DNA from: Candidatus Falkowbacteria bacterium RIFOXYC2_FULL_36_12
GTDB taxonomy: Bacteria > Patescibacteriota > Patescibacteriia > UBA11705
Direction: 5' to 3'
DNA length: 64,000 nucleotides
Assembly (NCBI GenBank): GCA_001778235.1
Contig: MFGJ01000007.1
Location: 264,331 to 328,330 of the forward strand
The notes beneath the pieces were generated by a model that did no database searches, was not told the DNA's origin, and saw nothing but the letters and a program-made list of their open reading frames with translations. The first letter of the stretch is position 1. The number at the start of each line of letters is the position of its first letter. A program made the position numbers and the translations under genes. This document shows positions 1 through 64,000 of this stretch, in pieces.

Positions 1-143
1 AATTTATTTTTCTTCAAAACTAAACCAACTGCCCTCGCTGACCTAGGATAACCTGATAAATCAGCGACTATTTTGTAAGTACTGACTTGGCCGATCGGAA
101 TGGCGCTTACAACTGCCAAAACTTGTTGTGCGAATTTCGTCAT
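1..143 (-). CDS. Methylated-DNA-protein-cysteine methyltransferase family DNA-binding domain protein, partial (3' end off-window)
   Basis: The reverse-complement translation from the ATG at 141-143 reads MTKFAQQVLAVVSAIPIGQVSTYKIVADLSGYPRSARAVGLVLKKNK... This resembles the Ogt/Ada C-terminal DNA-binding domain. The PCHRV active-site region would lie beyond position 1. Confidence 0.45.
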   Translation of the reverse strand, partial: MTKFAQQVLAVVSAIPIGQVSTYKIVADLSGYPRSARAVGLVLKKNK

Positions 144-194
144 ATATATTTCTAAATAAAAAACAGAACTTTAATGGCTCTATTTTTCTAGCAA

Positions 195-566
195 TTATCG
201 TGAGAAAAGAGATTTTATTATATCTGGGTCAACTGCACTGGTACTGCCATTTTTTAGATTTTCAATTTGGTCAAAAATTGCTTGATAAGAACCAAGGAAA
301 TTTTTTATAGCAGCCGGGAGATAAATTATGGCTAAAATTATCGGCAAAACGATTAAAGCAGTTTTTACAATATTCAAAACTTTTAACCACAAAATATATT
401 TCTGAATCTTCTCTGTATTAGCCAAATTCTTGCGGGTTAATTCAAGATTTTGACGGACTAATTGTTCTAAACGATTGAAGCCCTCCTGAGGCATAAAGAT
501 AAAATTTAAATGTAAATTAAAATCTGATGGTAAAATTTTTATCGAACTTTGCAGACCTTGAACCAA
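195..566 (-). CDS. hypothetical small membrane protein
   Basis: 123-aa ORF with a hydrophobic central segment (LIVLPIILAIIYLPAAI). It overlaps the 3' end of nrdG by 28 nt, so the true start may be the internal Met. No recognisable motifs. Confidence 0.3.
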   Translation of the reverse strand: MVQGLQSSIKILPSDFNLHLNFIFMPQEGFNRLEQLVRQNLELTRKNLANTEKIQKYILWLKVLNIVKTALIVLPIILAIIYLPAAIKNFLGSYQAIFDQIENLKNGSTSAVDPDIIKSLFSR

Positions 567-1234
567 CCTTTGATTTGACTGCGGATATCTTCCAATTCTT
601 TTTTACTATAAGTTTTTTTGTTGGTAAATTCTGGGTTGACTAAATTGGCAGCTGATTTGAATTGTTGGAGATGATAAGAGTCAGCGCCTTTGACCTGACG
701 AGCCATTTGAATAATATCAGCAGAAGAATGCAATTCAGGCAAAACTGTTGAACGAAATTCATGCGGAAGACCACTACTTGTTATTATTTTAGCACTTTGC
801 TGGATTTTCGCCAAATCAACTTTGCGACCAACGACTAATTCATACTTTGACCAAGGAGCTTTTATGTCCATAGCAAAGAAATCAACCAATCCTAACTCAA
901 TTAATTTTTGCAAAACCTCTGGTCCACTACCATTGGTATCCAGTTTTATGCTGTAACCGAGAGATTTTACTTCTTTTATAAAAGGAATCAAATCTTTTTG
1001 TAGCGTGGGTTCACCACCAGTGATACAAACAGCATCAATCAACTTGGTTCGAGCACGAAGAAAATTTAAAACTTTTTCCTCAAATTTCTGGTAAGCAGGA
1101 TTCTGCTTCAAGGTAACTAACTCTGGATTGTGACAAAAATGACAACGAAAACCACAACCGACCGTAAAGATGGTGGCGGCTATCTTCCCTGGATAATCAA
1201 TCAGGGTCATTTTTTGTAATCCGCCGATTAACAT
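539..1234 (-). CDS. nrdG: anaerobic ribonucleoside-triphosphate reductase activating protein (radical SAM)
   Basis: CGFRCHFCHN is a CxxxCxxC radical-SAM cluster motif. IDYPGK is the typical class III activase N-terminus. The gene lies next to nrdD. The start may be the Met 8 codons downstream (MTLIDYPGK). Confidence 0.85.
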   Translation of the reverse strand: MLIGGLQKMTLIDYPGKIAATIFTVGCGFRCHFCHNPELVTLKQNPAYQKFEEKVLNFLRARTKLIDAVCITGGEPTLQKDLIPFIKEVKSLGYSIKLDTNGSGPEVLQKLIELGLVDFFAMDIKAPWSKYELVVGRKVDLAKIQQSAKIITSSGLPHEFRSTVLPELHSSADIIQMARQVKGADSYHLQQFKSAANLVNPEFTNKKTYSKKELEDIRSQIKGWFKVCKVR

Positions 1235-1237
1235 ATA

Positions 1238-1330
1238 AGAATAAAGCGAGTAAAGCGAGTACAGCGAGAACAGCCCGCCTACGCTAAAGCTATGGCGGGT
1301 AAACGAGAACAGCGAGAACAGTTAGTGCTT
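1238..1330. repeat. 9-bp tandem array (consensus wAmAGCGAG, about 7 units) interrupted by a cccgcc..ggcggg palindrome
   Basis: The units taaagcgag / tacagcgag / aacagcgag are read directly. The array abuts the nrdG start codon within about 6 nt. An inserted hairpin cccgcctacgctaaagctatggcggg splits the array. Confidence 0.8.
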
Positions 1331-1408
1331 GTATTGCTCGGGCTGACTAAATTCCCCCGACTCTGAAGGTCGAGGGAATTTTATATTAAGAAATTCAGTT
1401 ATAAATTT

Positions 1409-1561
1409 TTATTCCTCACTTACAGTGAGCATTTGATTGAACTCTTGGCGGTCATTCCATTCGGCTTTTTTCCCTTTATTCCAACGATTTACCGGACTTA
1501 GGTAGCCGACTACTCTAGAATAAATTTCACATTTCTGTCGTTCTAGTTTTTTTGATGTCAT
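1409..1561 (-). CDS. stand-alone glycyl-radical domain of class III RNR (NrdD C-terminal module) as a 50-aa micro-ORF
   Basis: The hand translation is MTSKKLERQKCEIYSRVVGYLSPVNRWNKGKKAEWNDRQEFNQMLTVSEE. RVVGY plus N-GK--E---R matches the NrdD glycyl-radical motif (RVCGYLG...NAGKQEE..R). A strong SD (GGAGGGAGG) lies 8 nt upstream of the ATG. The ORF sits between nrdD and nrdG and is not in the ORF track because it is under 60 aa. Confidence 0.6.
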   Translation of the reverse strand: MTSKKLERQKCEIYSRVVGYLSPVNRWNKGKKAEWNDRQEFNQMLTVSEE

Positions 1562-1687
1562 AATATTACGACCTCCCTCCAAGAATAACCTCTTGTTATA
1601 AATTTTTGGGATTTTTATTTTTATTTATTAGTACCTATATTTTATAACTTTTTTTACATTATGTTAAACCAATATTTATCCACAAAA

Positions 1688-3751
1688 TTAGTTTTCTGAA
1701 GCTTTAGCCAAAACATCCGAGCCAGCCTCAATATAACCCATTTCCTCATCACAACGAGGACAATATTCATGCTCGCCAGAGATATAACCATGAACCGGGC
1801 AAATACTAAATGTTGGAGTTATGGTGAAGTATGGCAGACGAAAATTTTCAGCAATTTTCTTGACCAAAGATTTTGTTGAGCCAATTGATGGCATTTTTTC
1901 TCCAACAAAACCATGAAGAACCGTACCGCCTGTATAACGAGTTTGCAAATCATCCTGAAGTCGAAGAGCTTCAAAAATATCATCGGTATAGCCAACTGGA
2001 AGCTGGGAAGAATTGGTATAATAAGGATCAGCTCCTTTTTCAACATAATCTTTTTCATTGGCAACAATAATCTCTGGGTATTTGCTTTTATCAATCTTGG
2101 CAAAACGATATGAAGTACCTTCGGCAGGAGTAGCTTCGAGATTAAACAACTGATTGGTTTCATTTTGGTAATCCATAAGTCTCTCTCGCATAAAATCAAG
2201 GGTCTGACGAGCGAATTTATGACCTTCAACAGTGGTGATATCTTGACCGAGTAAATTAATTGAAGCTTCATTCATACCATTGAGACCAATAGTATTGAAA
2301 TGGTTTTTCCAATATTCACCAAATCTTTCATGGATTGTGCTTAAATAAAATTTACTATAAGGATACAAACCACCTTTGGTGAATTCTTCAAGCGCTTTTC
2401 GCTTTATTTCAAGACTTTGTTTGGCTAAATCCATTAATTCAGCGATACGAGCAAAATATTCTTCTTTATCTTTGGCAATAAAGCCGATCCTTGGCAAATT
2501 AATTGTGACAACACCAATTGAACCGGTCAAAGGATTTGCGCCAAAGAGTCCGCCGCCACGCTTTCTAAGTTCTCGGTTGTCCAAACGCAAACGACAACAC
2601 ATACTACGAGCATCGTCTGGACTCATATCTGAATTTATAAAATTTGAAAAATATGGAATACCGTATTTGGCAGTCATGCCCATAATCTGATCAATAATCG
2701 GATTGTCCCAATCCCAGGTGCTGGTTACATTGTAAGTTGGAATCGGCCAGCTAAGTACACGGCCACTTTTGTCACCTTCGGTCATGACTTCAATAAAGGC
2801 CTTGTTGAACATATCCATTTCTTGTTGATATTCACCGTACTTTTCCTTTTGCGGTTGGCCTCCAATAATTACTGATTCATTGGCCAATATACTTGGGACA
2901 AAAAGATCAAGCGTAACATTGGTAAAAGGTGTTTGAAAACCGACTCTAGTAGGAACATTAATATTATACAAAAACATCTGTACCTGCTGTTTTACACTTT
3001 CAAAATCCAACTTATCATAACGGATAAACGGCGCAACTAAAGTATCAAGCGAGGAAACTGCTTGGGCACCGGCTGCCTCACCCTGAAGGGTATAAAAGAA
3101 ATTTACCAATTGGCTCAAGGCAGTAGCAAAATGCTTTGGTGGTTTACTCTGGACTTTACCCTGAACACCACCAAAACCACGAAGCAAAATATCCTTGAAA
3201 TCCCAGCCACAACAGTATGGTGCAAGTAGTTGTAAATCATGGATATGAAAATCACCGCTAACATGTGTATCTTTTATATTTGGTGGATAAACTTTGTTGA
3301 GCCAATAATGTGAACTGACTGTGGAGGCAACATAGTTATTTAATCCCTGTAAAGAATAATCCATGTTGGAATTTTCTTTTACCCGCCAATCATTTAATTT
3401 CAAATAATCTTCCATCAGCTGATCAGAATTGATCATGGCATCTAAATCACGAATTTTTGCATGCTGGTCGCGATAAATGATATAAGCTTTGGCTGCCTGA
3501 ATAAATTTTTGTTCAATTAGACAGTTTTCAACCATGTCTTGAATTTCTTCAACTGCTGGGATTGTTCGTTCATGAAACTTTTCATTTATCCTTTTCATGA
3601 CAATGTCTGAAATGTTCTCTGCGTCTTCTTGGGTCCCAGTCTCGGTAGCTTGCAAGGCCTTGAAAATAGCTTTGGTTATTTTTTCCTGTTCAAAATCCAC
3701 AATACGGCCATCGCGCTTGCGAATTTGGATGATTTTGTTTCCTGCGTACAT
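1688..3751 (-). CDS. nrdD: anaerobic ribonucleoside-triphosphate reductase, large subunit lacking the glycyl-radical tail
   Basis: 687 aa with an ATP-cone-like N-terminus. The C-terminal Zn ribbon is CPVHGY...CPRC. The protein ends right after the Zn ribbon without the RVxGY glycyl-radical motif. Confidence 0.9.
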   Translation of the reverse strand: MYAGNKIIQIRKRDGRIVDFEQEKITKAIFKALQATETGTQEDAENISDIVMKRINEKFHERTIPAVEEIQDMVENCLIEQKFIQAAKAYIIYRDQHAKIRDLDAMINSDQLMEDYLKLNDWRVKENSNMDYSLQGLNNYVASTVSSHYWLNKVYPPNIKDTHVSGDFHIHDLQLLAPYCCGWDFKDILLRGFGGVQGKVQSKPPKHFATALSQLVNFFYTLQGEAAGAQAVSSLDTLVAPFIRYDKLDFESVKQQVQMFLYNINVPTRVGFQTPFTNVTLDLFVPSILANESVIIGGQPQKEKYGEYQQEMDMFNKAFIEVMTEGDKSGRVLSWPIPTYNVTSTWDWDNPIIDQIMGMTAKYGIPYFSNFINSDMSPDDARSMCCRLRLDNRELRKRGGGLFGANPLTGSIGVVTINLPRIGFIAKDKEEYFARIAELMDLAKQSLEIKRKALEEFTKGGLYPYSKFYLSTIHERFGEYWKNHFNTIGLNGMNEASINLLGQDITTVEGHKFARQTLDFMRERLMDYQNETNQLFNLEATPAEGTSYRFAKIDKSKYPEIIVANEKDYVEKGADPYYTNSSQLPVGYTDDIFEALRLQDDLQTRYTGGTVLHGFVGEKMPSIGSTKSLVKKIAENFRLPYFTITPTFSICPVHGYISGEHEYCPRCDEEMGYIEAGSDVLAKASEN

Positions 3752-3836
3752 AGGGAAAGATATTAGTTAATAGTTGAGAGTTGTGTGTTGAAAGTTGAAA
3801 GATTATAGATTAGAGAATGGGGATGCGAAAATGGAG

Positions 3837-4349
3837 CTAATTGTTTTTGTTGATTTTAGCCAACTCTGATTCAAACTCTTCAGCATCTTTGAAAGATTTA
3901 TAAACTGAAGCAAAACGGATATAAGCGACCTGATCGACTCTTTTCAATTGCTCCATGGCAATCTCACCAATTCTTTGGCTGGAAATTTCAGAGTTGTTTT
4001 TGTTTTTTTTAACTTCAATTTGAATTTCTCTTTCAATATTATTAATCAGTTTTTTTATTTCATTGTCCATGATTGATCTTTTCTCAAGAGAACGGCAAAT
4101 ACCTTTTTCTAATTTAGCTCTAGAATATGCTTCTCTTTGTCCGCTTCTTTTTCTAACCATGAGATCAAGCAACTCAACTGCTTCATAAGTTGAAAAACGA
4201 AAACCGCACTTGCAACATTCACGACGACGACGAATAGCTAGATCATCTGAAGCAGAACGAGAATCAAGTACCTTTGTCTCTGGATTGTAACAAACTGGAC
4301 ACTTCATGGGATTAACTATATTTAGTATATTCAATAACAATTTTACCAC
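3837..4349 (-). CDS. nrdR: transcriptional repressor NrdR
   Basis: N-terminal Zn ribbon MKCPVC...CCKCG followed by an ATP-cone. It lies immediately upstream of nrdD. Confidence 0.9.
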   Translation of the reverse strand: MVKLLLNILNIVNPMKCPVCYNPETKVLDSRSASDDLAIRRRRECCKCGFRFSTYEAVELLDLMVRKRSGQREAYSRAKLEKGICRSLEKRSIMDNEIKKLINNIEREIQIEVKKNKNNSEISSQRIGEIAMEQLKRVDQVAYIRFASVYKSFKDAEEFESELAKINKNN

Positions 4350-4439
4350 AATATGTGCTTTACTCCAAAGTTTAAATACTTTTATAAAAATGATGTTAAA
4401 CTAAAATAAATATTTGTGTCGGGAAATATAAAGTGATTG

Positions 4440-4930
4440 TTATCCACAGAATTTTGTTGTAGTATTTTTGGTTAGTAAAATTATTGTTTCAGCAAAGCTG
4501 TTACTTTTTGACATCCTGCCTACCCTGCCTACCCTGCCTACCGGCAGGCAGGTGGCAGGCAGGCCCCGAGGCTTACCGTGTTCGTGGGGTTGTTGTATTG
4601 CTAAAGTAAGTTTTTTGAGATTGTGTGATTCTTTCGCTTTGCGAGCTACTTTTGACACCAAAAGTAGCCAAAAGTGCTGGGGGGATTCAATGCGAATTGC
4701 ATTGTTCATCCCTAGTGCATTGATTACCCGCAGAATCCCCCCAGACCCCTATGCTTGGCATATTTGTGGGATTTGATATTAAAGTTAGTGATTGGTTTTG
4801 CTAAAGCACGCCCCAGACCTGCCTTCATCAAGATTACGGCAGGCAAGCCCCGAGGAATATCATTCTTGATATTTTTGGATTTGGAGATTTGGCATAAGTG
4901 AATGGGCACAAGTTTTTTAAAAAACAAAAA
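4440..4930. repeat. about 500-bp non-coding region dense in perfect hairpins and dispersed-repeat copies
   Basis: (cctaccctg)x3 followed by ggcaggcagg. A 10-bp stem gctacttttg/caaaagtagc. A 10-bp stem ggggggattc/gaatcccccc enclosing aatgc-gaatt-gcatt. A 41-bp family-A element at 4811-4851. The track ORFs here are low-complexity and repeat-encoded. Confidence 0.6.
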
Positions 4931-4950
4931 ACTGAGAAATATTATCCCAG

Positions 4951-5772
4951 TTAGATTAGAATTAGAGGAGCGATTTCTGCTCGATCAAGAATTTGAATGT
5001 TGCCATTATCAAAGGTATAGGCTACATGAACTCTGTTATCTGAACCAGGTACAGGGTTTGGAGAACTTTGGGTAATGACATCTTTTCTTTCATAAACAAT
5101 TTCCCAGCTATTTTTGATAGCCATTTGATACAAAACAGCATTAGGATTAAAGCAAATTGACAGACCAATACATGAGGCGCCAAGCATAGCTCTATCACTT
5201 TCAGTATCACCCACTGCCCAAATATTGCACTTTGGAATTTTATCTTCAGAATTAATTTCAGCTAGAACTCGTGTAACAAAATCAGCTTTACGAGAATTGA
5301 AGACTACATCCCTTACTCCTGAATAAAAACCATCTTTTACTTCCATAGTGGTACCATAGGCTCTATTTGCTCCCCACTTATCGGCAAACAATTTCACTGC
5401 ATACTCTGGTGAGGCACTAATAAAACAAATGTACCACCCAGCAGCTTGTTTACGCTGAAGCAATTCACGAGTAAAGCGATAAACCCGATTGTGGTACTTT
5501 TCTACCACTTGACCAAGAACAGCTTCAACCGCTGACTGATTCAATCCCTTAAGATTGCTTTCAAGCAATTGGATAGCATAGCTAAGATAGTTATCAAAAG
5601 TATCCTGACGGTTTTCCCAGAGTTTACGATAGTTATCAAGAACATGACGATATTTATCATTCAGAATGCCAGTATTTAGCATGGCATAAACCCAATCGAG
5701 GAAAATCTGCCAACGATAGAGTGTACCATCGATATCAAAGAAAATCACTCCCTTGTATTGAGATTTTCTCAT
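4951..5772 (-). CDS. HAD-superfamily hydrolase
   Basis: The N-terminal FFDIDGTL is a DxDxT motif. 273 aa. Confidence 0.5.
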   Translation of the reverse strand: MRKSQYKGVIFFDIDGTLYRWQIFLDWVYAMLNTGILNDKYRHVLDNYRKLWENRQDTFDNYLSYAIQLLESNLKGLNQSAVEAVLGQVVEKYHNRVYRFTRELLQRKQAAGWYICFISASPEYAVKLFADKWGANRAYGTTMEVKDGFYSGVRDVVFNSRKADFVTRVLAEINSEDKIPKCNIWAVGDTESDRAMLGASCIGLSICFNPNAVLYQMAIKNSWEIVYERKDVITQSSPNPVPGSDNRVHVAYTFDNGNIQILDRAEIAPLILI

Positions 5773-5936
5773 GCTTTCCGCCCCCTGTCGGTCGTCTGTT
5801 TTTCAGAAAGGAACTATGGATACTACTCAACTTGCGAAATCATTTTTAGGATAAAATTGACTGATTCAGAAATACTGATTTTGGGGACGATGAATATATT
5901 TCTTAGCATAGATAAGTAATTTTGTCAAAGCAAAAC

Positions 5937-5960
5937 CAGCGAACTGCTTCGCTGATTTTT
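5937..5960. terminator. hairpin with T-runs downstream of ftsZ
   Basis: cagcgaa-ctgc-ttcgctg, flanked by A/T runs. Confidence 0.4.
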
Positions 5961-5985
5961 ATTTTTAATTTTACTATAATCTTTC

Positions 5986-7215
5986 TCACATCATTTTCTT
6001 CCGAATAAATGCGGGGATATCCAATTCATCATCATCAGAATCTGTGCTCTCTGGTTCACGCTGAATAGGTTTAGCAGATGGTCGAACTTGACTAGGCTCG
6101 CGCATTGAGCGAGAAGAAGAAACCGGAACTTCGCTAATAGCTGGTGCAGAAAAAGGATTATTGGTAACATCATCATCATGTTTGACATCATCGTCTTCGG
6201 GCCTTGCTTGGAAATAATTTACGGGTTCGTGATTTACCTTTAATAAATTGTCTTTGGTAATTTTCTCATCAAAACCTGTGGCAACAACTGTAATTTTTAT
6301 ATTATCTTTTAATTTTTCATCGTTGACTGCACCAAAAATAATCTTGGCATCTGGATCAACTGATTCAGTAATTATTTTGGCAGCTTCACTAACTTCATAC
6401 ATGGTTAGATTTTCACCACCTGCGATTGTAAACAATATTCCTTTTGCGCCTTCAACGGAAATTTCAAGTAGTGGACTAGAAACGGCTGCCTTAGCGGCTT
6501 CAATCGCGCGATTATCGCCAGATGCTATCCCCATACCCATAAGCGCTGAACCACTAGATTTCATGATTGCTCGCACATCGGCAAAATCGACATTAATCAA
6601 ACCCGGTAAAGTAATCAACTCGGAAATACCCTGGACCCCCTGACGCAATACTTCATCAACAACTCTAAAGGCTTCAATAAGTGGGGTTTTTTTATCAATA
6701 ATCTGCCAGATTCGATCATTTGGAATTGTTATCAGGGTATCAACCTTGCTACTAAGATCTTTCAACCCCTCTTCGGCAATACGCCGTCTTGGACCACCCT
6801 CAAAAGAAAATGGTTTGGTAACAACGGCAATAGTTAAAATACCCATTTCGCGTGAAATTTCAGCAATAACAGGAGAAACTCCAGTACCTGTGCCTCCACC
6901 CAAACCACAAGTAATGAAAAGTAAATCCGTACCTTTTAGCATTTCCCTGATTTCATTTTGAGACTCTTCAGCTGATTTTCGGCCAAGTGATGGATCCATA
7001 CCTGCGCCCAAACCGCGTGTAGTAGTGCGACCAACATGAATTTTCTGTTGAGCCAGACTGTTTTGCAGGGCCTGGAGATCAGTATTGACAGCGATATACT
7101 CAACACCCTTGACCTCTGATGCGATCATACGATTTATTGCCGCTCCCCCTCCACCACCGACACCAACTACTTTTATTTTGGCAAAGGTTTCTATTTCCGG
7201 TTTAAATTCTGGCAT
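5986..7215 (-). CDS. ftsZ: cell division protein FtsZ
   Basis: GGGTGTG tubulin signature. The N-terminus is VGVGGGGGAAINRM. The acidic C-terminal tail ends DIPAFIRKK. Confidence 0.95.
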   Translation of the reverse strand: MPEFKPEIETFAKIKVVGVGGGGGAAINRMIASEVKGVEYIAVNTDLQALQNSLAQQKIHVGRTTTRGLGAGMDPSLGRKSAEESQNEIREMLKGTDLLFITCGLGGGTGTGVSPVIAEISREMGILTIAVVTKPFSFEGGPRRRIAEEGLKDLSSKVDTLITIPNDRIWQIIDKKTPLIEAFRVVDEVLRQGVQGISELITLPGLINVDFADVRAIMKSSGSALMGMGIASGDNRAIEAAKAAVSSPLLEISVEGAKGILFTIAGGENLTMYEVSEAAKIITESVDPDAKIIFGAVNDEKLKDNIKITVVATGFDEKITKDNLLKVNHEPVNYFQARPEDDDVKHDDDVTNNPFSAPAISEVPVSSSRSMREPSQVRPSAKPIQREPESTDSDDDELDIPAFIRKKMM

Positions 7216-7272
7216 ATTATTTGATTAAGATTAAAACCCCTCCGCCTAAATTATGTAATTTTATAAATTTTA

Positions 7273-8523
7273 TTATGAAATTAAAGATTTGAACCATTTT
7301 TTTGCTCCAGAAACAACATCTTTCATTGAACTAAGTTTTCCGCTAAGATCAAATTTGCTCTTACCTTTTTGGTCAAGCATTTGGTAACCCCAGAGGACTA
7401 AACCAAGCGGATTGACAAAGGAAACATCATTGACCTTATCTATGGCTGTTTGGAAACTTTGAACGCTGCCAACTGAAACAGGCAACATTGTTTTTCTCTT
7501 GGCAATTTCATTAATTCCTTTTAATTTTGCGCCACCGCCAACTAGAACTATTCCAGCCGGCAATAACCCTGCTCGACCAATTTTCTGTAACTCATTATCA
7601 ATTTTCTCAAAAATTTCTTCTGCCCGCGCCATTATTATCTCGGTAATATATCTTCTGCTAAATTTTTGGTCGTCACCACCTAAATCTTTTAAATTTATTT
7701 CATCTGTTTTTTCTATCCCATCAAAATTTGCCTGACCAAATTCCAGTTTGACTCTCTCGGCAACTTCAACTGATGTCTGCAAACCAATAGCCAAATCAGC
7801 TGTAATGTGATCAGAGCCAATGGGAAGAACTATAGAATGGATAACATCACCTTCTTCAAAAACCAATAAGTTGGAGGTGGAAGCGCCAATATCTACCAAA
7901 GCTACACCTAATTCTTTTTGTCGAACTGACAAAACTGCTTCTGAAGCGGCGAGCATTGATAAAACTAAATCATTTATATCCAAACCTGTACGATAAACAC
8001 ACTTGGTTAAATTTTTAATCTGGGAACTAAGGCCTCGGATAACTTGGGTTGTAACTTCAAGGCGTATCCCGGTCATGCCGATAGGATCCTTTATTCCAGC
8101 CTGACTATCAACAGAAAATGTTTTTGGTATTACATGAAGAACCTCATGATTTACTGGTGCAGCAACTGAACGAGCGGCATCGATTACACGCTCAATATCA
8201 TCTTCCTGAATTTCACCATTGGTTCGTGAAATAGCAATCACGCCATTGCTTTCCTGCGATGAAATATGAGTACCACCAATACTCACCCAGACATTTTCAA
8301 TTGGCAAACCAATCATTCGTTCAGCTTTTTCAAGACAAGTGGAAATACTGGAAACAGCGTCCTCAATGCTAACAATAGAACCCTTACTTATGCCTGCAGA
8401 GGGAACTTCAACTACGCCAATTATATTCAATTGTTGATTTTCCTGGCCACGCGCATATTGTCCTATGACAATTCTAATATTAGCAGAACCAATATCCAAG
8501 CCAGCGATTATTTCGTCAGACAT
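7273..8523 (-). CDS. ftsA: cell division protein FtsA
   Basis: Actin-like ATPase with N-terminal GLDIGSANIRIVIGQ. It sits directly upstream of ftsZ. Confidence 0.9.
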   Translation of the reverse strand: MSDEIIAGLDIGSANIRIVIGQYARGQENQQLNIIGVVEVPSAGISKGSIVSIEDAVSSISTCLEKAERMIGLPIENVWVSIGGTHISSQESNGVIAISRTNGEIQEDDIERVIDAARSVAAPVNHEVLHVIPKTFSVDSQAGIKDPIGMTGIRLEVTTQVIRGLSSQIKNLTKCVYRTGLDINDLVLSMLAASEAVLSVRQKELGVALVDIGASTSNLLVFEEGDVIHSIVLPIGSDHITADLAIGLQTSVEVAERVKLEFGQANFDGIEKTDEINLKDLGGDDQKFSRRYITEIIMARAEEIFEKIDNELQKIGRAGLLPAGIVLVGGGAKLKGINEIAKRKTMLPVSVGSVQSFQTAIDKVNDVSFVNPLGLVLWGYQMLDQKGKSKFDLSGKLSSMKDVVSGAKKWFKSLIS

Positions 8524-8620
8524 AATTTTACAAACTAGTTTGTGTATTAATAATTATAATGGAAAACTCAATATTTATAAAGGCTGATGAACACTTTTTT
8601 AATTCAGCAGCTAATTATTT

Positions 8621-8983
8621 TTAAAATAATGCAATTATTCTCGGCAAGAAAATCAAAAGACCTATAATTAGTGCTGAAAATGCGGTAATTAGAACAACTG
8701 AAGAAGTGATGTTTTTTATATCGTGAGCGTACAAATGAACTCTTGGTTTCAACATATCCACAAGCCGTTCAAAAACCGTATTCAGCATTTCCAAAACCAG
8801 AACAAATAATATGAGGAGTATTATGATAATCCACTCCCAGACTTTAAGTTCAAAGATAAAGCCCGAAATAATAATTGCTAAAGCAATCAGAAGCTGAATC
8901 CGGAAATTTTGTTCACTGCGGAAAACTGTGTAAAAGCCTTTGAAGGCAAATTTGAAGCTTTTTAACAAGCGATTTAGTTGCAT
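8621..8983 (-). CDS. dgkA: diacylglycerol/undecaprenol kinase family (DgkA-like)
   Basis: 120 aa with 3 TM helices. FRSEQNFRIQ and LEMLNTVFERLVD match DgkA motifs (E..NTA.E). Confidence 0.6.
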   Translation of the reverse strand: MQLNRLLKSFKFAFKGFYTVFRSEQNFRIQLLIALAIIISGFIFELKVWEWIIIILLILFVLVLEMLNTVFERLVDMLKPRVHLYAHDIKNITSSVVLITAFSALIIGLLIFLPRIIALF

Positions 8984-8991
8984 AAAAAAAT

Positions 8992-9417
8992 TTAATAAAT
9001 CTGATTTAATATTTTTTGTTCAAGCGTCTCCATCATCTCTGCTTCAGCTTTTTTTAGGTGGTCATAGCCGAATAAATGAAGCAACCCATGTAGATATAAT
9101 GTAATAAATTCTTGCTGAACTGAATGTTTTTTTTCTTTTGCTTGTTTTTTGGCCTGAACAAGGCAAATCAAAATTTCTCCTATAAAAATCGCTTTATTAA
9201 TTTTGTCATTGTCTTCAAATGACAAAACATCGGTGACATAATCCTTTTTCCGATATATTCGATTGAATTGTCTTATTTTAGCCGGGGAAACAATAGCAAG
9301 AGAAAGGTTGAAATTTCCTTTCAATGATAATTTCTTCTGGACAATTTTATTAATTTTTTCAACTAGCTTTTTGGGATAAACAAAAACAACTTGTTTATTC
9401 AACTCAACAATAATCAT
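8992..9417 (-). CDS. ybeY: rRNA maturation endoribonuclease YbeY
   Basis: The HGLLHLFGYDH motif is H..H....H. 141 aa. Confidence 0.85.
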   Translation of the reverse strand: MIIVELNKQVVFVYPKKLVEKINKIVQKKLSLKGNFNLSLAIVSPAKIRQFNRIYRKKDYVTDVLSFEDNDKINKAIFIGEILICLVQAKKQAKEKKHSVQQEFITLYLHGLLHLFGYDHLKKAEAEMMETLEQKILNQIY

Positions 9418-9420
9418 ATA

Positions 9421-10368
9421 TTATTCAGTAAAAATAAAGCTCTGGGCAATCAAGGCAAAAAGATTTGGATAGCTGGCTTTCTGTTTCAAACCAATGTTGT
9501 AGGAAACCACATAAACCTGGTTTGCTTTGGAAAAATAGTAACGAAATCCGTCTGGACTGATAATACCTTTTACACCTTGCTTATTGTCGAAATCAACCAA
9601 TTGTGCAATATCGGCCTCTGAATCCTGCGACAAATACCATTGTTTTAGATCCTGTAAAGACTCATTTTGCACCACAAGAATATTAACAAATTCTCCGGTT
9701 GGTGAAGTAAAAACAACTTCACGATTATCACGCTCTACTGCCCGAGCAAACCAAGCTTTTGGATAAAAAACATCATAATCATAATTTGGATTAACAAAGG
9801 TTGCTACCAGGTCAGAAAATTCCAATTTTTCACCAACCTCAAGCGGAGTGTATAAATTTAATAATTCATCACCATCGAGATAACTATCAGCATCAGTGTC
9901 TGGTTTATTCATATCTGTATTGATTAGCAATTCTTCAGCGTCGGTAAGACCATCTGCGTCAGCATCTGCATCATGAATATCAGCTAATTTTATCATGACC
10001 GGAACAATTGGAATGATTGGGACAACTGGCTCATCTGGCTGTTCAACTATAGGAATATCAACAATTGGTTTAGGATTTTCGACAACTGGAACCTCAATAA
10101 TTGTTGAGTTAGATGTAGTGTCAGCATAATTCAAATAAACCAAATAGGATAATAAGCAAATTATTATAAGCAAGCTAAAAACAACCACGACAGTCATTGC
10201 CTTATTGCGTTTTTTGGGAAAAGGTTTCCCTGGTTTTGTTACAATTTTTTCTACAATTCGGGTTTCTATCTTTGTCTGTTTTTCCTCGGGGTTAACGCCA
10301 TAAAACTCTAGTGGCATAACATGAATTGTGTCAGGACTATTTTGTTTTTCTGTCTTAGTTTGAACCAT
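9421..10368 (-). CDS. single-pass membrane protein with an Asp-rich Ca-binding-like segment
   Basis: A TM segment (VVVVFSLLIIICLLSYLVYL) followed by a Pro-rich stretch. DADADADGLTDAEELLINTDMNKPDTDADSYLDGDE resembles TSP3-like repeats. Confidence 0.45.
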   Translation of the reverse strand: MVQTKTEKQNSPDTIHVMPLEFYGVNPEEKQTKIETRIVEKIVTKPGKPFPKKRNKAMTVVVVFSLLIIICLLSYLVYLNYADTTSNSTIIEVPVVENPKPIVDIPIVEQPDEPVVPIIPIVPVMIKLADIHDADADADGLTDAEELLINTDMNKPDTDADSYLDGDELLNLYTPLEVGEKLEFSDLVATFVNPNYDYDVFYPKAWFARAVERDNREVVFTSPTGEFVNILVVQNESLQDLKQWYLSQDSEADIAQLVDFDNKQGVKGIISPDGFRYYFSKANQVYVVSYNIGLKQKASYPNLFALIAQSFIFTE

Positions 10369-10374
10369 AACTAT

Positions 10375-10986
10375 TTATAAATTTAATAACTTACCTGGTC
10401 CATTTGGATTGTAGCCATTTTTTACTTCTTCACCATCGGGATAAGTATCACCGTCAGTATCAACTTTTAGCGGATTGGTCTCGTAAAGCTGTATTTCCTG
10501 ATAATCGGACAAACCATCATCATCAGTATCTGCTTTCAGAGGATTAGTGTTAAATAAAGTTTCTTCATTGTCCTTCAGACCATCTCCATCTGTGTCAAGG
10601 TCTACATCAACTTGGGTATCGTCTGTAGCAGGAATGGTCACGGATAAATCAGAATCTGTTGGTGTGGTTGCTTCAATGTCAGAATTGTTTGCAGTATTTG
10701 TATCATCAATGGGATCAGAGTTATCAGAAACAAATAAACCAGTACCAAAAACAGAAAAAGCCCCGGCTGCGACTACAAGAAATAGAAAAATTAAGACCAC
10801 AATCAAAATAATTTTGCTACTACTCTTTTTGGTTATAGGTGCCTGATAGTCAAACTGCTGTTCAGGTTGTGCCAGTGGCTCTGCACCAACAACTGGTTGT
10901 AAATTCTCGGACTGTGGTTTCACCTCCTCATTATTAGTGACTGGAGCTTGCTGCAAATTTTGCTCGGATTTTGGATCATCAAACAT
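10375..10986 (-). CDS. single-pass membrane protein with three thrombospondin-type-3-like Ca-binding repeats
   Basis: A TM segment (IILIVVLIFLFLVVAAGAF). The repeats DTDGDGLKDNEE / DTDDDGLSDYQE / DTDGDTYPDGEE follow the DxDxDGxxDxxE pattern. Confidence 0.5.
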   Translation of the reverse strand: MFDDPKSEQNLQQAPVTNNEEVKPQSENLQPVVGAEPLAQPEQQFDYQAPITKKSSSKIILIVVLIFLFLVVAAGAFSVFGTGLFVSDNSDPIDDTNTANNSDIEATTPTDSDLSVTIPATDDTQVDVDLDTDGDGLKDNEETLFNTNPLKADTDDDGLSDYQEIQLYETNPLKVDTDGDTYPDGEEVKNGYNPNGPGKLLNL

Positions 10987-10989
10987 ATA

Positions 10990-11062
10990 TTAAGCGAGAT
11001 AAGCGAGAACAGCGAGGTCAGCGAGTAAAGCGAGTACAGCGAGGTCAGCGAGTAAAGTAATA
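10990..11062. repeat. 9-bp tandem array (NNNAGCGAG, 8 units)
   Basis: Units taagcgag ataagcgag aacagcgag gtcagcgag taaagcgag tacagcgag gtcagcgag. The array begins about 4 nt upstream of the 10986 start codon. Confidence 0.85.
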
Positions 11063-11117
11063 CTTTCTTCTGAACTTGCTGTCTTCGGTACTTGCTGTCT
11101 TCTGTTCTGGCTATTTA

Positions 11118-14100
11118 TTAAAATGAAATATTTATATCTGGGTTGTTACTAAATGAATCATAATAACCTTTCAATATTCCTTCTAGTTTATAATCTAACT
11201 GGGCTGAATTGAAAGAATTAAAGGTATACCAATAAACATAGTCTCGGCCAGAGAAAGGATGGGAACTTCTAAATGAATTTGATTGGTATTCTTGAGTTTC
11301 AGAATTAAAACAAGTTTTTGGATCGGTTCCAGTACGACAAAGAGAACAAATTGATTGATTATTTACTGTGAAACAAGAATCTGAACTGGTAAAACATTTT
11401 CTTCCATTATTGGTGTTATCACAGCTAACACCATTATATTCAGGCAATGAACTTGGCTCATAACTAGCAAATGAATTTACTGGGTCAACAGAAAGTGCCC
11501 GACCTAATACATTGGCAAATTCAGCCTGCCAACTAGGCCAAGGACTATAAACATTGCTTCGCAAATAAGTCCCTGATTCAAGTTTTGGCAAAGTTGAATG
11601 TTGAGTATAGTAACTGGATAACAATTGTCGAATTGAAACTATATCATTGACGCGTTTAATATCTCTTTTTATAGCCCAGAGTTCATCAGAAGTCGAGACA
11701 TTGGTGTTTAAACTAATATTATCAACTAATTGAGAAAATATATTGATGGTATTTGGACTGGCTTGTTGATTGTAGCCGAGTACATATATATTGTTGAAAA
11801 GTCTGCGATTGATTGTTCCTTGAGTTTCAACAGAAGCTTTATTACCACCAGAAATATAAATTGTATTACCATCCTGAACTCCATAATAACATATTTCAGT
11901 TTGATAGAGAGGATCTGTGGCACAATCAACTTTTATTTCAGTAACCACGGTTTTGGCATTTGGAACATTAGTCAAATACCAGTCCCTGGCTGATAAATTT
12001 CCAGGATTAGAATACACACGAAGAGAAATAGCATCGCTTGAAAAATCATTGGTGATATCTGCTTGGCGCAACAAGAAATATTGATGTAATAAATTTTGTT
12101 CATTTGCAGCTTGACCAGCTGGAATAACGCTAATAGCAGGAAGATCATCATCCAGGACATTTGACTGTCCGGCATCTCGGCAATATGGCATTTGGAGGTT
12201 GTCAAAAGGAAAATCAAGTGTCTGTGGATTTTCACAAAGAAAAGTTGTAACTATTCCAGAACCTTCAATAGTTCGACCTGATTCACCATAAAATTGATCC
12301 CGAGCAATATGAGCTTTGGCAGTAATGGTGGCTGTGCCATTTTGGGTACCGGCTGAAGCTTCAAACTCATCTGGGGCAGGATTAGTGATACTGACAATAT
12401 TTAAGCCACCATCATCTATGCGCCAATTGTCCCAAGTCCAAGAATAATCTGCTGTTGAGAAAAGAATATTTGAGCCTGCTTTGGCGAAACGATGAACTGA
12501 CCAAGTTTCATTTACTGTTGTGGCATATTTTTCCGCAGGATCAACACCAACAGAATCAAAATGACAAATATCAGTACTGACATCAAAGGTGAACTCCTGT
12601 TTAGGGATGCTCATCCTACAATTATTTTTCAAGTCTTTTAAGATTATCTTATACCTAGTTGATTTTAATATTTCATTTGGTTGAATAAATATACTTGTTT
12701 GTGTCTTGTCTGAAATTGGTCTGATGGTTATTTGATATTGTCCTTTATCAAGCTTGCACCAATCTAAGGCACTGGCTGAAGAAATAAATATTTTTCTAAA
12801 CCAATCCTTTATTTGACCAATAAATGACAATGATCCTGTAGTACAGTTTTCAGCTTGATATTCGATCTCAACATGTGAAGATGCGGTAGAAGTGCCTGTC
12901 AACAAATCATCAAGTAAAAGATCATAACTGACAAAGATGGCACTGTTACGGCAAACTGGATTAGCTAAATCAGGGCTGACCATAGTAGCTCTAGGTGGAT
13001 TGTTCGGATCGCAACCAGGAGGTGTTGGACCGGCCTGCCCTGAATAAATGTATTTTAATTCACCAGAATCCTGCAAACTAATGCCGGTAGCTCCAGCTGT
13101 TTTTTCTTCAGCAGTAACATTTTCAGTTAAGGTTGCCCTGACCATGGCAGTTTCTTCACTCGTAGCAATGCTCAAATAACCCAAAACAGTAATTAGAGAT
13201 TTTGGACTGCCAAAACTGGCACCAGAATCATCACCTTCGCATTGATAATCTTCACCTGGATCAACTGAACCATCATTGCAGGATGTACCAGCAATAATGG
13301 CTGAACCATTGTTCAGACATTCAGAGGTACACCAGCTTGGGGCAATGCAACTACAACCAGCTGAACCATAACTGCAAGATTTTCCAGCATCTTGACAAAT
13401 ATACTCACATTCTTCCTCGTAGCCATCATATGTTTCACCCAAACCATTGCCACAACAATTTCTGGTTGTTGACTGATCGCAAGCTGGAAAACCTGACAAT
13501 AAACAAGTATTACTACAAATAGCATCACTGTATTGCTCGCAAGAACATCGGGAATCTCGAGTAGGATTACAAGTACTACCATTTGAATCAAGACAATTGA
13601 CTGAAATTGGCTCACATTCTTCACCAGATTCAATAGTACCATTACCACAAATAGCAACGCGATCTGATGATTTTATATTGCTACCACTATATAAACATTT
13701 ATTATTTAATCCAAATTTTTGGTTTAATTGACCAAAATCATCATCCTCACCAAGTTCTTTCAAACTATTACCACAGGTGAATCCACTAGCGGTCGAACCT
13801 TCATTTAGACAAACTGCACTGCAACCATCACCTGAAGCATTGTTACCATCGTCACAATCTTCTGAAAAATTGATTGTGCCATTGCCACAACAAATTGCAC
13901 CTGAATCCAAAACTGAATCGCCAAAACAAGCTGTGGTGCCGGAATATAAACATATATCAGTACAGCCATCATTATTATTTACATTACCATCATCACATTC
14001 CTCACCAACTTCAACCAATGAGTTGCCACAAACAGCTTGATACGGCTCTGAACCGAGATTCAAGCAATTTTCGGTACAACCTGGATTTATTTGTTGTAAA

Positions 14101-17100
14101 TATATTGATTCAAATATAGATATTAATTTCCTGTGGGCCGGATTGTTGGCATCATAACTAACTGAAGAATTCAAATTTATGGCTTTGGTTGGATTTGAAA
14201 ATTCATCCCAACGCCAATTATAATCATAGGGATTTAAACGCTGACCAGCTGCGCTACAAATGTCTGGGGCTCCATAGGATGAAGCACTATAAACGATTTC
14301 ATCGCCTGCTCGCACGGAGGTATATTGACCTGGATTTACATCCACTCGATCAGGGCGACAATAAGCCTCTCCATCACGAACTTTGAAAACAAAACTATAG
14401 GCATCAAAAGCTGTAATCTGGTCAGTTGATTCAGTCTGGGTAACACAGCTTGAACAGCCTGAAGGAAAACTACAAATACAATCTGGATCACCGGCAGTAC
14501 AGGTGCTTCGTTTGGAGATACTGCATTCAGTCTGACAAATCTGGCGTTCAGATGGACAGCTATAATTCGGGATACTGGTAATCGGAGAACAAGTACAAGC
14601 TGAAATATTACCAGTACAAACTTGAGCTGGATTTTCTGCACAATGAGCGACTTTTATACAATTTCCTTTGACTGGATCAGGACTGAAACATTGTTCAGTT
14701 GGCATTTTTTCAAAAGTACCAACTTCCAAACAATTACATCCAACCGAAGAAGTGGTACAAGCTAAACCGATTGAGCCATCGGCCAATTGACAAGCTTTTT
14801 GTGCTTGGCAAGTACAAGCAGGAGCATCAGCGGAACAGAACTTTGTAGTATCTTGAGTACAGACTTTTGGTTCAATACAAGTGCAATTTAAAGAATCTTG
14901 GGTACATGTCTGACTAATATTTTCCTTGCAATATGACGCGCAAACAGGAGAGTCACAGGTCTTTGGGTCAGAACAAGAACAAGCAGTACTTATAATATCA
15001 TCGGTCGTGGTATCTAAATATTGATTACAAGTAGACAGAGCCTGACTACCGGTAAAAATCACTCTATCAACCTTCGAACAATTGGTTGCTTCGCATTGTT
15101 CAGATAAACTAAGTGTCGGGTAAGTTTCGAGTACTCCATTGCCACAACAAGCACCAAATTCAGAGTTATCACAATCCGGGAAACCTACTAAACGACAATC
15201 ATTTGAACAAACTGGGTTGTTGCCGAGTGAACAAACACAACCATCTGCACCAAAATCACATGAATTACCAGCTGTATTTTTACAAATTGCTTCGCATTGT
15301 TCTCCAGCATCTGCCTCAAGTACACCATTGCCACAAGTGCCGATTTCAGCTTGAGTATTGAAATTTAAACCAGTTAAATTCTTATTGCTAATGCTCAAAA
15401 TATTATCTTTTATAACCAAACGATAGTAAACTGATGGTTCAAGTGCAGTATTAGGGGAAACGGTTAAACGGTTACAGACATTAGTGCCAGCAATCGTTGT
15501 TTCTCCGGTTGTACTGTCACAAAGTATTTCAGGCGAAGCAGAATTATTTGACAGAAGATTGTCCTGACCAACTACAGAAAGACAGTTTTGATCATTACAA
15601 CGATATAAACTTATATTTGTATTGTTATTAAATAAAGACTCTTTTTTTATAAAAGTATTAAATTCAGCACCAAGTTCAGCGTTGCGACAAGCCTGATCAC
15701 AATTTGGCCAGAAATCAATTACCTTTGGGTCAAGAAGCTGAACTGATAAATTGGCTGAATCTGAAACTGTGTTACTGGAAAGGACAGCAGAAGCGGTGAT
15801 ATCAACTGGGTCATTGGCTGGGGTTTCAGGGTTTGTAACTCCAGACAATAAACCGAATAATGCTTCGTCACCATTTAATCCAGCAGAAGAAAGTCTCTCA
15901 ATAAGTCCCAGATATTTTGACTCTATTGACCAACTCCAATCGTATAATGAAACATTGATTATAGAACAATTCTGACCTTGACCATTAACAACATATTTTT
16001 GCGTATCCGCAATTGAATCAAGAACTCCATCTGAAGGATTTACCACAACAGAATTAATAGAACAGTCTTGTGATCCAGTATGAAAACGCCAAACATAATC
16101 ATTGCTCATCTGCTGAACCTCTCCATTTAGAGGAGAACTGCTAAGACCGGCTGGCACTTTTACCTGATACCAAAAGTCAGCACCAAGAGTTCCATAATTT
16201 TTTAGAGAAACTTCAGTGATTTCTTCGCCTTCAAAATTACTATTTGATAATTCATAAATATCTGGTTCACCTTCAACAACTCCTCGGACACTAAAACTGT
16301 AGGTGGAAGATTCACAACGATCAGCTTCGCAGGTATCAAGATTGCATTGGACTCCTGGTAAAATACATTTTCTAACCTCAATTTGATTACCCTCTTCGAG
16401 AAACGAACTTGGAGCCATTTCCATATTAAAAGAAAAAGCAATAACAGAATTTGGACAAGCACTGCCACTGTTTTTGGTTGGTGAAGGAGATTCATTGTAT
16501 TCTCCAGCTGAACAAGTTCTTTCAATAATTTTCGGCACTCGAGGAATTCTACCAGTGCTAAAGTACCAACCATATTCACAAGAAGTAACCTCGGCCTGAC
16601 ATTCAGAAGTAAGAGAACAATAATTGTCATTACAACAAACCTGACCAGCACCACAACTTCCAGCACTGCAACGCCCAACAGTAAATTGGGCTGGATTACT
16701 GTCCGCACCATTGCGAGAAACATAAACATTGCCTGTCTTGGCTAGAGCCGGGACAACCACTCCCTCAATTGATGCGTCGGTCCATTCAACATCGGTTAAA
16801 GCAAAACCTTCAACAATTTCATAAACACCATCTGATTTAAAGAATTTTATTTGTGCAGGACTGTTGCCAAAGCCAGTACCGACAATATTTATCTTTGTGC
16901 CGGGAGATCCATTGTTGGGACTAAGCGAACAAATTCCAGGAGAAACAGGTAAATCATTATTGACTACAAAATCTTTGGAATCCACACCTTTGACACCTGA
17001 AACTTGTAACACAAATGAACCATTGTCTAATTGTTCTGGAATTTTTATTTTTAGTTGATTATCTGACCAGAAATTTTGACAAACGCTGTCAGCTAAAAAG

Positions 17101-19127
17101 CTATCTGTACCTGACAAAAAGTTGACTGTTCCTGAACTGCCAAAATTTTTGCCTTCAATGGTAATTAATTGTCCGGAAGGTGCTGGGTTTTGGGAAATTG
17201 AAATTATTTCTAGGGCATCGGCTGATTTTTCAACCCTAAAATTGACAGGGTTACTGTATAAGCCAGGGAAGTTGTCCCTGCCAACTTGGACAGGAACATT
17301 GCCTGGAGCTAAATTTGGAATACGAATACCAGTAATAGTGGTGTTAGTTCGAGAAACTTCTGAAGTTGTAAATTGGTTGAAATAAACTTCACCAGTTGAA
17401 CCAAAGTTTTCGCCAACTGCATTGGCTAGAGAAGTAACTTCACCTGAAGGTAAATTTGATTGCTGATTGACAACAGAACATAAACCAATCCAATTGCTAT
17501 TATCAGCATTAATACTATAATTCCCTTTCCACCCCGGAGACTCAAGGTCTGAAGTGTTATTATAATTTCCATTTTTATCGGTTAAGATAATCGGACCATT
17601 GCCATTTTCAGGTACACGAACCACAACCTGTGTATCAAGCCATGAGCCTGTACGGCCACAAGCCAACTGTGCCTCCTGACCATTAAAAGTAATTTGGCTC
17701 TGATCACTAAATGATCTGAAATTTTTTCCTCGGAGAGTAACAAAAGAACCAACTGGACCAGAAGCTGGCAGGACACTTTCAATCACGGGATAAGGCCAAA
17801 GCTGACAAGATGTTTCACAAGTTGTAACTCCATTTAATTCAGTACAATTTATACCTTCTTGACAAACATAATCACAGCCCTCTGGATTAGTACATGCTGG
17901 ACACTGGTCAACTTCACAATCAGGCAAGGTGCAATCAAAATCATTAGCATCATTAAAGCAACTAGATGAAGCGACCAAAAATCGTTTAGTTGTTTGGCCA
18001 GAGTTGTCACTAAGATCAAGAGCAGAAAAAGTCGAAGTATGCCAACCGAGTTCGAAACCGGTGGTTTGAGAATTTATAATAGATAAATATTCAGACTGAC
18101 TATCTCCAGAAAGTGAAAATAGCTGGCAACTATCTGCTAAATCTGTTTGCTTGGTCGGGCATAGTTCAACACTTTGCAAGCCACCAACATCATTGGCGCT
18201 GACATCAGCGGCAATATCAAAATTTTGCTGTACAGGACTTGGCGACAGAGAATTAATAGAAACCTCTGGATTGTCAGTGTCACAGAAGCTACTGGTAGTA
18301 AATGCTGAACTCTGACAATAACCCTCAAGCTGTGAGGCACAATTTATTGTCTCACCTGTCTGATCTTGGAGATTTAAAACCTTTACAATATATGATGATC
18401 CTGAATCAAAACAATTTGGTTTGTTACAGCCTTCTGGGCAAACTGTATCTGGGGTAAAGGTTATAATACGGTTTAAAACTGAAATTTGACCGGCTACTGC
18501 CTGCTCTTCCCCATCAACAAGTTTGTAAACCTTTATATTGTCTTTGGCGTTTTGATAATCATTGTCTGATAACGGAACCCGACCAAATGGATAGGTGACT
18601 TTTACCAGTGAAGTAATTGGACGATCATTTCCTCGGGGAGAAATACTGACTGAAAAAACCACACCAGTTCCTCCACTTCCGCCGGCATTGTCAATCGGAG
18701 TAGACTGCTGACCTGAACCAGTAGCCTCTGATAATCTATTTATAATAAAACTTGTTAGGGCAAAGGCTGATAAAATAATTGCTAGACCAATAACACCATT
18801 AATAATCCACTGTTTGGCTTTGTCAACACCAGCTTCACTACCACCAGAGATCATGTAAAGAAATCCGCCATATAAAATTACGGCAATAGTTACTACGCCT
18901 AAAAAGCCTAGAAATATTCTAATTACGCGACCAACAATTATCCGAGGATCTTCAGCTCCCAGTACGGTGGCTTCACCAACCAACTGTGTACCTTCAACAA
19001 TGCTATTTTGGGCATGGGCAATAACGGGAAAAACAAAAAAGATTGCAACTACCATAAACATTAGCGCAACTAACAAACCTGAAAGTGTTTTTTGTTTTAT
19101 CATTTTATTTTTATTTAATATGGGCAA
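11118..19127 (-). CDS. giant (2669-aa) Cys-rich secreted/surface protein with a pilin-like N-terminal anchor, IPT/TIG domains and Myxococcus-type Cys-rich repeats
   Basis: Single 8-kb ORF. The N-terminus has a signal/TM segment, then GRVIRIFLGFLGVVTIAVILYGGFLYMISGGSEAGVDKAKQWIINGVIGLAIILSAFALTSFIINRL, a two-helix hairpin like VirB2/TrbC pilins. There are multiple IPT/TIG-like modules (PVIESVLPASGPVGSFVTLRGKNF, ISISQNPAPSGQLITIEGKNFG, CSLSPNNGSPGTKINIVGTGFG). Many CGNG..E.GE.CDDGN repeats of the TIGR02232 type are present. Confidence 0.8.
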   Translation of the reverse strand: MPILNKNKMIKQKTLSGLLVALMFMVVAIFFVFPVIAHAQNSIVEGTQLVGEATVLGAEDPRIIVGRVIRIFLGFLGVVTIAVILYGGFLYMISGGSEAGVDKAKQWIINGVIGLAIILSAFALTSFIINRLSEATGSGQQSTPIDNAGGSGGTGVVFSVSISPRGNDRPITSLVKVTYPFGRVPLSDNDYQNAKDNIKVYKLVDGEEQAVAGQISVLNRIITFTPDTVCPEGCNKPNCFDSGSSYIVKVLNLQDQTGETINCASQLEGYCQSSAFTTSSFCDTDNPEVSINSLSPSPVQQNFDIAADVSANDVGGLQSVELCPTKQTDLADSCQLFSLSGDSQSEYLSIINSQTTGFELGWHTSTFSALDLSDNSGQTTKRFLVASSSCFNDANDFDCTLPDCEVDQCPACTNPEGCDYVCQEGINCTELNGVTTCETSCQLWPYPVIESVLPASGPVGSFVTLRGKNFRSFSDQSQITFNGQEAQLACGRTGSWLDTQVVVRVPENGNGPIILTDKNGNYNNTSDLESPGWKGNYSINADNSNWIGLCSVVNQQSNLPSGEVTSLANAVGENFGSTGEVYFNQFTTSEVSRTNTTITGIRIPNLAPGNVPVQVGRDNFPGLYSNPVNFRVEKSADALEIISISQNPAPSGQLITIEGKNFGSSGTVNFLSGTDSFLADSVCQNFWSDNQLKIKIPEQLDNGSFVLQVSGVKGVDSKDFVVNNDLPVSPGICSLSPNNGSPGTKINIVGTGFGNSPAQIKFFKSDGVYEIVEGFALTDVEWTDASIEGVVVPALAKTGNVYVSRNGADSNPAQFTVGRCSAGSCGAGQVCCNDNYCSLTSECQAEVTSCEYGWYFSTGRIPRVPKIIERTCSAGEYNESPSPTKNSGSACPNSVIAFSFNMEMAPSSFLEEGNQIEVRKCILPGVQCNLDTCEADRCESSTYSFSVRGVVEGEPDIYELSNSNFEGEEITEVSLKNYGTLGADFWYQVKVPAGLSSSPLNGEVQQMSNDYVWRFHTGSQDCSINSVVVNPSDGVLDSIADTQKYVVNGQGQNCSIINVSLYDWSWSIESKYLGLIERLSSAGLNGDEALFGLLSGVTNPETPANDPVDITASAVLSSNTVSDSANLSVQLLDPKVIDFWPNCDQACRNAELGAEFNTFIKKESLFNNNTNISLYRCNDQNCLSVVGQDNLLSNNSASPEILCDSTTGETTIAGTNVCNRLTVSPNTALEPSVYYRLVIKDNILSISNKNLTGLNFNTQAEIGTCGNGVLEADAGEQCEAICKNTAGNSCDFGADGCVCSLGNNPVCSNDCRLVGFPDCDNSEFGACCGNGVLETYPTLSLSEQCEATNCSKVDRVIFTGSQALSTCNQYLDTTTDDIISTACSCSDPKTCDSPVCASYCKENISQTCTQDSLNCTCIEPKVCTQDTTKFCSADAPACTCQAQKACQLADGSIGLACTTSSVGCNCLEVGTFEKMPTEQCFSPDPVKGNCIKVAHCAENPAQVCTGNISACTCSPITSIPNYSCPSERQICQTECSISKRSTCTAGDPDCICSFPSGCSSCVTQTESTDQITAFDAYSFVFKVRDGEAYCRPDRVDVNPGQYTSVRAGDEIVYSASSYGAPDICSAAGQRLNPYDYNWRWDEFSNPTKAINLNSSVSYDANNPAHRKLISIFESIYLQQINPGCTENCLNLGSEPYQAVCGNSLVEVGEECDDGNVNNNDGCTDICLYSGTTACFGDSVLDSGAICCGNGTINFSEDCDDGNNASGDGCSAVCLNEGSTASGFTCGNSLKELGEDDDFGQLNQKFGLNNKCLYSGSNIKSSDRVAICGNGTIESGEECEPISVNCLDSNGSTCNPTRDSRCSCEQYSDAICSNTCLLSGFPACDQSTTRNCCGNGLGETYDGYEEECEYICQDAGKSCSYGSAGCSCIAPSWCTSECLNNGSAIIAGTSCNDGSVDPGEDYQCEGDDSGASFGSPKSLITVLGYLSIATSEETAMVRATLTENVTAEEKTAGATGISLQDSGELKYIYSGQAGPTPPGCDPNNPPRATMVSPDLANPVCRNSAIFVSYDLLLDDLLTGTSTASSHVEIEYQAENCTTGSLSFIGQIKDWFRKIFISSASALDWCKLDKGQYQITIRPISDKTQTSIFIQPNEILKSTRYKIILKDLKNNCRMSIPKQEFTFDVSTDICHFDSVGVDPAEKYATTVNETWSVHRFAKAGSNILFSTADYSWTWDNWRIDDGGLNIVSITNPAPDEFEASAGTQNGTATITAKAHIARDQFYGESGRTIEGSGIVTTFLCENPQTLDFPFDNLQMPYCRDAGQSNVLDDDLPAISVIPAGQAANEQNLLHQYFLLRQADITNDFSSDAISLRVYSNPGNLSARDWYLTNVPNAKTVVTEIKVDCATDPLYQTEICYYGVQDGNTIYISGGNKASVETQGTINRRLFNNIYVLGYNQQASPNTINIFSQLVDNISLNTNVSTSDELWAIKRDIKRVNDIVSIRQLLSSYYTQHSTLPKLESGTYLRSNVYSPWPSWQAEFANVLGRALSVDPVNSFASYEPSSLPEYNGVSCDNTNNGRKCFTSSDSCFTVNNQSICSLCRTGTDPKTCFNSETQEYQSNSFRSSHPFSGRDYVYWYTFNSFNSAQLDYKLEGILKGYYDSFSNNPDINISF

Positions 19128-21163
19128 AATTCACCTTCTTGGACATTTATTCCTTGTTCAACTTCACCACAACAGGCCTGCCCCTTATTCATTGGACCAC
19201 AACCTGGGCCAGAACATGGATTAAAACAATTACCACTCATATCTTGAATACCAGACAATATTTTTGGATAAATAATTGGAACATCAAGATTATCTTTTGC
19301 TTCAGGAAAAGCACCATGATTTATTACTGCCACTTTATCATTGGACAGACAAAAGATACTACCATCGGCAGAAACTTGCTTTGGGCAATATAAACTACCC
19401 ATAAACCAACTATTCCAATCATCAGAAACAATAATTAAATTATCATTGGTAACTGTTGATGGATCCAATGATTTTGAAAAGGTGGCGCTGACCAATGAAT
19501 TTGGTTCAACTCCGCTAGATTTATCAGCTCCATTTTCTGGAGTAACGCTAACAATGGTTGGAGCGACTAAATCAAAAGTATTGGAAGTTGCAAAATTCCA
19601 AGAAAAATTGTCATTATCTCCACTAGTTGATCCATTTGCTTTGCCTAATCGGCCATCTGTATCCAGAGCATTTAAAGCTGCGTCAACAATACCTCCGGCT
19701 GGATACAGCGCAACGGTTGGACCATTGCCAAGGAGATTTGATACTGGAACAGATTTTACCAGGCCTGAAATGGTGGCGTTTGCAGGAAAACAGGTAACTA
19801 CCTCGCCACAAGAGTTGTGCAAAGGAGCCTCATCACCACATGAACCTGAAGGCCTATAAACCAAAGAACGATACTGATTGATTCCAGCAGTAATATTACC
19901 ATTTAGAATCTCGCTTGAAGCTTGATCTAGAATTAAAAATTCTGCACCTGTTGAAGTAGCATCAAGAACTAAACTAACAGGTGGAATAACTGCTTCGCTG
20001 AAATCAACTCTAACTCGGGTATTTCTAGGAAAACCAGCGCCACCAGCATTACTGATTGCAATTGGCTGACCAGAGGCATCCAAATCAACAGGATAAACAG
20101 TAGTAATAAAAGGAGGTGTAACATCAATATTGGTAGTTGTAGTAAATTTCCAACGATAAACAGAGTCAGTCCTACCACTGAAAATACTGGTGTTACCATT
20201 AAAACTTTTGACATTTCCCGTAACCAAAGCAAAATATGAAACATCAGAGAATGGTGAACCTAGATGCGAATCAGCACTATTACCATATGGATTAAAGACT
20301 AATGTTTTGAAATCAGGTGTAAGACTAACAATACCATCGCTAATAAACAAAGAATCGTTTGGCTCATTACCTGTCCAATTGTTACAAATATTAGGCTGGC
20401 TACGATTGGCGTCACTATAATCTGCCGGAGCGCTTGAACCAGCTGGATAAAGGGTATCGCAGGCGCGATAAATCCCAAGAGATGAAATATCTAAATCACC
20501 CTGACAAACACAATTTTGTCCTGGCGCGATGGATGAACAAGCAGCTTGGGTTTCAATATCAATACAACTCATGGAATCATTAGCGATAATACTCTCTGGA
20601 TCAATTGGTTGTTTGAAAGTTACCATGATAACAGTATTGCGAGGTACACTAGCGTTATTGGCAGGATAATGATCTTGGATAACACCACCCAATCCCCCGC
20701 TACCTAGACCCGGTGGATTATAGCCATTTGCACCATAAGATCCGGGTGTACCAGTAGCTTGAGCAAGAGCATTAATAATAAATGAAACAATCGCAAAAGC
20801 TGATGCAATAATCGCAAGACCAATAAAAGCATTGATCAAAATCTGTTTTGCTTTACTAACTTTGGTTGGGTCACCGCCAGAAGTCATGTAAAGAAATCCT
20901 GCATATAAAACCAAAACCAAAGCAATGGTTCCAAGTAAACCCAAGAAAACACGAATAACTCTGGCAACAATAATTCTTGGGTCTACATTGCCCAAACCTG
21001 TTGCCTCACCAACAGCATCGGTGCCTTCAACAATACCAGCTTGACCGGCATGAACAGGAGAAATCAGCAAAAAAAATCCAGCCAGAGCAGAAGCAATGAC
21101 AAGCATTAAAATAACTGTTGTTCCTTTTTTCTTATAATGAGAAAAACTTAAAGATGTTATCAT
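19115..21163 (-). CDS. 682-aa Cys-rich surface protein, paralogous pilin-like N-terminal anchor
   Basis: The N-terminus ARVIRVFLGLLGTIALVLVLYAGFLYMTSGGDPTKVSKAKQILINAFIGLAIIASAFAIVSFIINAL is nearly identical in pattern to the giant protein. The C-terminus is Cys-rich. The gene overlaps the downstream giant gene by 13 nt, which suggests an operon. Confidence 0.75.
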   Translation of the reverse strand: MITSLSFSHYKKKGTTVILMLVIASALAGFFLLISPVHAGQAGIVEGTDAVGEATGLGNVDPRIIVARVIRVFLGLLGTIALVLVLYAGFLYMTSGGDPTKVSKAKQILINAFIGLAIIASAFAIVSFIINALAQATGTPGSYGANGYNPPGLGSGGLGGVIQDHYPANNASVPRNTVIMVTFKQPIDPESIIANDSMSCIDIETQAACSSIAPGQNCVCQGDLDISSLGIYRACDTLYPAGSSAPADYSDANRSQPNICNNWTGNEPNDSLFISDGIVSLTPDFKTLVFNPYGNSADSHLGSPFSDVSYFALVTGNVKSFNGNTSIFSGRTDSVYRWKFTTTTNIDVTPPFITTVYPVDLDASGQPIAISNAGGAGFPRNTRVRVDFSEAVIPPVSLVLDATSTGAEFLILDQASSEILNGNITAGINQYRSLVYRPSGSCGDEAPLHNSCGEVVTCFPANATISGLVKSVPVSNLLGNGPTVALYPAGGIVDAALNALDTDGRLGKANGSTSGDNDNFSWNFATSNTFDLVAPTIVSVTPENGADKSSGVEPNSLVSATFSKSLDPSTVTNDNLIIVSDDWNSWFMGSLYCPKQVSADGSIFCLSNDKVAVINHGAFPEAKDNLDVPIIYPKILSGIQDMSGNCFNPCSGPGCGPMNKGQACCGEVEQGINVQEGEFCPY

Positions 21164-21189
21164 CTCTTTGGCTGTTTATATCTAAAATA

Positions 21190-21636
21190 TTATTGACCTA
21201 AAAATTCTTTTACCAATCTACTAACTGTTTGCCCATCAGAGCTTCCTTTCAGGGCTTGCATCACGGCTCTCATGACAAGACCAAAATTTTGTTTTTTGTC
21301 ATTGTCCAAAGTTTCAACCGTACTAGCAATAATGGTTTTTATTTCTTGCTCTGACATCTGGGCAGGGAGGTAAATCTGCAAAAAATTAATTTCTCGCTGT
21401 TCTTTGTCAGCCAATTCTTGGCGGCCACCAGAAACATAGGCCTCAATTGATTCCCGTCTTTTCTTTACTTCAGATTTAATCAACTGAATGACCTGATCCT
21501 GGCTGATGTCAGCACCAAGCTCAATACTTTTATTTTTTATAGCTGATTTCAAAAGACGGAGCAGACTCAATTGCTCTGTATTTTTTTCTTTTAATGATTT
21601 TATAAAGTCTTGTTCAATTTGTTTTAGTAGGCTCAT
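21190..21636 (-). CDS. GatB/YqeY domain protein
   Basis: 148 aa with a YqeY-like helical domain (LKSAIKNK...QVIQLIKSEVKKRRESIEAY). Confidence 0.65.
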   Translation of the reverse strand: MSLLKQIEQDFIKSLKEKNTEQLSLLRLLKSAIKNKSIELGADISQDQVIQLIKSEVKKRRESIEAYVSGGRQELADKEQREINFLQIYLPAQMSEQEIKTIIASTVETLDNDKKQNFGLVMRAVMQALKGSSDGQTVSRLVKEFLGQ

Positions 21637-21719
21637 ATTAAATCAAATTTATTATAACATTTTTTTTATTATGTTCCAAATAGTTTTACACAATTTCTAG
21701 TTAAAAAAACAACAGACGT

Positions 21720-21962
21720 CTAGTGACGTCTGTTGTGAGTATCTTCTTCTGGTAGTCGACCAACTTTTTTCAAATATTCTCGTCGGTCACGGACTTCCAT
21801 TTTGCGCAAAGCAGATGTTTTCTGCAAATTCTTTGTGGTTTTTTTCTTGAAATACTGAACCTTTTTGAACTGCAAGATTTTTCCGCTCTGGATTAAACGC
21901 TTGTTGAAACGTCGAAGAAACGATTCAAATGTTTCACCTTTTTTGCGTTTAACTTCTAGCAT
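21720..21962 (-). CDS. rpsU: 30S ribosomal protein S21
   Basis: The very basic 80-aa protein MLEVKRKKGETFESFLRRFNKRL is an S21 signature. Confidence 0.85.
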   Translation of the reverse strand: MLEVKRKKGETFESFLRRFNKRLIQSGKILQFKKVQYFKKKTTKNLQKTSALRKMEVRDRREYLKKVGRLPEEDTHNRRH

Positions 21963-22085
21963 ACTTTTCCACCTTCCTTCTAATTTATAGATAAATAAAA
22001 GATAAAAAGGAATAACTCCCTATTATCACTAATAAATGATATACTAAATAATTATTTTTGTCAATATAAAGAAAAAATTCGTGCT

Positions 22086-23492
22086 TTACCTATTTTTTAA
22101 CTGTTTTTCAGCTAATCTTTTTTTAACCTCCTCAATTATTTTTTTCTGACTGACTACTTCCTGGATGCCACTTTCAACATCTCTCATCAAAATTGTGCCG
22201 TCAACAACTTCTCTCTGACCTAAAATCAAAATAATTTTTGCACCTTTTTTAGTGGCAGTATCAAGCTGACTCTTCAGATTGTCTTTGGAGAAGTTAGCAA
22301 CAACACGGAGATCTTCACGCCTAAGTTCATCAAGAAAACTCATGGCTTTCCTCTTGGCCTGTTCACTGATTTGAGCCAAATAAACATGTGGCGCTCTAAC
22401 TGGAGCGAGTTCTACTTTTCGTCTTTTAATTTCTGAAATTAATTTTTCAACAAACAATTTGATCCCTGCAACGGGCACTTCAGGACCACTAAGCATTTCA
22501 CAAAGATAATTCATTCGGCCACCTTCAGCCAAAACAAAATCTCCCTCTTCGGCAGTTGCCTCTTTGTTATCTTTTTCTACCTCTACCTCCACCTCCACAT
22601 CAGCCTCAACCGTTTCCTTTGAGATAGGTAGCTGACTGACAATAGAATATATGGTGCTGTTGTAATAAGCAAAATCACTAATAAAGCGTGAGTCCAAGAC
22701 ATAACTTACCCCCACTTCATCCAATGACTCAAGGAATTTGAATAAATGATTGTGACAATTTTCACAAAGATAATCAACCACTTGCGGAGCATCTTCGTAA
22801 ACTTTCTGGCATTTTTGACTAGCGCATTGAAGAAATTTTATTGGATCACGGCCAGCATTTGACCGACAATCAGTACAGACAGCTGATCTTTTACTTTTTA
22901 TAAAACCGGTAAGCGCTTTTAAATATTCATTGCGACAGACTGGACAACCCAAACTATTTACCCGGACAATGGGGTTTAAATTAATTTGAACAAAATATTG
23001 ATAAAGCATGACCACAAGTTCAGCATCAACTCCATGTGAGGGAGCATTGTAGACATTGAACCCAACCTGCTGTAATTCTCGTGTTTTACTATTATAATAT
23101 TTTCCCTGCGAAAAAATTTTACTACTGAACCAAAATTTTAATGGCCCAGGTTGATTAAAAAGACTGTGTTCTATAAATGATCTAGCTACTCCAGGAGTCA
23201 TGTCAGGACGCAAAGCTAACTTTTCATTTTTATCTTGAAAGACTAGCATATCTCGAGAAATTAATTCTGTTTTTCGGCCAATTGTATGGGAGAACAACTC
23301 TGGTTTTTCAAACAAAGGAGTTTCAATCCAAGAATAATTAAAATCAATTGCTAGCTGATATAAATCATCAAGAATCTTAAGCCAGTATTTATTGTCACTT
23401 GGCAAAATGTCTTTCAAGCCTTTTATTATCTGTGGAGTTTTTATTTTTCTTATTTGTTCTGACGGTTGATCTATTTTTTTGCGTCTTGGCAT
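22086..23492 (-). CDS. hisS: histidyl-tRNA synthetase (class IIa) with a Cys-rich insertion
   Basis: The N-terminus TPLFEKPELF...LALRPDMTPGVARS matches the HisRS LRPEGT block. The C-terminus has a class IIa anticodon-binding domain (KIILILGQREVVDGTILMRDVESG). The insertion carries CPVC..CTDC..CASQKC..CENCHNH. Confidence 0.65.
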   Translation of the reverse strand: MPRRKKIDQPSEQIRKIKTPQIIKGLKDILPSDNKYWLKILDDLYQLAIDFNYSWIETPLFEKPELFSHTIGRKTELISRDMLVFQDKNEKLALRPDMTPGVARSFIEHSLFNQPGPLKFWFSSKIFSQGKYYNSKTRELQQVGFNVYNAPSHGVDAELVVMLYQYFVQINLNPIVRVNSLGCPVCRNEYLKALTGFIKSKRSAVCTDCRSNAGRDPIKFLQCASQKCQKVYEDAPQVVDYLCENCHNHLFKFLESLDEVGVSYVLDSRFISDFAYYNSTIYSIVSQLPISKETVEADVEVEVEVEKDNKEATAEEGDFVLAEGGRMNYLCEMLSGPEVPVAGIKLFVEKLISEIKRRKVELAPVRAPHVYLAQISEQAKRKAMSFLDELRREDLRVVANFSKDNLKSQLDTATKKGAKIILILGQREVVDGTILMRDVESGIQEVVSQKKIIEEVKKRLAEKQLKNR

Positions 23493-23577
23493 AATATTTA
23501 TTGGTTTAGATTATACGCTGATAGAAAAATTGTTCTCTGATAGCGTAAAGTATAATATGTAAATATATTTTTATTTA

Positions 23578-24210
23578 TTATTTATTTTCAGAAAATTGCT
23601 CATAGCTTATTGGACTAAAAATCTTTACCCGAGTCAACGGCCAACCACGAAGCCAAACCTTGCCAACAATATTGCCTCGGCCAACAGGTCCGAACACCCT
23701 TGAATCCAAACTGTGTTCCCGATTGTCGCCTAAAACATAATACTCATCAGCTTCAAGATTCCAAACTTTATCACCTAATGTTCTGGTAGAATTATCAAGA
23801 TAATCCATTTCATCCAATAAATATTTTTTTTCTCCTTCATCAGTGTATACAAAGACAAAACCATCCCTAACTTCAACTTTTTCTCCAGGTAAGGCAATAA
23901 CACGCTTTATAAAAAATTGGGACGGATCCTTTGGGTAGCGAAAAACAATAATATCACCTCTTTCAGGCTGACTAATACGATAAGACAACTCATCAATAAT
24001 CAAATATTCATCATCATAAAAACTTGGTTCCATTGACGCACCTTTTACATAAAATGGTTGAATTAAGAAGTATCGAACAGGAATAATAATAGCAAGAGCA
24101 ATGCAAACCACCTTGACTAGGTCCCAAAAAAAGTATGCTACCTTTTTCCCTGGGCTAATATCTTCATCATAATCCTGGAATTTATATTTATCGGGGTTTT
24201 TGCTTAACAT
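23578..24210 (-). CDS. lepB: signal peptidase I
   Basis: GASMEPS (Ser box), IKRVIALPGE (Lys box) and GDNREHSLDSR. Confidence 0.85.
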   Translation of the reverse strand: MLSKNPDKYKFQDYDEDISPGKKVAYFFWDLVKVVCIALAIIIPVRYFLIQPFYVKGASMEPSFYDDEYLIIDELSYRISQPERGDIIVFRYPKDPSQFFIKRVIALPGEKVEVRDGFVFVYTDEGEKKYLLDEMDYLDNSTRTLGDKVWNLEADEYYVLGDNREHSLDSRVFGPVGRGNIVGKVWLRGWPLTRVKIFSPISYEQFSENK

Positions 24211-24391
24211 TATGATAAAATTATTAATAAAATAGGTCTAAACATGGCTATTATAACATATATCCAAGCTCAATGCAAACCCTAAGATTTTAGCTTAATT
24301 TACATTCTTGCAGTAAGGTTAATAGTGTAGTATAATAAACATGCTATTTACTAAATATTGAAATATTTAGTAAAAATTTTTATTTTCTATC

Positions 24392-25825
24392 GTGGCTGGT
24401 ATTATGAATCAAAATTTGCCAAACAACCGAAATATAAATCTGCTAGAAAACAGCATCAGACAACCAAAGGGTAAGAGTATTTTCAAAGTCAGCAAATTTG
24501 TTATTTATTTTTTTGTTTCTTTAATTATTGCTTTCTTCTTTTTTTCATATCAAGTTTTATTTACAGATACGAGCCTAAGTGAATCACTTGGAGGAAAAGT
24601 CAATATTTTCCACCAACTAACTACCATGGCCAAAGGTGGATCGGAATTAAAAGCTGACAATGGACGAGTGAATGTTCTGCTTCTAGGTGTTGGCGGTGAA
24701 GGACACGATGGCCCGAACCTGACTGACACAATCATTGTCGCCAGCATTGAACTTGAAACAAACAAAATTGCCATGATATCAATCCCTCGAGACTTGGTGG
24801 TGGAGATAGAAGACAAAGGATTTTGGAAAATAAATAATGCGAACCATTTTGGAGAACAAAAAAATCCCGGGCATGGAGGAGAATTAGTAAAAAATGTTGT
24901 CAGTCAAGTAATAGGCGTACCAATTCATTACTATATCCGAGTTGATTTTTCAGGATTTGAAAAATTGATTGATGATTTGGGTGGAGTAAAAGTTGAAGTT
25001 GATAACAGTTTTATTGACTATCAATTTCCAGCTGCGAACTATAAATATCAAGTTGTGTCTTTTGATAAGGGTTGGCAAACAATGGATGGTGAAACAGCAC
25101 TGCAATTTGTCAGGAGTCGACACGGAAATAATGGCGAGGGTTCTGATTTTTCCAGAAGCAAGCGTCAACAAAAAGTTATTACAGCGGTCAAGGAACGAGC
25201 ACTATCATACAGAACATTGTTCAGTCCTGGAAAATTGTCAAAACTACTCAAAGCCTTTGGGAAACATGTAAGCACGGACATGGAGATAAATGAAATACTT
25301 GAACTTTATAAACTATCAAAATTAATTGATCTTAACCAAACCAAAAATATTGTACTCGATGATAGTCCTGGAGGATATTTAGTGGCAGGAAAAATGAATG
25401 AAGCATATGTCTTGCAACCGCGAAGCGGAAATTTTGGAGAAATACAATTCTTGGCACAAAATGTATTTGCTGGGAACCCAGTACTTGAAGCCAAAAGCGA
25501 CATAACTTCCACTGTTCTAGAAATCCAAAACGGAACACCAACAAATGGTCTAGCTTTCAACTCATCACAAAAATTGAAACAACTCGGCTTCAAAGTAGTT
25601 AAGATTGGCAATGCACCAACCCAAGATTATACCAAGACGGTCATGTACAAATTAACAGATAAGACCATTGACCAGGAAGTGATAGAAACACTTGAAACAA
25701 AACTCGGAGCTGAACTGATTGAACAAATACCCGCTTGGGTCCGTGAAGATGCAGAAATAACCACTGACTTTTATATTATCCTTGGTGAACAAAATACGGG
25801 AATTAATCAAGATACTGCTGAATAA
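24392..25825 (+). CDS. LytR-CpsA-Psr (LCP) family cell-envelope phosphotransferase
   Basis: An N-terminal TM segment, then VNVLLLGVGGEG...DTIIVASI...ISIPRD, the LCP core, plus a C-terminal LytR_C-like domain. Confidence 0.8.
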   Translation: MAGIMNQNLPNNRNINLLENSIRQPKGKSIFKVSKFVIYFFVSLIIAFFFFSYQVLFTDTSLSESLGGKVNIFHQLTTMAKGGSELKADNGRVNVLLLGVGGEGHDGPNLTDTIIVASIELETNKIAMISIPRDLVVEIEDKGFWKINNANHFGEQKNPGHGGELVKNVVSQVIGVPIHYYIRVDFSGFEKLIDDLGGVKVEVDNSFIDYQFPAANYKYQVVSFDKGWQTMDGETALQFVRSRHGNNGEGSDFSRSKRQQKVITAVKERALSYRTLFSPGKLSKLLKAFGKHVSTDMEINEILELYKLSKLIDLNQTKNIVLDDSPGGYLVAGKMNEAYVLQPRSGNFGEIQFLAQNVFAGNPVLEAKSDITSTVLEIQNGTPTNGLAFNSSQKLKQLGFKVVKIGNAPTQDYTKTVMYKLTDKTIDQEVIETLETKLGAELIEQIPAWVREDAEITTDFYIILGEQNTGINQDTAE

Positions 25826-25849
25826 TCCAGTAAGTTAATAAATAATAAT

Positions 25850-27229
25850 GTGACTGATTTCAAACAACTAAAATATTTACCGAAAGTTGCCCTAATAGGT
25901 AGAACTAATGTTGGTAAATCAACGATTTTCAATAAATTTACAGAGACCAGCAGAGCCATTATCTCTGATATCCCAGGAACAACCAGAGATTTAAATTATG
26001 GACTTTGTGAATGGGACAACAAGGCTTTTGTTTTAATTGATACTGCTGGCCTTGATGTTTCTACCGAGAAAAAAATTGATCAAGAATCAATAAGATTTGT
26101 TGAAAAAGCTGCGCATGAAGCTGATGTGCTTCTTTTGGTTGTTGATGCCAAAAGTGGGCTATTACCTCAAGACAAAGAATATGCTAAACAAATAAAAAAA
26201 TATAACAAGCCTATTGTATTGGTAATAAATAAAGCTGACGGACATAAAGATCTTTCGGAAACGGCTGAATTTGAAAAACTTGGGATTGAACAAAATGAAA
26301 AAATTTCAGCTGCCAGTGGAGCAGGTACTGGCGACTTGCTGGATAAGGTTATAAAACTGATTCCGATGAAAAGCGTACAAGCTGTTGGTAAAAACATTAT
26401 TAATGTCGCCATAGTGGGGAAACCAAATGTTGGGAAATCTTCTCTCATCAACAAGATTGCTGGTGAAGAGAGATCGATTGTCAGCGAAGTCGCTCATACC
26501 ACCAGAGACACAAAAGACTTTGCGATTGAGGTTGAATTCGGAGACAAAAAAGCAACCTTGAATTTCGTTGATACTGCTGGTATTAGAAAAAAAAGAAAAA
26601 TCGACGATGAAATAGAAAAGGAAAGTGTGAAACAAAGCATAAATGCAATTTATCGCGCTGATATTGTTTTATTAGTCATTGATGCAAGCAAGGAAATCAC
26701 TGCCCAGGATAAAAGCATTACAAAAGAAATTCTTGATACCAATAAAAGTCTGATCTTTGTTGTAAACAAATGGGATCTTGTCGAAGATAAAGATGAGCAC
26801 GCTGATAAAAAATATCTTGATTTCTTACATAAATCATTTCCCTATCTTACTTGGGCACCAGTAGTATTTCTTTCAGCCAAAACTGGATTCAAAGTTCAAA
26901 GATTAATAAATGTTGTTTTGGAAGTGTTTGAAAAACAATGTTTAGAAATTTCTGATAAGAGTCTGGACAATCTGCTGTCATACCTGATAAAAAAACAAAC
27001 TCCAAGAAAAACAAAGGGCACAAAGCGACCATATATTTATGCGATGAAACAAGTGAGAGTAAATCCGCAGGCCTTTGAGATCGAAGTTGATCAACCGAAA
27101 AATATTCATTTTTCCTATATTAGATTTATAAAAAATAAACTTCGAGACAAATACGATCTAATCGGAGTGGGAATAAAACTGTATACGATTTTGTACAAAC
27201 CTGAAAAGAAAAAAGATTATAAAAAATAA
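25850..27229 (+). CDS. der: GTPase Der (EngA)
   Basis: Two G-domains (GRTNVGKST, GKPNVGKSS, DTAG x2, NKxD x2) plus a C-terminal KH-like domain. Confidence 0.9.
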   Translation: MTDFKQLKYLPKVALIGRTNVGKSTIFNKFTETSRAIISDIPGTTRDLNYGLCEWDNKAFVLIDTAGLDVSTEKKIDQESIRFVEKAAHEADVLLLVVDAKSGLLPQDKEYAKQIKKYNKPIVLVINKADGHKDLSETAEFEKLGIEQNEKISAASGAGTGDLLDKVIKLIPMKSVQAVGKNIINVAIVGKPNVGKSSLINKIAGEERSIVSEVAHTTRDTKDFAIEVEFGDKKATLNFVDTAGIRKKRKIDDEIEKESVKQSINAIYRADIVLLVIDASKEITAQDKSITKEILDTNKSLIFVVNKWDLVEDKDEHADKKYLDFLHKSFPYLTWAPVVFLSAKTGFKVQRLINVVLEVFEKQCLEISDKSLDNLLSYLIKKQTPRKTKGTKRPYIYAMKQVRVNPQAFEIEVDQPKNIHFSYIRFIKNKLRDKYDLIGVGIKLYTILYKPEKKKDYKK

Positions 27230-27230
27230 T

Positions 27231-27600
27231 TTGAATTTTGAAGAATTATACCCTGAACCAAGTTCAGGGTGACAAGTTGGGAGATCCTGAAATCCATCTT
27301 CGTTAAAACTTCCGACTACGCTCTTTTGGGAGCTTCGACGGACAAGTCGATGGACAAGCAAGTTCAGGATGACGAGTGTAGGGTTCGGGGTGACGAGTGT
27401 AGGGTTCAGGGTGACGAGTGTAGGGTTCAGGATGACGAGTGAGGGGCGTAGAATCATACCCTGAAATCCATCTTCGTTAAAACTTCGATGGACAAGCAAG
27501 TTCAGGGTGACAAGTTGGGAGATCCTGAATTGACATTAGAGGAAGGAATGGAAAAATTAATTTGAATTTTGAAGAATTATACCCTGAAACTACGCACTAT
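27231..27600. repeat. composite non-coding repeat island (accctgaa/ttcagggtgaca family)
   Basis: 30-bp direct repeats aatttgaattttgaagaattataccctgaa at 27231 and 27559. About 55-bp segments are repeated at 27263 and 27469. A central about 21-bp tandem (gggtgacgagtgtagggttca) occurs about 4 times. Confidence 0.8.
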
Positions 27601-27616
27601 AAACAAGTTTAAGTGA

Positions 27617-28201
27617 ATGGCGAGTAAGTTCACTGCGGGCGGAGTTCAGAGTGAAAATAATATTTATATGAAATTATATATTGGACTGGGAAATCCAGGA
27701 GAAAAATATCGAAATACTCGTCATAACATTGGATTTATGATGTTGGATTATATTTTTGATAAATTGACTGAAGCAAAGTTTAGTAATTGGTCAAAAAATA
27801 AAAAATTTCAAGCCGAGATCTCTGAAGGGAACTTGCATGGAGAAAAAATTATCTTAGCAAAGCCTTACACTTTTATGAATGAATCTGGAATTTCGGCTCA
27901 AGCTTTGATGCATTTTTACAAGATAGCTCCGCTTGACTTAACGGTATTACATGATGATCTTGATATTGAATTTGGGTTGTTCAAGCTCCAAACTGATAGA
28001 TCAAGCGCTGGACACAATGGAATAAAATCAATTATTGAGAAAATTAACACACAACAATTCAATAGAGTACGACTTGGGATTGCCAAAAAAGGCAAGAATA
28101 AACAAGCTGATGCGGCAAAATATGTGTTAAAAAAATTTAACTTTCTAGAAAAGATAAAGTTAAACTCAATTTTTGAACAGGTTTATAAGTCAATGTTTTA
28201 A
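27617..28201 (+). CDS. pth: peptidyl-tRNA hydrolase
   Basis: LYIGLGNPGEKYRNTRHNIGF. The likely true start is the Met at 27668 (MKLYIGLGNPG). Confidence 0.85.
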   Translation: MASKFTAGGVQSENNIYMKLYIGLGNPGEKYRNTRHNIGFMMLDYIFDKLTEAKFSNWSKNKKFQAEISEGNLHGEKIILAKPYTFMNESGISAQALMHFYKIAPLDLTVLHDDLDIEFGLFKLQTDRSSAGHNGIKSIIEKINTQQFNRVRLGIAKKGKNKQADAAKYVLKKFNFLEKIKLNSIFEQVYKSMF

Positions 28202-28227
28202 ATTAGTAAATATTATTCCTATAAAAA

Positions 28228-28250
28228 GACTGCCTAATTGGCAGTTTTGT
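28228..28250 (+). terminator. intrinsic terminator after pth
   Basis: gactgcc-taat-tggcagt followed by tttt. Confidence 0.6.
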
Positions 28251-28526
28251 TGTACTATTATTTATGTTTTGAAATAAAATAATGCTGTCCAAATTTATGC
28301 TCATGAGTGTAAAATTAGCTGGACGAGCCAGTTAATCTTAACTTGATGGGTATGAGGCAAGCACAGGAGGGGTTTGCTCGCATCTGCCCGACTCATAAGC
28401 ACAAATCTAAACAACACTACTAAACTACTTTAACAAAGAACGGATAAATGTCAAGGGATAAAGAGAATAAAAAATTTATTCAGGAGAATTTTACCTAAGA
28501 TTTGCTTATTTTAAAAATTTTAATCA

Positions 28527-29654
28527 TTGACATTTTGCTGTATTAATTTAAAATTAAATAATATGAATACTGACATAAAATACTGGCTTGCCTTTAATCA
28601 GGTCAAACATCTGGGGCCGATCAATTTCCACAAGATAATTCGTGGATTTCCTGATCTTGAAACTGCATGGAAACTTGGTCAAAGGCAAGATTTTCTTGAT
28701 GTTGGGTTAAATGAAAAACAGATTGAGGAAATAATACAAGCAAAAAGGCAGATTTCGCCCAATGACCTTGAAGAAAGGCTTTACAAAGAAGAAATCAAGG
28801 TTGTAACCGTACTTGATAATGATTATCCGATTTTACTCAAAGAAATCTATGGCTGTCCCCCGCTGATTTATTACAAGGGAATGATTGAACAATTATCAGG
28901 GCCAACGATTGCAATTGTCGGTACCAGAAGAATGAGCTCATACGGGAAACTAATGACTGAAAAAATAGCTAGGGAATTGGTAGAAAATCAAATTTGTATT
29001 GTCAGTGGATTAGCTGTCGGTGTTGATGCAATTGCACATATTACAAGTCTAAATTTTAATGGGATAACGGCTGCGGTTCTCGGCTCCGGACTAAGCTCGT
29101 ACAATATCTATCCGAGTATAAATCGTAAGTTGGCTCACAACATTCTTGAAAAAAATGGTGTTTTAATTTCAGAATATCCGCCGGAAATGCTACCGCTCAA
29201 ACATAATTTTCCTTTGCGCAACAGAATAATCGCAGGTCTAAGTCTAGCGACAATTGTGGTAGAGGCTGGTGAGAGTTCGGGAGCTTTAATTACGGCAAAA
29301 TATGCCCTGGAATTTAATCGTGAAATATTCGCTGTACCGGGGAATGCAAATAGCCTGACTTCAGCTGGACCAAATAATTTAATAAAACAAGGTGCAAACC
29401 TGATTACCTCGGCAGAAGATATTTTTCTCAATCTAAATTTGCAATACACTACAAATCGACGAGAAAAAATTTCAGCTGATTCTCCCATACAGCAGATTAT
29501 CCTTGACCAACTAAGTTTTGAGCCAATTCATATAAATAACCTGCAAAAACAGACCAACTTATCGGCTGCAGAATTAAATGCCAGCTTGACAATCATGGAA
29601 CTCCAAGGTAAAGTTAGGAATCTTGGGAATATGCATTATACAAAAAATATATGA
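28527..29654 (+). CDS. dprA: DNA processing protein DprA
   Basis: VGTRRMSSYG...SGLAVGVDAIAH Rossmann-like DprA core. The likely start is the Met at 28563. Confidence 0.85.
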   Translation: MTFCCINLKLNNMNTDIKYWLAFNQVKHLGPINFHKIIRGFPDLETAWKLGQRQDFLDVGLNEKQIEEIIQAKRQISPNDLEERLYKEEIKVVTVLDNDYPILLKEIYGCPPLIYYKGMIEQLSGPTIAIVGTRRMSSYGKLMTEKIARELVENQICIVSGLAVGVDAIAHITSLNFNGITAAVLGSGLSSYNIYPSINRKLAHNILEKNGVLISEYPPEMLPLKHNFPLRNRIIAGLSLATIVVEAGESSGALITAKYALEFNREIFAVPGNANSLTSAGPNNLIKQGANLITSAEDIFLNLNLQYTTNRREKISADSPIQQIILDQLSFEPIHINNLQKQTNLSAAELNASLTIMELQGKVRNLGNMHYTKNI

Positions 29655-30916
29655 ACACAATACTTTTCAAAAAATACAAACAAGCTGAACAATTTATTGA
29701 GTCAATACAAAATCTAACTCCAGAAAATTTCTTCACTGGCAAAGTTGATCAAGACTTTTTATTCAAAAGAGCTAAGTATCTATTAGCTTTGGCGGGAAAC
29801 CCAGATAAAGCATATAAAATTATTCATATTGCAGGGACCAGTGGCAAAGGTTCAACGGTGAATTATATTTCTAAAATCTTACAAAAAGCTGGCTACAAAG
29901 TCGGAACTCATTATTCCCCCTTTGTTTCAGTTGCAACGGAAAAAATTCAAATCAACCAAATATTTATATCAATGAAAGAATTTGTTGATTTGGTTGAAGA
30001 AATGAAACCAATAATAAACAAATGTTATGAAAAAATTGGAATACCCAGTTATTTTGAAGTTTGGATGATAATGACTCTGCTGTATTTCAATAAAAAGAAA
30101 GTTGACTATGTTATTCTCGAGACAGGTTGTGGTGGAAGGTATGATGCCTCAAACGCAGTTAGCAAAACCGCTCTTTCTATTATTACAAATATTGGTCTCG
30201 ATCATACATTTATCTTGGGAGATACCATTGAAAAAATTGCTTGGCAAAAGGCTGGTATCATCCGATCAAGAGGCAAAGTTTTAACCGGCGCGGAGCAGCA
30301 AAGTGTATTAAATATTTTCAAAAAAATATGCAAAGAAAAGAATGCTAAACTGGAGATTATAAGATCTGAAGATATGAATAAAGCTTTGGCGCTTCGAGTT
30401 GGAGAAATATTGAAAATTGATGATCTAATTATCCAAAAAGCCTTGGCTGAAGAAACTTCTGTTCCAGCCAGATTTGAAATTGTGCAAAATAATCCACTAA
30501 TTATCTTTGATGGTGCTCATAACCCAGATAAAATAAAATATTTAAGTGAAAAATTAAAAACTTTAAAGACTAAGTCAAAAATAGGAAAAACTTATCTAAT
30601 TTGCGCATTGGCAGATAAAAAAAATCCAAAAGATGTTTTTCAAGCCATAAAACCACTAGCTGATAATATTTATATCACAAAATTTAGTAATCCTTTCAGA
30701 AAAAGCTGTGATTTATTGGAATTGAAGCAAGCATTCAAGGGAAAAGCAACAACAATCTTTCTTGATCCGCAGGATGCACTAAAACAAGCGCGGAAGTTAG
30801 CTAAAACAAATGATTTGATTTTAATCACCGGTTCTTTTTTCCTATGTTCAGATCTACGAAAAAACTGGATTAGTGAAGAAAAGCAACTGGAACAAAAAAC
30901 TAATTTTCCTAAATAA
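29651..30916 (+). CDS. folC: Mur-ligase family protein, folylpolyglutamate synthase-like
   Basis: HIAGTSGKGST P-loop. Mur ligase middle and C-terminal domains. A 4-nt ATGA overlap with dprA. Confidence 0.65.
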   Translation: MNTILFKKYKQAEQFIESIQNLTPENFFTGKVDQDFLFKRAKYLLALAGNPDKAYKIIHIAGTSGKGSTVNYISKILQKAGYKVGTHYSPFVSVATEKIQINQIFISMKEFVDLVEEMKPIINKCYEKIGIPSYFEVWMIMTLLYFNKKKVDYVILETGCGGRYDASNAVSKTALSIITNIGLDHTFILGDTIEKIAWQKAGIIRSRGKVLTGAEQQSVLNIFKKICKEKNAKLEIIRSEDMNKALALRVGEILKIDDLIIQKALAEETSVPARFEIVQNNPLIIFDGAHNPDKIKYLSEKLKTLKTKSKIGKTYLICALADKKNPKDVFQAIKPLADNIYITKFSNPFRKSCDLLELKQAFKGKATTIFLDPQDALKQARKLAKTNDLILITGSFFLCSDLRKNWISEEKQLEQKTNFPK

Positions 30917-31312
30917 ATTTTTCATTAAAAAAACACTGATGATTTAATCGGTGTTTTATAATTATTTTGTGCAAGGCATGAAGATCAACTAATGCCTAGC
31001 CCAGAAAAAACACCAAGAGTCGGTGCAAGATAGCTGAAGCCTATTGGCACTGGGCTATTTTCAGTATTAATGCATAATAAAAATCTTCAACACTCTGACT
31101 TTGTTTTGTCAACAGTCTAAACTTTTATGTGTTATAATGAATTTGACATGTTTGCATGGTTCTGATAGTTTTAGTATTTGTAAAGAAAAAAATATTGATG
31201 CTGGTCAAAGATTACTAAATTTCTGAAGGAATATTCTGAATTATAAAAAAACATTTGAGCTGTGATTCAGGAGAAAATTTAGCTTTATATCATATCTATT
31301 AATTACTTCATT

Positions 31313-33514
31313 ATGAAAAACTTAGTTATAGTAGAGTCACCGACAAAAGCAAAAACCATTACTAAATTTTTGGGCAAAGACTACAAAGTCGAGTCCTCTT
31401 ATGGTCATGTACGCGACTTGCCACCGAAAGACCTTGGCATTGATGTAGAAAATAATTTCAAACCAAAATATCAAGTTATTGAAAAAGCCAAAAAGCAAGT
31501 CAGCAAATTAAAAGAATTAGCCAGTAAAGCGGATAATATTATTCTAGCGACTGATGAAGATCGAGAAGGAGAAGCGATTTCTTGGCATTTAAAATATCTG
31601 CTAAAACCAAAAAAATACCAGCGAATTACTTTTCATGAAATTACCAAGAAAGCAATTGAAGACGCACTTGAACATCCTCGAGACATTGATGAAAACTTGG
31701 TTGATGCTCAACAAGCTCGTCGAGTACTTGATCGGCTGGTTGGTTTCAAATTATCACCATTTCTCTGGAATAAAGTGGCTCGAGGCCTATCAGCGGGGAG
31801 AGTCCAATCTGTGGCTGTACGATTAATCGTTGAAAGAGAAAGAGAGCGAGAAGCCTTTAAGATGGATGAATATTGGACAATCGAAGGAATTTTTGACAAG
31901 GCCAAACAAGAATTCCCAGGCAGACTCAATGCGATTGACAATAAAACATTAAAAAAATTAGCAATAAAAAATAAAGAGTCAGCTGATAAAATTCTGGCTG
32001 AACTCAAAGATAAAAATTTTAAAATATCAAAAGTTGAAAAAAAGGAAACCTTGAAAAATCCACCAACACCTTTTACCACCTCTACCCTACAACAAGCAGC
32101 CAATAATAAGTTGAACATGTCTGCCAAACAGACAATGATGCTGGCTCAACAATTGTACGAAGGAATGAAACTTGGTTCTGACTCTGTTGGTCTGATTACC
32201 TACATGAGAACTGACTCCCAAAATTTGTCAGAAATGTTTTTGGAAGCGACTCATGATTATTTGAAAAATACTTTAGGCAAAGAATATGTGCCAGCAAAAC
32301 CAAAAAAATATAAATCAAAATCAAAGGGTGCGCAAGAAGCACATGAAGCAATCAGACCGACTGACCCGACTCGCACACCAGAATCAATAAAAAGTCATCT
32401 AGATGAAAAACAATACAAACTTTATAATTTGATTTGGTCAAGAACATTGGCAACACAGATGACTCCAGCCAAACTGGATGCAACTGTGGTAGATATTAAT
32501 GACGAGACTGATAAATATACTTTTCGCGCAAATGGTCAGACAATTAAATTTGATGGGTTCCTGAAAATTTATAAAGAAATAACTAAAGAGTCTATACTAC
32601 CTGAATTGAACGAGAAAGACTCTGTTCATGGTAAAAATATTAAGGGTGATCAGCACTTCACACAACCTCCAGCAAGATATACTGAAGCGACCTTGGTAAA
32701 AGCCCTTGAAGAATATGGTATTGGTCGACCTTCAACCTATGCACCGACAATTGCCACAGTACAAGATAGAAATTATGTGGAGAAAGAAGGAAAAGCACTG
32801 AAACCAACAGAAATGGGAACCTTGGTAAATGATATTTTGGTGGAACATTTTGCTGATATTGTTGATTATGATTTTACAGCGGATATTGAAAAGAAATTTG
32901 ATTTGATTGAAGAAGGTAAACAGGAATGGCAACCAATTATAAAGGCTTTTTATGGTCCGTTTGCGAAAAATTTAAAAGAAAAAACCAAAGATCTGACCAA
33001 GAAAGAATTAACAGAAGAAACAACGGATGAAAAATGTGATAAATGCGGATCTGCCATGGTAATCAAAACTGGTAGATATGGTAAATTCATGGCTTGCTCA
33101 AACTATCCTGATTGTAAGAATACTAAAAATATTAACGAGGAAACTGGTGAAGCAGAAGACAAACCTGAACTAAAAAAACTTGATGAAAAATGTCCGGAGT
33201 GCGGAGAAGCATTGGTAGAAAGAGTTGGCAGATTTGGACCTTTTATTGGTTGTTCAAACTATCCTGATTGTAAATACATAAAAAAACAACAACAAGGAAC
33301 TGGTGTAAAATGTCCAAAGTGTGAAAAAGGTGAAATTGTCACCAAGAGAACTAGAGGCGGGAAAATATTTTTTGCTTGTAATAAATATCCAAAATGCGAT
33401 TACGCGCTATGGCAAAAACCAACTGGAGAAAAATGTGAAAAATGCGGATCACTGATTATTGAAACACCAAAAGGAGAAAAAAAATGCTCAAACCTAGAAT
33501 GTCATCACAAATAA
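31313..33514 (+). CDS. topA: DNA topoisomerase I
   Basis: TOPRIM N-terminus (MKNLVIVESPTKAK..., DEDREGE). A C-terminal array of four C4 Zn ribbons (CDKCGS..CSNYPDC, etc.). Confidence 0.9.
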   Translation: MKNLVIVESPTKAKTITKFLGKDYKVESSYGHVRDLPPKDLGIDVENNFKPKYQVIEKAKKQVSKLKELASKADNIILATDEDREGEAISWHLKYLLKPKKYQRITFHEITKKAIEDALEHPRDIDENLVDAQQARRVLDRLVGFKLSPFLWNKVARGLSAGRVQSVAVRLIVEREREREAFKMDEYWTIEGIFDKAKQEFPGRLNAIDNKTLKKLAIKNKESADKILAELKDKNFKISKVEKKETLKNPPTPFTTSTLQQAANNKLNMSAKQTMMLAQQLYEGMKLGSDSVGLITYMRTDSQNLSEMFLEATHDYLKNTLGKEYVPAKPKKYKSKSKGAQEAHEAIRPTDPTRTPESIKSHLDEKQYKLYNLIWSRTLATQMTPAKLDATVVDINDETDKYTFRANGQTIKFDGFLKIYKEITKESILPELNEKDSVHGKNIKGDQHFTQPPARYTEATLVKALEEYGIGRPSTYAPTIATVQDRNYVEKEGKALKPTEMGTLVNDILVEHFADIVDYDFTADIEKKFDLIEEGKQEWQPIIKAFYGPFAKNLKEKTKDLTKKELTEETTDEKCDKCGSAMVIKTGRYGKFMACSNYPDCKNTKNINEETGEAEDKPELKKLDEKCPECGEALVERVGRFGPFIGCSNYPDCKYIKKQQQGTGVKCPKCEKGEIVTKRTRGGKIFFACNKYPKCDYALWQKPTGEKCEKCGSLIIETPKGEKKCSNLECHHK

Positions 33515-33520
33515 TATTAA

Positions 33521-33552
33521 TATAAAAAAGGAACCTTCAAAGGTTTCTTTTT
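33521..33552 (+). terminator. intrinsic terminator after topA
   Basis: ggaaccttcaaaggtttc hairpin followed by tttttt. Confidence 0.5.
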
Positions 33553-33861
33553 TAGTGCAGGAGTCAGGATTTTAACCCCGATTAAAGTTGATGATAGGGT
33601 ATCACTGAACCCCTGCAATTATAATTATAACTAATATTGTTGGTTAAACAAAATTTATTGCCCTTTTTTCAAAAAAACAAAAAGTCCTCGGAACAATCCA
33701 AGAACTTTTCGTAGATCGGGATATCCCCTATCATCAACATCAATATAATAGCAAAGTTTAGATGATTTGTCAAGACTTAAAGCTGAAATGGCGTTGCCTT
33801 GATAAAAACTGGATTTTTTGTCATAATACAATATAATATAAATATAAAGATAAAAGAGGAT

Positions 33862-35505
33862 ATGCAAACTAGGTTTGAAAAAATTTTGCAAAATCTTGAA
33901 AAAAACTCCATTAAATCAACACCTGAAATACTTCAGAGAGCTTTTAATTTTTTACAAAGCCAGGAACCTACAATGTCTGAACAGGAGAAACAAGAGTTGA
34001 TACTAAAACCACTGGATGTGGCTCATAACTACTCGCTCCAGGCAATTACGCCTGAACTTGTAGCGGTCTTCATGCTGGCTCCAATTTCAAGAAAAAATCA
34101 GCAAATAGAACAAGAAATCAATAAACTTTTTGATAAGAAATTTACTCAAATACTAAAAGCTTATAATTTGGCTGAAACAAATCTAAAAACAAAGATTGAC
34201 GATCGTTGCTCTTTTGCACATACGCTGAATACCACATTGCAGATTGATCCGCTAAATCTCGGCTATGAAGTTATTTGCGCATCATTATTAAAACATGTAC
34301 CAGAATTTTCCAATATAACCATAGATGAAATCAAAAATGAGTTCGGCGATGATATTGCGGAAATTATTATCAATGTAAATAAGTTAAAATCTCTAAGGTC
34401 ATTGCCTCACAAAGCAAATACAATTGATTTGCAACAGATGTTTCTGTCTTTATCAAAAGATATTAGAGTCATATTGATAAAAATGTGCTCATTGATTGAT
34501 ATGTTAATAAATCTGCATGAGATAAAGGAATCACACAGAACAAGAATAGCAACAGAAGCAATGCATATCTACGCACCAATCGCTGATATCCTAGGTATCT
34601 GGCGGATAAAATGGCAACTGGAAGATTATTCTTTTAAACATTTAAATCCAACTGAATATGATAAAATCAGCCAAAGGTTTAATGTGGATGAGAAAAAAAA
34701 TCGTGAAAAATATATTGAAAAAACAAAACAAGTAATTTTTAAAAAGGCGCAGGAACAAGGGATTGAATGTCAGCTTGATGGAAGATTTAAACACTTCTAT
34801 AGTATTTACAAAAAAATGAATAATTACCAGAAGGACTTTAATGAGGTTTATGATGTATTTGCACTAAGAGTAATTGTCAACAATATTGAAGACTGCTATC
34901 GAATGCTTGGTTTAATCCATCAAACATGGAAACCGAAATCTGAAAGAATAAAAGATTATATTGCTGCACCAAAAAAAAATAGCTATCAGAGTTTACATAC
35001 TACGGTATATGGTATTAATGGTAGGATGACAGAATTTCAAATTAGAACAAAAGAGATGGATGACTCGGCTAAATTTGGAGTTGCCTCCCACTGGCTGTAT
35101 AAACACAATAATCCAAAACTACCAAAATGGGTCAATCACTTTTTATCTTATGCCAGCCAAAATCCACTTGAGCAAATAAATTCAGAATTCCTTTTTGATC
35201 AAATTTTTGTTTATACCCCCAAGAGAGACATTATTTCCTTACCAAAAGGTTCAAATGCAATTGATTTTGCCTACCACATACATACTGATCTTGGCCATAA
35301 ATTTAATGGCGTTAAGATAAATGGACAACTAGCAAATGAATGGCAAAAGTTAAAAAATGAAGATGTGGTTGAGATAATTACCAATCCAAAACAGTCTTTA
35401 CCAAAGGCTGAATGGCTAAAAATGGTTAAGAGTCCACTGGCAATCAAAGTTATAAAAACAGCACTTAATCAAGACGATGAACCAAAAAGACCAGCCTTGA
35501 TGTAA
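33862..35505 (+). CDS. RelA/SpoT homolog, short form: degenerate HD + synthetase + TGS (RelA-like)
   Basis: Synthetase block YDVFALRVIV...YQSLHTTVYG...EFQIRTKEMDDSAKFGVASHWLYK. TGS FVYTPKRDIISLPKGSNAIDFAYHIHTDLGHKF. The HD motif is absent from the N-terminal domain. There is no ACT/RRM C-terminus. The track ORF begins at 33799; RBS agagga precedes the Met at 33862. Confidence 0.7.
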   Translation: MQTRFEKILQNLEKNSIKSTPEILQRAFNFLQSQEPTMSEQEKQELILKPLDVAHNYSLQAITPELVAVFMLAPISRKNQQIEQEINKLFDKKFTQILKAYNLAETNLKTKIDDRCSFAHTLNTTLQIDPLNLGYEVICASLLKHVPEFSNITIDEIKNEFGDDIAEIIINVNKLKSLRSLPHKANTIDLQQMFLSLSKDIRVILIKMCSLIDMLINLHEIKESHRTRIATEAMHIYAPIADILGIWRIKWQLEDYSFKHLNPTEYDKISQRFNVDEKKNREKYIEKTKQVIFKKAQEQGIECQLDGRFKHFYSIYKKMNNYQKDFNEVYDVFALRVIVNNIEDCYRMLGLIHQTWKPKSERIKDYIAAPKKNSYQSLHTTVYGINGRMTEFQIRTKEMDDSAKFGVASHWLYKHNNPKLPKWVNHFLSYASQNPLEQINSEFLFDQIFVYTPKRDIISLPKGSNAIDFAYHIHTDLGHKFNGVKINGQLANEWQKLKNEDVVEIITNPKQSLPKAEWLKMVKSPLAIKVIKTALNQDDEPKRPALM

Positions 35506-35541
35506 TAATTGTGTTATAATCAATATTATTGAGATAAAAAA

Positions 35542-37005
35542 ATGTCTATAAGAAAATTAATCTCAACAATTAAAAAATTTCATCCTGAAGCAGACACTTC
35601 TATGGTCGAGCTGGCTTATGATTTTGCGAAGACTGCTCATGCAGGACAAAAAAGAGCAACAGGAAATGAATATATAAATCATTCACTCGCCACAGCACAA
35701 ATATTGGCAGAACTAAAATTATCCCCAACAATTATTATTGCTGGACTGCTTCATGATGTTCCAGAAGATACAGAATATACACTGGAAGATGTGAAAAAAA
35801 ACTTTGGAGCTGAAGTTGCCAGTATTGTAAAAGGGATTACTAAACTTAGTAATATTAAATATCGTGGCATGGATCGCTATGTTGAGAATCTGCGTAAAAT
35901 GTTTGTGGCCATGGCCGAAGATATCAGAGTCATAATCGTAAAATTTGCTGATAGACTTCACAACTTAAATACTCTTTATGCTCTACCAGCCAACAAACAA
36001 AAAAGAATTGCCATGGAATCTCTGGAAATCTATGTCCCGATTGCAAATAGACTTGGTATTGGAGAACTGCAGTCAAGACTTGAAGACAATGCTTTTAAAT
36101 ATGCCTATCCTGATGAGTTCATGTGGGTTGAGCAATTGATAAAAAAGCAGGTGCCAATAAAAACGAAAACTCTGAACCAGATGAAAACAAAATTATCAAA
36201 TGAACTGAAAAAAGAAAGCATAAATTTTGAGGAAATTTATGGTAGGAATAAACATTATTATAGTTTGTTCCGAAAACTTTTGAGATTTAATCGTGATATC
36301 AGTAAAATTTATGACATAGTGGCAATCAGAGTAATTGTGAAAAATATTGCTGATTGTTATGCTGTACTTGGAGTGGTCCATAATCTATGGAAACCAGTAA
36401 AAGGACGAATAAAAGATTATATTGCCCAGCCAAAACCAAATGGTTATCAGTCTTTGCACACAACTGTTTTCGGTGATAACAAAGAAATTGTTGAATTTCA
36501 AATTCGTACCAAGAAAATGCATGAACAAGCAGAGTTTGGTATTGCTGCACACTGGGAATATAAAGAAGGTAAAAATGGACCAGAAAAAATAAAAAAAGAA
36601 GTTGCCTGGGTGCAAGATCTAGCAAAATGGTTAAAAGAAGTTCGAGACAATGAAAGTTTTCTCGAAGGAGCAAAAATTGATGTTTTCCAAAATAGAATTT
36701 TTGTTTTTACTCCCCAGGGTGAAGTCATTGACCTACCAGATGGAGCAACTCCAGTAGATTTTGCTTATCATATTCATACAGACCTTGGCAACAAATGTGA
36801 ACGAGCATATATTAATGACCAACAAATAAGTCTGGATACGAGATTGAAAAACGGCGATGTGGTCCAGATTGTAACGGCTAAAAAACGCAAGGGGCCAAAC
36901 CCTGAATGGCTAAAATTTGTTAAGACTAGAACTGCGCGCCAACATATTATGAATTTTCGCAATAAAAGTTGGAGAAATATTATTTCAAAATTTTCAAAAA
37001 AATAA
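35542..37005 (+). CDS. RelA/SpoT homolog, short form: intact HD hydrolase + synthetase + TGS (SpoT-like)
   Basis: HD: HSLATAQILAEL...GLLHDVPEDT. Synthetase: YDIVAIRVIV...YQSLHTTVFG...EFQIRTKKMHEQAEFGIAAHWEYKEG. TGS: FVFTPQGEVIDLPDGATPVDFAYHIHTDLGNKC. 487 aa with no ACT domain. Confidence 0.75.
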   Translation: MSIRKLISTIKKFHPEADTSMVELAYDFAKTAHAGQKRATGNEYINHSLATAQILAELKLSPTIIIAGLLHDVPEDTEYTLEDVKKNFGAEVASIVKGITKLSNIKYRGMDRYVENLRKMFVAMAEDIRVIIVKFADRLHNLNTLYALPANKQKRIAMESLEIYVPIANRLGIGELQSRLEDNAFKYAYPDEFMWVEQLIKKQVPIKTKTLNQMKTKLSNELKKESINFEEIYGRNKHYYSLFRKLLRFNRDISKIYDIVAIRVIVKNIADCYAVLGVVHNLWKPVKGRIKDYIAQPKPNGYQSLHTTVFGDNKEIVEFQIRTKKMHEQAEFGIAAHWEYKEGKNGPEKIKKEVAWVQDLAKWLKEVRDNESFLEGAKIDVFQNRIFVFTPQGEVIDLPDGATPVDFAYHIHTDLGNKCERAYINDQQISLDTRLKNGDVVQIVTAKKRKGPNPEWLKFVKTRTARQHIMNFRNKSWRNIISKFSKK

Positions 37006-37077
37006 ATACAATCTTAATTCAAATTATTGATTATACTGATTTCTGATATAATATTAGTAGATTAGTAGTAATTTGTA

Positions 37078-37881
37078 ATGTGTAATCTTATGAAAAAAGT
37101 TTTTTTGGCATTGATAGTATTGTTGTCTTTAATTATTGCGCCGAGTCAAGTACTAGCAGTCAGTGCAGGAAACGCCTGTACCGGCGGACCTGGGAATGGA
37201 AATTGTGATGCAGGTTTATTTTGTGGAGTACTGAATGAATGTGAACCAAAAATAATTACCGGCGGAAGCTTAAATTGTTTTGAAAATTTTGAATGCCAAT
37301 CAAATAACTGCAATCCGGAGTCTAATGAATGTGAAGCCGCTACAACACCAACTCCAACTGATGTCTGTACTGCTGACACGGATTGTCCAAGTAATAAATA
37401 TTGTCTGATCGCTGGAGACGGGACAACATCCTGCGTAAATAAATTAGCCAATGGTGCGACTGGTTGCTTTCGAAATAGTAATTGTGTGTCAAACAATTGC
37501 GATCTTGCAACTGCAACTTGCCAAGCGGCAACAGGTGCTCCCACTCCACCCGTTGGATCAACTACACCGCTGGGGGCAGAGACAACGCCAGCGATCGAAG
37601 CAGAAACTGAAACTGAAACAACTAGACTGGTGAATCCGCTTGGGACTGATTCTCTACAAGTGATTATTGGTCGAGTAATTAGATTTTTCATTGGAATTGC
37701 TGGGACTACTGCTTTGGCGGTTTTGGTCTATGGTGGTATTATTTTATTAATCTCTGGCGGTCGAGATACTTATATAAAAAAAGGTAGAAATGCAGTAATT
37801 TACTCGGTTTTGGGCTTAGCAATTATTTTCTCAAGCTATATTTTAGTTAAATTTATTATTGCGGCCTTATCACAAGCATAA
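37078..37881 (+). CDS. secreted Cys-rich protein with a C-terminal pilin-like (VirB2/TrbC-type) hairpin
   Basis: A signal peptide, then 4 Cys-rich modules (C..C......C, e.g. CFENFECQSNNCNPESNECE). The C-terminus IGRVIRFFIGIAGTTALAVLVYGGIILLISGGRDTYIKKGRNAVIYSVLGLAIIFSSYILVKFIIAAL matches the N-terminal module of the 2669-aa and 682-aa proteins. Confidence 0.6.
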   Translation: MCNLMKKVFLALIVLLSLIIAPSQVLAVSAGNACTGGPGNGNCDAGLFCGVLNECEPKIITGGSLNCFENFECQSNNCNPESNECEAATTPTPTDVCTADTDCPSNKYCLIAGDGTTSCVNKLANGATGCFRNSNCVSNNCDLATATCQAATGAPTPPVGSTTPLGAETTPAIEAETETETTRLVNPLGTDSLQVIIGRVIRFFIGIAGTTALAVLVYGGIILLISGGRDTYIKKGRNAVIYSVLGLAIIFSSYILVKFIIAALSQA

Positions 37882-38023
37882 TTTAGAATAGCCCAAGATT
37901 AAAATCTTACCCTATTGACTTTTTTCGTAGTTTATGGTAAGATTTTTTATTAAGAACCTTGAAAACCAGAAAAAACAACACCCATGAAGTTAACGAGTTG
38001 AACTTCAGGGAAGAGGAGGCTCC

Positions 38024-39217
38024 ATGCTATTTTGGGGTATTGTAGGAACACTTCTATGCCTGGCAATCTTAATAACATATTTTTCTTCAGTCAGAGTAGA
38101 GAAACCAAATATTTCCTTGGTAATGCACCTAGGAAAATTGAGTAGAATCATGCGTGAAGGCTGGAACTTTTATATTCCATATATTCAAAGACTAATCAAT
38201 GAAAGCACAGAAATTCACACCTTGGAAAACATTACCCAGGAATTACAGACGAAAAAAGATATCAAAGTTGTTCCTCTGTATAGCTTGGTCTGGCAAATTG
38301 AATTGTTGCCTGAAACAGAAATTTATGAAGTTAAAATTAAAAAGCGTAATGGCAGATATGTTACCAAATCTCTCACAGGTAAAGAGATGAATCTGCGAAG
38401 AATGAATAAATTCCTGGAAACTGTAAAAATCAATCCAGATGGCACAATTGATTATTCAAAAATTGACCAAGAGGCTACTGAAATCTCCTTGTCTTTGTTT
38501 GGCCAAGTACTTAGATCTTTTGAATGGTCTGTAATCAGAGAATATAAGGAAATGATTACCCGACTGTTTATCGCACAGGTACTGAAGCTAATGAATGAAG
38601 AAAACAATGCTGATGAACTGGTCAATGGCGATGAAAAAAGATTGGCTGAATTACTAAAAATCGCTCTAATGCCAAGACTTTCACTGGCGGAAAAACAAGT
38701 GTTGATCACCCTAGAAAACGATCAATCAAAATCAGTGTCAGATGTTATTGTTTATTTGGATCAGATTTATGAACAAAGAGTCCCGACTGAAGAACGATCA
38801 ATGGAAATTGAGATTTTCCGAAAGATTAAAATCACTGCCAGTATGCTTGAAGCCAATACTTCTCTAACTGAAATCGCTGGTGTACGAGTAGTCAGAATTA
38901 ACATGAGAGACCTTGATCCAGCCAAAGAAGTACTTGATCAGATTAATGCTACGGTTGTGGCTGAAGAAGCGGTCAAGGCGGCTGAACAAGAAGGTAAAGC
39001 ACTTGCAAAAAGAGCAGCTGGTCAAGCAAATGCGACACGAATCATTGCTGCGGCCGAAGCTGAAGCGATTGAAGTTCGTGGACGGGCGGCGGCTGCGGCC
39101 AGAGCGGCTGATCTTGAAGCACTAACAAATGCTGGTGTATCGCCTACTGGTAAAACAATTGTTCAAGCTGCGGCTGAATTTGCGAAAGCACTTGCAAACA
39201 AAGGTAATAAAGGCTGA
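38024..39217 (+). CDS. SPFH/band-7 (flotillin-like) membrane protein
   Basis: N-terminal TM plus an SPFH-like block (VRVEKPNISLVMHLGKLSRIMREGWNFYIPYIQRL). The C-terminal Ala/Glu-rich coiled coil (AEAEAIEVRGRAAAAARAADLEAL) is typical of flotillins. Confidence 0.45.
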   Translation: MLFWGIVGTLLCLAILITYFSSVRVEKPNISLVMHLGKLSRIMREGWNFYIPYIQRLINESTEIHTLENITQELQTKKDIKVVPLYSLVWQIELLPETEIYEVKIKKRNGRYVTKSLTGKEMNLRRMNKFLETVKINPDGTIDYSKIDQEATEISLSLFGQVLRSFEWSVIREYKEMITRLFIAQVLKLMNEENNADELVNGDEKRLAELLKIALMPRLSLAEKQVLITLENDQSKSVSDVIVYLDQIYEQRVPTEERSMEIEIFRKIKITASMLEANTSLTEIAGVRVVRINMRDLDPAKEVLDQINATVVAEEAVKAAEQEGKALAKRAAGQANATRIIAAAEAEAIEVRGRAAAAARAADLEALTNAGVSPTGKTIVQAAAEFAKALANKGNKG

Positions 39218-39222
39218 AAACA

Positions 39223-39873
39223 ATGAAACCAAACGGACTGATTGGCTTGGTATTAATCCTTCTTGGAGTTTTCATGGGAATGATTATTCTAGGAACGGTG
39301 GAAGATGATACGACAAAATATATTAGTGCAAGTGTTGTCTTTGTCTTTTTTACAATTATTGGGATTAATCTGATTAACAATCGCACAACAGCTACAACTA
39401 CAACGACTACGACGCCTGCGACTACGACTCAAACTCCAAAAGATGTTGTGTCTCAAGTTGTTGGTATGATTATTTTATTGGCACTCCTTGTGGCCACCCT
39501 ATTTGCCTTCAAGGATATTATCGGTTGTATGAGAGATAAAGTAATCCCGGCAACTCAAGAATTTAATAGTTCTCCCTATCCCAACACATTTAGTAAAACG
39601 ATTTGGTATGGGCAAATCCCTGCATATGGTAAAATTGTCAACATAAAATCAAACATTGTTGCCTCCCAAACTGACCCATTTAAATTCTCTGTCACCCAAA
39701 TGGATCAAGCTATTTATGCTAGAATGGAAAAAACTGATGGGACTTTCTCTGACTGGATACCGATCAAGAAAAACAATGCAATTTATAAGATTTTCCAAAG
39801 TGGAACTCTGCAAGCAAAACTACCTGATTGTGCAAGCGCACCAATGAAAACCAGATTTTTAATCATTTATTAA
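39223..39873 (+). CDS. hypothetical membrane protein with a poly-Thr linker
   Basis: Two TM helices flank TTATTTTTTTPATTTQTP. No known motifs. Confidence 0.4.
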   Translation: MKPNGLIGLVLILLGVFMGMIILGTVEDDTTKYISASVVFVFFTIIGINLINNRTTATTTTTTTPATTTQTPKDVVSQVVGMIILLALLVATLFAFKDIIGCMRDKVIPATQEFNSSPYPNTFSKTIWYGQIPAYGKIVNIKSNIVASQTDPFKFSVTQMDQAIYARMEKTDGTFSDWIPIKKNNAIYKIFQSGTLQAKLPDCASAPMKTRFLIIY

Positions 39874-39928
39874 CAAAAAAACCGAAGGTCTCATCCATCG
39901 GTTATTTTTTTTGAAAAATTTTATAGAA

Positions 39929-40579
39929 TTATTCTGCTGGTGCGTATTCAACTTCAATATTGGCATTGTCTGCCTGCTCGGCATCCCTGGCAGCCTCTGT
40001 CTCCGTACGAGGAGGTTGCTGGTTGTCATAAAAATTGAAGCTATTAAAAGCAATTCTGGCATTATCCAAATCATCAATAAGGTGAATTTCAACAATCCTA
40101 TCCCATAATTCAAAAATTACAAGGTCAACAGCTTTACCACTATACAAAGTATCAACATTCTTATATCTTCTGCCCTTGAAGTCTTTGACAATAATTTCTT
40201 CTGAATCAAATTTACTCAATTGCAAGTCCTGCAATTCATTTTCAATATATTCATCTACGGTGTAGTCAGTATTCCAATTGACAAAACCCTTTATAACCAT
40301 ATTACCAATATATGAATCAGACAATTCCTTGGATTTGGTATAAAAAACAATATAGTCTGATCCTTCAGTTCCTATCGGGAAAGTCCAATTTTGCGGAAGA
40401 CGAAATTCATAACGAAATTGGGGATTTGTGTGAACAACCCAGCCATTGACTGCGGTAGAAACATCAGATTGATCCATTATAATTTCGGTATAAGCCTGTT
40501 TCTTGCATCCAGCAAGAGAAAAAATTAAGACTACTGTGACAAGACTGATTAAAACTTTTTTCATAACTTGATAATTCAA
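39929..40579 (-). CDS. putative lipoprotein
   Basis: Signal peptide with lipobox LAGC (MKKVLISLVTVVLIFSLAGCKK). Confidence 0.45.
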   Translation of the reverse strand: MNYQVMKKVLISLVTVVLIFSLAGCKKQAYTEIIMDQSDVSTAVNGWVVHTNPQFRYEFRLPQNWTFPIGTEGSDYIVFYTKSKELSDSYIGNMVIKGFVNWNTDYTVDEYIENELQDLQLSKFDSEEIIVKDFKGRRYKNVDTLYSGKAVDLVIFELWDRIVEIHLIDDLDNARIAFNSFNFYDNQQPPRTETEAARDAEQADNANIEVEYAPAE

Positions 40580-40640
40580 TACAGATTAATGATTGTATAG
40601 TTATAGTGACAAACAAGAAATCTGTATTAGATTAGAATTT

Positions 40641-41516
40641 TTACTTAATTATCCTCCTGATAATATCATTATATTCCTCCTCTGAATAAAAATTTATAAT
40701 AATTTGACCTTTGCCAGCTTTTTTTCTAACATCGACTCGAGTGGATAAAGCTTCTCGGAGTTGCTCCTTGATTGATTCGGTTTCAGGGTCAAATGAACGC
40801 CTGTGACCGGTCTTATTGCGGAGTTGTCTACTCTGCTTTTCAGCATCTCGAACCGTGAAATTGTAATTTGAAATCTGCTCTAAAAATCGAAGCTGTTCTT
40901 CTTCGGAATCAAAACCTGCAATCACTCTAGCATGGCCTTCGGTAATTTTCTTGTCAATCAAAGCCTTCTGGACCGCTTCTGGCAGAGATAAAACCCTAAC
41001 CATATTGGCGATAGTTGATCTTGACTTGCCTACTTTATCAGCCACATCTTCTTGTGTCAAATTAAATTCATTTATCAATTTTTCATAAGCCAGAGCTTCT
41101 TCAATTGGATTCAAGTTGGACCGTTGGATATTTTCAATCAAGGCTAATTCTAATTTTTCTAATTCATCAGCCTCACGGACTATACAGGGGACGGTTTTTA
41201 ATTCAAGAATCTTGGCTGAACGCAACCGCCTTTCACCAGCAATCAGCTCAAACTGGTTGTCTTTTTTTGTAACAACCAAGGGCTGAATAATACCATATCG
41301 TTTGATAGAATTTATTAATTCTTCTAATTGTTCATGGTCAAAAGTTTGACGAGGTTGCATTGGGTTTAAATCAATTTGCCCAACAGGAATATTTAAAATT
41401 CTGTCAGAGTCCTCGACTAAGAATTCTTTGTGCTCATGTGAGACAGCTTCTTCGGCAACTTTTCGATTTGGGATAAGAGATCCTAAACCTCGACCTAAAC
41501 CACTCATTTTTGACAT
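40641..41516 (-). CDS. parB: chromosome partitioning protein ParB
   Basis: ParB box LIAGERRLRSAK plus an HTH. It lies adjacent to parA. Confidence 0.85.
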   Translation of the reverse strand: MSKMSGLGRGLGSLIPNRKVAEEAVSHEHKEFLVEDSDRILNIPVGQIDLNPMQPRQTFDHEQLEELINSIKRYGIIQPLVVTKKDNQFELIAGERRLRSAKILELKTVPCIVREADELEKLELALIENIQRSNLNPIEEALAYEKLINEFNLTQEDVADKVGKSRSTIANMVRVLSLPEAVQKALIDKKITEGHARVIAGFDSEEEQLRFLEQISNYNFTVRDAEKQSRQLRNKTGHRRSFDPETESIKEQLREALSTRVDVRKKAGKGQIIINFYSEEEYNDIIRRIIK

Positions 41517-41534
41517 AACTATTTTTTTAATATT

Positions 41535-42311
41535 TTATATTTCTTTTTGTAAAAAAATTTCAATTACTTCACGGGCTAGCTTGCTATAAGCTTTGGCGCC
41601 TTTTGAACTAGGATCGTACTTGGAAATCGGCATTCCATGACTAGGAGCTTCAGATAACCTGACATTACGAGGAACAATGGAACGAAAAATTTTATCTGGG
41701 AAATATTTGTATAATTCCTCCATTACTTGACCAGAAAGTTTTGTACGCTTATCAAACATAGTAATAATTGCGCCCAATATATTTAATTCTGGTTTGATAT
41801 TATCTCTTACCAACCCAATAGTATTAATTAACTGACTCAAACCTTCAAGCGCATAGTATTCGGCTTGAACAGGAATTAAAATATGATCAGCTGCGACTAA
41901 CCCATTGATAGTCAAAATGCCAAGAGATGGCGGACAATCAATTAAAATGATATCATAATCAGCTTTTACCTCAAGTAAAGCATCACTTAGCCTAAATTCC
42001 CGTCTAGCAATGTCAACTAGTTCAATATTGGCACCAGCCAAAGATGGTGTGGCAGGTGCAACTCGATAACCATGAATTCCTGTTGGCATAACAATTTCCC
42101 GAACCAAGTGAGTACCGATCAATGCTTGATAAATACCCTTATCTAAATCAGTATAATTTACGCCAAGACCAGAAGAAGCATTCGCCTGTGGATCAAGGTC
42201 AACCAAAAGTACAAATTTACCATGTTCAGCCAAATATGCCCCCAAATTTACAGCTGTGGTGGTTTTACCAACTCCGCCTTTTTGATTAACAATACTAATA
42301 ATTTCAGCCAT
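41535..42311 (-). CDS. parA: chromosome partitioning ATPase ParA
   Basis: Deviant Walker A NQKGGVGKTTTAVNLG. Confidence 0.9.
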   Translation of the reverse strand: MAEIISIVNQKGGVGKTTTAVNLGAYLAEHGKFVLLVDLDPQANASSGLGVNYTDLDKGIYQALIGTHLVREIVMPTGIHGYRVAPATPSLAGANIELVDIARREFRLSDALLEVKADYDIILIDCPPSLGILTINGLVAADHILIPVQAEYYALEGLSQLINTIGLVRDNIKPELNILGAIITMFDKRTKLSGQVMEELYKYFPDKIFRSIVPRNVRLSEAPSHGMPISKYDPSSKGAKAYSKLAREVIEIFLQKEI

Positions 42312-42530
42312 AAATTTGAATGACTTGTTTATAATTTATTCTGTTATAATTATACATAAAGATGCAACTTTTGACAATATTGATTTTTTGTATTATAATC
42401 CAATTGTTTTTAGCGTAATTTAGAGAATTGTCGATGATGCCGAGGTGACTGATTACTCTTCATCAAAACAAGCGGAGGTTTGGCTGTAGATTGAATTACT
42501 ATTGCTATACCTTATTTACAATTGATTTAA

Positions 42531-42722
42531 GCCGAAGTGCCCGCCTACGCAGGTGGCTACGGCGGACAGGGCGGTAATTAGTAGAGAGATTTAACTTTCT
42601 ACCAGTTCCGCCACATTTACAATCATGCCGAAGTGCCCGCCTACGCAGGTGGCTACGGCGGACAGGGCGGTAATTAGTAGGGAGATTTAACTTTCTACCA
42701 GTTCCGCCACATTTACAATCAT
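42531..42722 (+). repeat. two 96-bp tandem direct repeats derived from the 5' part of the adjacent tRNA-Leu
   Basis: Each unit starts with gccgaagtg, which equals tRNA-Leu nt 1-9. Each unit contains ctaccagttccgccac, the reverse complement of tRNA-Leu nt 7-21, and ends acatttacaatcat. The units differ by 1 nt (gtagag vs gtaggg). The third unit is the tRNA itself. Confidence 0.85.
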
Positions 42723-42809
42723 GCCGAAGTGGCGGAACTGGTAGACGCGCTGGACTCAAAATCCAGTGGTGGCAACATCGTGAGAGTTCGAGTCTCTCCT
42801 TCGGCACCA
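42723..42809 (+). tRNA. tRNA-Leu (anticodon CAA), CCA encoded
   Basis: Hand fold: acceptor GCCGAAG/CTTCGGC. Anticodon stem CTGGA/TCCAG with loop CTCAAAA. Long variable arm. T-arm GAGAG-TTCGAGT-CTCTC. Discriminator A followed by CCA. Confidence 0.85.
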
Positions 42810-42895
42810 TACAAAATTAAAAGATTATAATAAACTATAGACTTAGCTTGATGTTTTTCTAAATTTAAGCTATAATATACAACAATACTAATTAG

Positions 42896-42970
42896 CGCGG
42901 GGTAGAGCAGTGGCAGCTCGCTAGGCCCATAACCTAGAGGTCGGGGGTTCGAATCCCCCCCCCGCAACCA
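42896..42970 (+). tRNA. tRNA-Met (anticodon CAU), initiator-like with a C1xA72 mismatch, CCA encoded
   Basis: Hand fold: acceptor CGCGGGG/CCCCGCA with unpaired C1-A72. D-stem GAGC/GCTC. Anticodon stem CTAGG/CCTAG with loop CCCATAA (C at position 33). T-arm GGGGG-TTCGAAT-CCCCC. Confidence 0.75.
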
Positions 42971-43106
42971 AGGTGTATTCATTACAGTGTTGGTAGAAAT
43001 TCTTGGCAAGTCAAGTTAAACCGTGGATTGTCAAGAAATTTTACGAACAAACATTGCTTCACTTGTAATTGGGCTTGTTCCGAAGTGAACCATAGCCACT
43101 ACTTCG

Positions 43107-43183
43107 GGGCAGGGTAGCTCAGCTGGTTAGAGCGAGGGAATCATAACCCCTAGGTCGGCGGTTCAATTCCGCCCCCTGTCACC
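43107..43183 (+). tRNA. tRNA with CAU anticodon (elongator Met or Ile2/lysidine), CCA encoded
   Basis: Acceptor GGCAGGG/CCCTGTC with a G-U at 2:71. D-stem GCTC/GAGC. Anticodon loop ATCATAA. T-arm GGCGG-TTCAATT-CCGCC. Confidence 0.75.
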
Positions 43184-43190
43184 ATTATTT

Positions 43191-44213
43191 TTGACAAAAA
43201 TAAAAGAACCTTTCTGGTTCAAAACAAAAAAAATGCTACAATTCATCTGGGATTATCAAATTTTTTCATATATTTTATTTTGTTCAATCTTTGCATATTT
43301 AGTTTTTAAAAATTACAAGAGAACAAAGATCTTGGATTCAAAAAAGAAAAGAATTTCCAAACTGACGGTCGGATCTTTTTTTATTTTAGGTGTATTAATA
43401 TTAATTTATGGTAGCATTATTGAACCTAGATTAATGAAAATTACTAATATTGATATAAACCTACGGCAAACTCAAAAACACGAACAACTTAAAATCGTCC
43501 ACATTTCTGATATTCATGTTGGGACTTATAAAAAAGAACAGTATATTAGGCGTTTGGCTGATGAAATTAACAAAATAAGACCTGACCTTGTTGTAATGAC
43601 AGGTGATTTTATTTTGAATAATCAAGAAGATGCAGAATATCTACGACCGCTTGAAAAAATAAGTCGAATTTATCCAACATATGCTGTTACAGGGAATCAT
43701 GAATACAATCTTGGCGACTGGAATAACTCCAGCTTCAGCAGTCTGAATGATAAAACGACGACTCTAAGAAAAGTTTTCGATGAAATCGGAGTTACACTGC
43801 TAGAAAATCAAACAAAATTAATTGCTGACAACCAAGGACCATTTTATTTGATTGGGATTGAAGATATTTGGAAACAAAACGAAGAATTGAAAAATAATTT
43901 AGAGAAAATAACAGCCAATCTCAACCGTGAATATCCAACAATACTTTTATCTCATAATCCTGATATTATAATACAAGATACTTCTGCTTTTGATCTAATC
44001 TTGTCCGGACATACTCATGGCGGTCAAATTCGTTTGCCTTTTATCGGTTCAGTGATGAAATTACCAACAGAAATAAGCGACTCATATGACAAAGGATTAT
44101 TCTCACTTGAAAACGGTAACCAATTATTTATAACTAGTGGTGTTGGAGAATCAAGTCCAAGATCCCGTTTGTTTTGCCTGCCAGAAATAGTAGTCATTAA
44201 CTTGGACTTATAA
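43191..44213 (+). CDS. membrane-anchored calcineurin-like metallophosphoesterase
   Basis: Two N-terminal TM helices. HISDIHVG, VMTGDF, GNHE and GHTHGG phosphoesterase motifs. Confidence 0.7.
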   Translation: MTKIKEPFWFKTKKMLQFIWDYQIFSYILFCSIFAYLVFKNYKRTKILDSKKKRISKLTVGSFFILGVLILIYGSIIEPRLMKITNIDINLRQTQKHEQLKIVHISDIHVGTYKKEQYIRRLADEINKIRPDLVVMTGDFILNNQEDAEYLRPLEKISRIYPTYAVTGNHEYNLGDWNNSSFSSLNDKTTTLRKVFDEIGVTLLENQTKLIADNQGPFYLIGIEDIWKQNEELKNNLEKITANLNREYPTILLSHNPDIIIQDTSAFDLILSGHTHGGQIRLPFIGSVMKLPTEISDSYDKGLFSLENGNQLFITSGVGESSPRSRLFCLPEIVVINLDL

Positions 44214-44243
44214 AAAACACTATAAATATAAACTATTTTATAT

Positions 44244-44705
44244 ATGATGATGGTGACACATGGAGCAATAGGAGCACTAATTGGGGAACAAACTGCAAGT
44301 GCTGGTCTGGCATTTATTTTGGGGCTAGTCTCTCATTATTTTTTGGATATAATCCCACATGGAGATGATGATAGCGTAGAAACATTCAAGACTGAAAGCA
44401 ATTTTCGGAAAGTCCTAGGTGCAATTATGATGGATTCTGTACTTGGGATAATTTTTCTACTGCTTTATTTCACGAACACAACAAAATCAGGCGTTGAACT
44501 ATGGCCGGTGGTGGCTGGGATCGCTGGTGCAGTTATACCAGACTTACTTGTTGGTTTTTATTATGTTAACAAAAAATATTTTTTTAGACATAATTTTTTT
44601 CATTTAAAAATACATGACTTGATAAAGGTTCATGTACCATTTAGGGTTGCTTTTGCGGTTCAAATTGTTGTTATAATATTATTATGGAATTTTTATAAAT
44701 TCTAA
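44244..44705 (+). CDS. hypothetical small membrane protein (possible membrane-bound metal-dependent hydrolase fold)
   Basis: 153 aa with 3-4 TM helices and conserved His residues (MMMVTHGAIG, IIPHGDDD). Weak evidence. Confidence 0.3.
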   Translation: MMMVTHGAIGALIGEQTASAGLAFILGLVSHYFLDIIPHGDDDSVETFKTESNFRKVLGAIMMDSVLGIIFLLLYFTNTTKSGVELWPVVAGIAGAVIPDLLVGFYYVNKKYFFRHNFFHLKIHDLIKVHVPFRVAFAVQIVVIILLWNFYKF

Positions 44706-45815
44706 AATTTGGTCGGCGGTTTTGTCCCAAGTAAATGTTTTGGCATATTGACTTCCCTTCTCAATCAAATCTTCTCGTAGCTTTTTGTCTTGGAGGATTT
44801 TTTTTATGGCTAAATATAATTCAATACTGTCTTTGGGATCAATTTTTATTGCCTGATCAGTAATAATTTCTCCGGTTGCACCGGTATTTGAAGTAATCAC
44901 TGGACAACTATTTATCATGGCTTCAAGCACTGGCAAACCAAAACCTTCAAAATATGATGGAAAAACAAAACATTCAGCTTTCTGCATCAAAATATTGCGT
45001 TCTTTGTCTGAAACCTTTCCTATGTACCTGATAGCTTCTGTTCCTAACAGCTGATTTTTTTCATTCAAGCGATTAAAAAAATTTTTATATTTCCAGCCTT
45101 TGGCTCCAGCGATAATCAGTTCAATCTCTGTCTTTGTTTCTTTTTTGTACTGATAAAAAGCGTTTATCAAGCAATTCAAATTTTTTCTTGGTTCAATTGT
45201 CCCGACAAACAATAAAAAAGGCTTGGTGATTCTATGCTCTTTCATTACTTCTTCAACGGCTAATTGACCATAATCTCGAGTGGGGGTAATTCCAGAATAA
45301 ATAACTCTAATATCCTTGTCTTGCCGAAATTTAAATAAATATAAAAGTGTTTTCTTGGTGGCTTCGGAAATTGTAACTATTTTTGAAGCTTTGGTCACAC
45401 TGGCGGGGACAACTAAAAGCTTGGAAAACCATTGCTTGTTCGGAAACCAATGAGGTTGGGTATAAATAATCAGATCGTGGATAATCAGCAAACTTTTTCC
45501 TAAATAAAAAAATGGCATGCTTCCACTCGGGAAAATCGTCCAATCAAGAAATTCACGCCAAACCTGTAGTGTAAAGAAAAAATGGGCGCTGAAAAAAGGA
45601 ACTTGGTTTTTTACTTTGATAATTTTAAAATTTCTTTCCACTTTCAATGAATCAATAGTCTGCTGACTGATTTTTTCATCAAAAAATAAAACAAAATCGG
45701 ACTGTTTGTCCTGCGATAAGATATTTTTCACCAAATGAAAAATATAACGGGGAATGCCAGCGCCGATATTTTTTTCTATATCATAAATTTGTCGACAATC
45801 AATACCAATTTTCAT
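44682..45815 (-). CDS. glycosyltransferase family 4 (GT-B)
   Basis: EGFGLPVLEAM motif plus a Rossmann pair. Confidence 0.8.
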   Translation of the reverse strand: MKIGIDCRQIYDIEKNIGAGIPRYIFHLVKNILSQDKQSDFVLFFDEKISQQTIDSLKVERNFKIIKVKNQVPFFSAHFFFTLQVWREFLDWTIFPSGSMPFFYLGKSLLIIHDLIIYTQPHWFPNKQWFSKLLVVPASVTKASKIVTISEATKKTLLYLFKFRQDKDIRVIYSGITPTRDYGQLAVEEVMKEHRITKPFLLFVGTIEPRKNLNCLINAFYQYKKETKTEIELIIAGAKGWKYKNFFNRLNEKNQLLGTEAIRYIGKVSDKERNILMQKAECFVFPSYFEGFGLPVLEAMINSCPVITSNTGATGEIITDQAIKIDPKDSIELYLAIKKILQDKKLREDLIEKGSQYAKTFTWDKTADQILEFIKIP

Positions 45816-45818
45816 ATT

Positions 45819-46304
45819 TTATTTAAAAGCAAGAACGCCTATGTAGGTTAAGACAGAAACAATTATTCCAGCAATTAAGGTGCCCAATGAGATTAACAAA
45901 ACTGACCGCATACGATCAATGCCAAAAAGAAAGGCGGCAACTGAACCGGTCCATACGCCAGTAATGGGCAATGGAATGGCAACAAAAATAACTAAGGCAA
46001 TTTCACCATACTTCAGATACTTACCCTCAAATTTTCTGCGAGTTCGGGCAAAGAGCCAAGTGAAAAACTTTAAGCCTAATTTAAATTTCATCAGTTGTTT
46101 TGAGACAATATCGATGAGGTAAACCAAGACTAGCGTAATAAAAATACTGCCTAAAACAGACCAGAAAAACGCTTGTAAAATTGGTAAATTAAACCAACCT
46201 ACAGCAATAGGGATTGAGGCTCTAAGTTCAGTAACAGGGATTAGGGCTAAAAGAAAAGTTGCTAATTCAGCTGGTAAATTTTTTACTAATTCTAGAAAAA
46301 ACAT
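45819..46304 (-). CDS. small multi-TM protein (small multidrug-export-like, COG2426-type)
   Basis: 161 aa with 4 TM helices. The ELRASIPIAVGW motif is characteristic of that family. Confidence 0.4.
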   Translation of the reverse strand: MFFLELVKNLPAELATFLLALIPVTELRASIPIAVGWFNLPILQAFFWSVLGSIFITLVLVYLIDIVSKQLMKFKLGLKFFTWLFARTRRKFEGKYLKYGEIALVIFVAIPLPITGVWTGSVAAFLFGIDRMRSVLLISLGTLIAGIIVSVLTYIGVLAFK

Positions 46305-46321
46305 AAGTTTTGATTAATTAA

Positions 46322-46350
46322 TTCTTGACGAATTGTTTTTGATATGATAA
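46322..46350 (+). promoter_or_regulatory. sigma-70-type promoter (TTGACG-17-TAATAT)
   Basis: Read directly from the sequence. It drives the hairpin RNA below. Confidence 0.5.
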
Positions 46351-46356
46351 TATATT

Positions 46357-46462
46357 TTTGTTGAAAGTTCAATGGTAGGTTTCCTGGTGGCTGGCGGTAT
46401 GAGGAATCCCCCCCAGGAGTGCAGTAGTCAACGATGATCTACTGCCAGCCACCTTTTTTTCA
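46357..46462 (+). ncRNA. about 100-nt candidate sRNA: a long hairpin with a terminator
   Basis: ggtggctggc...gccagccacc is a perfect 10-bp stem enclosing a C-rich internal loop (aatcccccccaggagtgcagtag), followed by ttttttt. The region is GC-rich relative to its AT-rich surroundings. Confidence 0.3.
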
Positions 46463-46487
46463 ACAAACTAATTTATGTTATAATACT

Positions 46488-46791
46488 GAAGTTCCCAGAC
46501 GGTGGCCAACGGCCATGCTACCTGATGGGACGACTGCCCTCTAGCGTTCTGGCCAAATTGCTAAAGGGCGACCATCCCCCCATTCCCGTTGTCCTGGGTG
46601 CGCTGACTGAAGATCTTCCCCTGCTTTCAGGAAGAGGCTGAAGTAGCGTAGCCCCTTAACCTTAACCTGCCACCAGAAAGCTAGCTCTGTGTAGTGTGAG
46701 CTCCACTCCAGAGCGAATCAACCGAGCTCAAACCGCCGGATGCCTAAACGCACCTGGCTGCCCATCGCGATTCACGATCGTGATGGGCATT
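46488..46791 (+). ncRNA. about 300-nt GC-rich structured RNA candidate, unidentified
   Basis: Preceded by a -10 tataat at about 46476. It ends with hairpin gcccatcgcgat-tcac-gatcgtgatgggc followed by ttttt at about 46786. There is no ORF. The GC content is far above the genome background. It matches none of the RNase P, tmRNA or SRP consensus blocks I checked by eye. Confidence 0.35.
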
Positions 46792-46806
46792 TTTTATTAT
46801 AGACAA

Positions 46807-47715
46807 TTATTTTTCCCATTGATAATTATTAAAAACCCAATCAGCCAAAACCTTGGTATCTTGAAATCGAGAATCAATTGTATTACTATTTAATACTACA
46901 AAAATAACTGGCTTATTTTCATGAGTAATCTCAACAGCCAAACAATAACCAGCTTCTGGCAGATAACCGGTTTTACCACCAATTAATTCATAACCATAGA
47001 TCTGACTATTTAAAAAACTGTCAATAAGAATATCTGTGCTGGTAATCTGACGGTTATTTTTTTTATTTAAAATATCAATTTCATATTTTGGCTGAATTAC
47101 TGTTTCCCGAATTTGGTTTTTCTGCAAAGCAAGATAAATTAATCTAGCAATATCTGAAGCGGTTGAAACATTGCCAGCTGAAAGACCGGTAGGATCGCTA
47201 AAATCAGTATTGTACAAACCTAATTCTTCGGCTTTATAATTCATCAGTTCAGTAAATTCCAAATTGGATAAACCAAGAGCTCGAACCAGGGCCATAATTG
47301 AATTATTATCCGAACTGATCAGAGCTGATTTCCACAAATCAATAAACTTCACCTGTTCTCCACGATAAATATGCGGATAAGCTCCGACTGTTTCATCAGA
47401 GGACATGAGTGTCACTTGTTTTTGCCAATCTGGATTTAAATCCAAAATAACCAAAGCAGTCATAATCTTTGTTATGCTGGCAATTGGTTGTTCCTCATTT
47501 GCATGTCTGCCGGCTAGGACTTTACCACTAGCAACATCGACGACTAAATATTTATTGGCAGTAATCTCTACACCAATGTTTTCAGGATTAATTCTCGCGG
47601 GCGTTGATACGACTGATTGATTTTCGGCAAGTGAAAGAAACTCTGTATTTTCTACAGAGTAAACATTATTTACAGAATGAATTAAGAGTAAACTAAGGAT
47701 TATATTGAGAAACAT
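46807..47715 (-). CDS. dacA: D-alanyl-D-alanine carboxypeptidase (S11, PBP5-like)
   Basis: Signal peptide, then SITK (SxxK), SDN and KTG motifs. Confidence 0.8.
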   Translation of the reverse strand: MFLNIILSLLLIHSVNNVYSVENTEFLSLAENQSVVSTPARINPENIGVEITANKYLVVDVASGKVLAGRHANEEQPIASITKIMTALVILDLNPDWQKQVTLMSSDETVGAYPHIYRGEQVKFIDLWKSALISSDNNSIMALVRALGLSNLEFTELMNYKAEELGLYNTDFSDPTGLSAGNVSTASDIARLIYLALQKNQIRETVIQPKYEIDILNKKNNRQITSTDILIDSFLNSQIYGYELIGGKTGYLPEAGYCLAVEITHENKPVIFVVLNSNTIDSRFQDTKVLADWVFNNYQWEK

Positions 47716-47835
47716 AGAGGTAACATGGGTTAAAATGGTTAAATGGGATGTTTGAGCTTGAAGGGATTATCAAGAATTATTACTTATATTCAGGTCTTAT
47801 TTTCCCTTAAAATATGCACAATATCTCACCACCTC

Positions 47836-47864
47836 TTGACAACAAATGGCACATGTGATATAAT
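47836..47864 (+). promoter_or_regulatory. consensus sigma-70 promoter TTGACA-17-TATAAT
   Basis: TTGACA at 47836-47841, a 17-nt spacer, and TATAAT at 47859-47864. Confidence 0.6.
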
Positions 47865-47870
47865 GTAATA

Positions 47871-48072
47871 GTTAAATGAGTTTTCTTTGGGTTCGCCCAG
47901 AGAAAAGGGTTCGAAGCTAGGTCCGACTAATTCGGATAGGGAGAGTAATCTCCTAAAGATCCTAGTGGAGGCGTCCCTGACCGCAAGGTCAAAAAACAGC
48001 AGAGGCACGGTAAACAACCCGTGTCACTACCCCCAGAACGTGTTCGCATGTTCTGGGGGTCTTATTTTTTTA
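47871..48072 (+). ncRNA. about 200-nt structured ncRNA candidate (6S- or SRP-like size), unidentified
   Basis: Hairpins cuuuggg-UUCG-cccagag, uccga-cuaau-ucgga, ggag-aguaau-cucc and gacc-GCAA-gguc. Terminator cccccagaacgtgttcgcatgttctggggg followed by ttattttttt. No ORF. Confidence 0.45.
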
Positions 48073-48634
48073 GTTCTTGTACTTCTTCGGCTTGTCTGTT
48101 GTCTAAAAACTGCTCCAGATTTTCCACAACATGAAGTTTTTCATAATCAGGAAGTTCCTTGACTGAAACAATTCCTAGATATTTTAAAAATTCTGGAGTA
48201 ACACTAAAAAACAATTCAGGTTCTTCACCATCGGCCTGAACTAAACCACGGATTAACAAATTTCTTAAAATTAAACTGCAATTTACTCCTCGAATTTGTT
48301 CAATCACTGGCTTTGAGACTGGCCCGCGGTAAGCGATAATGGTCAAGGTCTCGAGTGAAGGCTGGGTTAATTCTCCGCTTCTATCGTCTTTTAAAAATTG
48401 TTTAATTAAATCAGAATTGTCAGCTGAAGTTGTAAACTGGTATTGGCCTTCGCTTTCAATCAGGACTATTCCCCTACTGGATTCGGAATATTCAACAAAC
48501 AGATTTTTTAATTCTTGTTCAACTGTTTCAAATTTTAATTCTGGTTGGGATTTTTTTAAAACATTAAAAATCGATCTTGAAGCAAGAGGCTTGATTGAAG
48601 CAAATAATAAACTTTCAATTTGAGAACGCAACAT
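48062..48634 (-). CDS. scpB: segregation and condensation protein B
   Basis: Winged-helix N-terminus IESLLFASIKPLASRSIFNVL. Adjacent to scpA. Confidence 0.8.
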   Translation of the reverse strand: MLRSQIESLLFASIKPLASRSIFNVLKKSQPELKFETVEQELKNLFVEYSESSRGIVLIESEGQYQFTTSADNSDLIKQFLKDDRSGELTQPSLETLTIIAYRGPVSKPVIEQIRGVNCSLILRNLLIRGLVQADGEEPELFFSVTPEFLKYLGIVSVKELPDYEKLHVVENLEQFLDNRQAEEVQELKK

Positions 48635-48637
48635 AAA

Positions 48638-49330
48638 TTATTTATTTTTTTCAAAAATTATATCGTCAAACAATTTGCTTTGTCTGACTATTAATTGTTT
48701 TTGTTTTACTAATTCAAGCATGGCGAGAAAACTGACAATAATATCAGATTTTGATTTGGCATCTTTTAATAATTCTTTTAAACTTGATTTTTCGGCGTGG
48801 GAAATAAAAGCTTGGAGATGCAGAATTTTCTGTTGTAGGCTTATGGTTTTGTCGAATAATTTTTGGGGGATTTTTACAAGGGGATCCAGTTTTTTCAAGA
48901 GATACATAAAAGACTGTTTTAAATTCTCTGCCGTAATATTGTCCGAAGGTGAAAATTCGACTGACAAATCTATTGCTGGCTTTATCCTGGAATACAAAAA
49001 CTTTTCTAGCTTAATCATTTCTGCTATTTTTCGGCTAGCATCAAGAAATTCCTTATAAATCTTCAATTGGGCTTCTAAATCATCAAAAATTTCCTCTTCT
49101 TCAAATATTGGCAAAATGGCTTTTGATTTCATTACCAGCAATCGTGCGGCCATGACTAAAAAATCTGATAACTCTTCAGGATCTTTGTCTTGGAGTTGCT
49201 CAAGATGTGAGATGTAACTGTCGGTAACTTGAGCAATGGAGATCTCTGTGATATCCAACTGCTGCTGATCAATTAATTGGAGTAATAAATCAAGCGGGCC
49301 ACTGAATTTTTCTGTTTTTATTTTGAACAT
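48638..49330 (-). CDS. scpA: segregation and condensation protein A
   Basis: The N-terminus FSGPLDLLLQLIDQQQLDITEISIAQVTDSY is typical of ScpA. Confidence 0.8.
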   Translation of the reverse strand: MFKIKTEKFSGPLDLLLQLIDQQQLDITEISIAQVTDSYISHLEQLQDKDPEELSDFLVMAARLLVMKSKAILPIFEEEEIFDDLEAQLKIYKEFLDASRKIAEMIKLEKFLYSRIKPAIDLSVEFSPSDNITAENLKQSFMYLLKKLDPLVKIPQKLFDKTISLQQKILHLQAFISHAEKSSLKELLKDAKSKSDIIVSFLAMLELVKQKQLIVRQSKLFDDIIFEKNK

Positions 49331-49335
49331 AATTA

Positions 49336-50763
49336 TTATTCACTAAGCTTCATGCCACGACTCTTGCTCTCTTCCCAGCCAGCAGAAGTAATGCGAATAA
49401 ATTCAGCATTTATCTGCATTTCTCGAATATTTCTAGCACCGCAGTAGCTAATACCGCTTCGCAACCCCTTGATCATGGACTGAATAATGTCACTAACAGG
49501 ACCCTTGTATTCAACTAAATTGCTAACTCCCTCGACATGAATATCTAATTTTTGTTTGTAACGCTTGCCATCAAGGTTTTCTTTTCGTTCATGATTGTTT
49601 TCATAAGAAGCACTGCCCATGTATCTTTTATATCGACGGCCATCCTTAAACATAATTATACCAGGAGATTCAGTAGTACCAGAAAAAATACTGCCACAGT
49701 AACCAGTACTTGCACCAGCAGCAATAGCCTTGGATAAATCACCAGAATATTTTATTCCACCATCAGCGCTAACAGGAATATTATATTCCTTGGCGACCCT
49801 TACAACATCCATGATGGCAGTCAACTGCGGAACTCCACTGCCAGAAATTATTCGTGTAGTACAAACAGGAGAAGGACCAATGCCAACTTTTAATCCATCT
49901 GCGCCAGCTAAAATCAAATCTTTGGCTGCGTCTGCAGTTGCAATATTACCGGCTACAACATCAATAGGAAAATTGGACTTTAATTCTTTTAATTTCTCAA
50001 TTGTTAAATCAGAATGGGCGTGCGCAATATCAAGGACAAGAACATCAACGCCAGCATTGACCAAGGCTCGAGCACGCTCAAGACAATCTTTTACGCCTAC
50101 GGCTGCGCCAACCATTAAACGGCCAAGGGAATCACGGCTAGAACTTGGCCAAGCTTCATGTTTCTTTATATCAATGGTTGTAATCAGTCCTTTGAGTTGA
50201 TTGTTTTCAAGTAATGGTAATTTTTCCACTCGATTTTTCTTCAAAATTTCTTTGGCATCTTCGAAACTGATGCCATATTCTGCGGTGATTAATCTTTCCC
50301 TCGGTGTCATCATGCTAGAAACAAGTTTCTGCATGTTAGTTTCAAATTGGTAATCCCGAGCAGTCAAAATTCCAATAACTTCGATGCCATCAACGACGAT
50401 CAAACTGGTTATATTGTGAGTACTCATTATGCCAAGCGCTGACTGCAAATCAATATTGGAATTGCAAGTAACTGGGTGATCAACAACAAAGCTGGTACTC
50501 TTTTTAACTTTTTTTACTTCTTCAACTTGCTCCTCAATGGTATTGAATTGGTGGATAATACCAAGACCGCCTTCACGGGCAAGGGAAATAGCCATCTCAT
50601 GTTCGGTAACTGTAGCCATGTTTGAACTGACAAGAGGAATATTCAGAGGAATATTTTTGGTAAAAAATGTCTTGACATCAGCTTCAGAGCGAGAATTAAG
50701 TGGTGTTTTTTTTGGCACGAGTAAAACGTCTGCATAGGTGTAGCCTGTGCGAATTTTTTCCAT
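49336..50763 (-). CDS. guaB: inosine-5'-monophosphate dehydrogenase
   Basis: A CBS pair inserted in a TIM barrel. Active-site loop [11 protein letters not shown] and GSASYE. Confidence 0.9.
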
Positions 50764-50793
50764 ATAATTTTTATATATAGCAATTTATTTTTC

Positions 50794-51162
50794 TTATTTT
50801 AAAGGTAGCTTTTTTTGCTCCCCCAACAATTTTTGTGTTTGTGTAAAGCCTTTTGCGGTTAATTTTACTTCTTCAATAAACCATTTATGTGGAGTTCGAC
50901 GACCATAGCCAATCAGCAATTCTTTGTTTATCAAGGTTTCAATTGAGCCAGTAATAATCTTCTGTTGAAGATATTTTTTGGCTTTTGAATTATTTTTGTA
51001 AAATTCAATGAATTTATCGCGCTTCAAACGACTGTTCTTGCGGTAATAACATTTTAGTAAAATGTATTTTTGCAATTGAGATAAACGCATATAATTTTTA
51101 GCAACACATAACTTGTCATGATGAGGCTCTCGAAGCATAGACCAAGGATTTACTTCTACCAT
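50794..51162 (-). CDS. hypothetical basic protein
   Basis: 122 aa, Lys/Arg-rich, no recognised motif. Confidence 0.3.
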   Translation of the reverse strand: MVEVNPWSMLREPHHDKLCVAKNYMRLSQLQKYILLKCYYRKNSRLKRDKFIEFYKNNSKAKKYLQQKIITGSIETLINKELLIGYGRRTPHKWFIEEVKLTAKGFTQTQKLLGEQKKLPLK

Positions 51163-51191
51163 TCAAACAGCATCAGGCTGACAACGGAAAA

Positions 51192-52550
51192 TTACTTTTT
51201 CTTTTCACCTTGTAATTTTGATAATGGTAAATCAATTCGTACTTGATCGCGAGGAAGAAAAGTTGCTTGTTTAATATTATTCAATCCAAGTAGGCTCATA
51301 GTCACTCTTTCAAGTCCCATACCGATTCCGCCGTGAGGTGGCATGCCGTATTTGAATGGTATTAGATAAAATTCAAAATCATCAGGATTCAAACCCCATT
51401 TGGTAATGTTGGCTTTTAATTTTTCATAATTATGAATACGCTGTCCGCCAGTAACCATTTCTTGTCCGCGGAATAGTAAATCAAAACTTTTTGTATAGCC
51501 TTTATCTTCTTCGTCTTCGGAAGTGTACATTGGACGCTTGGCAACTGGATAATGAGTGACAAAAAGAAAATCTGAATTCCAAGTTTTCTTGGTATACTCC
51601 CCTATTAATTTCTCCTGATGAGGTTCAAAATCTGGTTCGCCAAGACAATCTTCACCATATTCATCATGAAGAATCTGAAGAGCTTCATTTAACTTCATAT
51701 GTGGAAATTGTTCTGGCATTTCCGGCAAGGTAGCCTGCAAAGTTTTCAATTCTGCAGTATTATTTTCAGCCACTTTGCCAATCATGGCACGAACTGCTCC
51801 TTCGATCATTTGCATGATGTCATGATGGTCATGGATAAAGCCCATTTCAAAATCAAGTGAGGTATATTCGTTAATATGGCGATTGGTATCATGTTCTTCG
51901 GCTCGATAAACCTGCCCAACAGTAAAAGCCCGTTCAAAAACTCCGACTGCCATTTGTTTGTAAAATTGTGGACTCTGGGCGAGATAAGCTTTATAGCCAA
52001 AATAATCCAAAGTAAAAAAGTTTGCTCCACCCTCGGTTGCTCCGGCGACTAATTTGGAACATTGGAACTCGGTAAAATCTTTTTGTTTCATATAGGCACG
52101 AAAACCATCAAGTAATGATTCCTGAACTTTGAAAATAGCTTTTTCATCTTCCCGACGAAGATTTAATGGCAAATAATCAAGTAATGTGTCAGTTTTCAAT
52201 TCTGCATCATTTAAATCATACGGCAAAGTTTCAGCTTCAGCTAAAATTTCAAAACTCTTTGCCAAGACTTCGACTGTACCTGTTGGCAAGTCAGTATTGG
52301 TTTGTTTGGCACCTCGATTATTAATGATTCCTTTGATTGACAAGACAAATTCTGGACGGAGTTTGGTCAGTAACTCTTTGGAAGTTTCATCAAGCTCTGA
52401 TGGCACCATTACAACCTGAAGCACAGCGCTACGATCACGCAAATCAATAAAAACGATCTTGCCCATGTTGCGCCGAGCAGCTACCCAGCCTTCAACAAGA
52501 ACTTCCTCCCCGATTTTTCCCACTGTTTGTAAATTTAGTGTTCGTTCCAT
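51192..52550 (-). CDS. aspS: aspartyl-tRNA synthetase, archaeal/eukaryal-type short form (likely non-discriminating)
   Basis: Class IIb: OB-fold N-terminus, motif 2 YRAEEHDTNRHINEYTSLDFEMGF, motif 3 GGIGMGLERV. The C-terminus ATFLPRD is AspRS-like. Confidence 0.65.
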   Translation of the reverse strand: MERTLNLQTVGKIGEEVLVEGWVAARRNMGKIVFIDLRDRSAVLQVVMVPSELDETSKELLTKLRPEFVLSIKGIINNRGAKQTNTDLPTGTVEVLAKSFEILAEAETLPYDLNDAELKTDTLLDYLPLNLRREDEKAIFKVQESLLDGFRAYMKQKDFTEFQCSKLVAGATEGGANFFTLDYFGYKAYLAQSPQFYKQMAVGVFERAFTVGQVYRAEEHDTNRHINEYTSLDFEMGFIHDHHDIMQMIEGAVRAMIGKVAENNTAELKTLQATLPEMPEQFPHMKLNEALQILHDEYGEDCLGEPDFEPHQEKLIGEYTKKTWNSDFLFVTHYPVAKRPMYTSEDEEDKGYTKSFDLLFRGQEMVTGGQRIHNYEKLKANITKWGLNPDDFEFYLIPFKYGMPPHGGIGMGLERVTMSLLGLNNIKQATFLPRDQVRIDLPLSKLQGEKKK

Positions 52551-52559
52551 ATTTTTAAG

Positions 52560-52684
52560 TCAACATCTTCACTTGTCATCCTGAACTTGTTTCAGGATAT
52601 AATTGAATAGCTGATTTATTTTTCTAAATACCCTGAAATATCTGCCTGTCGGCAGACAGGAATTCAGGGTGACAAAATTATTAT
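52560..52684. repeat. palindromic repeats of the accctgaa/ttcagggtgaca family
   Basis: atcctgaac-ttg-tttcaggat and accctgaaatatctgcctgtcggcagacaggaattcagggtgacaa. Confidence 0.75.
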
Positions 52685-53980
52685 TTAAGGATTTAAACGA
52701 TTTATCATTCTTGGAAATGGAATAGTTTCACGGACATGGTGAATCCCTGCCATCCAACGGGTCAATCGTTCAATCCCCATACCAAATCCGCAATGTGGTA
52801 CGCTACCATATTTTCGTAAATCCAAATACCATTCAAAATCTTCCATTGGTAATTTTGCCTCTACCATTCTTTGTTTCAAAATTTCATAATCGTCCTCTCT
52901 TTGTGACCCACCAACAATCTCACCAAAACCTCGAGCTGCGAGAATGTCGGCATTCAAAACCAGCTCTGGATTTTCAGGATGACGCTTCATGTAGAATGGT
53001 TTGATATCTTTTGGCCAGTTCTTTACAATCACAGGCACCGCAGAATCATTGGTCAATAATTCTTCATCATCCGCTCCAAGATCATCACCGTATTTAATGT
53101 CTGAACCGCGTTTTTGAAGCTCTTCAATGGCCGCGCCGTATTCGTAATGAATAAAAGGCTGATCAACTATGGCTTGGAGTTCTGTGGTATCGCGATCCAA
53201 CATCTTCAATTCTTCCAGACCGTACTCCAAAACATATTTCGCTAAATATTTCACCGCTGCTTCTTGAATTTTCAAACTGTCTTCATGCTCGCAAAAAGCG
53301 ATTTCAGGATTGAGTGACCAGAATTCTGTTAAATGCTTTCTGGTTTTTGATTTTTCCGCTCGAAAATTGGGACAGAGATCATAAACCCTGCCGAATGACA
53401 TGACCAAGGCTTCCAAATACAGCTGTCCGTTTTGAGTTAGATAAGCTTTGCGGTCAAAATATTCCACTTCAAACAAATCCGAAGTCCCCTCACAGCTGGT
53501 TGGCGTAAATGTTGGAGTATCCAATTCCTGGTATCCATTTTGATTAAAAAATTCCTGTAGCCCCATTTTGACCAAATGTCTAATTCTAAGCACTGCCCAC
53601 TGACTCTGGGATCTGAGCCACAAATGTCTGTTGTTGAGCAGAAAATCTGGGCCGTGTTCTTTTTTTCCGATTGGATATTCTTCAGCCAACTGGATGATTT
53701 TAATTGTTTTGACTTGTAATTCAAAAACTTCAGGATTTTTTGGATGCTGTGATACCGTGCTACTAATCTCAACTGAAGATTCAATGGTCAATCTTTCAAT
53801 TTCAAACCAAACATTGTCATCAACCTCATCTTTGCTGGCAACGGCCTGGCAAAAACCAGAGCCATCTCGTAGCTGAAGAAAGGCAATTGAACCTGATGAG
53901 CGGAAATTATAAACCCAACCTTTAAGTGTGATCTCCTGATCTTTGTAATTTTTTAAATCTTTAATATAACAGTTTTGCAT
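52685..53980 (-). CDS. asnS: asparaginyl-tRNA synthetase
   Basis: FRAEKSKTRKHLTEFWSLNPEIAF (AsnRS-specific TEFW..EPE.AF). The C-terminus VRETIPFPR is AsnRS-like. Confidence 0.7.
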   Translation of the reverse strand: MQNCYIKDLKNYKDQEITLKGWVYNFRSSGSIAFLQLRDGSGFCQAVASKDEVDDNVWFEIERLTIESSVEISSTVSQHPKNPEVFELQVKTIKIIQLAEEYPIGKKEHGPDFLLNNRHLWLRSQSQWAVLRIRHLVKMGLQEFFNQNGYQELDTPTFTPTSCEGTSDLFEVEYFDRKAYLTQNGQLYLEALVMSFGRVYDLCPNFRAEKSKTRKHLTEFWSLNPEIAFCEHEDSLKIQEAAVKYLAKYVLEYGLEELKMLDRDTTELQAIVDQPFIHYEYGAAIEELQKRGSDIKYGDDLGADDEELLTNDSAVPVIVKNWPKDIKPFYMKRHPENPELVLNADILAARGFGEIVGGSQREDDYEILKQRMVEAKLPMEDFEWYLDLRKYGSVPHCGFGMGIERLTRWMAGIHHVRETIPFPRMINRLNP

Positions 53981-54119
53981 AAAATTCTAGTTAATTTACA
54001 TACAAAATTATAACTTAATTTGTTTGAATTGTAAAATATTTCTTGACTTTTAAGGTAAATAATTTGATAATATATTATTAATTGCTTTTATTTTGACTTT
54101 TTGATTTAGATAGCATAAA

Positions 54120-55052
54120 TTGAAGAATAAGTTCCTTGACCCAGCGCGGAGGAAGGCCATGAACGGAGAAAAATTTACAACTTTAAAAGTAAGAAAAGTT
54201 AGACCTGATGCAAAAATTCCGATTAGAGCTAGTGATGGAGCGATTGGATATGATGTTTATGCTTCAATTGTCTTTCATTCATATGACAAAAAACAAACAG
54301 CTGAACTTCCTATTGTCATTAACCCAGGGGAAAAAGCTCTTATTGGTATTGGTGTAGCCATGGCAATTCCCTGGCCGTTTCAGGCTGAGGTCAGACCTCG
54401 AAGCGGTATTGCAACTAAATTCAAAGTTCAACTACTTAATTCTCCGGGGACAATTGATCCTGATTTTCGCGGTGAAGCTGGCTGTTTGCTACACAATGTT
54501 GGAGACACGCCATTTACTGTGGAGAAAGATATGCGGATTGCACAACTTATTTTTACTAGAGTAGAAATTCCAGAGATTGTAGAAGTTGACGAATTACTTG
54601 ACACGAAAAGATCTGCTGGCGGATTTGGACATACTGGTTTAATAGGTGAAGGTCTTGGGACGGAACAATATGATAATGAAATTGAAGCAATTGACAGAAC
54701 TTATTTGGAAATTGCCCAAGCAATTGGGAAAAGAACACCTGCCCAACAAGGTTGCGTGATTGTACAAGACGATACGATTATTTCCCAAGGTTATTGTCTC
54801 GTCAACCAAGAAGATGAAGTGCTTATTTCAGCAGAAATGGATGCAGTGTTTCGTTCAGCAAAACTGGGTCATTCGACTAAAAATGCTACCATGTATTTAG
54901 CAACTAAATTGGTTATGGATGTCGACTCAATTATTAAGGCCGGAATCACAACTGTAGTTGTATTTAGCTTTGTGAACACTGGGGAATGGTGTGATCAACT
55001 ACAGAGTAATAATGTTCAGGTAAGATTTGTTAAAAATCTTAAATCAACTTAA
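54120..55052 (+). CDS. dut: dUTPase fused to a dCMP-deaminase-like domain lacking zinc ligands
   Basis: N-terminal half has dUTPase motifs IGYDVYAS, GTIDPDFRGE, RIAQLIF and RSAGGFGHTG. The C-terminal half (GCVIVQDDTIISQGYC...SAEMDAVFRSAKLGHSTKNATMYLATKLVMDVDSIIKAGITTVV) aligns with ComEB-type dCMP deaminase, but HAE is SAE and PCxxC is KLVMD. The start may be the Met at 54159. Confidence 0.7.
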   Translation: MKNKFLDPARRKAMNGEKFTTLKVRKVRPDAKIPIRASDGAIGYDVYASIVFHSYDKKQTAELPIVINPGEKALIGIGVAMAIPWPFQAEVRPRSGIATKFKVQLLNSPGTIDPDFRGEAGCLLHNVGDTPFTVEKDMRIAQLIFTRVEIPEIVEVDELLDTKRSAGGFGHTGLIGEGLGTEQYDNEIEAIDRTYLEIAQAIGKRTPAQQGCVIVQDDTIISQGYCLVNQEDEVLISAEMDAVFRSAKLGHSTKNATMYLATKLVMDVDSIIKAGITTVVVFSFVNTGEWCDQLQSNNVQVRFVKNLKST

Positions 55053-55109
55053 AAATAACGCTAAACAACGTTATTTTTTATTATCCACAACTGACAATAA
55101 AGACAGCGT

Positions 55110-55517
55110 GTGTTAAGATATTGTTGTATGGAAAATAGTCAAACTACAATTGAAGATGTTCTAAATGCTGTAAATACATCCGCGGAGCTAATGCAACAGC
55201 AAATAAATGAAATAAAGAGCACGATGGCAACCAAGGATGATATTGCAAACATGGCAACCAAGGATGATATTGCAAACATGGCGACCAAGGATGATATTGC
55301 AAACATGGCGACCAAAGATGATTTGGCTAATTTGGTGACCAAAGATTATCTTGATGAAAAACTGGCTGATCTGCGAGGTGATTTGGTTGTACTTACCCGC
55401 AAAGAAGACACGAAGCTAAAACGGCTAGTCAATATTATGACTAATAAAAATATGCTTTCCTCTGAAGAAAAAGCAGAAATTTTTGCTTTGGAACCTTTTC
55501 CAGAAACACGGTTGTAA
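55110..55517 (+). CDS. small coiled-coil protein with 4 tandem 8-aa repeats
   Basis: (MATKDDIAN)x4 encoded by perfect 24-bp DNA repeats (55242-55337). The start is probably MENSQT at 55128. Confidence 0.4.
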   Translation: MLRYCCMENSQTTIEDVLNAVNTSAELMQQQINEIKSTMATKDDIANMATKDDIANMATKDDIANMATKDDLANLVTKDYLDEKLADLRGDLVVLTRKEDTKLKRLVNIMTNKNMLSSEEKAEIFALEPFPETRL

Positions 55518-55539
55518 AACTTTATTAAATTATAAATAC

Positions 55540-55612
55540 AAACATGACTCTTACGAGTCAGGTTTTTTTATTATAAAAAAATCGTACATCAGCGTACGAC
55601 TTTTGATTTAGA
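55540..55612. terminator. two hairpins between convergent genes (bidirectional terminator region)
   Basis: gactcttacgagtc followed by ttttttt, and tcgtacatcagcgtacga followed by ttttga. Confidence 0.55.
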
Positions 55613-55640
55613 TTGCTTTCAATAAATACTTTTAGGGATA

Positions 55641-57317
55641 TTAATAATTTCTTTTTGCTTTTAATTTATCAAGCGCCTGACAATATCTCATATATGGTTC
55701 AGTAAACCCACTATCGAGTTCCTCGATCGTAATATCAAAATCCTTTAACAATAAATCAACTGATTCCCGATAATGAGTTAAATTCTTGATATAGACTGTA
55801 AAATTGGAGATGCTCCATACATTTGCGGTAGCTTGATTTATTTGCTTTATTAATCTATCCAAAAAATCAAGGTCGTCTTCTAATTTTAACATAAATGACT
55901 CTACTACTTCTGTTTTACTGACCAAGGCTTTTAAAATTTTTCTTGCATTCTCTTCTTGAAGTGTATATTCTCTCAAACAATTACCAATAAATTCAAACTT
56001 GTCTTGTTTTTCAATGTTGCCAGAATACTTTTTTATATCATCAAGAAGTTCTTTTTGTTCAGATGGTGTCTCGGCTAAATCTATATGACCAATCTCTCCG
56101 TCAGCTTCAAACCTACCAAAACCGTATACTTCCCCCTCATCACGAACGAATCTATTGCCATCACCAATAAAATAACCAAAAATAATACCTGATCTTTTCC
56201 CCCCGATTGTATATGGATACTTTTTATCAACAGGTACAATCAATTTTTGTCTAAGTTCAAAGGAGGGAACTGTTTCACCTGTTTTCAATTTGTAAACTGG
56301 ATATGCTATTGCTTTTCGTAGATCTTTCTTTTTTTGTTCTGCAATCTTTTTAACATCATATCGATTGGCGATAGCACGATAAACAGCCAACTGTGCCTTT
56401 TTACGATTATTGCTGGCTCTAATATACATCAAGTCACGCATAGCTTGCGTATCAAGATCACCTAATTCCTTTTCCTCCTTTTCTTGTTGATAAACTGTTT
56501 CTATTGGTGTAAATTTACCAAGCTCATAATCAAACCAAGAACGACTAACTAAATCTGCAATATCTCGAGCAGAGAAACCAACTGCATACAAACCACTTAT
56601 TGCTTCGAGAGCAGAGAGGACTTCGTCGGCGGAAGATAATTTCATAATTCCACCATAATTTCTCTGCAGAGTTTCTGCGATTGCACGCAAACTATACTTA
56701 CTTCCAACATGGAAATAACCTTCAACATAGGCCTGTGCTTCAGTCAACAATGCTGATGGGAACCTATTTTTTTTATAATGTAAAAAATGTATTAGTTCAT
56801 GTATTAAAGTATAAACGGAGTCTGGCAAAGCTCCATTCCTAATAATATAAACTAACTGTTTACGCAATTCTGGCATTGGAGAACCGATATGGACCTCTTT
56901 CTGTTGTGGTTCATACTGACCTCTAAATTCGATTTTGGGGCCATGGTGCTGAAGATTTAGACCAAACACTTGTTCTGAATCAAAAATAATTTTACCTCCA
57001 ACATTTGGTTGTTGAGTCAAATCTCGCTTCAAAATTTCTATACCAAGCGAATTTAAAGTTTGAAAAAAAGTAGAATTTGCTTCCAGTTGAGTCTTTACCT
57101 CGTCGGCTATTTCGTCTAAAACGGTTTCAGGCATTATTTCTTTGTCAACCAAAATATTATTATAGAGAATAAAATTATATTTTTTTAGTTCCCGATCCAG
57201 TTTTTTTCTCTCGGCTAATAACTCGGTATATCGCTTACCTAAAATAGTTTCCCATTTTTTGGTTGGACTTTTCTCTGTTTCAGGCATTATTTCATTGACA
57301 AAATGTTTTTCCGACAT
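55641..57317 (-). CDS. putative HExxH zinc metallopeptidase (ImmA/IrrE-like motif), large hypothetical protein
   Basis: 558 aa. LIHELIHFLH is HExxHxxH. No signal peptide. No other recognisable domains. Confidence 0.45.
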   Translation of the reverse strand: MSEKHFVNEIMPETEKSPTKKWETILGKRYTELLAERKKLDRELKKYNFILYNNILVDKEIMPETVLDEIADEVKTQLEANSTFFQTLNSLGIEILKRDLTQQPNVGGKIIFDSEQVFGLNLQHHGPKIEFRGQYEPQQKEVHIGSPMPELRKQLVYIIRNGALPDSVYTLIHELIHFLHYKKNRFPSALLTEAQAYVEGYFHVGSKYSLRAIAETLQRNYGGIMKLSSADEVLSALEAISGLYAVGFSARDIADLVSRSWFDYELGKFTPIETVYQQEKEEKELGDLDTQAMRDLMYIRASNNRKKAQLAVYRAIANRYDVKKIAEQKKKDLRKAIAYPVYKLKTGETVPSFELRQKLIVPVDKKYPYTIGGKRSGIIFGYFIGDGNRFVRDEGEVYGFGRFEADGEIGHIDLAETPSEQKELLDDIKKYSGNIEKQDKFEFIGNCLREYTLQEENARKILKALVSKTEVVESFMLKLEDDLDFLDRLIKQINQATANVWSISNFTVYIKNLTHYRESVDLLLKDFDITIEELDSGFTEPYMRYCQALDKLKAKRNY

Positions 57318-57338
57318 AAAATATCTTTATTATCTAAA

Positions 57339-58448
57339 TTACCTAATTGATTTATATCCGCCCTCAACGCCGTTTGGCGATAAGACAATCTGCCAAAGCT
57401 GATTTTTGCGACAACGAAATGAGGCGGCACAACTTAGCAAATAAAATTCCCACATTTTGAAAAACTTTGGTGGATAATTGTCTTTTATTGCATCCCAATT
57501 ATTTGTGAAGTTATTGTACCAAGCCATCAATGTTTTGTCATAATAAATACCAAAATTGTGCCAATCCTCCATAACGAATAAACCTTCGAATGATTTGGCT
57601 AATTGTTTAATCCCAGGAAGCATTGAATTGGGGAAAATATATTTTTCAATCCAAGCATTGGTGCTAGTAACAGATTTATTACCACCAATTGTATGCAAGA
57701 GAAATAAACCATTATCTTTCAGACAACGACTTACCATTTGCATATATGTCCTGTAATTTTTGTAACCAACATGCTCAATCATGCCAAGTGAAATAATGTG
57801 ATCAAATTTTTCATTGACTTCACGATAATCCTGCAGTCTAATTTCAACCGGTAAGCCAGCACAATTTTCCTCGGCTAATTGTTTTTGCTCTTTGGAAATA
57901 GTGATGCCTACAACTTCAGCTCCATATTTTTCAGCTGCAAACTTGGCAAAGCTACCCCAGCCACAACCAATGTCAAGAATTCTGTCTCCGGATTTTAAAT
58001 TTATTTTTTTACAGACTAAGTCTAATTTATTTTCCTGCGCTTGGTCTAAATTGTCTGTGTCTTTCCAATAACCACAGGTGTAAACCATGCTTTGGCCCAA
58101 CATACGATGATACAAATCATTACCAATATCATAGTGATGCTCACCTACCTTGAGAGAACGAGCCTGGGTCTGTAGATTCATAACAAATGATTTTACCACA
58201 GGAAAAATAAATTTCCATGGTTGAATTTTTTTGTCTAAATTAGAGGACAAAAGCTTTGTCAGTAATTGATCAAGTTGCCCAGAGCTCCACCAACCGTCCA
58301 TATAGGCTTCACCAAAGCCCAATGAACCCCTAGATAAAACTCGGTCATATAAACGAGTATCTAAAACCTGGAGATCAAATGGACGGGAGCCATTTATTTC
58401 AATGTCAGCATGATTTAATAATTGTGCGATTTTTTCTTGAGTGGTCAT
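57339..58448 (-). CDS. cfa: cyclopropane-fatty-acyl-phospholipid synthase family SAM methyltransferase
   Basis: VLDIGCGWGSFA SAM motif I. CMAS-family layout and length. Confidence 0.8.
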   Translation of the reverse strand: MTTQEKIAQLLNHADIEINGSRPFDLQVLDTRLYDRVLSRGSLGFGEAYMDGWWSSGQLDQLLTKLLSSNLDKKIQPWKFIFPVVKSFVMNLQTQARSLKVGEHHYDIGNDLYHRMLGQSMVYTCGYWKDTDNLDQAQENKLDLVCKKINLKSGDRILDIGCGWGSFAKFAAEKYGAEVVGITISKEQKQLAEENCAGLPVEIRLQDYREVNEKFDHIISLGMIEHVGYKNYRTYMQMVSRCLKDNGLFLLHTIGGNKSVTSTNAWIEKYIFPNSMLPGIKQLAKSFEGLFVMEDWHNFGIYYDKTLMAWYNNFTNNWDAIKDNYPPKFFKMWEFYLLSCAASFRCRKNQLWQIVLSPNGVEGGYKSIR

Positions 58449-58571
58449 ATAATTTATTTAATTCCATACTACCAGTTTATCTAATTTTTGCCAAAAAGAC
58501 AAAAGTATGGGATGATTGCAGGTCAAATCGATTAATTAGACGATTCAACTACTTTGATAAATGCCTAAAAA

Positions 58572-59519
58572 GTGGTAAAATTACATTATATGAAAAATTT
58601 TATAATAAGAAAAAACTTTATTGGAGAAAGACTGGACAAGTATTTAACTGTAAGAATGGAGATAACACGGTCTCAAATCAAAAAATTAATCAATAGCAAC
58701 GGAGTTCTAGTCAATAAGAAAGTTCCGAGTACTCACCAATTCCTAAAACCTGGGGATCGAATAGCCATTTTAGGTGAAGAACAAAGAACTGAACCAGAAA
58801 AACTAGCCAGTAATACAAGGAAAATTCTCGAACCTCAAATTATCTATGATTGCGAGGATTATTTTATTATTAATAAACCTGCGGGCATGCTGGTTCATCC
58901 GACAAGACGACAAGAAAAGAACACTTTGATTGACTGGTTACTGAAAAAATACCCAGCACTAGCAAAAGTTGGCGAAGACCCTGCTCGTCCAGCTCTAGTA
59001 CATCGATTAGATAAAGAAGTTTCAGGACTGATGATAATACCACGAAATTTAAATTCTTTTGATTTTTTCAAAGCGCAATTCAAACAAAGAACAATCAAAA
59101 AAGAATACCTGGCTTTGGTTCACGGAGTACTGGCCAATGAAGCTGGGGAGCTAACTTTCCCGATTGCCAGATCAAAGGATGGAAAATTTATTGCTCAACC
59201 AATCGGCTCTGAAGATGGAAAAAGTGCCATAACAAATTATAAAATTAAAAAAAGATTCTTGCACTATACTTTACTTCATGTTCAACCAAAAACTGGTAGA
59301 ACCAACCAAATCAGAATTCATTTAAATGCAATCACCCACCCGATTGTCGGGGATACTCTATATACTTCAAGAAAAGTTGAACAAAGAAGTAAATTAAAAT
59401 TAAATAGAGTTTTCCTGCATGCAAGTAGATTAATTTTTATTGACATGAATGGTCAGGAAAAAGTTTTTGAAGCCTCATTACCGAAACAATTAACTGAATT
59501 ATTGAATAATTTAACCTAA
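58572..59519 (+). CDS. rluD: 23S rRNA pseudouridine synthase, RluA/RluD family with S4 domain
   Basis: S4-like N-terminus (GERLDKYL). Catalytic HRLDKEVSGLMII (HRLD..TSG). Confidence 0.85.
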   Translation: MVKLHYMKNFIIRKNFIGERLDKYLTVRMEITRSQIKKLINSNGVLVNKKVPSTHQFLKPGDRIAILGEEQRTEPEKLASNTRKILEPQIIYDCEDYFIINKPAGMLVHPTRRQEKNTLIDWLLKKYPALAKVGEDPARPALVHRLDKEVSGLMIIPRNLNSFDFFKAQFKQRTIKKEYLALVHGVLANEAGELTFPIARSKDGKFIAQPIGSEDGKSAITNYKIKKRFLHYTLLHVQPKTGRTNQIRIHLNAITHPIVGDTLYTSRKVEQRSKLKLNRVFLHASRLIFIDMNGQEKVFEASLPKQLTELLNNLT

Positions 59520-59524
59520 CTGAT

Positions 59525-60394
59525 ATGGTATTAGCTGAACAATTTAATGAAGCAAACCAATTAAGATCAAGAAAAGAAGAAAAAAAGGAGACTTTTTTAT
59601 CTAACTTACAAGCACGCGAGGCGATGATCAATCAAACGATAAACCATGAACTTGTCAGCAACCATTTGCCGTTTACAACCGAGAAAAGAGATGATCAATT
59701 TGATTTGATGAGATTAGAATTTTCTTTTTGCCAACATAGATTGCTGGAAGATAAAGCCTCATATATAAAAAGACCAGAACAGGATGATGATGTTATAAAG
59801 ATAAGCTTTGAAATTGATAGTGGAGAAAAACTAAGAATGATTCAAGTGACTTCAAATGAAGACCTACTTGGCAAGAGTCTAGCCAGACGACTGAACATGT
59901 CAGAAAATAAAAGCCAAATTCAAAAAATCCTCAAGTCAAACCCAAATGAATTGGCTGGATTTATAGCCAATTTGTTCCGCGATGATTTTATTACAAAACA
60001 AATGATAAAAGCTTTTGAGGTCGAAACCATTGACCAAGCAAGAACATATCTGACTAATAGTATCTTTGACCTTGGTAAAAGAAAGTTAATCAGCAACTTA
60101 CTGTTAGCGACTATTAACTCAATGCTAGAAAAAGCGACTCAAAATTATATACAAAAAAATAAAAATAGTCTGTCAGTACCTGAACTTGAATCAGAGTTGG
60201 ATCAAATCATAGATGAATTTTCTGAACTAGAAATCACCAAGACTGAAGTAGCTGAAATCCAAGTAAATGTGCTCAAATATTTAATAGACGGAAAAACACC
60301 AGAGCAAAGACAGAAAAATTTGCCTGAATTTAAGCATCGAGAAAGAAAGAAATACCTTGACCATCTAAGGCGTCAAATGATTAAAGCAGTTTAA
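59525..60394 (+). CDS. hypothetical protein
   Basis: 289 aa, helical and charged, no recognised motif. Confidence 0.3.
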   Translation: MVLAEQFNEANQLRSRKEEKKETFLSNLQAREAMINQTINHELVSNHLPFTTEKRDDQFDLMRLEFSFCQHRLLEDKASYIKRPEQDDDVIKISFEIDSGEKLRMIQVTSNEDLLGKSLARRLNMSENKSQIQKILKSNPNELAGFIANLFRDDFITKQMIKAFEVETIDQARTYLTNSIFDLGKRKLISNLLLATINSMLEKATQNYIQKNKNSLSVPELESELDQIIDEFSELEITKTEVAEIQVNVLKYLIDGKTPEQRQKNLPEFKHRERKKYLDHLRRQMIKAV

Positions 60395-60402
60395 GATGCA
60401 TT

Positions 60403-62280
60403 ATGGGGTTAAAAATTTTTCGACCAGAAAACTTGATAGCTGAAAAAAAATTAACTAAAAAATTCATATCACGACTGGGGGATGACCCCAGTTTAGGTTT
60501 TATTTCAAAACTTTTTGAACAGTTGCCTGAACTTCAGCTTTATCTCGTAGGCGGAATGGTCAGAGATATGATAACGGATTACCCTATTACCAAGGACTAT
60601 GATTTTGTGGCCAGAGGTGTGCCAATGAAAACACTAGTGACTGAATTACAACGACACGGCACATTGAGCTATGTTGGCAAGAATTTTGGAGTGATAAAAT
60701 TTGTTCCAGAAAATAGCCCCAGGCCAGACCCAATTGATATTGCCCTACCACGAACTGAATTGCCACAAGGGACTGGCGGTTATCGCGATGTAAAAATTGC
60801 CTCAAACCACAAGCTATTGATCGAAGATGATTTGGCGAGAAGAGATTTGACTATAAATGCGATGGCTTGGGATATCAGAAATCAGAGTTTAATAGATCCT
60901 TTTAACGGACAAAAAGATTTGGCTGACAAACAAATTCGTGCAGTTGGTAATCCTGAACAAAGATTTCAAGAAGATTATTCTCGTATGCTTAGAGCAATTA
61001 GATTTGCTTGTAAATTGGATTTTGAAATTGAAGAAAAAACTTTTCAGGCAATAAAAAAATTAATGCCTCACATAAATGACCAAAAAAAAGTTCGGCTAAT
61101 TGATACACTTGAAAGACAATCAGATATGGCAACGGATGAGCAATTAATCGGAAAATTAAAACAAAAACTTAAAGAACAAAAAATAACAAACCAAGAAGAA
61201 ACTAGACTTGAATATTTAGTTGCCAGAGAAACAGTTGGGTCTGAATTATTAAAATCACTAGAAGCAAATCCGAGAAAAGCGATTAGCCTTTTTGAGAACT
61301 GCCTGGCCATAGACAGACTACTTCCAGAAGTTCTGGAAATGAAGGGGTGCAAACAACCAACTGAATTTCATGCTGAAGGAGATGTTTGGCAACATACTAT
61401 GTTACTTTTAGAAAAAATTGAGTCAGCAGAATTTCAAGAATATTTTTCAGGGGAAACAATTTCTGGAGAATTTGTTCTCGGGGCCATTTTACATGACGCG
61501 GGCAAACCATTAACAATAAAAATGCCTACCAAAGATAAGCTAGATCGAATCAGATTTGATGGCCATGATGTTGTCGGAGCTGAAATTGTTGATCAAGTTT
61601 GTGAGAGATTCAAGTTTGCAGAATCGCAGAGAGAATTACTACGATTCATGATAAAAAATAATATGTTGGCAATGTCAGCAAAAAATATTTTTGATATACG
61701 AACCAATAAATTTTCAGAGAGGTTCATTGATAGCCCATATTCTAGAGAATTATTGATGCTGTTATTCCTAGACTGCGCCTCCAGTTTACGGTCAGATGGC
61801 AGTGTATCGATGGATAATTTTGCTGATACAGTTCAAAGGATTAAACAAATCAAGGAAATCAGAATGAGTCAACCTGATGTAATTATTTCAGGAAAAAAAT
61901 TACTCCAAACTTTAGGCCTAAAAAAAGGCGGACCACTGATGTGGTATGTGACACAAATTATTAAAGAGCTGGCTGATCAGGGAAAAATTAATTCTGAAGA
62001 TGGGGCTATTAATTTTGTAGAAAAAAATAAAAGTTATTTTCTGATTTTTATCCCAAGGGTTGATGATTTGGCACTTTTAATCAGGCTTGCAGTAAAAATG
62101 AAAAAAGCTTCGGGAAAAAGTCTCGAGAAATTGTGCGGAGAGGCCAAACAACTAAAAAATTTGAATTTTATTGATTGGGAGAAACCAAAACAAGCACTCG
62201 ATTTATTACTTAGGACAGCGATTATTACTGATGAAAGAGAACAAATCCTGCAAGAAATACAGGAAAATATACAATTTTAA
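60403..62280 (+). CDS. cca: tRNA nucleotidyltransferase / poly(A) polymerase family enzyme with HD domain and about 200-aa C-terminal extension
   Basis: LYLVGGMVRDMI...DYDF Pol-beta head. DLTINAMAWD. HD domain (ILHDAGK). 625 aa. Confidence 0.75.
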   Translation: MGLKIFRPENLIAEKKLTKKFISRLGDDPSLGFISKLFEQLPELQLYLVGGMVRDMITDYPITKDYDFVARGVPMKTLVTELQRHGTLSYVGKNFGVIKFVPENSPRPDPIDIALPRTELPQGTGGYRDVKIASNHKLLIEDDLARRDLTINAMAWDIRNQSLIDPFNGQKDLADKQIRAVGNPEQRFQEDYSRMLRAIRFACKLDFEIEEKTFQAIKKLMPHINDQKKVRLIDTLERQSDMATDEQLIGKLKQKLKEQKITNQEETRLEYLVARETVGSELLKSLEANPRKAISLFENCLAIDRLLPEVLEMKGCKQPTEFHAEGDVWQHTMLLLEKIESAEFQEYFSGETISGEFVLGAILHDAGKPLTIKMPTKDKLDRIRFDGHDVVGAEIVDQVCERFKFAESQRELLRFMIKNNMLAMSAKNIFDIRTNKFSERFIDSPYSRELLMLLFLDCASSLRSDGSVSMDNFADTVQRIKQIKEIRMSQPDVIISGKKLLQTLGLKKGGPLMWYVTQIIKELADQGKINSEDGAINFVEKNKSYFLIFIPRVDDLALLIRLAVKMKKASGKSLEKLCGEAKQLKNLNFIDWEKPKQALDLLLRTAIITDEREQILQEIQENIQF

Positions 62281-62444
62281 ATATTTATACCATTCTTGAC
62301 ATAATTTTATAAATAAGTTATCATATTGTCATCGTGTAATTTAACTAAAGCTAGATAAAAAAGTAAATAAAACAAGAACAGAATAAAGTGAGTACAGTAG
62401 ACATACAAATATTCTCTGATCTCTCTTTACTGGTATAAAAATAT

Positions 62445-62819
62445 ATGGCTGAAGAAAAGAAACAAGCTGAACAAACTGAAGTTCCAGCTCTAACAATCGA
62501 ATCAAAACAATACCCTGATGTTGTACCAGGAACGGTTGTTCGTGTTCACGAAAAAATCGTTGAAGTAAACCCAAAAGGTGAAGAGAAAAAAAGAGTTCAG
62601 ATTTTTGAAGGGACTGTACTTGAAAGAAGACATGGCAAAGGAATCAGTGCCACTATTACGGTTCGAAAAACCAGTAAAGGTTTCGGAGTAGAAAAGATTT
62701 TCCCTATAAGCTCACCGATAATTGAAAAAATTGAAGTAGTAAAAAGATATGAAGTACGCAGAGCAAATCTAGGATATTTGAGAGACTATTTCAAGAGATT
62801 AAAAGAAGTAATAAAATAA
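62445..62819 (+). CDS. rplS: 50S ribosomal protein L19
   Basis: VRVHEKIVE...[27 protein letters not shown]19 signature. Confidence 0.9.
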
Positions 62820-62959
62820 TTTAATAGCGACATAAGCCTTTGTAATAAGGGTTTTTGTTTTGACAATACAGGAGAGATTAATCCATTAGCTGATTGACGC
62901 TTCCATTTGGAAGCGCCGGCTTTTTGACCGCGACAATAATGGCGGGAGGAAAGGAGGGA

Positions 62960-63370
62960 ATGATGAAAATTTTGCTGGTTGATCATGATAAAATATTTCT
63001 TCAAACTCTGAAAGAAAATCTAGAGCAAACACTGGATGCTGATAGTCGAACAAAAGGTAAAACTGAAATCCTTGTAGCTTATAATGGGAAAGATGGACAA
63101 AAAATGTTTGGAGAACATCATCCTGATGTGGTAATCAGTGCAATTATGTTGCCAGTCTGCAATGGTTGGGAAATGATGAGAAATATCAGAGCGATGGAAG
63201 CAGGTAATGGCGGGACAAGATGTTTGGCTGTGACCATTACAGCAATTGGTCCTAATTTGAATGAAATCACTTCCCCACTTTATGGGTTTGATGATTTTGT
63301 TGATAAACCAATTTGTGGTACTGAAGTTACTTGGTTAGCTGAAAAAATCCGTGTAAAAATGTTCCAATAA
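62960..63370 (+). CDS. stand-alone CheY-like receiver domain protein (atypical DH acid pocket)
   Basis: MKILLVDHD...DVVISAIMLPVCNGWEMMRNIR. RBS ggaggaaaggaggg precedes the ATG at 62960. The track ORF starts earlier at 62894. Confidence 0.5.
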   Translation: MMKILLVDHDKIFLQTLKENLEQTLDADSRTKGKTEILVAYNGKDGQKMFGEHHPDVVISAIMLPVCNGWEMMRNIRAMEAGNGGTRCLAVTITAIGPNLNEITSPLYGFDDFVDKPICGTEVTWLAEKIRVKMFQ

Positions 63371-63458
63371 AAATACCTTCGCAAACTACGAAGGATTTTT
63401 TTATTTAATAAGATTAGGTGAAAAACTGCTACTTATGAAAATTATTTTGTGTTTTGAA

Positions 63459-63604
63459 CCCCAGACCTGCCTTCATCAAGATTACGGCAGGCAAGCCCCA
63501 GAGATGTTCATGTTCGATGGTTTAAATATATAGACTTGGTGGTGGTGTTGACGGCAAGAAAGCCCCCAGACCTGCCTTCATCAAGATTACGGCAGGCAAG
63601 CCCC
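63459..63604. repeat. two copies of the 41-bp dispersed element ccccagacctgccttcatcaagattacggcaggcaagcccc
   Basis: Copies at 63459-63499 and 63564-63604. A third identical copy is at 4811-4851. Internal inverted repeat cctgcc/ggcagg. Confidence 0.85.
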
Positions 63605-63725
63605 GATGCTATAAAACTTACTTCCGTGGAAAATGAATCGCAGGCGATTAAATTATTTAGAGATGTGAAGGCTATGGCTTGCAAAATTAAAACCACCAGC
63701 ATTTATGCTGATGGTTTTAATTTGA

Positions 63726-64000
63726 TTATTTTAGTTCTTTAATAAGATATTTCGCGGTCAAAGACTTTTTATTTTTTATAATATCTTTTGGAGTGCCCTC
63801 GGCAACAACAAACCCACCTTCATCTCCCCCACCTGGCCCTAAATCAACCACCCAGTCAGCATTTTTTATGACATCCATATTGTGCTCAATAACTAAAACT
63901 GTGTTCCCCTTCTCAACCAAACGATTTAAAATTAATAACAATTTATTTATATCATCAAAATGTAACCCAGTTGTTGGTTCGTCCAATATATAAAGAGTTT
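63726..64000 (-). CDS. uvrA: excinuclease ABC subunit A, C-terminal end (5' part off-window)
   Basis: [17 protein letters not shown]...[31 protein letters not shown] is the UvrA C-terminal ABC signature. The reading frame is open to the window edge. Confidence 0.85.

Follow-up and report, generated by a model that had tools for sequence, protein, structure and literature searches.

Short direct repeats that run up to start codons have one described precedent, the intergenic heptamer TAACTGA of marine Beggiatoaceae, some Cyanobacteria and some Bacteroidetes (MacGregor 2015, PMC4679880). There, 147 of 170 repeat sets point to a start codon, sets ending 1 nt before it form the largest class, and only ~10% of the downstream genes have a Shine–Dalgarno (SD) sequence (PMC4679880). 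Their function is unproven, and binding of S1, Csp or CsrA, or a horizontally transmitted element, has been suggested (PMC4679880). The sets comprise two to six or more copies, include 'split' sets with related units, and have no common downstream function. Start-abutting repeat arrays have so far been described only this once, as a curiosity, and the choice of start codons without an SD is an open question for large parts of the bacterial tree, the CPR, Bacteroidota and cyanobacteria among them, and for their phages.

The cyanobacterial STRR heptamers, reportedly described by Mazel et al. in 1990, are said to be short tandem units dispersed in non-coding DNA, with several unit types per genome and an unknown function. 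The REP, BIME and REPIN elements are small, imperfect, GC-rich palindromes, dispersed in extragenic DNA, mobilised by RAYT transposases and species-specific; REPs are not built of phased short tandem units, and have a conserved GTAG tetranucleotide 5′ of the hairpin. The SAS and ESAS of Cluster K mycobacteriophages, attributed to Pope et al. in 2011, are said to lie a few base pairs upstream of the start in a subset of genes, sometimes after an inverted-repeat element. Reiterated protein-binding arrays occur both on RNA, as the (G/U)AG repeats in leaders bound by TRAP, and on DNA, as the omega heptads and the MetJ metboxes.

The window analysed here, a stretch of 64,000 nucleotides with a GC content of 36%, comes from a Candidatus Falkowbacteria (CPR/Patescibacteria), uncultured, of a groundwater population of the Rifle aquifer. 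The closest named homologues are from Falkowbacteria, and identical copies of the two proteins encoded next to the arrays, NrdG and one of 203 aa, are found on contigs of GCA_001778075.1 and of many ANAN16, JGI and Logan assemblies. Units of the form nnnAGCGAG follow one another at strict 9-bp phase on the + strand at 1242-1321 (locus 1) and 10990-11055 (locus 2); both flanking genes are on the − strand, and the unit in the mRNA sense is CTCGCTnnn. The two-unit pattern AGCGAGNNNAGCGAG, allowing at most one mismatch, has nine matches, all within these two arrays, against 0.01 expected from shuffles. TRF gives a period of 9 at both loci and, at locus 2, a 27-bp super-period. The six core positions are invariant across 11 full units, the three spacer positions carry 0.6-1.0 bit, and the two 27-nt blocks of locus 2 differ at three positions, all of them in spacers (3/3, P=0.03). 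In addition, loci 1 and 2 have an exact 24-mer in common, which indicates recent copying between sites besides the local block duplication.

By analogy, the TAACTGA heptamers are the closest precedent, of which the present arrays are an analogue and not a member. Like the TAACTGA sets, they consist of at least two short direct repeats that are intergenic, forward and near a start (6-7 nt at loci 1 and 2), and the downstream genes are without an SD. Unlike those sets, they have a period of 9 and a 6-nt invariant core (CTCGCT/CTTGCT) with a free 3-nt spacer in place of an exact heptamer; they belong to a CPR host and are physically linked to a conserved GC hairpin and, in some copies, to an inverted arm; and they occupy two to four loci in the ~85 kb examined, the fourth lying behind a promoter and 66 nt from an ATG. 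The resemblance to STRRs is that 7-bp arrays with several types of unit are present in relatives and in a phage contig, whereas the window arrays have a period of 9 and belong to a different phylum, and a hairpin or start association is not part of the STRR definition. The SAS, in contrast to the arrays, is described as a single 13-bp motif with an SD-like GGAG, is not tandem and has no sequence similarity to them. With the TRAP, omega and MetJ sites the arrays share a conserved short core, variable spacers and a fixed short period, and TRAP sites can overlap initiation regions while omega and MetJ sites sit at promoters; however, core, period and host are unrelated, and the likeness is one of analogy only.

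Locus 1 reads, in the sense direction on the − strand, ctgtt-CTCGCTgtt-CTCGttta-hairpin CCCGCCatagctttagcgtaGGCGGG-ctgtt-CTCGCTgta-CTCGCTtta-CTCGCTtta-ttcttat-ATG(nrdG). Its proximal array (1238-1273) contains three perfect cores (1245-1268) and adjoins a 26-nt GC hairpin module (1274-1299, sense CCCGCC-ATA-GC-TTTA-GC-GTA-GGCGGG); the distal units (1300-1321) comprise an 8-nt unit (aACGAG) and one more perfect core, both halves having truncated AACAG ends, with a conserved junction from the distal side into the hairpin. The last CTCGCT core ends 7 nt before the nrdG start codon (1234-1232, − strand; ORF 539-1234). This start is backed by the N-termini of orthologues, in which MLIGGLQK is kept and the internal Met, the ninth residue, is often Thr. 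Upstream of the locus lie nrdD, a small separate nrdD piece and, after that piece, a terminator-like hairpin (aattCCCTCG...CGGGGGaatt, 1350-1380, − strand) that is conserved in orthologous loci.

Locus 2 occupies the 131-nt spacer between the stop codon of a gene for a giant 2669-aa protein (11118-11120, − strand) and the ATG of the 203-aa TSP3-repeat protein (10984-10986, − strand), whose MFD/MLD start is conserved in orthologues. The array (10990-11055, − strand) has seven perfect CTCGCT cores at 9-nt phase, spanning 10993-11052 and including the 27-nt super-repeat, plus a degenerate eighth; the sense spacers are, from 5′ to 3′, GAC GTA TTA GAC GTT TAT TAA, and the cores are followed by taatat-ATG, with the last core ending 6 nt before the start codon. 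An inverted degenerate arm (11063-11111, − strand, sense GAAGACAGCAAGUNC twice), which begins 6 nt downstream of the giant-gene stop, pairs with the array in a long imperfect hairpin. The earlier note had counted seven units at locus 1 and eight at locus 2, which is too generous in both cases, the eighth unit of locus 2 being the degenerate one.

The same note had also stressed that the arrays leave no room for an SD. This is true, and neither locus 1 nor locus 2 has an SD, but it is uninformative because ~90% of genes here lack one: an SD-like motif lies at most 20 nt from the start in only 4 of the 52 ORFs scanned in the window, and plain A/T-rich sequence precedes most starts. The window holds no rRNA gene. 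CTCGCT arrays are present at two of the ~85 genes examined in this genome, with no functional theme common to both, and the ~85 kb examined contain three full array loci and one relic.

The arrays are non-coding and do not fall inside mis-called coding sequences. On the sense strand no coding ORF with a start codon runs over either array, and a reading as Leu-Ala-X (CTC-GCT-NNN, with CTC/CTT synonymous) was rejected, as no start opens the frame at either locus, it is broken by stops, and the halves of locus 1 stand in different frames. A leaderless mRNA or a promoter inside the array was likewise rejected: no -10/-35-like hexamers stand at the right distance, also when inspected by eye, and neither the two arrays nor the sequence downstream of them was found to contain a promoter-like site. 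An NrdR operator was rejected as well, since the arrays bear no likeness to NrdR boxes and one of them stands at a non-nrd gene. CUCGCU is C-rich and G-poor, as in a Rho loading (rut) site, but the arrays of relatives (UUACnnn, UACGAA) are without YC dimers. A literature search with the sequence strings gave only incidental matches to 16S rRNA and primers, and Pfam found no transposase or regulator among the neighbouring unknown ORFs.

A third array had been placed upstream of rplS. The sequence in this leader, GAATAAAGTGAGTACAGTAG (62381-62400, + strand), is a degenerate relic that is non-random (a GAATAAAGTGAGTA match against 0.07 expected) and in which the intact core is absent. A distance of 45 nt separates it from the rplS ATG, and a canonical TTGACA-17-TATCAT promoter lies upstream of it. 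Its absolute strand is that of the other arrays, which makes it antisense to rplS, the reverse of their orientation relative to the gene. Of the three start-codon arrays first proposed, loci 1 and 2 thus stand, being non-random and ending 6-7 nt from orthologue-backed starts, whereas locus 3 is a reversed relic.

A fourth locus lies ~9 kb to the left of the window in the same genome (19560-19675 of contig L259), in the order TACTCGTTTA-hairpin-CTGTTCTCGTTTA-identical hairpin-CTGTACTCGCTGTCTCGCTTTT. The hairpin module of locus 1 is repeated there identically, twice (19585-19653), and the two loci have the same junctions and 96.8% identity over 62 nt. The hairpin, at first taken for an interruption of the array, is a recurring integral module with conserved junctions, and the element in this genome is modular, composed of 9-nt units (invariant CUCGCU core, free 3-nt spacer) and the 26-nt GC hairpin. 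Because the fourth locus has the ksgA terminator on one side and a conserved TGGTATAAT promoter on the other, with 66 nt to the next ATG, it is probably not within a leader. The orthologous spacer in the relative L133 contains no array.

Two related hairpins (CCCGCCTACGC...GGCGG) lie at 42540-42670 on the + strand, within a 96-bp duplication adjoining tRNA-Leu (copies at 42540 and 42636). The recurrence of the locus 1 hairpin beside tRNA-Leu, as originally remarked, holds for the 11-mer CCCGCCTACGC and for nothing beyond it. Beyond this genome, the pattern CCGCC-RWA-GC-N2-10-GC-GWA-GGCGG matches more than 120 IMG/VR contigs with GC contents of 40-71%. Members of this family have a conserved asymmetric 5′ flank, GnCTTGY, and a Y-R pair that lengthens the stem. 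Their internal loop (3x3) is also conserved, and covariation is seen in the inner stem (C-G to T-A; longer stems such as GGTG/CACC and AAAT/ATTT); the window copies, unlike the family, carry a cgTTTA flank. Rfam returned only tRNAs or chance-level matches at gathering and permissive thresholds, and the hairpin is without an Rfam family. Conserved across genomes of 40-70% GC and with a covarying inner stem, it is a candidate new widespread motif. Like a REP, the window hairpin is an imperfect extragenic palindrome of 20-40 nt in a mosaic with other short motifs, and its family has an asymmetric flank. Unlike in REPs, this flank is CTTGY and not GTAG, the same hairpin occurs across very different GC contents and phyla, and no RAYT (Y1 HUH transposase) was found in the ~85 kb examined.

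A short-period array lies within 80 nt of the hairpin for 16% of the hairpins in viral contigs, compared with 6.8% of control positions, while the association with an SD plus start downstream is weak (19 versus 13 of 127). Inverted pairs of the hairpin occur in contigs L264 and L266. One tailed-phage contig, IMGVR_UViG_3300031566_013099 (L383, L418), with capsid, portal and terminase genes, contains three hairpins of this family. In L418, 7-bp arrays abut five of the six gene starts, with no SD, and some of the heptamer arrays enter the start codon itself (…GAGTATC GAGTATC GAGT-ATG).

Fifteen independent assemblies from several Rifle samples (L121-L132, L143, L259 and L260), which represent one population and are 99.76-100% identical to the window, have identical arrays, as far as consensus sequences, which minor unit-number variants could escape, can tell. 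One variant assembly differs by 6 substitutions and 2 indels over 3.3 kb, and in another the giant gene is disrupted; the arrays are unchanged in both. Beyond this population, and with nothing of intermediate divergence among the assemblies available, the next relative has an NrdG that is only 67% identical, and synteny is kept in Falkowbacteria-like contigs whose NrdG is 61-65% identical. At the array sites of these syntenic relatives the sequence is not conserved, yet repeats recur there. In front of nrdG, L133 carries an array of seven TTACnnn units that reaches to 0-5 nt from the ATG, and L261 carries one of three CTAAACG units; both have an arm upstream (AGTGRWT in L133, ATAGCGT in L261). 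A lone CTCGCT stands 7 nt before the ATG in L136, and L262 and L263 have no array. At the junction of the giant and TSP3-repeat genes, the spacer is 17 nt in L136 and 3 nt in L263. Elsewhere in L136, CTCGCTtaaCTTGCTtgtCTCGCT (CTCGCT/CTTGCT x3, 9-nt phase) is part of a 5′ UTR, downstream of a TTGACA-17-TAAAAT promoter and upstream of an AAGGAGG ribosome-binding site. The nrdR-nrdD spacer contains TACGAA arrays in L133, L136 and L262, and CTCAACT-like heptamers in the window; in L136, TACGAA has a strand bias of 21:2. When 31 short-period arrays from the co-directional spacers of this genome and four relatives are pooled, 11 end at most 18 nt from a start and 4 begin at most 18 nt from a stop, a bias that is suggestive, and nearly all of the longest ones abut the start.

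Among the matches listed in genome and metagenome scans, most are perfect 9-bp repeats of high-GC genomes, the source organism is represented by L143 only, and three metagenomic contigs have CTYGCT-nnn with variable spacers. In L204, six units followed by CCCGCCgaagctttagcgaaGGC, the same hairpin, are situated upstream of an AdoMet decarboxylase gene; in L155 the array directly follows a four-helix-bundle gene; and in L223 an arm, (ACAGCAAG)3, and (CTCGCTnnn)5 lie 3′ of recR, between this gene and a bidirectional terminator and thus between convergent genes. In all the cases examined (loci 1, 2 and 4, L136, L204, L155 and L223), the strand that carries CTYGCT is the sense strand of the neighbouring gene. 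A strict association with start codons, as first supposed, is not borne out, in that the fourth copy is upstream of a promoter, the L223 array is 3′ of a gene and the L204 array is more than 100 nt from the start.

The predicted folds differ among the copies. The sense RNA of locus 2 together with its arm has a folding energy of -43.2 kcal/mol (z -3.5) and the opposite strand one of -60.1 kcal/mol (z -4.8); the latter folds much better because AGCGAG and CUUGCU pair via G.U at the position of A.C in the sense strand. Contig L223, which is unrelated, shows this strand asymmetry too (-49.3 sense, z -2.7, versus -70.1 antisense, z -5.9), and an upstream arm complementary to the array is also present in L133 and L261. 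Taken without the arm, the array of locus 2 and its start region have hardly any structure (-7.1 kcal/mol for 91 nt, z +1.0); relative to shuffles, the lack of structure in array-only folds is not significant. Locus 1 and the fourth locus form small hairpins only (z ~-1.9), and no convincing upstream arm was found at these two loci or in L204 and L136 (z ~-1.6 to -1.9).

The AGCGAG/CTCGCT arrays are best explained as a lineage-specific form of a broader class of cis-elements in mostly SD-independent organisms: sense-oriented, non-coding direct repeats of short period that fill an mRNA leader or intercistronic spacer as far as the start codon. As to what they do, we tentatively read them as a sense-strand leader element for SD-independent initiation. 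The observed basis of this reading is the placement, orientation and core conservation of the arrays, the lack of an SD, the recurrence of different units at the same starts and the phage case; transcription, binding and an effect on translation are inferred. The earlier note had listed leader or translation-initiation elements and binding arrays among the candidate roles, and these are viable, strengthened by the relatives, the phage contigs and the TAACTGA case. Units might arise and expand by slipped-strand duplication in blocks of one to three units, and copies might move among intergenic sites by recombination or by hairpin-dependent mobilisation. Beside an AUG, such a non-self-complementary run would be retained for the long leader it gives, whose structure does not exceed that of composition-matched shuffles. 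Once transcribed, it could present reiterated single-stranded (CUCGCUNNN)n sites to an ssRNA-binding initiation factor, such as the OB folds of S1- or cold-shock-type proteins, and binding of this factor to the units would tune SD-independent loading of the 30S subunit and thereby translation. At locus 2, the upstream inverted arm could sequester most units, and initiation there might need ribosomes that terminate at the giant ORF stop near the arm, a form of translational coupling.

Several observations sit uneasily with a leader role. Relatives have no array, or one of unrelated units, at the orthologous sites, which looks like fast, weakly constrained turnover; the fourth locus is probably outside a leader and the L223 array is 3′ of recR, between convergent genes; and only two of ~85 genes have arrays, with no theme in function. 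The array-only folds do not differ significantly from shuffles in the direction of less structure, and the start-versus-stop bias is only suggestive. A sense-strand RNA model also does not predict the better folding of the opposite strand at locus 2.

The main rival to the leader reading, which we consider possible though on the doubtful side, is a selfish or neutral modular intergenic repeat that is REP/BIME-, REPIN- or STRR-like. The hairpin would then be the mobile or recombinogenic core, possibly the single-stranded DNA target of an HUH/RAYT-type enzyme, and the arrays would be by-products of slippage or reiterated flank motifs; they would reach the ATG only since a genome without SDs tolerates insertions there, and their constant orientation would follow from strand-specific insertion where genes are co-oriented with replication. 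The identical 24 nt of loci 1 and 2 and the 96.8% identity of loci 1 and 4 over 62 nt point to recent copying, as this explanation expects, and presence or absence as well as unit type vary among relatives at orthologous sites. It also accommodates any intergenic context, such as the terminator-promoter gap of the fourth locus or the 3′ side of recR, and the hairpin family itself, which crosses phyla, reaches more than 120 viral contigs with GC fractions of 0.40-0.71, and combines a conserved asymmetric GnCTTGY flank with a covarying inner stem, reminiscent of the GTAG-plus-hairpin of REPs. The inverted hairpin pairs of L264 and L266, and the other dispersed GC-rich hairpin and repeat families in the genome, fit as well. 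However, neither a transposase nor a RAYT was found in the ~85 kb of this genome or beside the copies examined, and pure slippage would not give an invariant core with free spacers. A streamlined tailed phage that keeps arrays before almost every gene is hard to square with junk, and the start-proximal bias of the pooled arrays and of the TAACTGA sets (PMC4679880) is a further difficulty.

The invariant hexamer core with its variable spacer could instead be a reiterated double-stranded DNA site for a sequence-specific protein, an operator or nucleoid-type array like those of ribbon-helix-helix repressors, with one protomer per 9-bp unit and the DNA wrapped (7 x 9 = 63 bp, or 6 helical turns). 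Direct and inverted units coexist at locus 2 and in L223, the fourth-locus element ends ~40 nt upstream of a -10 box, at an activator or operator position, and the core CTYGCT is conserved across genomes (the window, L136, L204, L155 and L223). Such a site is nevertheless improbable, given that no promoter-like site lies in arrays 1 and 2 or follows them, and given a strict sense-strand bias that double-stranded DNA would not lead one to expect, unrelated downstream genes, and no regulator gene found nearby. The arms direct attention to another explanation, a structured intercistronic RNA or a DNA cruciform, in which the array-arm stem would serve, between the giant gene and its neighbour, for RNase III-type processing, for mRNA stabilisation or for attenuation. 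It would account for the z-scores on both strands of locus 2 and L223 and for the arms of L133 and L261. We regard it as distinctly improbable, since the arm is not convincing at locus 1, the fourth locus, L204 and L136, the better-folding strand is antisense to the genes, and the periods of arm and array differ (16 versus 9). The hypermutable contingency tract that the earlier note had proposed, in which a change in unit number alters promoter-to-start spacing or expression, shares with SSR contingency loci a tandem repeat between a gene and its upstream signals, and the 27-bp block duplication does record past slippage. Unlike at such loci, the units are non-identical, differing in their spacers, flanking promoter hexamers are absent where spacing would matter, the repeats are outside ORFs, and no variation in unit number was seen among the 15 consensus assemblies, which have the same arrays despite SNPs elsewhere, so that this role is very improbable. 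The earlier note thus caught the most interesting property, the abutment to start codons, while its supporting arguments (SD displacement, hypermutability and three loci) fail.

A leader role for the arrays would bear on the question of SD-independent start choice beyond this genome. A CPR genome with a 9-nt period and a hexamer core, relatives with unrelated units at the same starts, and a tailed phage with arrays ahead of nearly all of its genes suggest that such leaders are a general and evolvable solution, not an oddity. If the selfish alternative were true, CPR genomes, which are usually deemed streamlined, would carry REP/STRR-like selfish DNA, and this would also be new. The hairpin that accompanies arrays across phyla and extends into phages is a new lead. 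An unlikely but specific extension is that the hairpin, CTTGY-CCGCC-RWA-GC...GC-GWA-GGCGG, and the flanking lineage-specific arrays constitute one portable cis-element of CPR bacteria, other uncultured bacteria and tailed phages, which might be an SD-independent 'portable translation-initiation cassette' or the recognition site of a hairpin-binding enzyme that also makes the arrays, and which would spread horizontally and deliver start-abutting repeat leaders.

We note that several further dispersed GC-rich hairpin and repeat families are present in this genome. The window also contains another short-period array, with a period of 7 bp and sense CTCAACT-like units (3772-3798, − strand), which according to TRF ends ~20 nt before the nrdD start and which a looser array detector extends to 12 nt from that start.

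Across the window almost no gene has a Shine-Dalgarno motif (4 of 52 ORFs), although a few, for example the small nrdD piece and the gene at 38024, carry very strong ones; promoters of the canonical TTGACA/TATAAT type are common. Around the CTCGCT array at locus 2 (window 10960-11125) and around the one lying 3' of recR in the metagenome contig L223 (1525-1690), folding favours the antisense over the sense strand of the adjacent genes by 17-21 kcal/mol, since inverted units of the CTTGCT type stand opposite the CTCGCT units and give G.U pairs where the sense strand has A.C. We note that this antisense-favouring asymmetry is common to two unrelated organisms.

The GC hairpin joined to the locus 1 array (window 1274-1299), found also in the same-population contig L259 (19585-19653), is a member of a cross-phylum family also present in viral DNA (loci L264-L267, and from L323 onward). 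Members follow the pattern CTTGY-CCGCC-RWA-GC(N2-10)GC-GWA-GGCGG, in which the 5' flank is conserved, the internal loop is 3x3 and the inner stem covaries. More than 120 contigs in IMG/VR, with GC contents of 40-71%, contain the hairpin; no Rfam family was matched. Three copies are present in the tailed-phage contig IMGVR_UViG_3300031566_013099 (L418 1-7724 and L383 1-12970), which also bears tandem arrays with a 7-bp period, built from several kinds of unit. Such arrays abut five of the six gene starts in the L418 piece, some of them entering the ATG itself, and the contig has no Shine-Dalgarno motif.

A 96-bp tandem duplication lies immediately 5' of tRNA-Leu (window 42531-42722). Each unit comprises, in order, the first 9 nt of tRNA-Leu, a related CCCGCCTACGC... 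hairpin and nt 7-22 of the tRNA copied in antisense. The arrangement looks like what a small element would leave by inserting serially and duplicating a 9-bp target. In the viral locus L265, the 5' acceptor strand of tRNA-Gly is the 3' arm of the hairpin, and a serine integrase adjoins.

In three Falkowbacteria-like relatives, TACGAA-core arrays begin 3-6 nt past stop codons (L136 6177-6434, 7326-7370 and 12325-12560; L133 7320-7350; L262 6033-6065). These arrays, conserved in the nrdR-nrdD spacer across all three contigs and biased 21:2 toward the sense strand in L136, make up a second hexamer-core class, one located near stop codons.

The nrdD gene itself is in two pieces on the minus strand (window 1409-1582 and 1688-3751). 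The larger is a 687-aa ORF terminating after the Zn-ribbon, and the smaller is a separate 57-aa ORF with the glycyl-radical motif (RVVGY) and its own ribosome-binding site, GGAGGGAGG. The gap between them contains a DnaA-box-like TGTGGATAA. The split is kept in relatives, where the small ORF is matched by Pfam NRDD.

A further dispersed repeat family, with four to five 21-bp units GTTCAGGATGACGAGTGTAGG flanked by ccctgaa/ttcaggg hairpins, occupies several intergenic sites in both orientations (window 27230-27616 and 52567-52592; L259 18037-18674). A GC-rich stretch of 600 nt without genes (window 4350-4950) holds a hairpin with tandem-repeat arms (CCTGCCTGCC.. / TAGGCAGGG x3), and a 40-65-nt hairpin repeat, CCCCAGACCTGCC...GGCAGGCAAGCCCC, has three copies in the window (4811-4875, 63459-63523 and 63564-63628). 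Two long non-coding minus-strand stretches with obvious stems, 46305-46806 and 47716-48061, have GC contents (0.48 and 0.42) far above that of the genome and, at gathering thresholds, matched nothing in Rfam; both are candidates for divergent housekeeping or novel ncRNAs. At window positions ~24000-24400 the genes switch strand, from minus on the left to plus on the right, coincident with the cumulative GC-skew minimum, and this region is a possible replication origin.

Follow-up and report, generated by a model that had tools for sequence, protein, structure and literature searches.

The split nrdD locus

The 64-kb stretch of DNA analysed here (hereafter the window), whose source organism is a groundwater bacterium, carries on its minus strand, in this order, nrdR, a 687-aa NrdD, an intergenic gap, a 50-aa ORF and nrdG (Table 1). 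Both flanking genes are readily recognized. The nrdR product matches Pfam Zn_ribbon_NrdR (E 1.5e-18) as well as the ATP-cone, while the nrdG product matches Pfam Radical_SAM and Fer4_12 and scores 215 bits against NCBIfam TIGR02495 (NrdG2; cutoff 131), and is thus a bona fide NrdG adjoining the split NrdD. The operon with nrdR and nrdG around the split nrdD is intact. An alternative ORF for nrdR, with a GTG start, extends to position 4349.

Table 1. Features of the split nrdD locus, in coordinates of the window
Feature	Position	Strand	Remarks
nrdG, radical-SAM activase of class III RNR, 231 aa	539..1234	-	NCBIfam and Pfam matches
Terminator-like hairpin, 13-bp GC-rich, then AATTT	1349..1381	-	directly past the small ORF
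Small subunit, glycyl-radical loop (RVVGY, Gly19) and NrdD C-terminal tail, 50 aa	1409..1561	-	Pfam NRDD and NCBIfam matches
Intergenic gap, AT-rich, 126 nt	1562..1687	-	four more in-frame TAA after the terminator
Shine-Dalgarno, GGAGGGAGG	1572..1580	-	read from sequence; 10 nt before ATG of small ORF
Promoter-like element, TTAACA-17-TAAAAT	1639..1667	-	10/12 match
Perfect DnaA-box 9-mer, coding-strand TGTGGATAA	1676..1684	+	3 nt past nrdD-large stop codon
nrdD-large, class III RNR catalytic subunit, 687 aa	1688..3751	-	Pfam NRDD and ATP-cone, NCBIfam PRK08270
nrdR, transcriptional repressor of nrd genes, 156 aa	3837..4307	-	as called on identical contigs
Perfect DnaA-box 9-mer, TTATCCACA, upstream of nrdR	4440..4448	+	resembles the element in the gap between nrdD and the small ORF

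The product of nrdD-large, which is 100% identical to OGF30135.1 (Candidatus Falkowbacteria), comprises an ATP-cone, the full ten-stranded barrel, the finger-loop cysteine (C386, within CCRL), which would bear the thiyl radical, and a Zn ribbon, without a glycine loop. It occupies profile positions 1-532 of 562 in Pfam NRDD (PF13597; E 1.8e-178, 595 bits vs a cutoff of 26.2) and 3-652 of 684 in the NCBIfam equivalog model PRK08270 (NF006126; 1034 bits vs a cutoff of 548), and it reaches 510 bits against TIGR02487 (cutoff 326). Both ORFs belong to class III; class II RNR models in NCBIfam scored far under their cutoffs, and in the ATP-cone region only. All 92 columns that are at least 97% conserved among 64 split and continuous NrdDs are kept in nrdD-large, including C386, C651, H654, C664 and C667, the last four forming the predicted, conserved Zn ribbon (C651-x2-H654 ... 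C664-x2-C667). The translation terminates in CPVHGYISGEHEYCPRCDEEMGYIEAGSDVLAKASEN, only ~20 residues beyond this ribbon, and the radical glycine motif RVxGY is absent from the 687-aa ORF and found on the separate 50-aa ORF, beyond five in-frame stops. The ORF and profile searches therefore bear out the first-pass annotation, according to which NrdD stops just past its Zn ribbon and has no RVxGY tail.

The 50-aa ORF (MTSKKLERQKCEIYSRVVGYLSPVNRWNKGKKAEWNDRQEFNQMLTVSEE) matches Pfam NRDD at positions 531-562 of 562 (E 2.1e-9, 37 bits vs a cutoff of 26.2) and PRK08270 at 649-683 of 684. Against the solved NrdD chains of T. maritima and P. copri it aligns with the final ~35 residues, in T. maritima at residues 616-647 of 651. 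Judged by these profile coordinates, the end-to-end placement of the large and small ORFs is far beyond chance. A Pfam scan of the 50-aa ORF at E <= 1 returned PF13597 NRDD alone, with no PFL-type Gly_radical (IPR011140), and NCBIfam likewise returned NrdD models only. The first-pass annotation had described a separate 50-aa ORF with a strong Shine-Dalgarno sequence 126 nt downstream of nrdD, the coordinates of which were all confirmed, and had read a glycyl-radical motif in the peptide; when this was checked, the peptide aligned to the glycyl-radical end of both the NrdD profiles and the solved chains. The further idea that the glycyl-radical domain as such is separate needs to be narrowed. 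The canonical order of this domain is Zn site, Gly loop, tail (PMC11226230), and here the Gly loop and C-terminal tail are indeed detached, but the large subunit keeps the Zn ribbon. We also considered Cys11 of the small ORF as a subunit-bridging Zn ligand and rejected it, since four conserved ligands are already present on the large subunit; the Cys11 position is Thr or Pro in some homologs.

Homologs of the 50-aa ORF form a family of 41-67-aa stand-alone proteins with a conserved Met start, and this Met together with the LERQKCEIYSRVVGY stretch is kept in 37 small-ORF homologs. In a search of 1.84 billion representatives that gave 4898 matches to the small ORF, the best 150 were all 44-149 aa long and nearly all Met-initiated. 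Within the small-ORF core, synonymous change is saturated and nonsynonymous changes are few (pN 0.18 vs pS 0.86, 435 pairs), a substitution pattern that indicates strong purifying selection on the small ORF. AlphaFold gave the small protein alone, with a 37-sequence alignment, a pLDDT of 63.7 with a C-terminal helix only, and a fusion of the large and small proteins, run as a single sequence without an alignment, a pLDDT of 33.6, both too low to be of use. Annotators frequently leave the small ORF uncalled.

The split in relatives and other lineages

An identical split is present on 17 contigs from independent samples (ENA, JGI and Logan). Moreover, 119 of the 120 closest large-subunit homologs lack the glycine loop and end 8-30 residues past CxxC-DEE[MI]GY. 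The single exception, P0202, is a seemingly continuous homolog with 83% identity, which we rejected as a chimera: identity with the window protein is complete over ~420 residues and is lost beyond them, and the only source is a read-level protein assembly. A continuous nrdD in orthologous genomes, which the first-pass annotation had named as the sign of an assembly error, was therefore not found among these homologs. Across some 30 related loci the small ORF always starts with an ATG of its own, placed 7-20 codons upstream of YSRVVGY; the length of the gap (24-220 nt), its stop codons and the frame relation of the two ORFs all vary, and the gaps are unconserved across clades. In every split locus examined the small ORF lies beside the large subunit, either directly or just past nrdG, as in Halanaerobiales, including the cultured H. 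saccharolyticum, where the order is nrdD-large, nrdG, small ORF.

These comparative data speak decisively against an artefact or a dead gene. The source is metagenome-assembled and the small ORF often escapes gene calling, both of which one might expect if the split came from a faulty assembly or a sequencing error, or marked the remnant of a pseudogene in decay. However, such an origin is extremely improbable for a structure that recurs unchanged on 17 contigs from independent samples and for a truncation common to 119 of 120 homologs, with saturated synonymous and few nonsynonymous changes in the small ORF, 1034 bits for the large subunit on an equivalog model, and an intact nrdR/nrdG operon.

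By this genomic survey, the split is the norm in the Patescibacteria clade of this genome, and no single-genome rarity. Outside this clade we found it in DPANN archaea, Halanaerobiales, Synergistales and phage contigs. Some small-ORF copies on phage contigs are orphans, the nearest 3 kb being free of any large subunit. In Moranbacteria and Parcubacteria relatives, an extra stand-alone ORF with Zn ribbon and Gly loop is found beside a complete NrdD, which is a true spare-type arrangement. A single origin of the split is not supported, because one split locus (L079) is nested in continuous Thermoplasmatales with 100/100 bootstrap and because gene order differs between clades. The split thus probably arose or reverted more than once, according to neighbour-joining trees in which several clades are poorly supported and several deeper nodes are weak.

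The intergenic gap and candidate control elements

In the window the small ORF shares its frame with the large ORF, and five TAA codons, the terminator of the large ORF included, lie between them, in agreement with the earlier remark that several in-frame stops make a single sequencing error an inadequate explanation. An alternative genetic code was rejected, since the intervening stops are TAA and we know of no bacterial code that reassigns TAA. Rfam searches of positions 1200-2100 at E <= 10 returned chance snoRNA and sRNA matches only, none better than E 0.8, and no intron, and neither the ORF list nor Rfam revealed a mobile element, endonuclease ORF or intron in the 126-nt gap. The RNA fold of the gap (z = -1.7) is not convincingly structured.

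The two halves might nonetheless be rejoined at the level of RNA or translation, by an intron, ribosomal bypass, frameshifting or stop readthrough, to give an ordinary single-chain NrdD. The shared frame in the window would suit such a process, as would the group I intron contained in phage T4 nrdD, and introns are reported to be frequent in Patescibacteria (PMC13011429). We consider rejoining very unlikely, however, because it would have to pass five in-frame TAA codons in a weakly structured gap where Rfam recognizes no intron or other family, because the gap shrinks to 24-40 nt in relatives and the frame relation changes from locus to locus, and because every small ORF opens with a conserved Met and leader. 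In Halanaerobiales, an entire nrdG separates the halves.

Ligation after translation, by protein trans-splicing through a split intein as in the 'fractured genes' of metagenomes, is barely credible. RNR genes are classic intein hosts, and some large-subunit relatives do contain in-frame inserts of ~300 aa, one of which (in P0306) has a precomputed intein domain, PF14890; fractured RNR genes with split inteins are also known (PMC2677866). However, the ~20 residues past the Zn ribbon and the ~10 residues before the conserved Cys of the small ORF are far too short for intein halves, these flanks differ in length and sequence among relatives, and Pfam detects no intein domain in either ORF.

The gap and its surroundings do contain candidate control elements. 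Of the DnaA box just past the nrdD-large stop codon, TGTGGATA is invariant at the matching gap site in three relatives (L085, L086 and L087), in which the remaining gap diverges. The window holds three perfect DnaA boxes versus 0.94 expected, and two of the three flank the split-nrdD locus. Within the gap, a promoter-like element has a -10 block, AAAGTTATAAAATA, that is conserved in relatives, and it may act as a promoter; motifs of this kind number 10 in the window versus 3.5 expected. Past the small ORF, the region 1235-1412 folds with z = -3.2, and the stem of the hairpin it contains (CCCTCG..GTCGGGGG), conserved in the same three relatives, is predicted to act as a terminator. The promoter, DnaA-box and terminator readings draw on motif matches and on conservation in four close relatives only. 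Taken with the Shine-Dalgarno sequence, these elements suggest that the small ORF could be expressed independently of the large subunit.

A probable two-subunit class III reductase

We conclude that the locus very probably encodes a functional class III RNR built from two separately translated polypeptides, in which the small protein is an obligate radical carrier acting in trans. This is the naturally two-piece NrdD proposed in the first-pass annotation, which the abutting profiles, the conserved split, the purifying selection and the intactness of both halves now support. With no glycine loop on the large subunit itself, the small protein would be obligate and not a spare.

A different possibility is that the small protein is a regulator of, or a spare for, a complete NrdD whose gene lies at another site, in which case the large subunit in its truncated form would either be inactive or obtain a radical from some other source. 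Our view of the genome is limited to 64 kb, so that a second, complete RNR could lie elsewhere, and both the stand-alone ORFs beside complete NrdDs in Moranbacteria and Parcubacteria and the orphan copies in phages speak for such a role. We regard this possibility as improbable, given that the large subunit keeps all catalytic residues under purifying selection and yet lacks its own Gly loop, that the small ORF adjoins it, directly or past nrdG, in every split locus examined, and that the profile halves abut exactly. Furthermore, it is implausible that a reduced genome would keep a 687-aa barrel that is never radicalised.

For the two-subunit reading, the following mechanism can be envisaged. 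NrdG would take a hydrogen from Gly19 while the small protein is still free or once it has docked, the glycine loop would enter the large-subunit barrel beside Cys386, and the radical would shuttle from Gly to Cys to substrate as in single-chain NrdD. Such action in trans is made more plausible by the mobility, as a unit, of the glycyl-radical domain in single-chain NrdD (PMC11226230) and by the orphan copies on phage contigs. The affinity of the small piece for the barrel is uncertain, because it has only 50 residues, lacks the Zn ribbon and is much smaller than GrcA (about 14 kDa). Glycyl-radical enzymes are destroyed when oxygen cleaves them at the glycine that bears the radical, and with the split this weak point would sit on a ~6-kDa protein that costs the cell little to replace.

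A bolder extension, which we hold only tentatively and consider somewhat less likely than its opposite, is that the glycyl radical is here a separately encoded, regulated and exchangeable cofactor, with a DnaA-box-controlled promoter, swap-out of the small protein and orphan copies in phages. The ~6-kDa protein, radicalised by NrdG, would dock and would be replaced after oxygen damage or dATP-induced release, and the phage copies would plug into the large subunit of the host. If this is true, GrcA would gain its first counterpart outside PFL, and an obligate glycyl-radical carrier acting in trans would be known for the first time. The orphan phage copies also suggest an auxiliary gene of a new kind, one acting on the host's dNTP supply.

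Glycyl-radical enzymes are defined as single chains with the radical on a C-terminal domain, the spare part GrcA/YfiD of pyruvate formate-lyase being the one exception known. Our search of the openly accessible literature turned up no report of a class III RNR in split form, and the two-piece layout appears to be undescribed. A review of June 2026 states that stand-alone radical proteins are known for formate lyases only and treats other family members as an open question (PMC13450708). A naturally split NrdD would answer this question for the essential anaerobic ribonucleotide reductase, with the glycine loop supplied in trans as the normal state and not merely as repair. It would also offer a natural minimal substrate of ~50 residues with which to follow glycine recognition and radicalisation by the activase, insertion of the loop into the barrel and the response to oxygen damage, and the idea is testable in a cultured carrier, Halanaerobium saccharolyticum. 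Finally, because the small ORF is often uncalled, the NrdD encoded by Patescibacteria, DPANN archaea and others seems on annotation to be without a radical.

Comparison with known systems

The closest functional parallels serve pyruvate formate-lyase: the autonomous glycyl-radical cofactors GrcA/YfiD (E. coli) and Y06I (phage T4), which are radicalised by the activase of the partner enzyme and act in trans in the barrel of the large enzyme (PMC8683613; PMC13450708). As in GrcA/YfiD, the radical glycine loop resides on a small stand-alone protein, here with its own Shine-Dalgarno sequence and ATG. The analogy drawn in the first-pass annotation holds for this functional likeness but does not extend to homology or to role: GrcA is a homolog of the PFL C-terminus of about 14 kDa, whereas the present ORF is NrdD-type (PF13597 only), about 6 kDa, and without the Zn-ribbon half of the glycyl-radical domain; and GrcA is a spare that acts after oxygen cleavage for an enzyme with its own glycine loop, whereas the present ORF would be obligate for a partner without one.

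Compared with the canonical NrdDs of phage T4, T. maritima (4COI/4U3E) and P. copri (8P23), the split protein shares family, domain order, catalytic residues, Zn ribbon, RVxGY motif and NrdG partner, and differs by a break in the chain that falls after the Zn ribbon and before the Gly loop, at about residues 610-616 of the 651 in T. maritima. A division of an RNR catalytic chain between two adjacent genes whose products must assemble is found in class II NrdJa/NrdJb of Pseudomonas aeruginosa, as cited in PMC9669993, and the split NrdD ORFs similarly cover a single-chain homolog jointly (profile 1-532 and 531-562). NrdJa/NrdJb, however, belongs to another RNR class, uses a B12 cofactor and is split at another point, and in place of a radical loop of ~50 residues NrdJb forms a large, folded C-terminal domain. 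Among interrupted RNR genes, the class Ia NrdA of Aeromonas phage Aeh1 is reportedly split by a homing endonuclease gene ('genes in pieces') and still functional. Like the intron in T4 nrdD, this example resembles the present case in that an RNR gene is interrupted at a conserved site and yet functional, as we propose here, but in our locus the gap is free of any mobile element, and the interruption is itself conserved and selected across phyla.

Two open reading frames jointly span class III NrdD

The large open reading frame (ORF) ends in ...CPVHGYISGEHEYCPRCDEEMGYIEAGSDVLAKASEN*, and the small ORF, which encodes MTSKKLERQKCEIYSRVVGYLSPVNRWNKGKKAEWNDRQEFNQMLTVSEE, has GGAGGGAGG 10 nt upstream of its ATG; both lie in one frame, and straight-through translation of the window meets five TAA codons between them. 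In Pfam NRDD the large ORF covers positions 1-532 of 562 and the small ORF 531-562 (E 2.1e-9, over the curated cutoff), and in NCBIfam PRK08270 they cover 3-652 and 649-683 of 684. With two ORFs lying end to end in profiles and layout, the observation of the first-pass annotation is therefore correct throughout: a 687-aa NrdD without glycyl-radical tail, several in-frame stops, and a strong Shine-Dalgarno before a separate ORF 126 nt on, whose peptide, in the profile check proposed there, matches the glycyl-radical end of both models. OGF30135.1, annotated as 'ribonucleoside triphosphate reductase' in the metagenome-derived Patescibacteria (CPR) genome of Candidatus Falkowbacteria bacterium RIFOXYD2_FULL_35_9, matches the large protein with 100% identity.

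Both NrdD halves are under selection. Over the 28-codon core of 30 stand-alone small ORFs, pS was 0.86 (saturated) versus a pN of 0.18, and the large subunit keeps 92 of the 92 positions that are at least 97% conserved in 64 split and continuous NrdDs. Among them are Cys386 of the CCRL finger loop and, in the Zn ribbon, C651, H654, C664 and C667; the Zn site is therefore complete on the large subunit. Alignment puts the break between Zn ribbon and glycine loop, approximately at residues 610-616 in T. maritima NrdD (651 residues). As described for P. copri NrdD (PMC11226230), the canonical glycyl-radical domain comprises a Zn site, a buried Gly loop and a surface tail, so that the small ORF amounts to the loop-plus-tail half; the initial description of a whole domain on a separate ORF holds for loop and tail and fails for the Zn ribbon.

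Coordinates of features (window positions unless a locus is named)
Feature	Location	Length	Strand	Remarks
nrdR	3837-4307		minus	profile matches
NrdD large ORF	3751-1688	687 aa	minus	Pfam NRDD, NCBIfam PRK08270
Gap, large to small ORF		126 nt	minus
Small ORF	1561-1409	50 aa	minus	Pfam NRDD, NCBIfam PRK08270
Spacer, small ORF to nrdG		175 nt	minus
nrdG	1234-539		minus	profile matches
Perfect DnaA box TTATCCACA	1676-1684			in large ORF/small ORF gap; conserved in related genomes
Perfect DnaA box TTATCCACA	4440-4448			upstream of nrdR
Direct repeats AAGCGAG(T/A)A(C/A)AGCGAGAACAG	1244-1321		plus	small ORF/nrdG spacer; flank second GC hairpin CCCGCC...GGCGGG; not conserved in close relatives L085-L087
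Unusually long gene-free stretch	4350-4950	~600 nt		nrdR to HAD-family gene; no Rfam family at threshold
GC-rich repeat GGCAGGCAGGCCCCGAGG	4554-4571; 4838-4855			within gene-free stretch
GGCAGG tandem units	near 4543			within gene-free stretch
Continuous NrdD, locus L015	1784-4171
Small ORF, uncalled, close relatives	L085:3677-3832; L086:3676-3831; L087:3734-3889			GCA_002773615.1 (NCBI record) and two JGI assemblies
Extra ORF after complete NrdD	L054:3064-3399; L055:4140-4427; L072:4119-4418; L078:4128-4421	~86 aa
Viral glycine-loop ORF	L101:2941-3144			between terminase large subunit and portal genes
Viral glycine-loop ORF	L124, around 3001-3120			between portal and minor head protein genes

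Recurrence of the split and separate translation

Sequence comparisons indicate that the split is no artefact. ENA, JGI and Logan samples yielded 17 contigs that encode the identical small protein and preserve the gene order. Among the 120 closest large-subunit homologs (67-100% identity), where a continuous nrdD had been proposed as the sign of an assembly error, the split was borne out: 119 lack RVxGY and end 8-30 residues past a conserved CxxC-DEE[MI]GY. The one apparently continuous homolog, P0202, known only from a read-level protein assembly, is identical to the window protein over 420 residues, diverges beyond them and was treated as a chimera. A search with the small ORF returned 38 homologs, all of 41-67 aa, in which the initial Met is conserved and 15 residues are invariant. 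Their profile gave 4898 matches (E <= 0.001) among 1.84 billion cluster representatives; the best 150 of these 4898 are all 44-149 aa long, and nearly all start with Met, followed by a short variable leader and then (R/K)xxCEVYSRVVGY.

When GTDB was scanned with one genome per species, about half of the 80 best loci were split at the same site, the others being continuous (CPxC-x5-8-CEVYSRVVGY). The split loci belong to Dojkabacteria, Saccharibacteria and other Patescibacteria, the related CPR genomes in which a search for the same split had been proposed, and also to Woesearchaeota, Nanobdellota, Thermoplasmatales (one genome), Halanaerobiales and Synergistales. Base-level reading of about 30 split loci showed that every small ORF starts at an ATG of its own, 7-20 codons ahead of YSRVVGY, that the large ORF stops at TAA, TAG or TGA, that the AT-rich gap measures 24-220 nt, and that the two ORFs share a frame in some loci and differ in others. 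These own starts and varying stops, gaps and frames therefore exclude readthrough and frameshifting, and the gaps leave no space for a self-splicing intron; indeed, no Rfam intron was found in window positions 1200-2100, and the predicted fold of the window gap was not significant. Rejoining by a split intein is likewise rejected: the variable flanks at the break, about 20 residues on the large ORF and 10 on the small, are too short, and Pfam found no intein domains there in either ORF. Halanaerobiales and some other Bacillota place nrdG between nrdD-large and the small ORF, as NCBIfam confirmed in cultured Halanaerobium saccharolyticum MA284_T2.

In-frame inserts of about 300 aa occur in split loci L009, L010, L033 and L040 (large subunits of 1006-1066 aa), in continuous NrdDs L017, L024, L052 and L063 (about 1000-1100 aa), and in homologs P0244, P0246, P0250 and P0306, in the last of which a precomputed Pfam annotation marks an intein (PF14890). 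The inserts probably represent inteins at other sites in the gene, with no connection to the break.

Evolutionary history and regulation

In a neighbour-joining tree of large subunits with bootstrap, split forms are scattered over several clades, for example a Saccharibacteria/Dojkabacteria clade (99/100), and the split Thermoplasmatales locus L079 lies inside continuous sequences (100/100). Gene order also differs between clades, which together argues that the split or continuous state changed more than once. The continuous NrdD of L015 falls, with weak support, among the split relatives of the window and retains the long linker typical of split forms, DEENGYVEG...RQKCE (CDEENGYVEGMVVDEKRQKCEVFSR); it may either predate the fission or result from a re-fusion.

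Aligned across four Falkowbacteria-type loci (the window and L085-L087), the gap is divergent save for TGTGGATA(A/G)AT, 3 nt past the large-ORF stop, and a block AAAAAGTTATAAAATA, which overlaps a promoter-like site. Read on the opposite strand, the first element is a perfect DnaA box; the window contains 3 such boxes versus 0.94 expected, two of them in the nrd locus. Directly 3' of the small ORF is a conserved 13-bp GC hairpin, then a short T run. Taken together, the conserved box, promoter-like block and hairpin suggest separate transcription of the small ORF, possibly tied to DnaA, a known regulator of nrd genes in E. coli. Each nrd-locus box is followed by a similar promoter-like stretch, TTTAACA...AAAGT(T)AT. 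The motif of the site that AAAAAGTTATAAAATA overlaps is enriched, occurring 10 times in the window versus 3.5 expected.

Stand-alone loop proteins in other settings

Moranbacteria, Parcubacteria and Minisyncoccales have loci in which a complete single-chain NrdD that includes RVxGY is followed, ahead of nrdG, by an extra ORF. This ORF encodes a Zn ribbon (CxDCG...CxxCH) of its own and a TEVYSRVVGY glycine loop, and a search for it returned 829 clusters (the best 120 of the 829 all 80-113 aa). It appears to be a genuine GrcA-style spare for class III RNR. Among the 80 best IMG/VR viral-contig loci (L088-L167), 62 also bear a stand-alone NrdD-type glycine-loop ORF, and 71 of the 80 lack any NrdD large-subunit homolog within 3 kb; a crude motif test of 58 stand-alone ORFs detected a radical-SAM neighbour in no case. 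One subfamily carries a conserved leader, ..NGDLxLDNGxxIPAxKR... These ORFs look like phage-borne orphan radical-loop microproteins.

A probable two-polypeptide reductase and its comparison with known systems

Two intact, co-located and selected genes jointly equal one NrdD, beside a bona fide activase, and we consider it very probable that large subunit and glycine-loop protein form one class III RNR. By analogy with glycyl-radical enzymes, NrdG would take hydrogen from Gly19 of the small protein, whose loop would fill the large-subunit barrel beside Cys386, and catalysis would then proceed as in single-chain NrdD. Action in trans is plausible because the glycyl-radical domain of single-chain NrdD is mobile and must exit the barrel for activation (PMC11226230; PMC13450708), because GrcA/YfiD, a stand-alone glycine-loop protein, is radicalised and complements a large glycyl-radical enzyme in trans (PMC8683613; PMC13450708), and because O2 inactivates such enzymes by chain cleavage at the radical glycine (PMC13450708). 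We hypothesize that carrying this glycine on a protein of about 6 kDa would make repair cheap; more tentatively, the small protein might serve as a replaceable, separately regulated cofactor.

The two-polypeptide NrdD is frequently mis-annotated, since its small ORF goes uncalled. Its microprotein is systematically overlooked: no NCBI accession covers the small ORF in the Falkowbacteria genome of the window, and the ORF is present yet uncalled in the three close relatives. The two-polypeptide NrdD is real, conserved and functional-looking; it is widespread, though apparently not yet recognised, and openly accessible full-text literature yielded no published description of a split class III RNR.

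All sequence features expected of class III RNR are present except a glycine loop on the same chain, which was looked for and is absent. A split class Ia RNR is known in phage Aeh1. In class II, NrdJa/NrdJb is split, according to a citation in PMC9669993. Only YfiD and Y06I were listed as validated stand-alone glycyl-radical proteins in 2021 (PMC8683613), and a June 2026 review reports such proteins for formate lyases only (PMC13450708). The likeness to GrcA/YfiD drawn in the first-pass annotation stands for the proposed mechanism, both being stand-alone carriers of the glycine loop; it does not extend to family, since the small ORF has neither a PFL-type domain nor a Zn ribbon, is about 6 kDa rather than 14 kDa and appears to be an obligate part rather than a spare.

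Follow-up and report, generated by a model that had tools for sequence, protein, structure and literature searches.

Pilins of the VirB2 type are widespread in Patescibacteria (PMC12102498, PMC10633639). The described members of the Pfam family PF18895 (T4SS_pilin), such as the SEML1_0006-0019 array of Southlakia epibionticum and the array of Nanosynbacter TM7x, are short proteins whose genes form arrays of 2-11, in most cases close to virB4. Giant proteins of the FhaB type were reported in Patescibacterium danicum, of the class ABY1, and have no full-length homologues (PMC11809585). We analysed a window of 64,000 nucleotides (64 kb) from Candidatus Falkowbacteria bacterium RIFOXYC2_FULL_36_12, where modules of the same pilin family, from the same phylum, are instead fused to ectodomains of 550 and 2,530 aa and encoded in a housekeeping block by ftsA/ftsZ. 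The host is an ultra-small groundwater bacterium. The module family itself is not new, as it is a curated Pfam family known as short Patescibacteria pilins. What is new is the architecture and its context, a pilin module fused to giant ectodomains in a conserved cassette, and no published description of a pilin hairpin carrying such giant surface proteins was found in the literature searched. The statement of the initial annotation that the system is not experimentally characterised holds.

BLASTP and HMM comparisons showed that a module of ~80 aa is common to three open reading frames of the window, as the initial annotation had proposed: gene 1 (682 aa; 19115..21163, minus strand), gene 2, the giant (2669 aa; 11118..19127, minus strand), and an unlinked gene of 267 aa (37078..37881, plus strand). 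The 682-aa and 2669-aa proteins are 47% identical over 173 aa (BLASTP, E=3e-37), and the 267-aa and 2669-aa proteins 44% identical over 91 aa (E=3e-21). Among the 567 six-frame ORFs of the window, an HMM made from the three copies matched its three sources with E about 1e-40 to 1e-42 and no fourth copy, the next-best match having E=1.8. The module is laid out as a signal peptide and, after it, two hydrophobic helices that flank an SGG..KAK loop, and hydropathy indicated a signal-peptide-like hydrophobic N-terminus in all three proteins. The hydrophobic segments after it lie at residues 61-96 and 106-133 of the giant and 63-95 and 105-137 of the 682-aa protein; in the 267-aa protein both are C-terminal. 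Cleavage sites, read by eye only, are predicted after VHA (aa 39) in the 682-aa protein and after AHA in the giant. The hairpin itself spans aa ~56-136 of gene 1 (20756..20998, minus strand; module HMM, hydropathy, Pfam residues 72-129), aa ~56-135 of the giant (18723..18962, minus strand; module HMM) and nt ~37636-37878 of the third gene. In the product of the latter, a Cys-rich ectodomain with 17 Cys lies between the signal peptide and the C-terminal hairpin; translation probably begins at the second ATG (37090), as another gene caller has it, giving 263 aa. The passenger domain is thus C-terminal of the module in the two large proteins and N-terminal in the 267-aa protein, and a passenger on either side fits a hairpin with both termini outside.

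The sequence comparisons support a VirB2/TrbC-type pilin hairpin as the identity of this module. With 31.1 bits for the 682-aa protein and 33.9 bits for the 267-aa protein, two copies exceeded the gathering threshold of PF18895 (26.6 bits); the giant's hairpin stayed below it, with 19.3 bits for the whole protein and 24.4 bits for the N-terminal 150 aa. PF18895 matched all 31 of the orthologous or paralogous modules (best E=3.4e-13), and PF04956 (TrbC/VirB2) matched 17/31 at E<=0.05 (best E=1.6e-7), one orthologue having a PF04956 match on record. None of the three window copies matched PF04956 at E<=0.1 in the Pfam search of the window proteins. The topology proposed there, two hydrophobic helices round a polar loop as in T4SS pilins, agrees with both hydropathy and PF18895, and the placement of the module, after the signal peptide in the large proteins and C-terminal in the small one, was likewise confirmed.

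We also considered that the module is a generic double-transmembrane anchor, matching pilins through hydrophobic composition and not through common descent or function. In its favour, besides the missed PF04956 matches and the giant's low PF18895 score, the same sequences gave weak matches to unrelated membrane families (DctQ, FixQ and CbtA), the module profile had no match among the solved structures of the PDB, and Foldseek found no PDB match at E<=0.001 for the AlphaFold2 model of the 267-aa protein (helices 190-226 and 236-266), a low-confidence model (pLDDT 57) of a bare hairpin that such a search discriminates poorly. However, the unrelated families reached at most 7/31 modules, with E>=1e-4, the signal peptide, hairpin and conserved polar loop are in register with the pilin layout, and searching the full library with the module profile retrieved 69,195 cluster representatives. 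A generic anchor devoid of pilin profile likeness, which the initial annotation had named as the outcome that would overturn its proposal, is at odds with the two pilin families' matches, and we consider this explanation very improbable.

The two large proteins carry different ectodomains. Behind its signal peptide and hairpin, the 682-aa protein has Ig-like ectodomains of the Big_5/SbsA type (Big_5, 50 bits, Pfam). The exact protein (GenBank OGF30694.1) is present on 22 contigs. The giant (GenBank OGF30693.1, annotated 'hypothetical protein') has 2669 aa if it starts at TTG 19127 and 2661 aa if it starts at ATG 19103. The 13-nt overlap with gene 1 that had been noted exists only with the TTG start; with the ATG, used by another caller, an 11-nt gap separates the genes. 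PF01833 matched the giant with E=3.9e-20 and 72.1 bits (threshold 20.9) in three stretches, the best at residues 447-521, defining an IPT/TIG repeat region at aa ~447-815 (16683..17789, minus strand), the end of which was set by eye from the repeated P.I.S..P..G......I.G..FG pattern. Cys-rich acidic repeats of the form CGNG..E.GEEC(D/E) occupy aa ~1700-1910 (13398..14030, minus strand), with TIGR02232, the Myxococcus-type cysteine-rich acidic repeat, scoring 45.1 bits against a cut-off of 20.8 in two stretches and four CG[ND]G...E[ED]C motifs at positions 1700, 1747, 1827 and 1892; the related Pfam family DUF4215 stayed under its cut-off (18.4 bits, cut-off 27). Cys counts per 100 aa place these repeats within a wider Cys-dense stretch at aa ~1200-2000. 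The IPT/TIG and Myxococcus-type repeats described in the initial annotation were therefore both recovered above cut-off, and its description of tandem giant Cys-rich proteins suits the 2669-aa protein (139 Cys, 5.2%) but not the 682-aa protein (2.5%).

The last 379 aa of the giant (11121..12257, minus strand) form a conserved region, which no Pfam family covered in our search. It consists of a PsbP/Mog1-like domain, then a long helix, then a small Cys-containing beta domain, and the first of these structurally matches solved members of the PsbP/Mog1/DcrB-like fold. The head domain of type IV pilins or T2SS pseudopilins (T2SSG) is a candidate lead for the extreme C-terminus. Sortase anchoring through LPXTG was rejected for the giant, as the protein ends in ...SNNPDINISF and its hydrophobic segments are N-terminal only. 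In 20 giants of 2,263–4,654 aa the N-terminal hairpin and the C-terminal PsbP/Mog1-like domain are kept in all, and the ectodomains differ in their repeats (Big_5, TIG, TIGR02232), some having Laminin_G inserted. Length-variable, adhesin-like ectodomains between conserved ends would argue for a surface or adhesion complex. Breakage by frameshifts in other assemblies was a concern raised at the outset. The giant gene is 100% identical at all 8,010 nt in each of four independent assemblies and over 7,443 nt, up to the contig end, in a fifth, and one assembly carries a 5-nt indel; we count this integrity in favour of the surface complex.

Two genes for predicted single-pass membrane proteins follow on the same strand. 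Gene 3 (10375..10986, minus strand) encodes 203 aa with a single hydrophobic segment (51-88), two D.D.DG motifs and calcium-binding TSP3 repeats (PF18884, TSP3_bac, 55.2 bits, threshold 25). Gene 4 (9421..10368, minus strand) encodes 315 aa with a hydrophobic segment at 54-84 and a weak TSP3 repeat, below the PF18884 cut-off at 16.2 bits; its orthologues have clear DxDxDG repeats. The earlier claim of two calcium-binding TSP3-like proteins is thus borne out directly for the first and through its orthologues for the second. The C-terminal ectodomain of gene 4 (aa ~182-315; 9424-9825, minus strand) is PsbP-like and homologous to the giant's C-terminal domain, since the gene 4 family alignment (A6) matched that of the giant C-terminus (A2) with a probability of 95.2% and E=2.9e-8 in hhalign, and the A6 profile also matches PsbP (2xb3_A, E=4.8e-4). 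As gene 4 carries the same PsbP/Mog1-like domain as the giant's tip, the partners probably touch via these domains. Neither this shared domain nor the synteny of the cassette had been noticed in the initial annotation.

Downstream on the same strand (5986..9417) lie ybeY (8992-9417), dgkA (8621-8983), ftsA (7273-8523) and ftsZ (5986-7215), identified from translations, synteny and Pfam records for identical and orthologous genes, which bear out the earlier naming of ybeY and dgkA as partners. Upstream, within 21190..21736 (minus strand), yqeY (21190-21636, PF09424) is preceded by a promoter-like site (21679-21651) and by a terminator-like hairpin (21736-21709) that follows the S21 gene, both found by consensus scans only; a transcription unit could start at this boundary. 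The same kind of scan showed no terminator-like site on the minus strand within the 131 nt that separate gene 3 from the giant.

In 12 independent related loci from Falkowbacteria, Kuenenbacteria and other Parcubacteria-group genomes, the order yqeY–~680-aa pilin/Ig–giant–TSP3–TSP3/PsbP-like–ybeY–dgkA–ftsA–ftsZ is kept, with all genes on the same strand; L013 and L008 are one and the same contig and count once. Orthologues of gene 1 (643-751 aa) hold the same position in every related locus reaching that far, and gene 3, downstream of the giant, and gene 4 are kept in all. The cassette is part of the core-genome synteny of a class-level lineage, adjoining ftsA/ftsZ, a point in favour of the surface complex. 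Its invariant position directly upstream of ybeY–dgkA–ftsA–ftsZ, with tight gene spacing in all related loci, could point to a structural coat (an S-layer-like layer or a scaffold of the envelope) that serves cell shape or division as a housekeeping function and not host contact. UniRef labels Big_5 the SbsA (S-layer) Ig-like domain, which, like the calcium-binding partner proteins, is consistent with such a coat, as is a marginal, not significant likeness between S-layer protein domains of Lactobacillus and the C-terminal region of the giant (E=0.18). Nevertheless, the usual S-layer protein is abundant, moderate in size and not integral to the membrane, and synteny alone is no proof of a functional link to division. 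The giants, moreover, are 30-48% identical across related loci, versus 53-81% for FtsA/FtsZ, and this fast divergence, with gain and loss of domains, suits interaction surfaces better than a scaffold. We regard a coat as unlikely.

Across the 31 module sequences no change occurs at L48, G69, Y78, G80, G88, G106 or I109, and hardly any in the SGG/K.K loop, a conservation that appears to go beyond the need of a plain anchor and counts against a mere membrane-anchoring role. The hairpins of neighbouring genes are 55% alike within a genome, compared with 47% between genomes, and in none of 300 bootstrap trees do those of genes 1 and 2 form separate groups by type, which suggests a specific partner or assembly machine for the hairpin. 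Both proteins might be true components of a T4SS pilus, modular minor or tip pilins whose hairpin would be extracted into a VirB2-like pilus and whose ectodomain would be displayed as an adhesin, in a role like that of VirB5 or PrgB; the genes of that T4SS would lie at another site of the genome. The hairpin truly belongs to the pilin family and retains conserved residues, and the hairpins of the two neighbouring genes co-evolve. In addition, Patescibacterial T4SSs reportedly have VirB2-like pilins and no recognisable adhesin, T4SS loci are reported to be common in ABY1 (PMC12102498), which also counts against a T4SS-independent surface complex given that the genome is seen here through a 64-kb window, and a pilin array is essential in Southlakia (PMC10633639). 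Against this, a Pfam scan of the 35 other ORFs of the window found housekeeping-type matches or none, with no VirB4, VirB6 or coupling protein, and the 10-kb flanks of the related loci likewise hold no VirB4, VirB6 or T4CP. The absence of T4SS genes from the window counts in favour of a surface complex. The genes also lie among housekeeping genes, outside any pilin array, and a pilin extension of 2,500 residues is without precedent in the T4SS literature searched. Judging by the solved structures of conjugative pili, there would be room for so long an extension only at the pilus tip or at a very low stoichiometry. We consider pilus components a possible but rather doubtful explanation.

The explanation we prefer, with moderate confidence, is that the four genes code for a surface complex of the cell envelope, specific to its lineage, in an ABY1-type Patescibacterium, most likely for attachment or contact. 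The 682-aa and 2669-aa proteins would be exported via Sec and cut by signal peptidase, after which the VirB2-type hairpin would hold each in the cytoplasmic membrane with its ends outside and its short basic SGG..KAK loop inside. The long Ig-like, TIG and Cys-rich ectodomains would thus stick out from the cell, with the two single-pass TSP3 (calcium-binding) proteins beside them. What the sequences show is the module's homology, the predicted topology elements, the domain content and a conserved gene order; from these we infer the cleavage, orientation, complex formation and adhesion, and the complex would most likely let the cell attach to, or touch, another cell or a surface. That this partner is a host or episymbiont, and that the hairpin acts as an anchor as against a pilus subunit, we likewise infer.

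Compared with VirB2/TrbC/TraA (PF04956), the hairpin topology is in common, and signal peptide, two helices and basic loop are present here. However, precursors of those pilins have about 70-130 aa, and the proteins of 682 and 2669 aa are 5 to 25 times larger; they also lack linkage to mating-pair-formation genes, and their polymerisation is hypothetical. The Mycoplasma ICE pilin-like family (NCBIfam NF045849, Mbov_0395) resembles the hairpin weakly and below threshold, with the 682-aa protein scoring 28 bits against a cut-off of 40; in both cases the proteins are pilin-like, T4SS-associated and from monoderms, and the family's members are ~80-aa proteins of conjugative elements. PilB and PilC of Streptococcus sanguinis consist of a pilin module with a grafted adhesive domain, showing that one and the same protein can be both filament subunit and adhesin, although these type IV pilins have an unrelated fold and assembly machine and carry single grafted modules, not 2,500 residues. 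The giant's C-terminus and the gene 4 ectodomain have the fold of PsbP/Mog1/DcrB-like domains at 6-10% identity, a fold whose function varies widely among members. Finally, giant Ig-like adhesins (RTX, LPXTG) and the FhaB-type proteins of P. danicum are also extracellular proteins, very long and repeat-rich, with a presumed adhesive function, the latter likewise in a host-dependent organism. The anchor here is an N-terminal pilin hairpin and not a C-terminal LPXTG motif, a T1SS signal or a two-partner secretion domain, and the family is conserved and syntenic, unlike the P. danicum giants.

The three ORFs that carry the module were found at 11118-19127 (minus strand, 2669 aa, the giant protein), 19115-21163 (minus strand, 682 aa) and 37078-37881 (plus strand, 267 aa). 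The module, a VirB2-like two-helix hairpin, is indeed common to the three proteins, as the initial annotation had proposed: in BLASTP comparisons the 682-aa protein is 47% identical to the giant over 173 aa (E=3e-37) and the 267-aa protein 44% identical to it over 91 aa (E=3e-21). A profile of the three copies matches only these three proteins among 567 six-frame ORFs of the window, with the next best match at E=1.8. Each of them displays a signal-peptide-like segment at the N-terminus. The hydrophobic segments of the two large proteins are located at about residues 61-96 and 106-133, with SGG..KAK between them, and the hydrophobic pair of the 267-aa protein is C-terminal, with AlphaFold2 helices at residues 190-226 and 236-266. 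The 13-nt overlap described for the two large genes requires the giant to start at a TTG; another gene caller chose the ATG at 19103, which leaves an 11-nt gap instead. The 267-aa gene is also started four codons later by another caller, at 37090 (MKKVF..., 263 aa), which results in a more typical signal-peptide n-region, and this is probably the true start. Directly upstream of it we observed two adjacent RelA/SpoT-family genes (33799-35505 and 35542-37005, plus strand), whose products of 568 and 487 aa are about 39% identical to each other.

The Pfam family PF18895 (T4SS_pilin, threshold 26.6 bits) is matched by the 682-aa protein with 31.1 bits, the 267-aa protein with 33.9 bits and the giant with 19.3 bits. 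For a family-wide Pfam scan (n=31) we took the first 150 residues from each of 20 giants and 10 mid-size orthologues, and from the small protein its module. All 31 modules matched PF18895 (best E=3.4e-13) and 17 of them also matched PF04956, TrbC/VirB2 (best E=1.6e-7); unrelated membrane families were matched by at most seven modules, with weak scores. A PF04956 match is on record for one orthologue, and the three copies from the window showed no PF04956 match at E<=0.1. The family thus displays the profile similarity to VirB2/TrbC whose absence had been considered in the initial annotation as an argument against a pilin relationship. A PDB fold search with the model of the 267-aa protein returned only Cys-knot noise and is uninformative on a VirB2 fold, because the single-sequence AlphaFold2 model was poor (pLDDT 57). 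The sequence profile of the module had no match in the PDB.

The two large genes are the first (682 aa) and second (2669 aa) of a four-gene cassette on the minus strand, in which the third and fourth genes encode proteins of 203 and 315 aa. The giant contains 139 cysteines, and both the IPT/TIG domains (E=3.9e-20) and the Myxococcus-type Cys repeats (TIGR02232, 45.1 bits, cut-off 20.8) predicted for it were recovered. Both the 203-aa and the 315-aa protein cross the membrane once and have calcium-binding repeats of the TSP3 type, and the two match each other; of the TSP3 assignments made earlier to the two, the score is clear in the 203-aa protein (55.2 bits) and below threshold in the 315-aa protein. 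The C-terminal ectodomain of the 315-aa family is homologous to the PsbP-like C-terminal domain of the giant (hhalign probability 95.2%, E=2.9e-8), and by sequence it matches the same PsbP chain as that domain (E=4.8e-4). Since the hairpin (genes 1 and 2), the TSP3 repeats (genes 3 and 4) and the PsbP-like domain (genes 2 and 4) are each common to two genes, the four genes form a linked set and thus appear to encode membrane-tethered extracellular proteins joined by common modules. A possible relationship to S-layer proteins was discarded, as the C-terminal profile of the giant matched Lactobacillus S-layer domains without significance (E=0.18).

The 682-aa protein recurs in exactly this form on 22 contigs, which come from several samples. 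Four independent assemblies contain the giant gene with 100% identity across all 8,010 nt, and a fifth is 100% identical over the 7,443 nt present before the contig end. In one of six assemblies of the same population (locus L004, 8385-16399, equivalent to 11118-19127 of the window, 99.86% identity), a 5-nt indel splits the giant ORF into 2487 and 168 aa; it results from either misassembly or strain variation. Because the giant is intact and identical in independent assemblies, the frameshifting of the large ORFs that had been raised as an objection is confined to this single exception. An artefact or a pseudogene was ruled out by the recurrence on further contigs, the identical assemblies and the syntenic related loci.

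A word-indexed homologue search with the module was too insensitive (two matches), and a full HMMER scan with the module profile was used instead, which found 69,195 matches at E<=0.001 among 1.84 billion cluster representatives. Among the best 150 of these 69,195 are 20 giants (2,263-4,654 aa), each with one module at residues ~30-135, and 10 smaller proteins (600-872 aa) built in the same way, as well as many proteins with several modules. The last 300-380 residues are common to all 20 giants. Some orthologous giants have extra blocks that the giant of the window lacks, and the insertions lie between N- and C-terminal parts that are conserved. Two of these giants (P0083 and P0151) have a Laminin_G_3 domain on record, and several others (among P0091, P0109, P0115, P0120, P0135, P0137 and P0142) show, by eye, repeats rich in DxDxDG ('C.DG.DND.DG') and long C-terminal extensions beyond the conserved end domain. 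At least two tandem pilin hairpins in a single ORF were observed in 105 of the 151 proteins fetched (P0003-P0012, P0027, P0038, P0079, P0092 and others). Up to 17 module stretches were counted by the search tool in P0008 (1775 aa), and the maximum by a stricter three-sequence profile was eight modules, in P0003 (820 aa). The small pilins nearest to the module (P0086 and P0111) are uninformative on T4SS linkage, because they lie on short contigs of 0.6-2.4 kb, one of them in the yqeY position; they are probably fragments of orthologues.

In every distant homologue with readable context the genes follow one order on one strand: (lepB–hisS–)S21–yqeY–643-751 aa pilin/Big_5 protein–giant–TSP3 protein(s)–~315-400 aa protein–ybeY–dgkA–ftsA–ftsZ. 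A scan of one genome per species detected 10 further loci in MAGs of Falkowbacteria, Kuenenbacteria, the 'Parcubacteria group' and the 'Patescibacteria group', a number that is a lower bound because the scan used one peptide pattern from a narrower C-terminal alignment. By tblastn the order is kept in all related loci L007-L019 (12 independent loci, L013 and L008 being one contig), with identities of 30-48% for the giants and 53-81% for FtsA and FtsZ. Five of these loci (L011-L014 and L018; CAZQEI01, CAYPSS01, CAYSUN01, CAZPYM01 and CAZAKN01) come from MAG records titled 'uncultured Gammaproteobacteria bacterium'; they contain the patescibacterial cassette with Falkowbacteria-like ftsA/ftsZ (66-76% identity), and the titles are probably mislabelled. 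A structural coat linked to division seems improbable to us. In the window the genes of this block are separated by 3-131 nt, and a terminator-like hairpin after the S21 gene and a promoter-like site before yqeY, both consensus matches only, make it possible that a transcription unit extends from the S21-yqeY boundary to the cassette. The signal peptidase I gene lepB (23578-24210, minus strand) shares the strand of gene 1 and precedes it by four genes (in the order lepB, hisS, S21, yqeY, gene 1), a position kept in three distant loci. Propilins of the VirB2 type are matured by LepB; its proximity to the pilin-hairpin genes may be coincidental.

No T4SS genes were found near the cassette among the 35 other ORFs scanned in the 64-kb window, which either are of housekeeping type or gave no match in Pfam; among them are nrdD, nrdR, lepB, hisS, engA, pth, dprA, topA, the two relA/spoT paralogues, parAB, scpAB and guaB. 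We also noted a single 310-aa ORF (54120-55052, plus strand) with dUTPase/dCTP-deaminase-like and dCMP/cytidine deaminase domains, which looks like a nucleotide-salvage fusion, and two adjacent class II aminoacyl-tRNA synthetases of the Asp/Lys/Asn type (51192-52550 and 52685-53980, minus strand; 452 and 431 aa), each with an OB-fold anticodon domain, presumably AspRS and AsnRS or a non-discriminating pair.

In eight genomes, the mean identity between the hairpins of the mid-size protein and the giant was 55% within the same genome and 47% between different genomes, and giant-to-giant orthologues showed 52%. Grouping of the hairpins by protein type occurred in none of 300 bootstrap neighbour-joining trees, and two same-genome pairs grouped together, one with a bootstrap support of 98% and the other of 65%. 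Recent gene conversion was ruled out, since the DNA of the two modules in the window shows about 62% identity and no long identical tract. The comparison suggests co-evolution of the two hairpins, and is suggestive only because the alignment is short (93 columns). It argues for a role of the hairpin that exceeds membrane spanning, and that the module is merely a generic anchor is very improbable. The co-evolution would also agree, as would the conservation of the hairpin and the reported lack of recognisable adhesins in patescibacterial T4SSs, with another explanation, in which these proteins are modular minor or tip pilins that a T4SS encoded elsewhere adds to a VirB2-like pilus; however, the cassette is not linked to T4SS genes, it lies among housekeeping genes and the passengers are very large, and we regard this explanation as rather unlikely. 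Its most specific form, which we hold to be more doubtful, is that ABY1-class Patescibacteria have converted the VirB2 hairpin into a handle by which giant adhesins are assembled. As modular T4SS pilins, the 680-aa protein and the giant would be placed by the T4SS on a VirB2-like pilus or next to it; they would be the 'missing adhesin' of the patescibacterial T4SS of monoderm type and would mediate host-cell contact. If this is true, they would be the first modular pilins of any T4SS.

We put at an even chance that the cassette encodes a membrane-anchored surface complex; the division-linked coat and the generic anchor are less likely than this and than pilus loading. For such a complex, the module proteins would be exported by Sec and cleaved by signal peptidase, for which the sites AHA|Q (giant) and VHA|G (682-aa protein) are predicted by eye, and the hairpin would be inserted with both ends outside, as in VirB2, an orientation suggested by the positive loop and by the occurrence of passenger domains both N- and C-terminal to the module. 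This would leave the Ig-like, TIG and Cys-rich ectodomains pointing outward, and the TSP3 proteins and common PsbP-like domains could supply lateral contacts. The giants would fit an interaction surface on a conserved chassis, because their length and domain content vary, with Laminin_G insertions in some, while their ends are conserved. Patescibacteria represent a large share of uncultured bacterial diversity and, to our knowledge, almost nothing is known about host contact in those outside Saccharibacteria. Their genomes are about 1 Mb, and 8-14 kb are spent here on a single giant gene, kept with three partners beside division genes across a class-level lineage; for this reason the giant is very likely central to the surface biology of the cell. 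The hairpin and the conserved PsbP-like end domain provide a sequence-defined target for proteomics, antibodies, cryo-ET and co-occurrence studies, and OGF30694.1 (the 682-aa protein) and OGF30693.1 (the giant) of Candidatus Falkowbacteria bacterium RIFOXYB2_FULL_35_7 / RIFOXYA2_FULL_35_8, both currently 'hypothetical protein' in GenBank, gain an annotation.

NCBI taxonomy places Candidatus Falkowbacteria in the Parcubacteria group of Patescibacteria. A study of the ABY1 class drew its ABY1 contigs from the NCBI label Falkowbacteria and noted FhaB-type giant proteins, unrelated to those described here, in ABY1 genomes (PMC11809585). Neither fusions of a pilin hairpin to giant ectodomains nor the four-gene cassette or its synteny were described in the open-access papers and bioRxiv preprints searched. 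The PF18895 module family and the domain types are already known; the architecture, the cassette and its fixed place beside ftsA/ftsZ are new with respect to these sources. Published work lists PF18895 pilins for 1,948 patescibacterial assemblies, where they frequently form arrays of 2-11 genes close to virB4; in Southlakia epibionticum the pilin array is essential (PMC12102498, PMC10633639, PMC12857230). A VirB2-type module discussed so far only as a short pilus subunit is also the membrane-proximal module of very large, predicted surface proteins. The described pilins are short, whereas here the hairpin is fused to giant ectodomains within a housekeeping block, and the separate pilin genes arrayed in the literature differ likewise from the fused poly-hairpin proteins among the matches of our module search.
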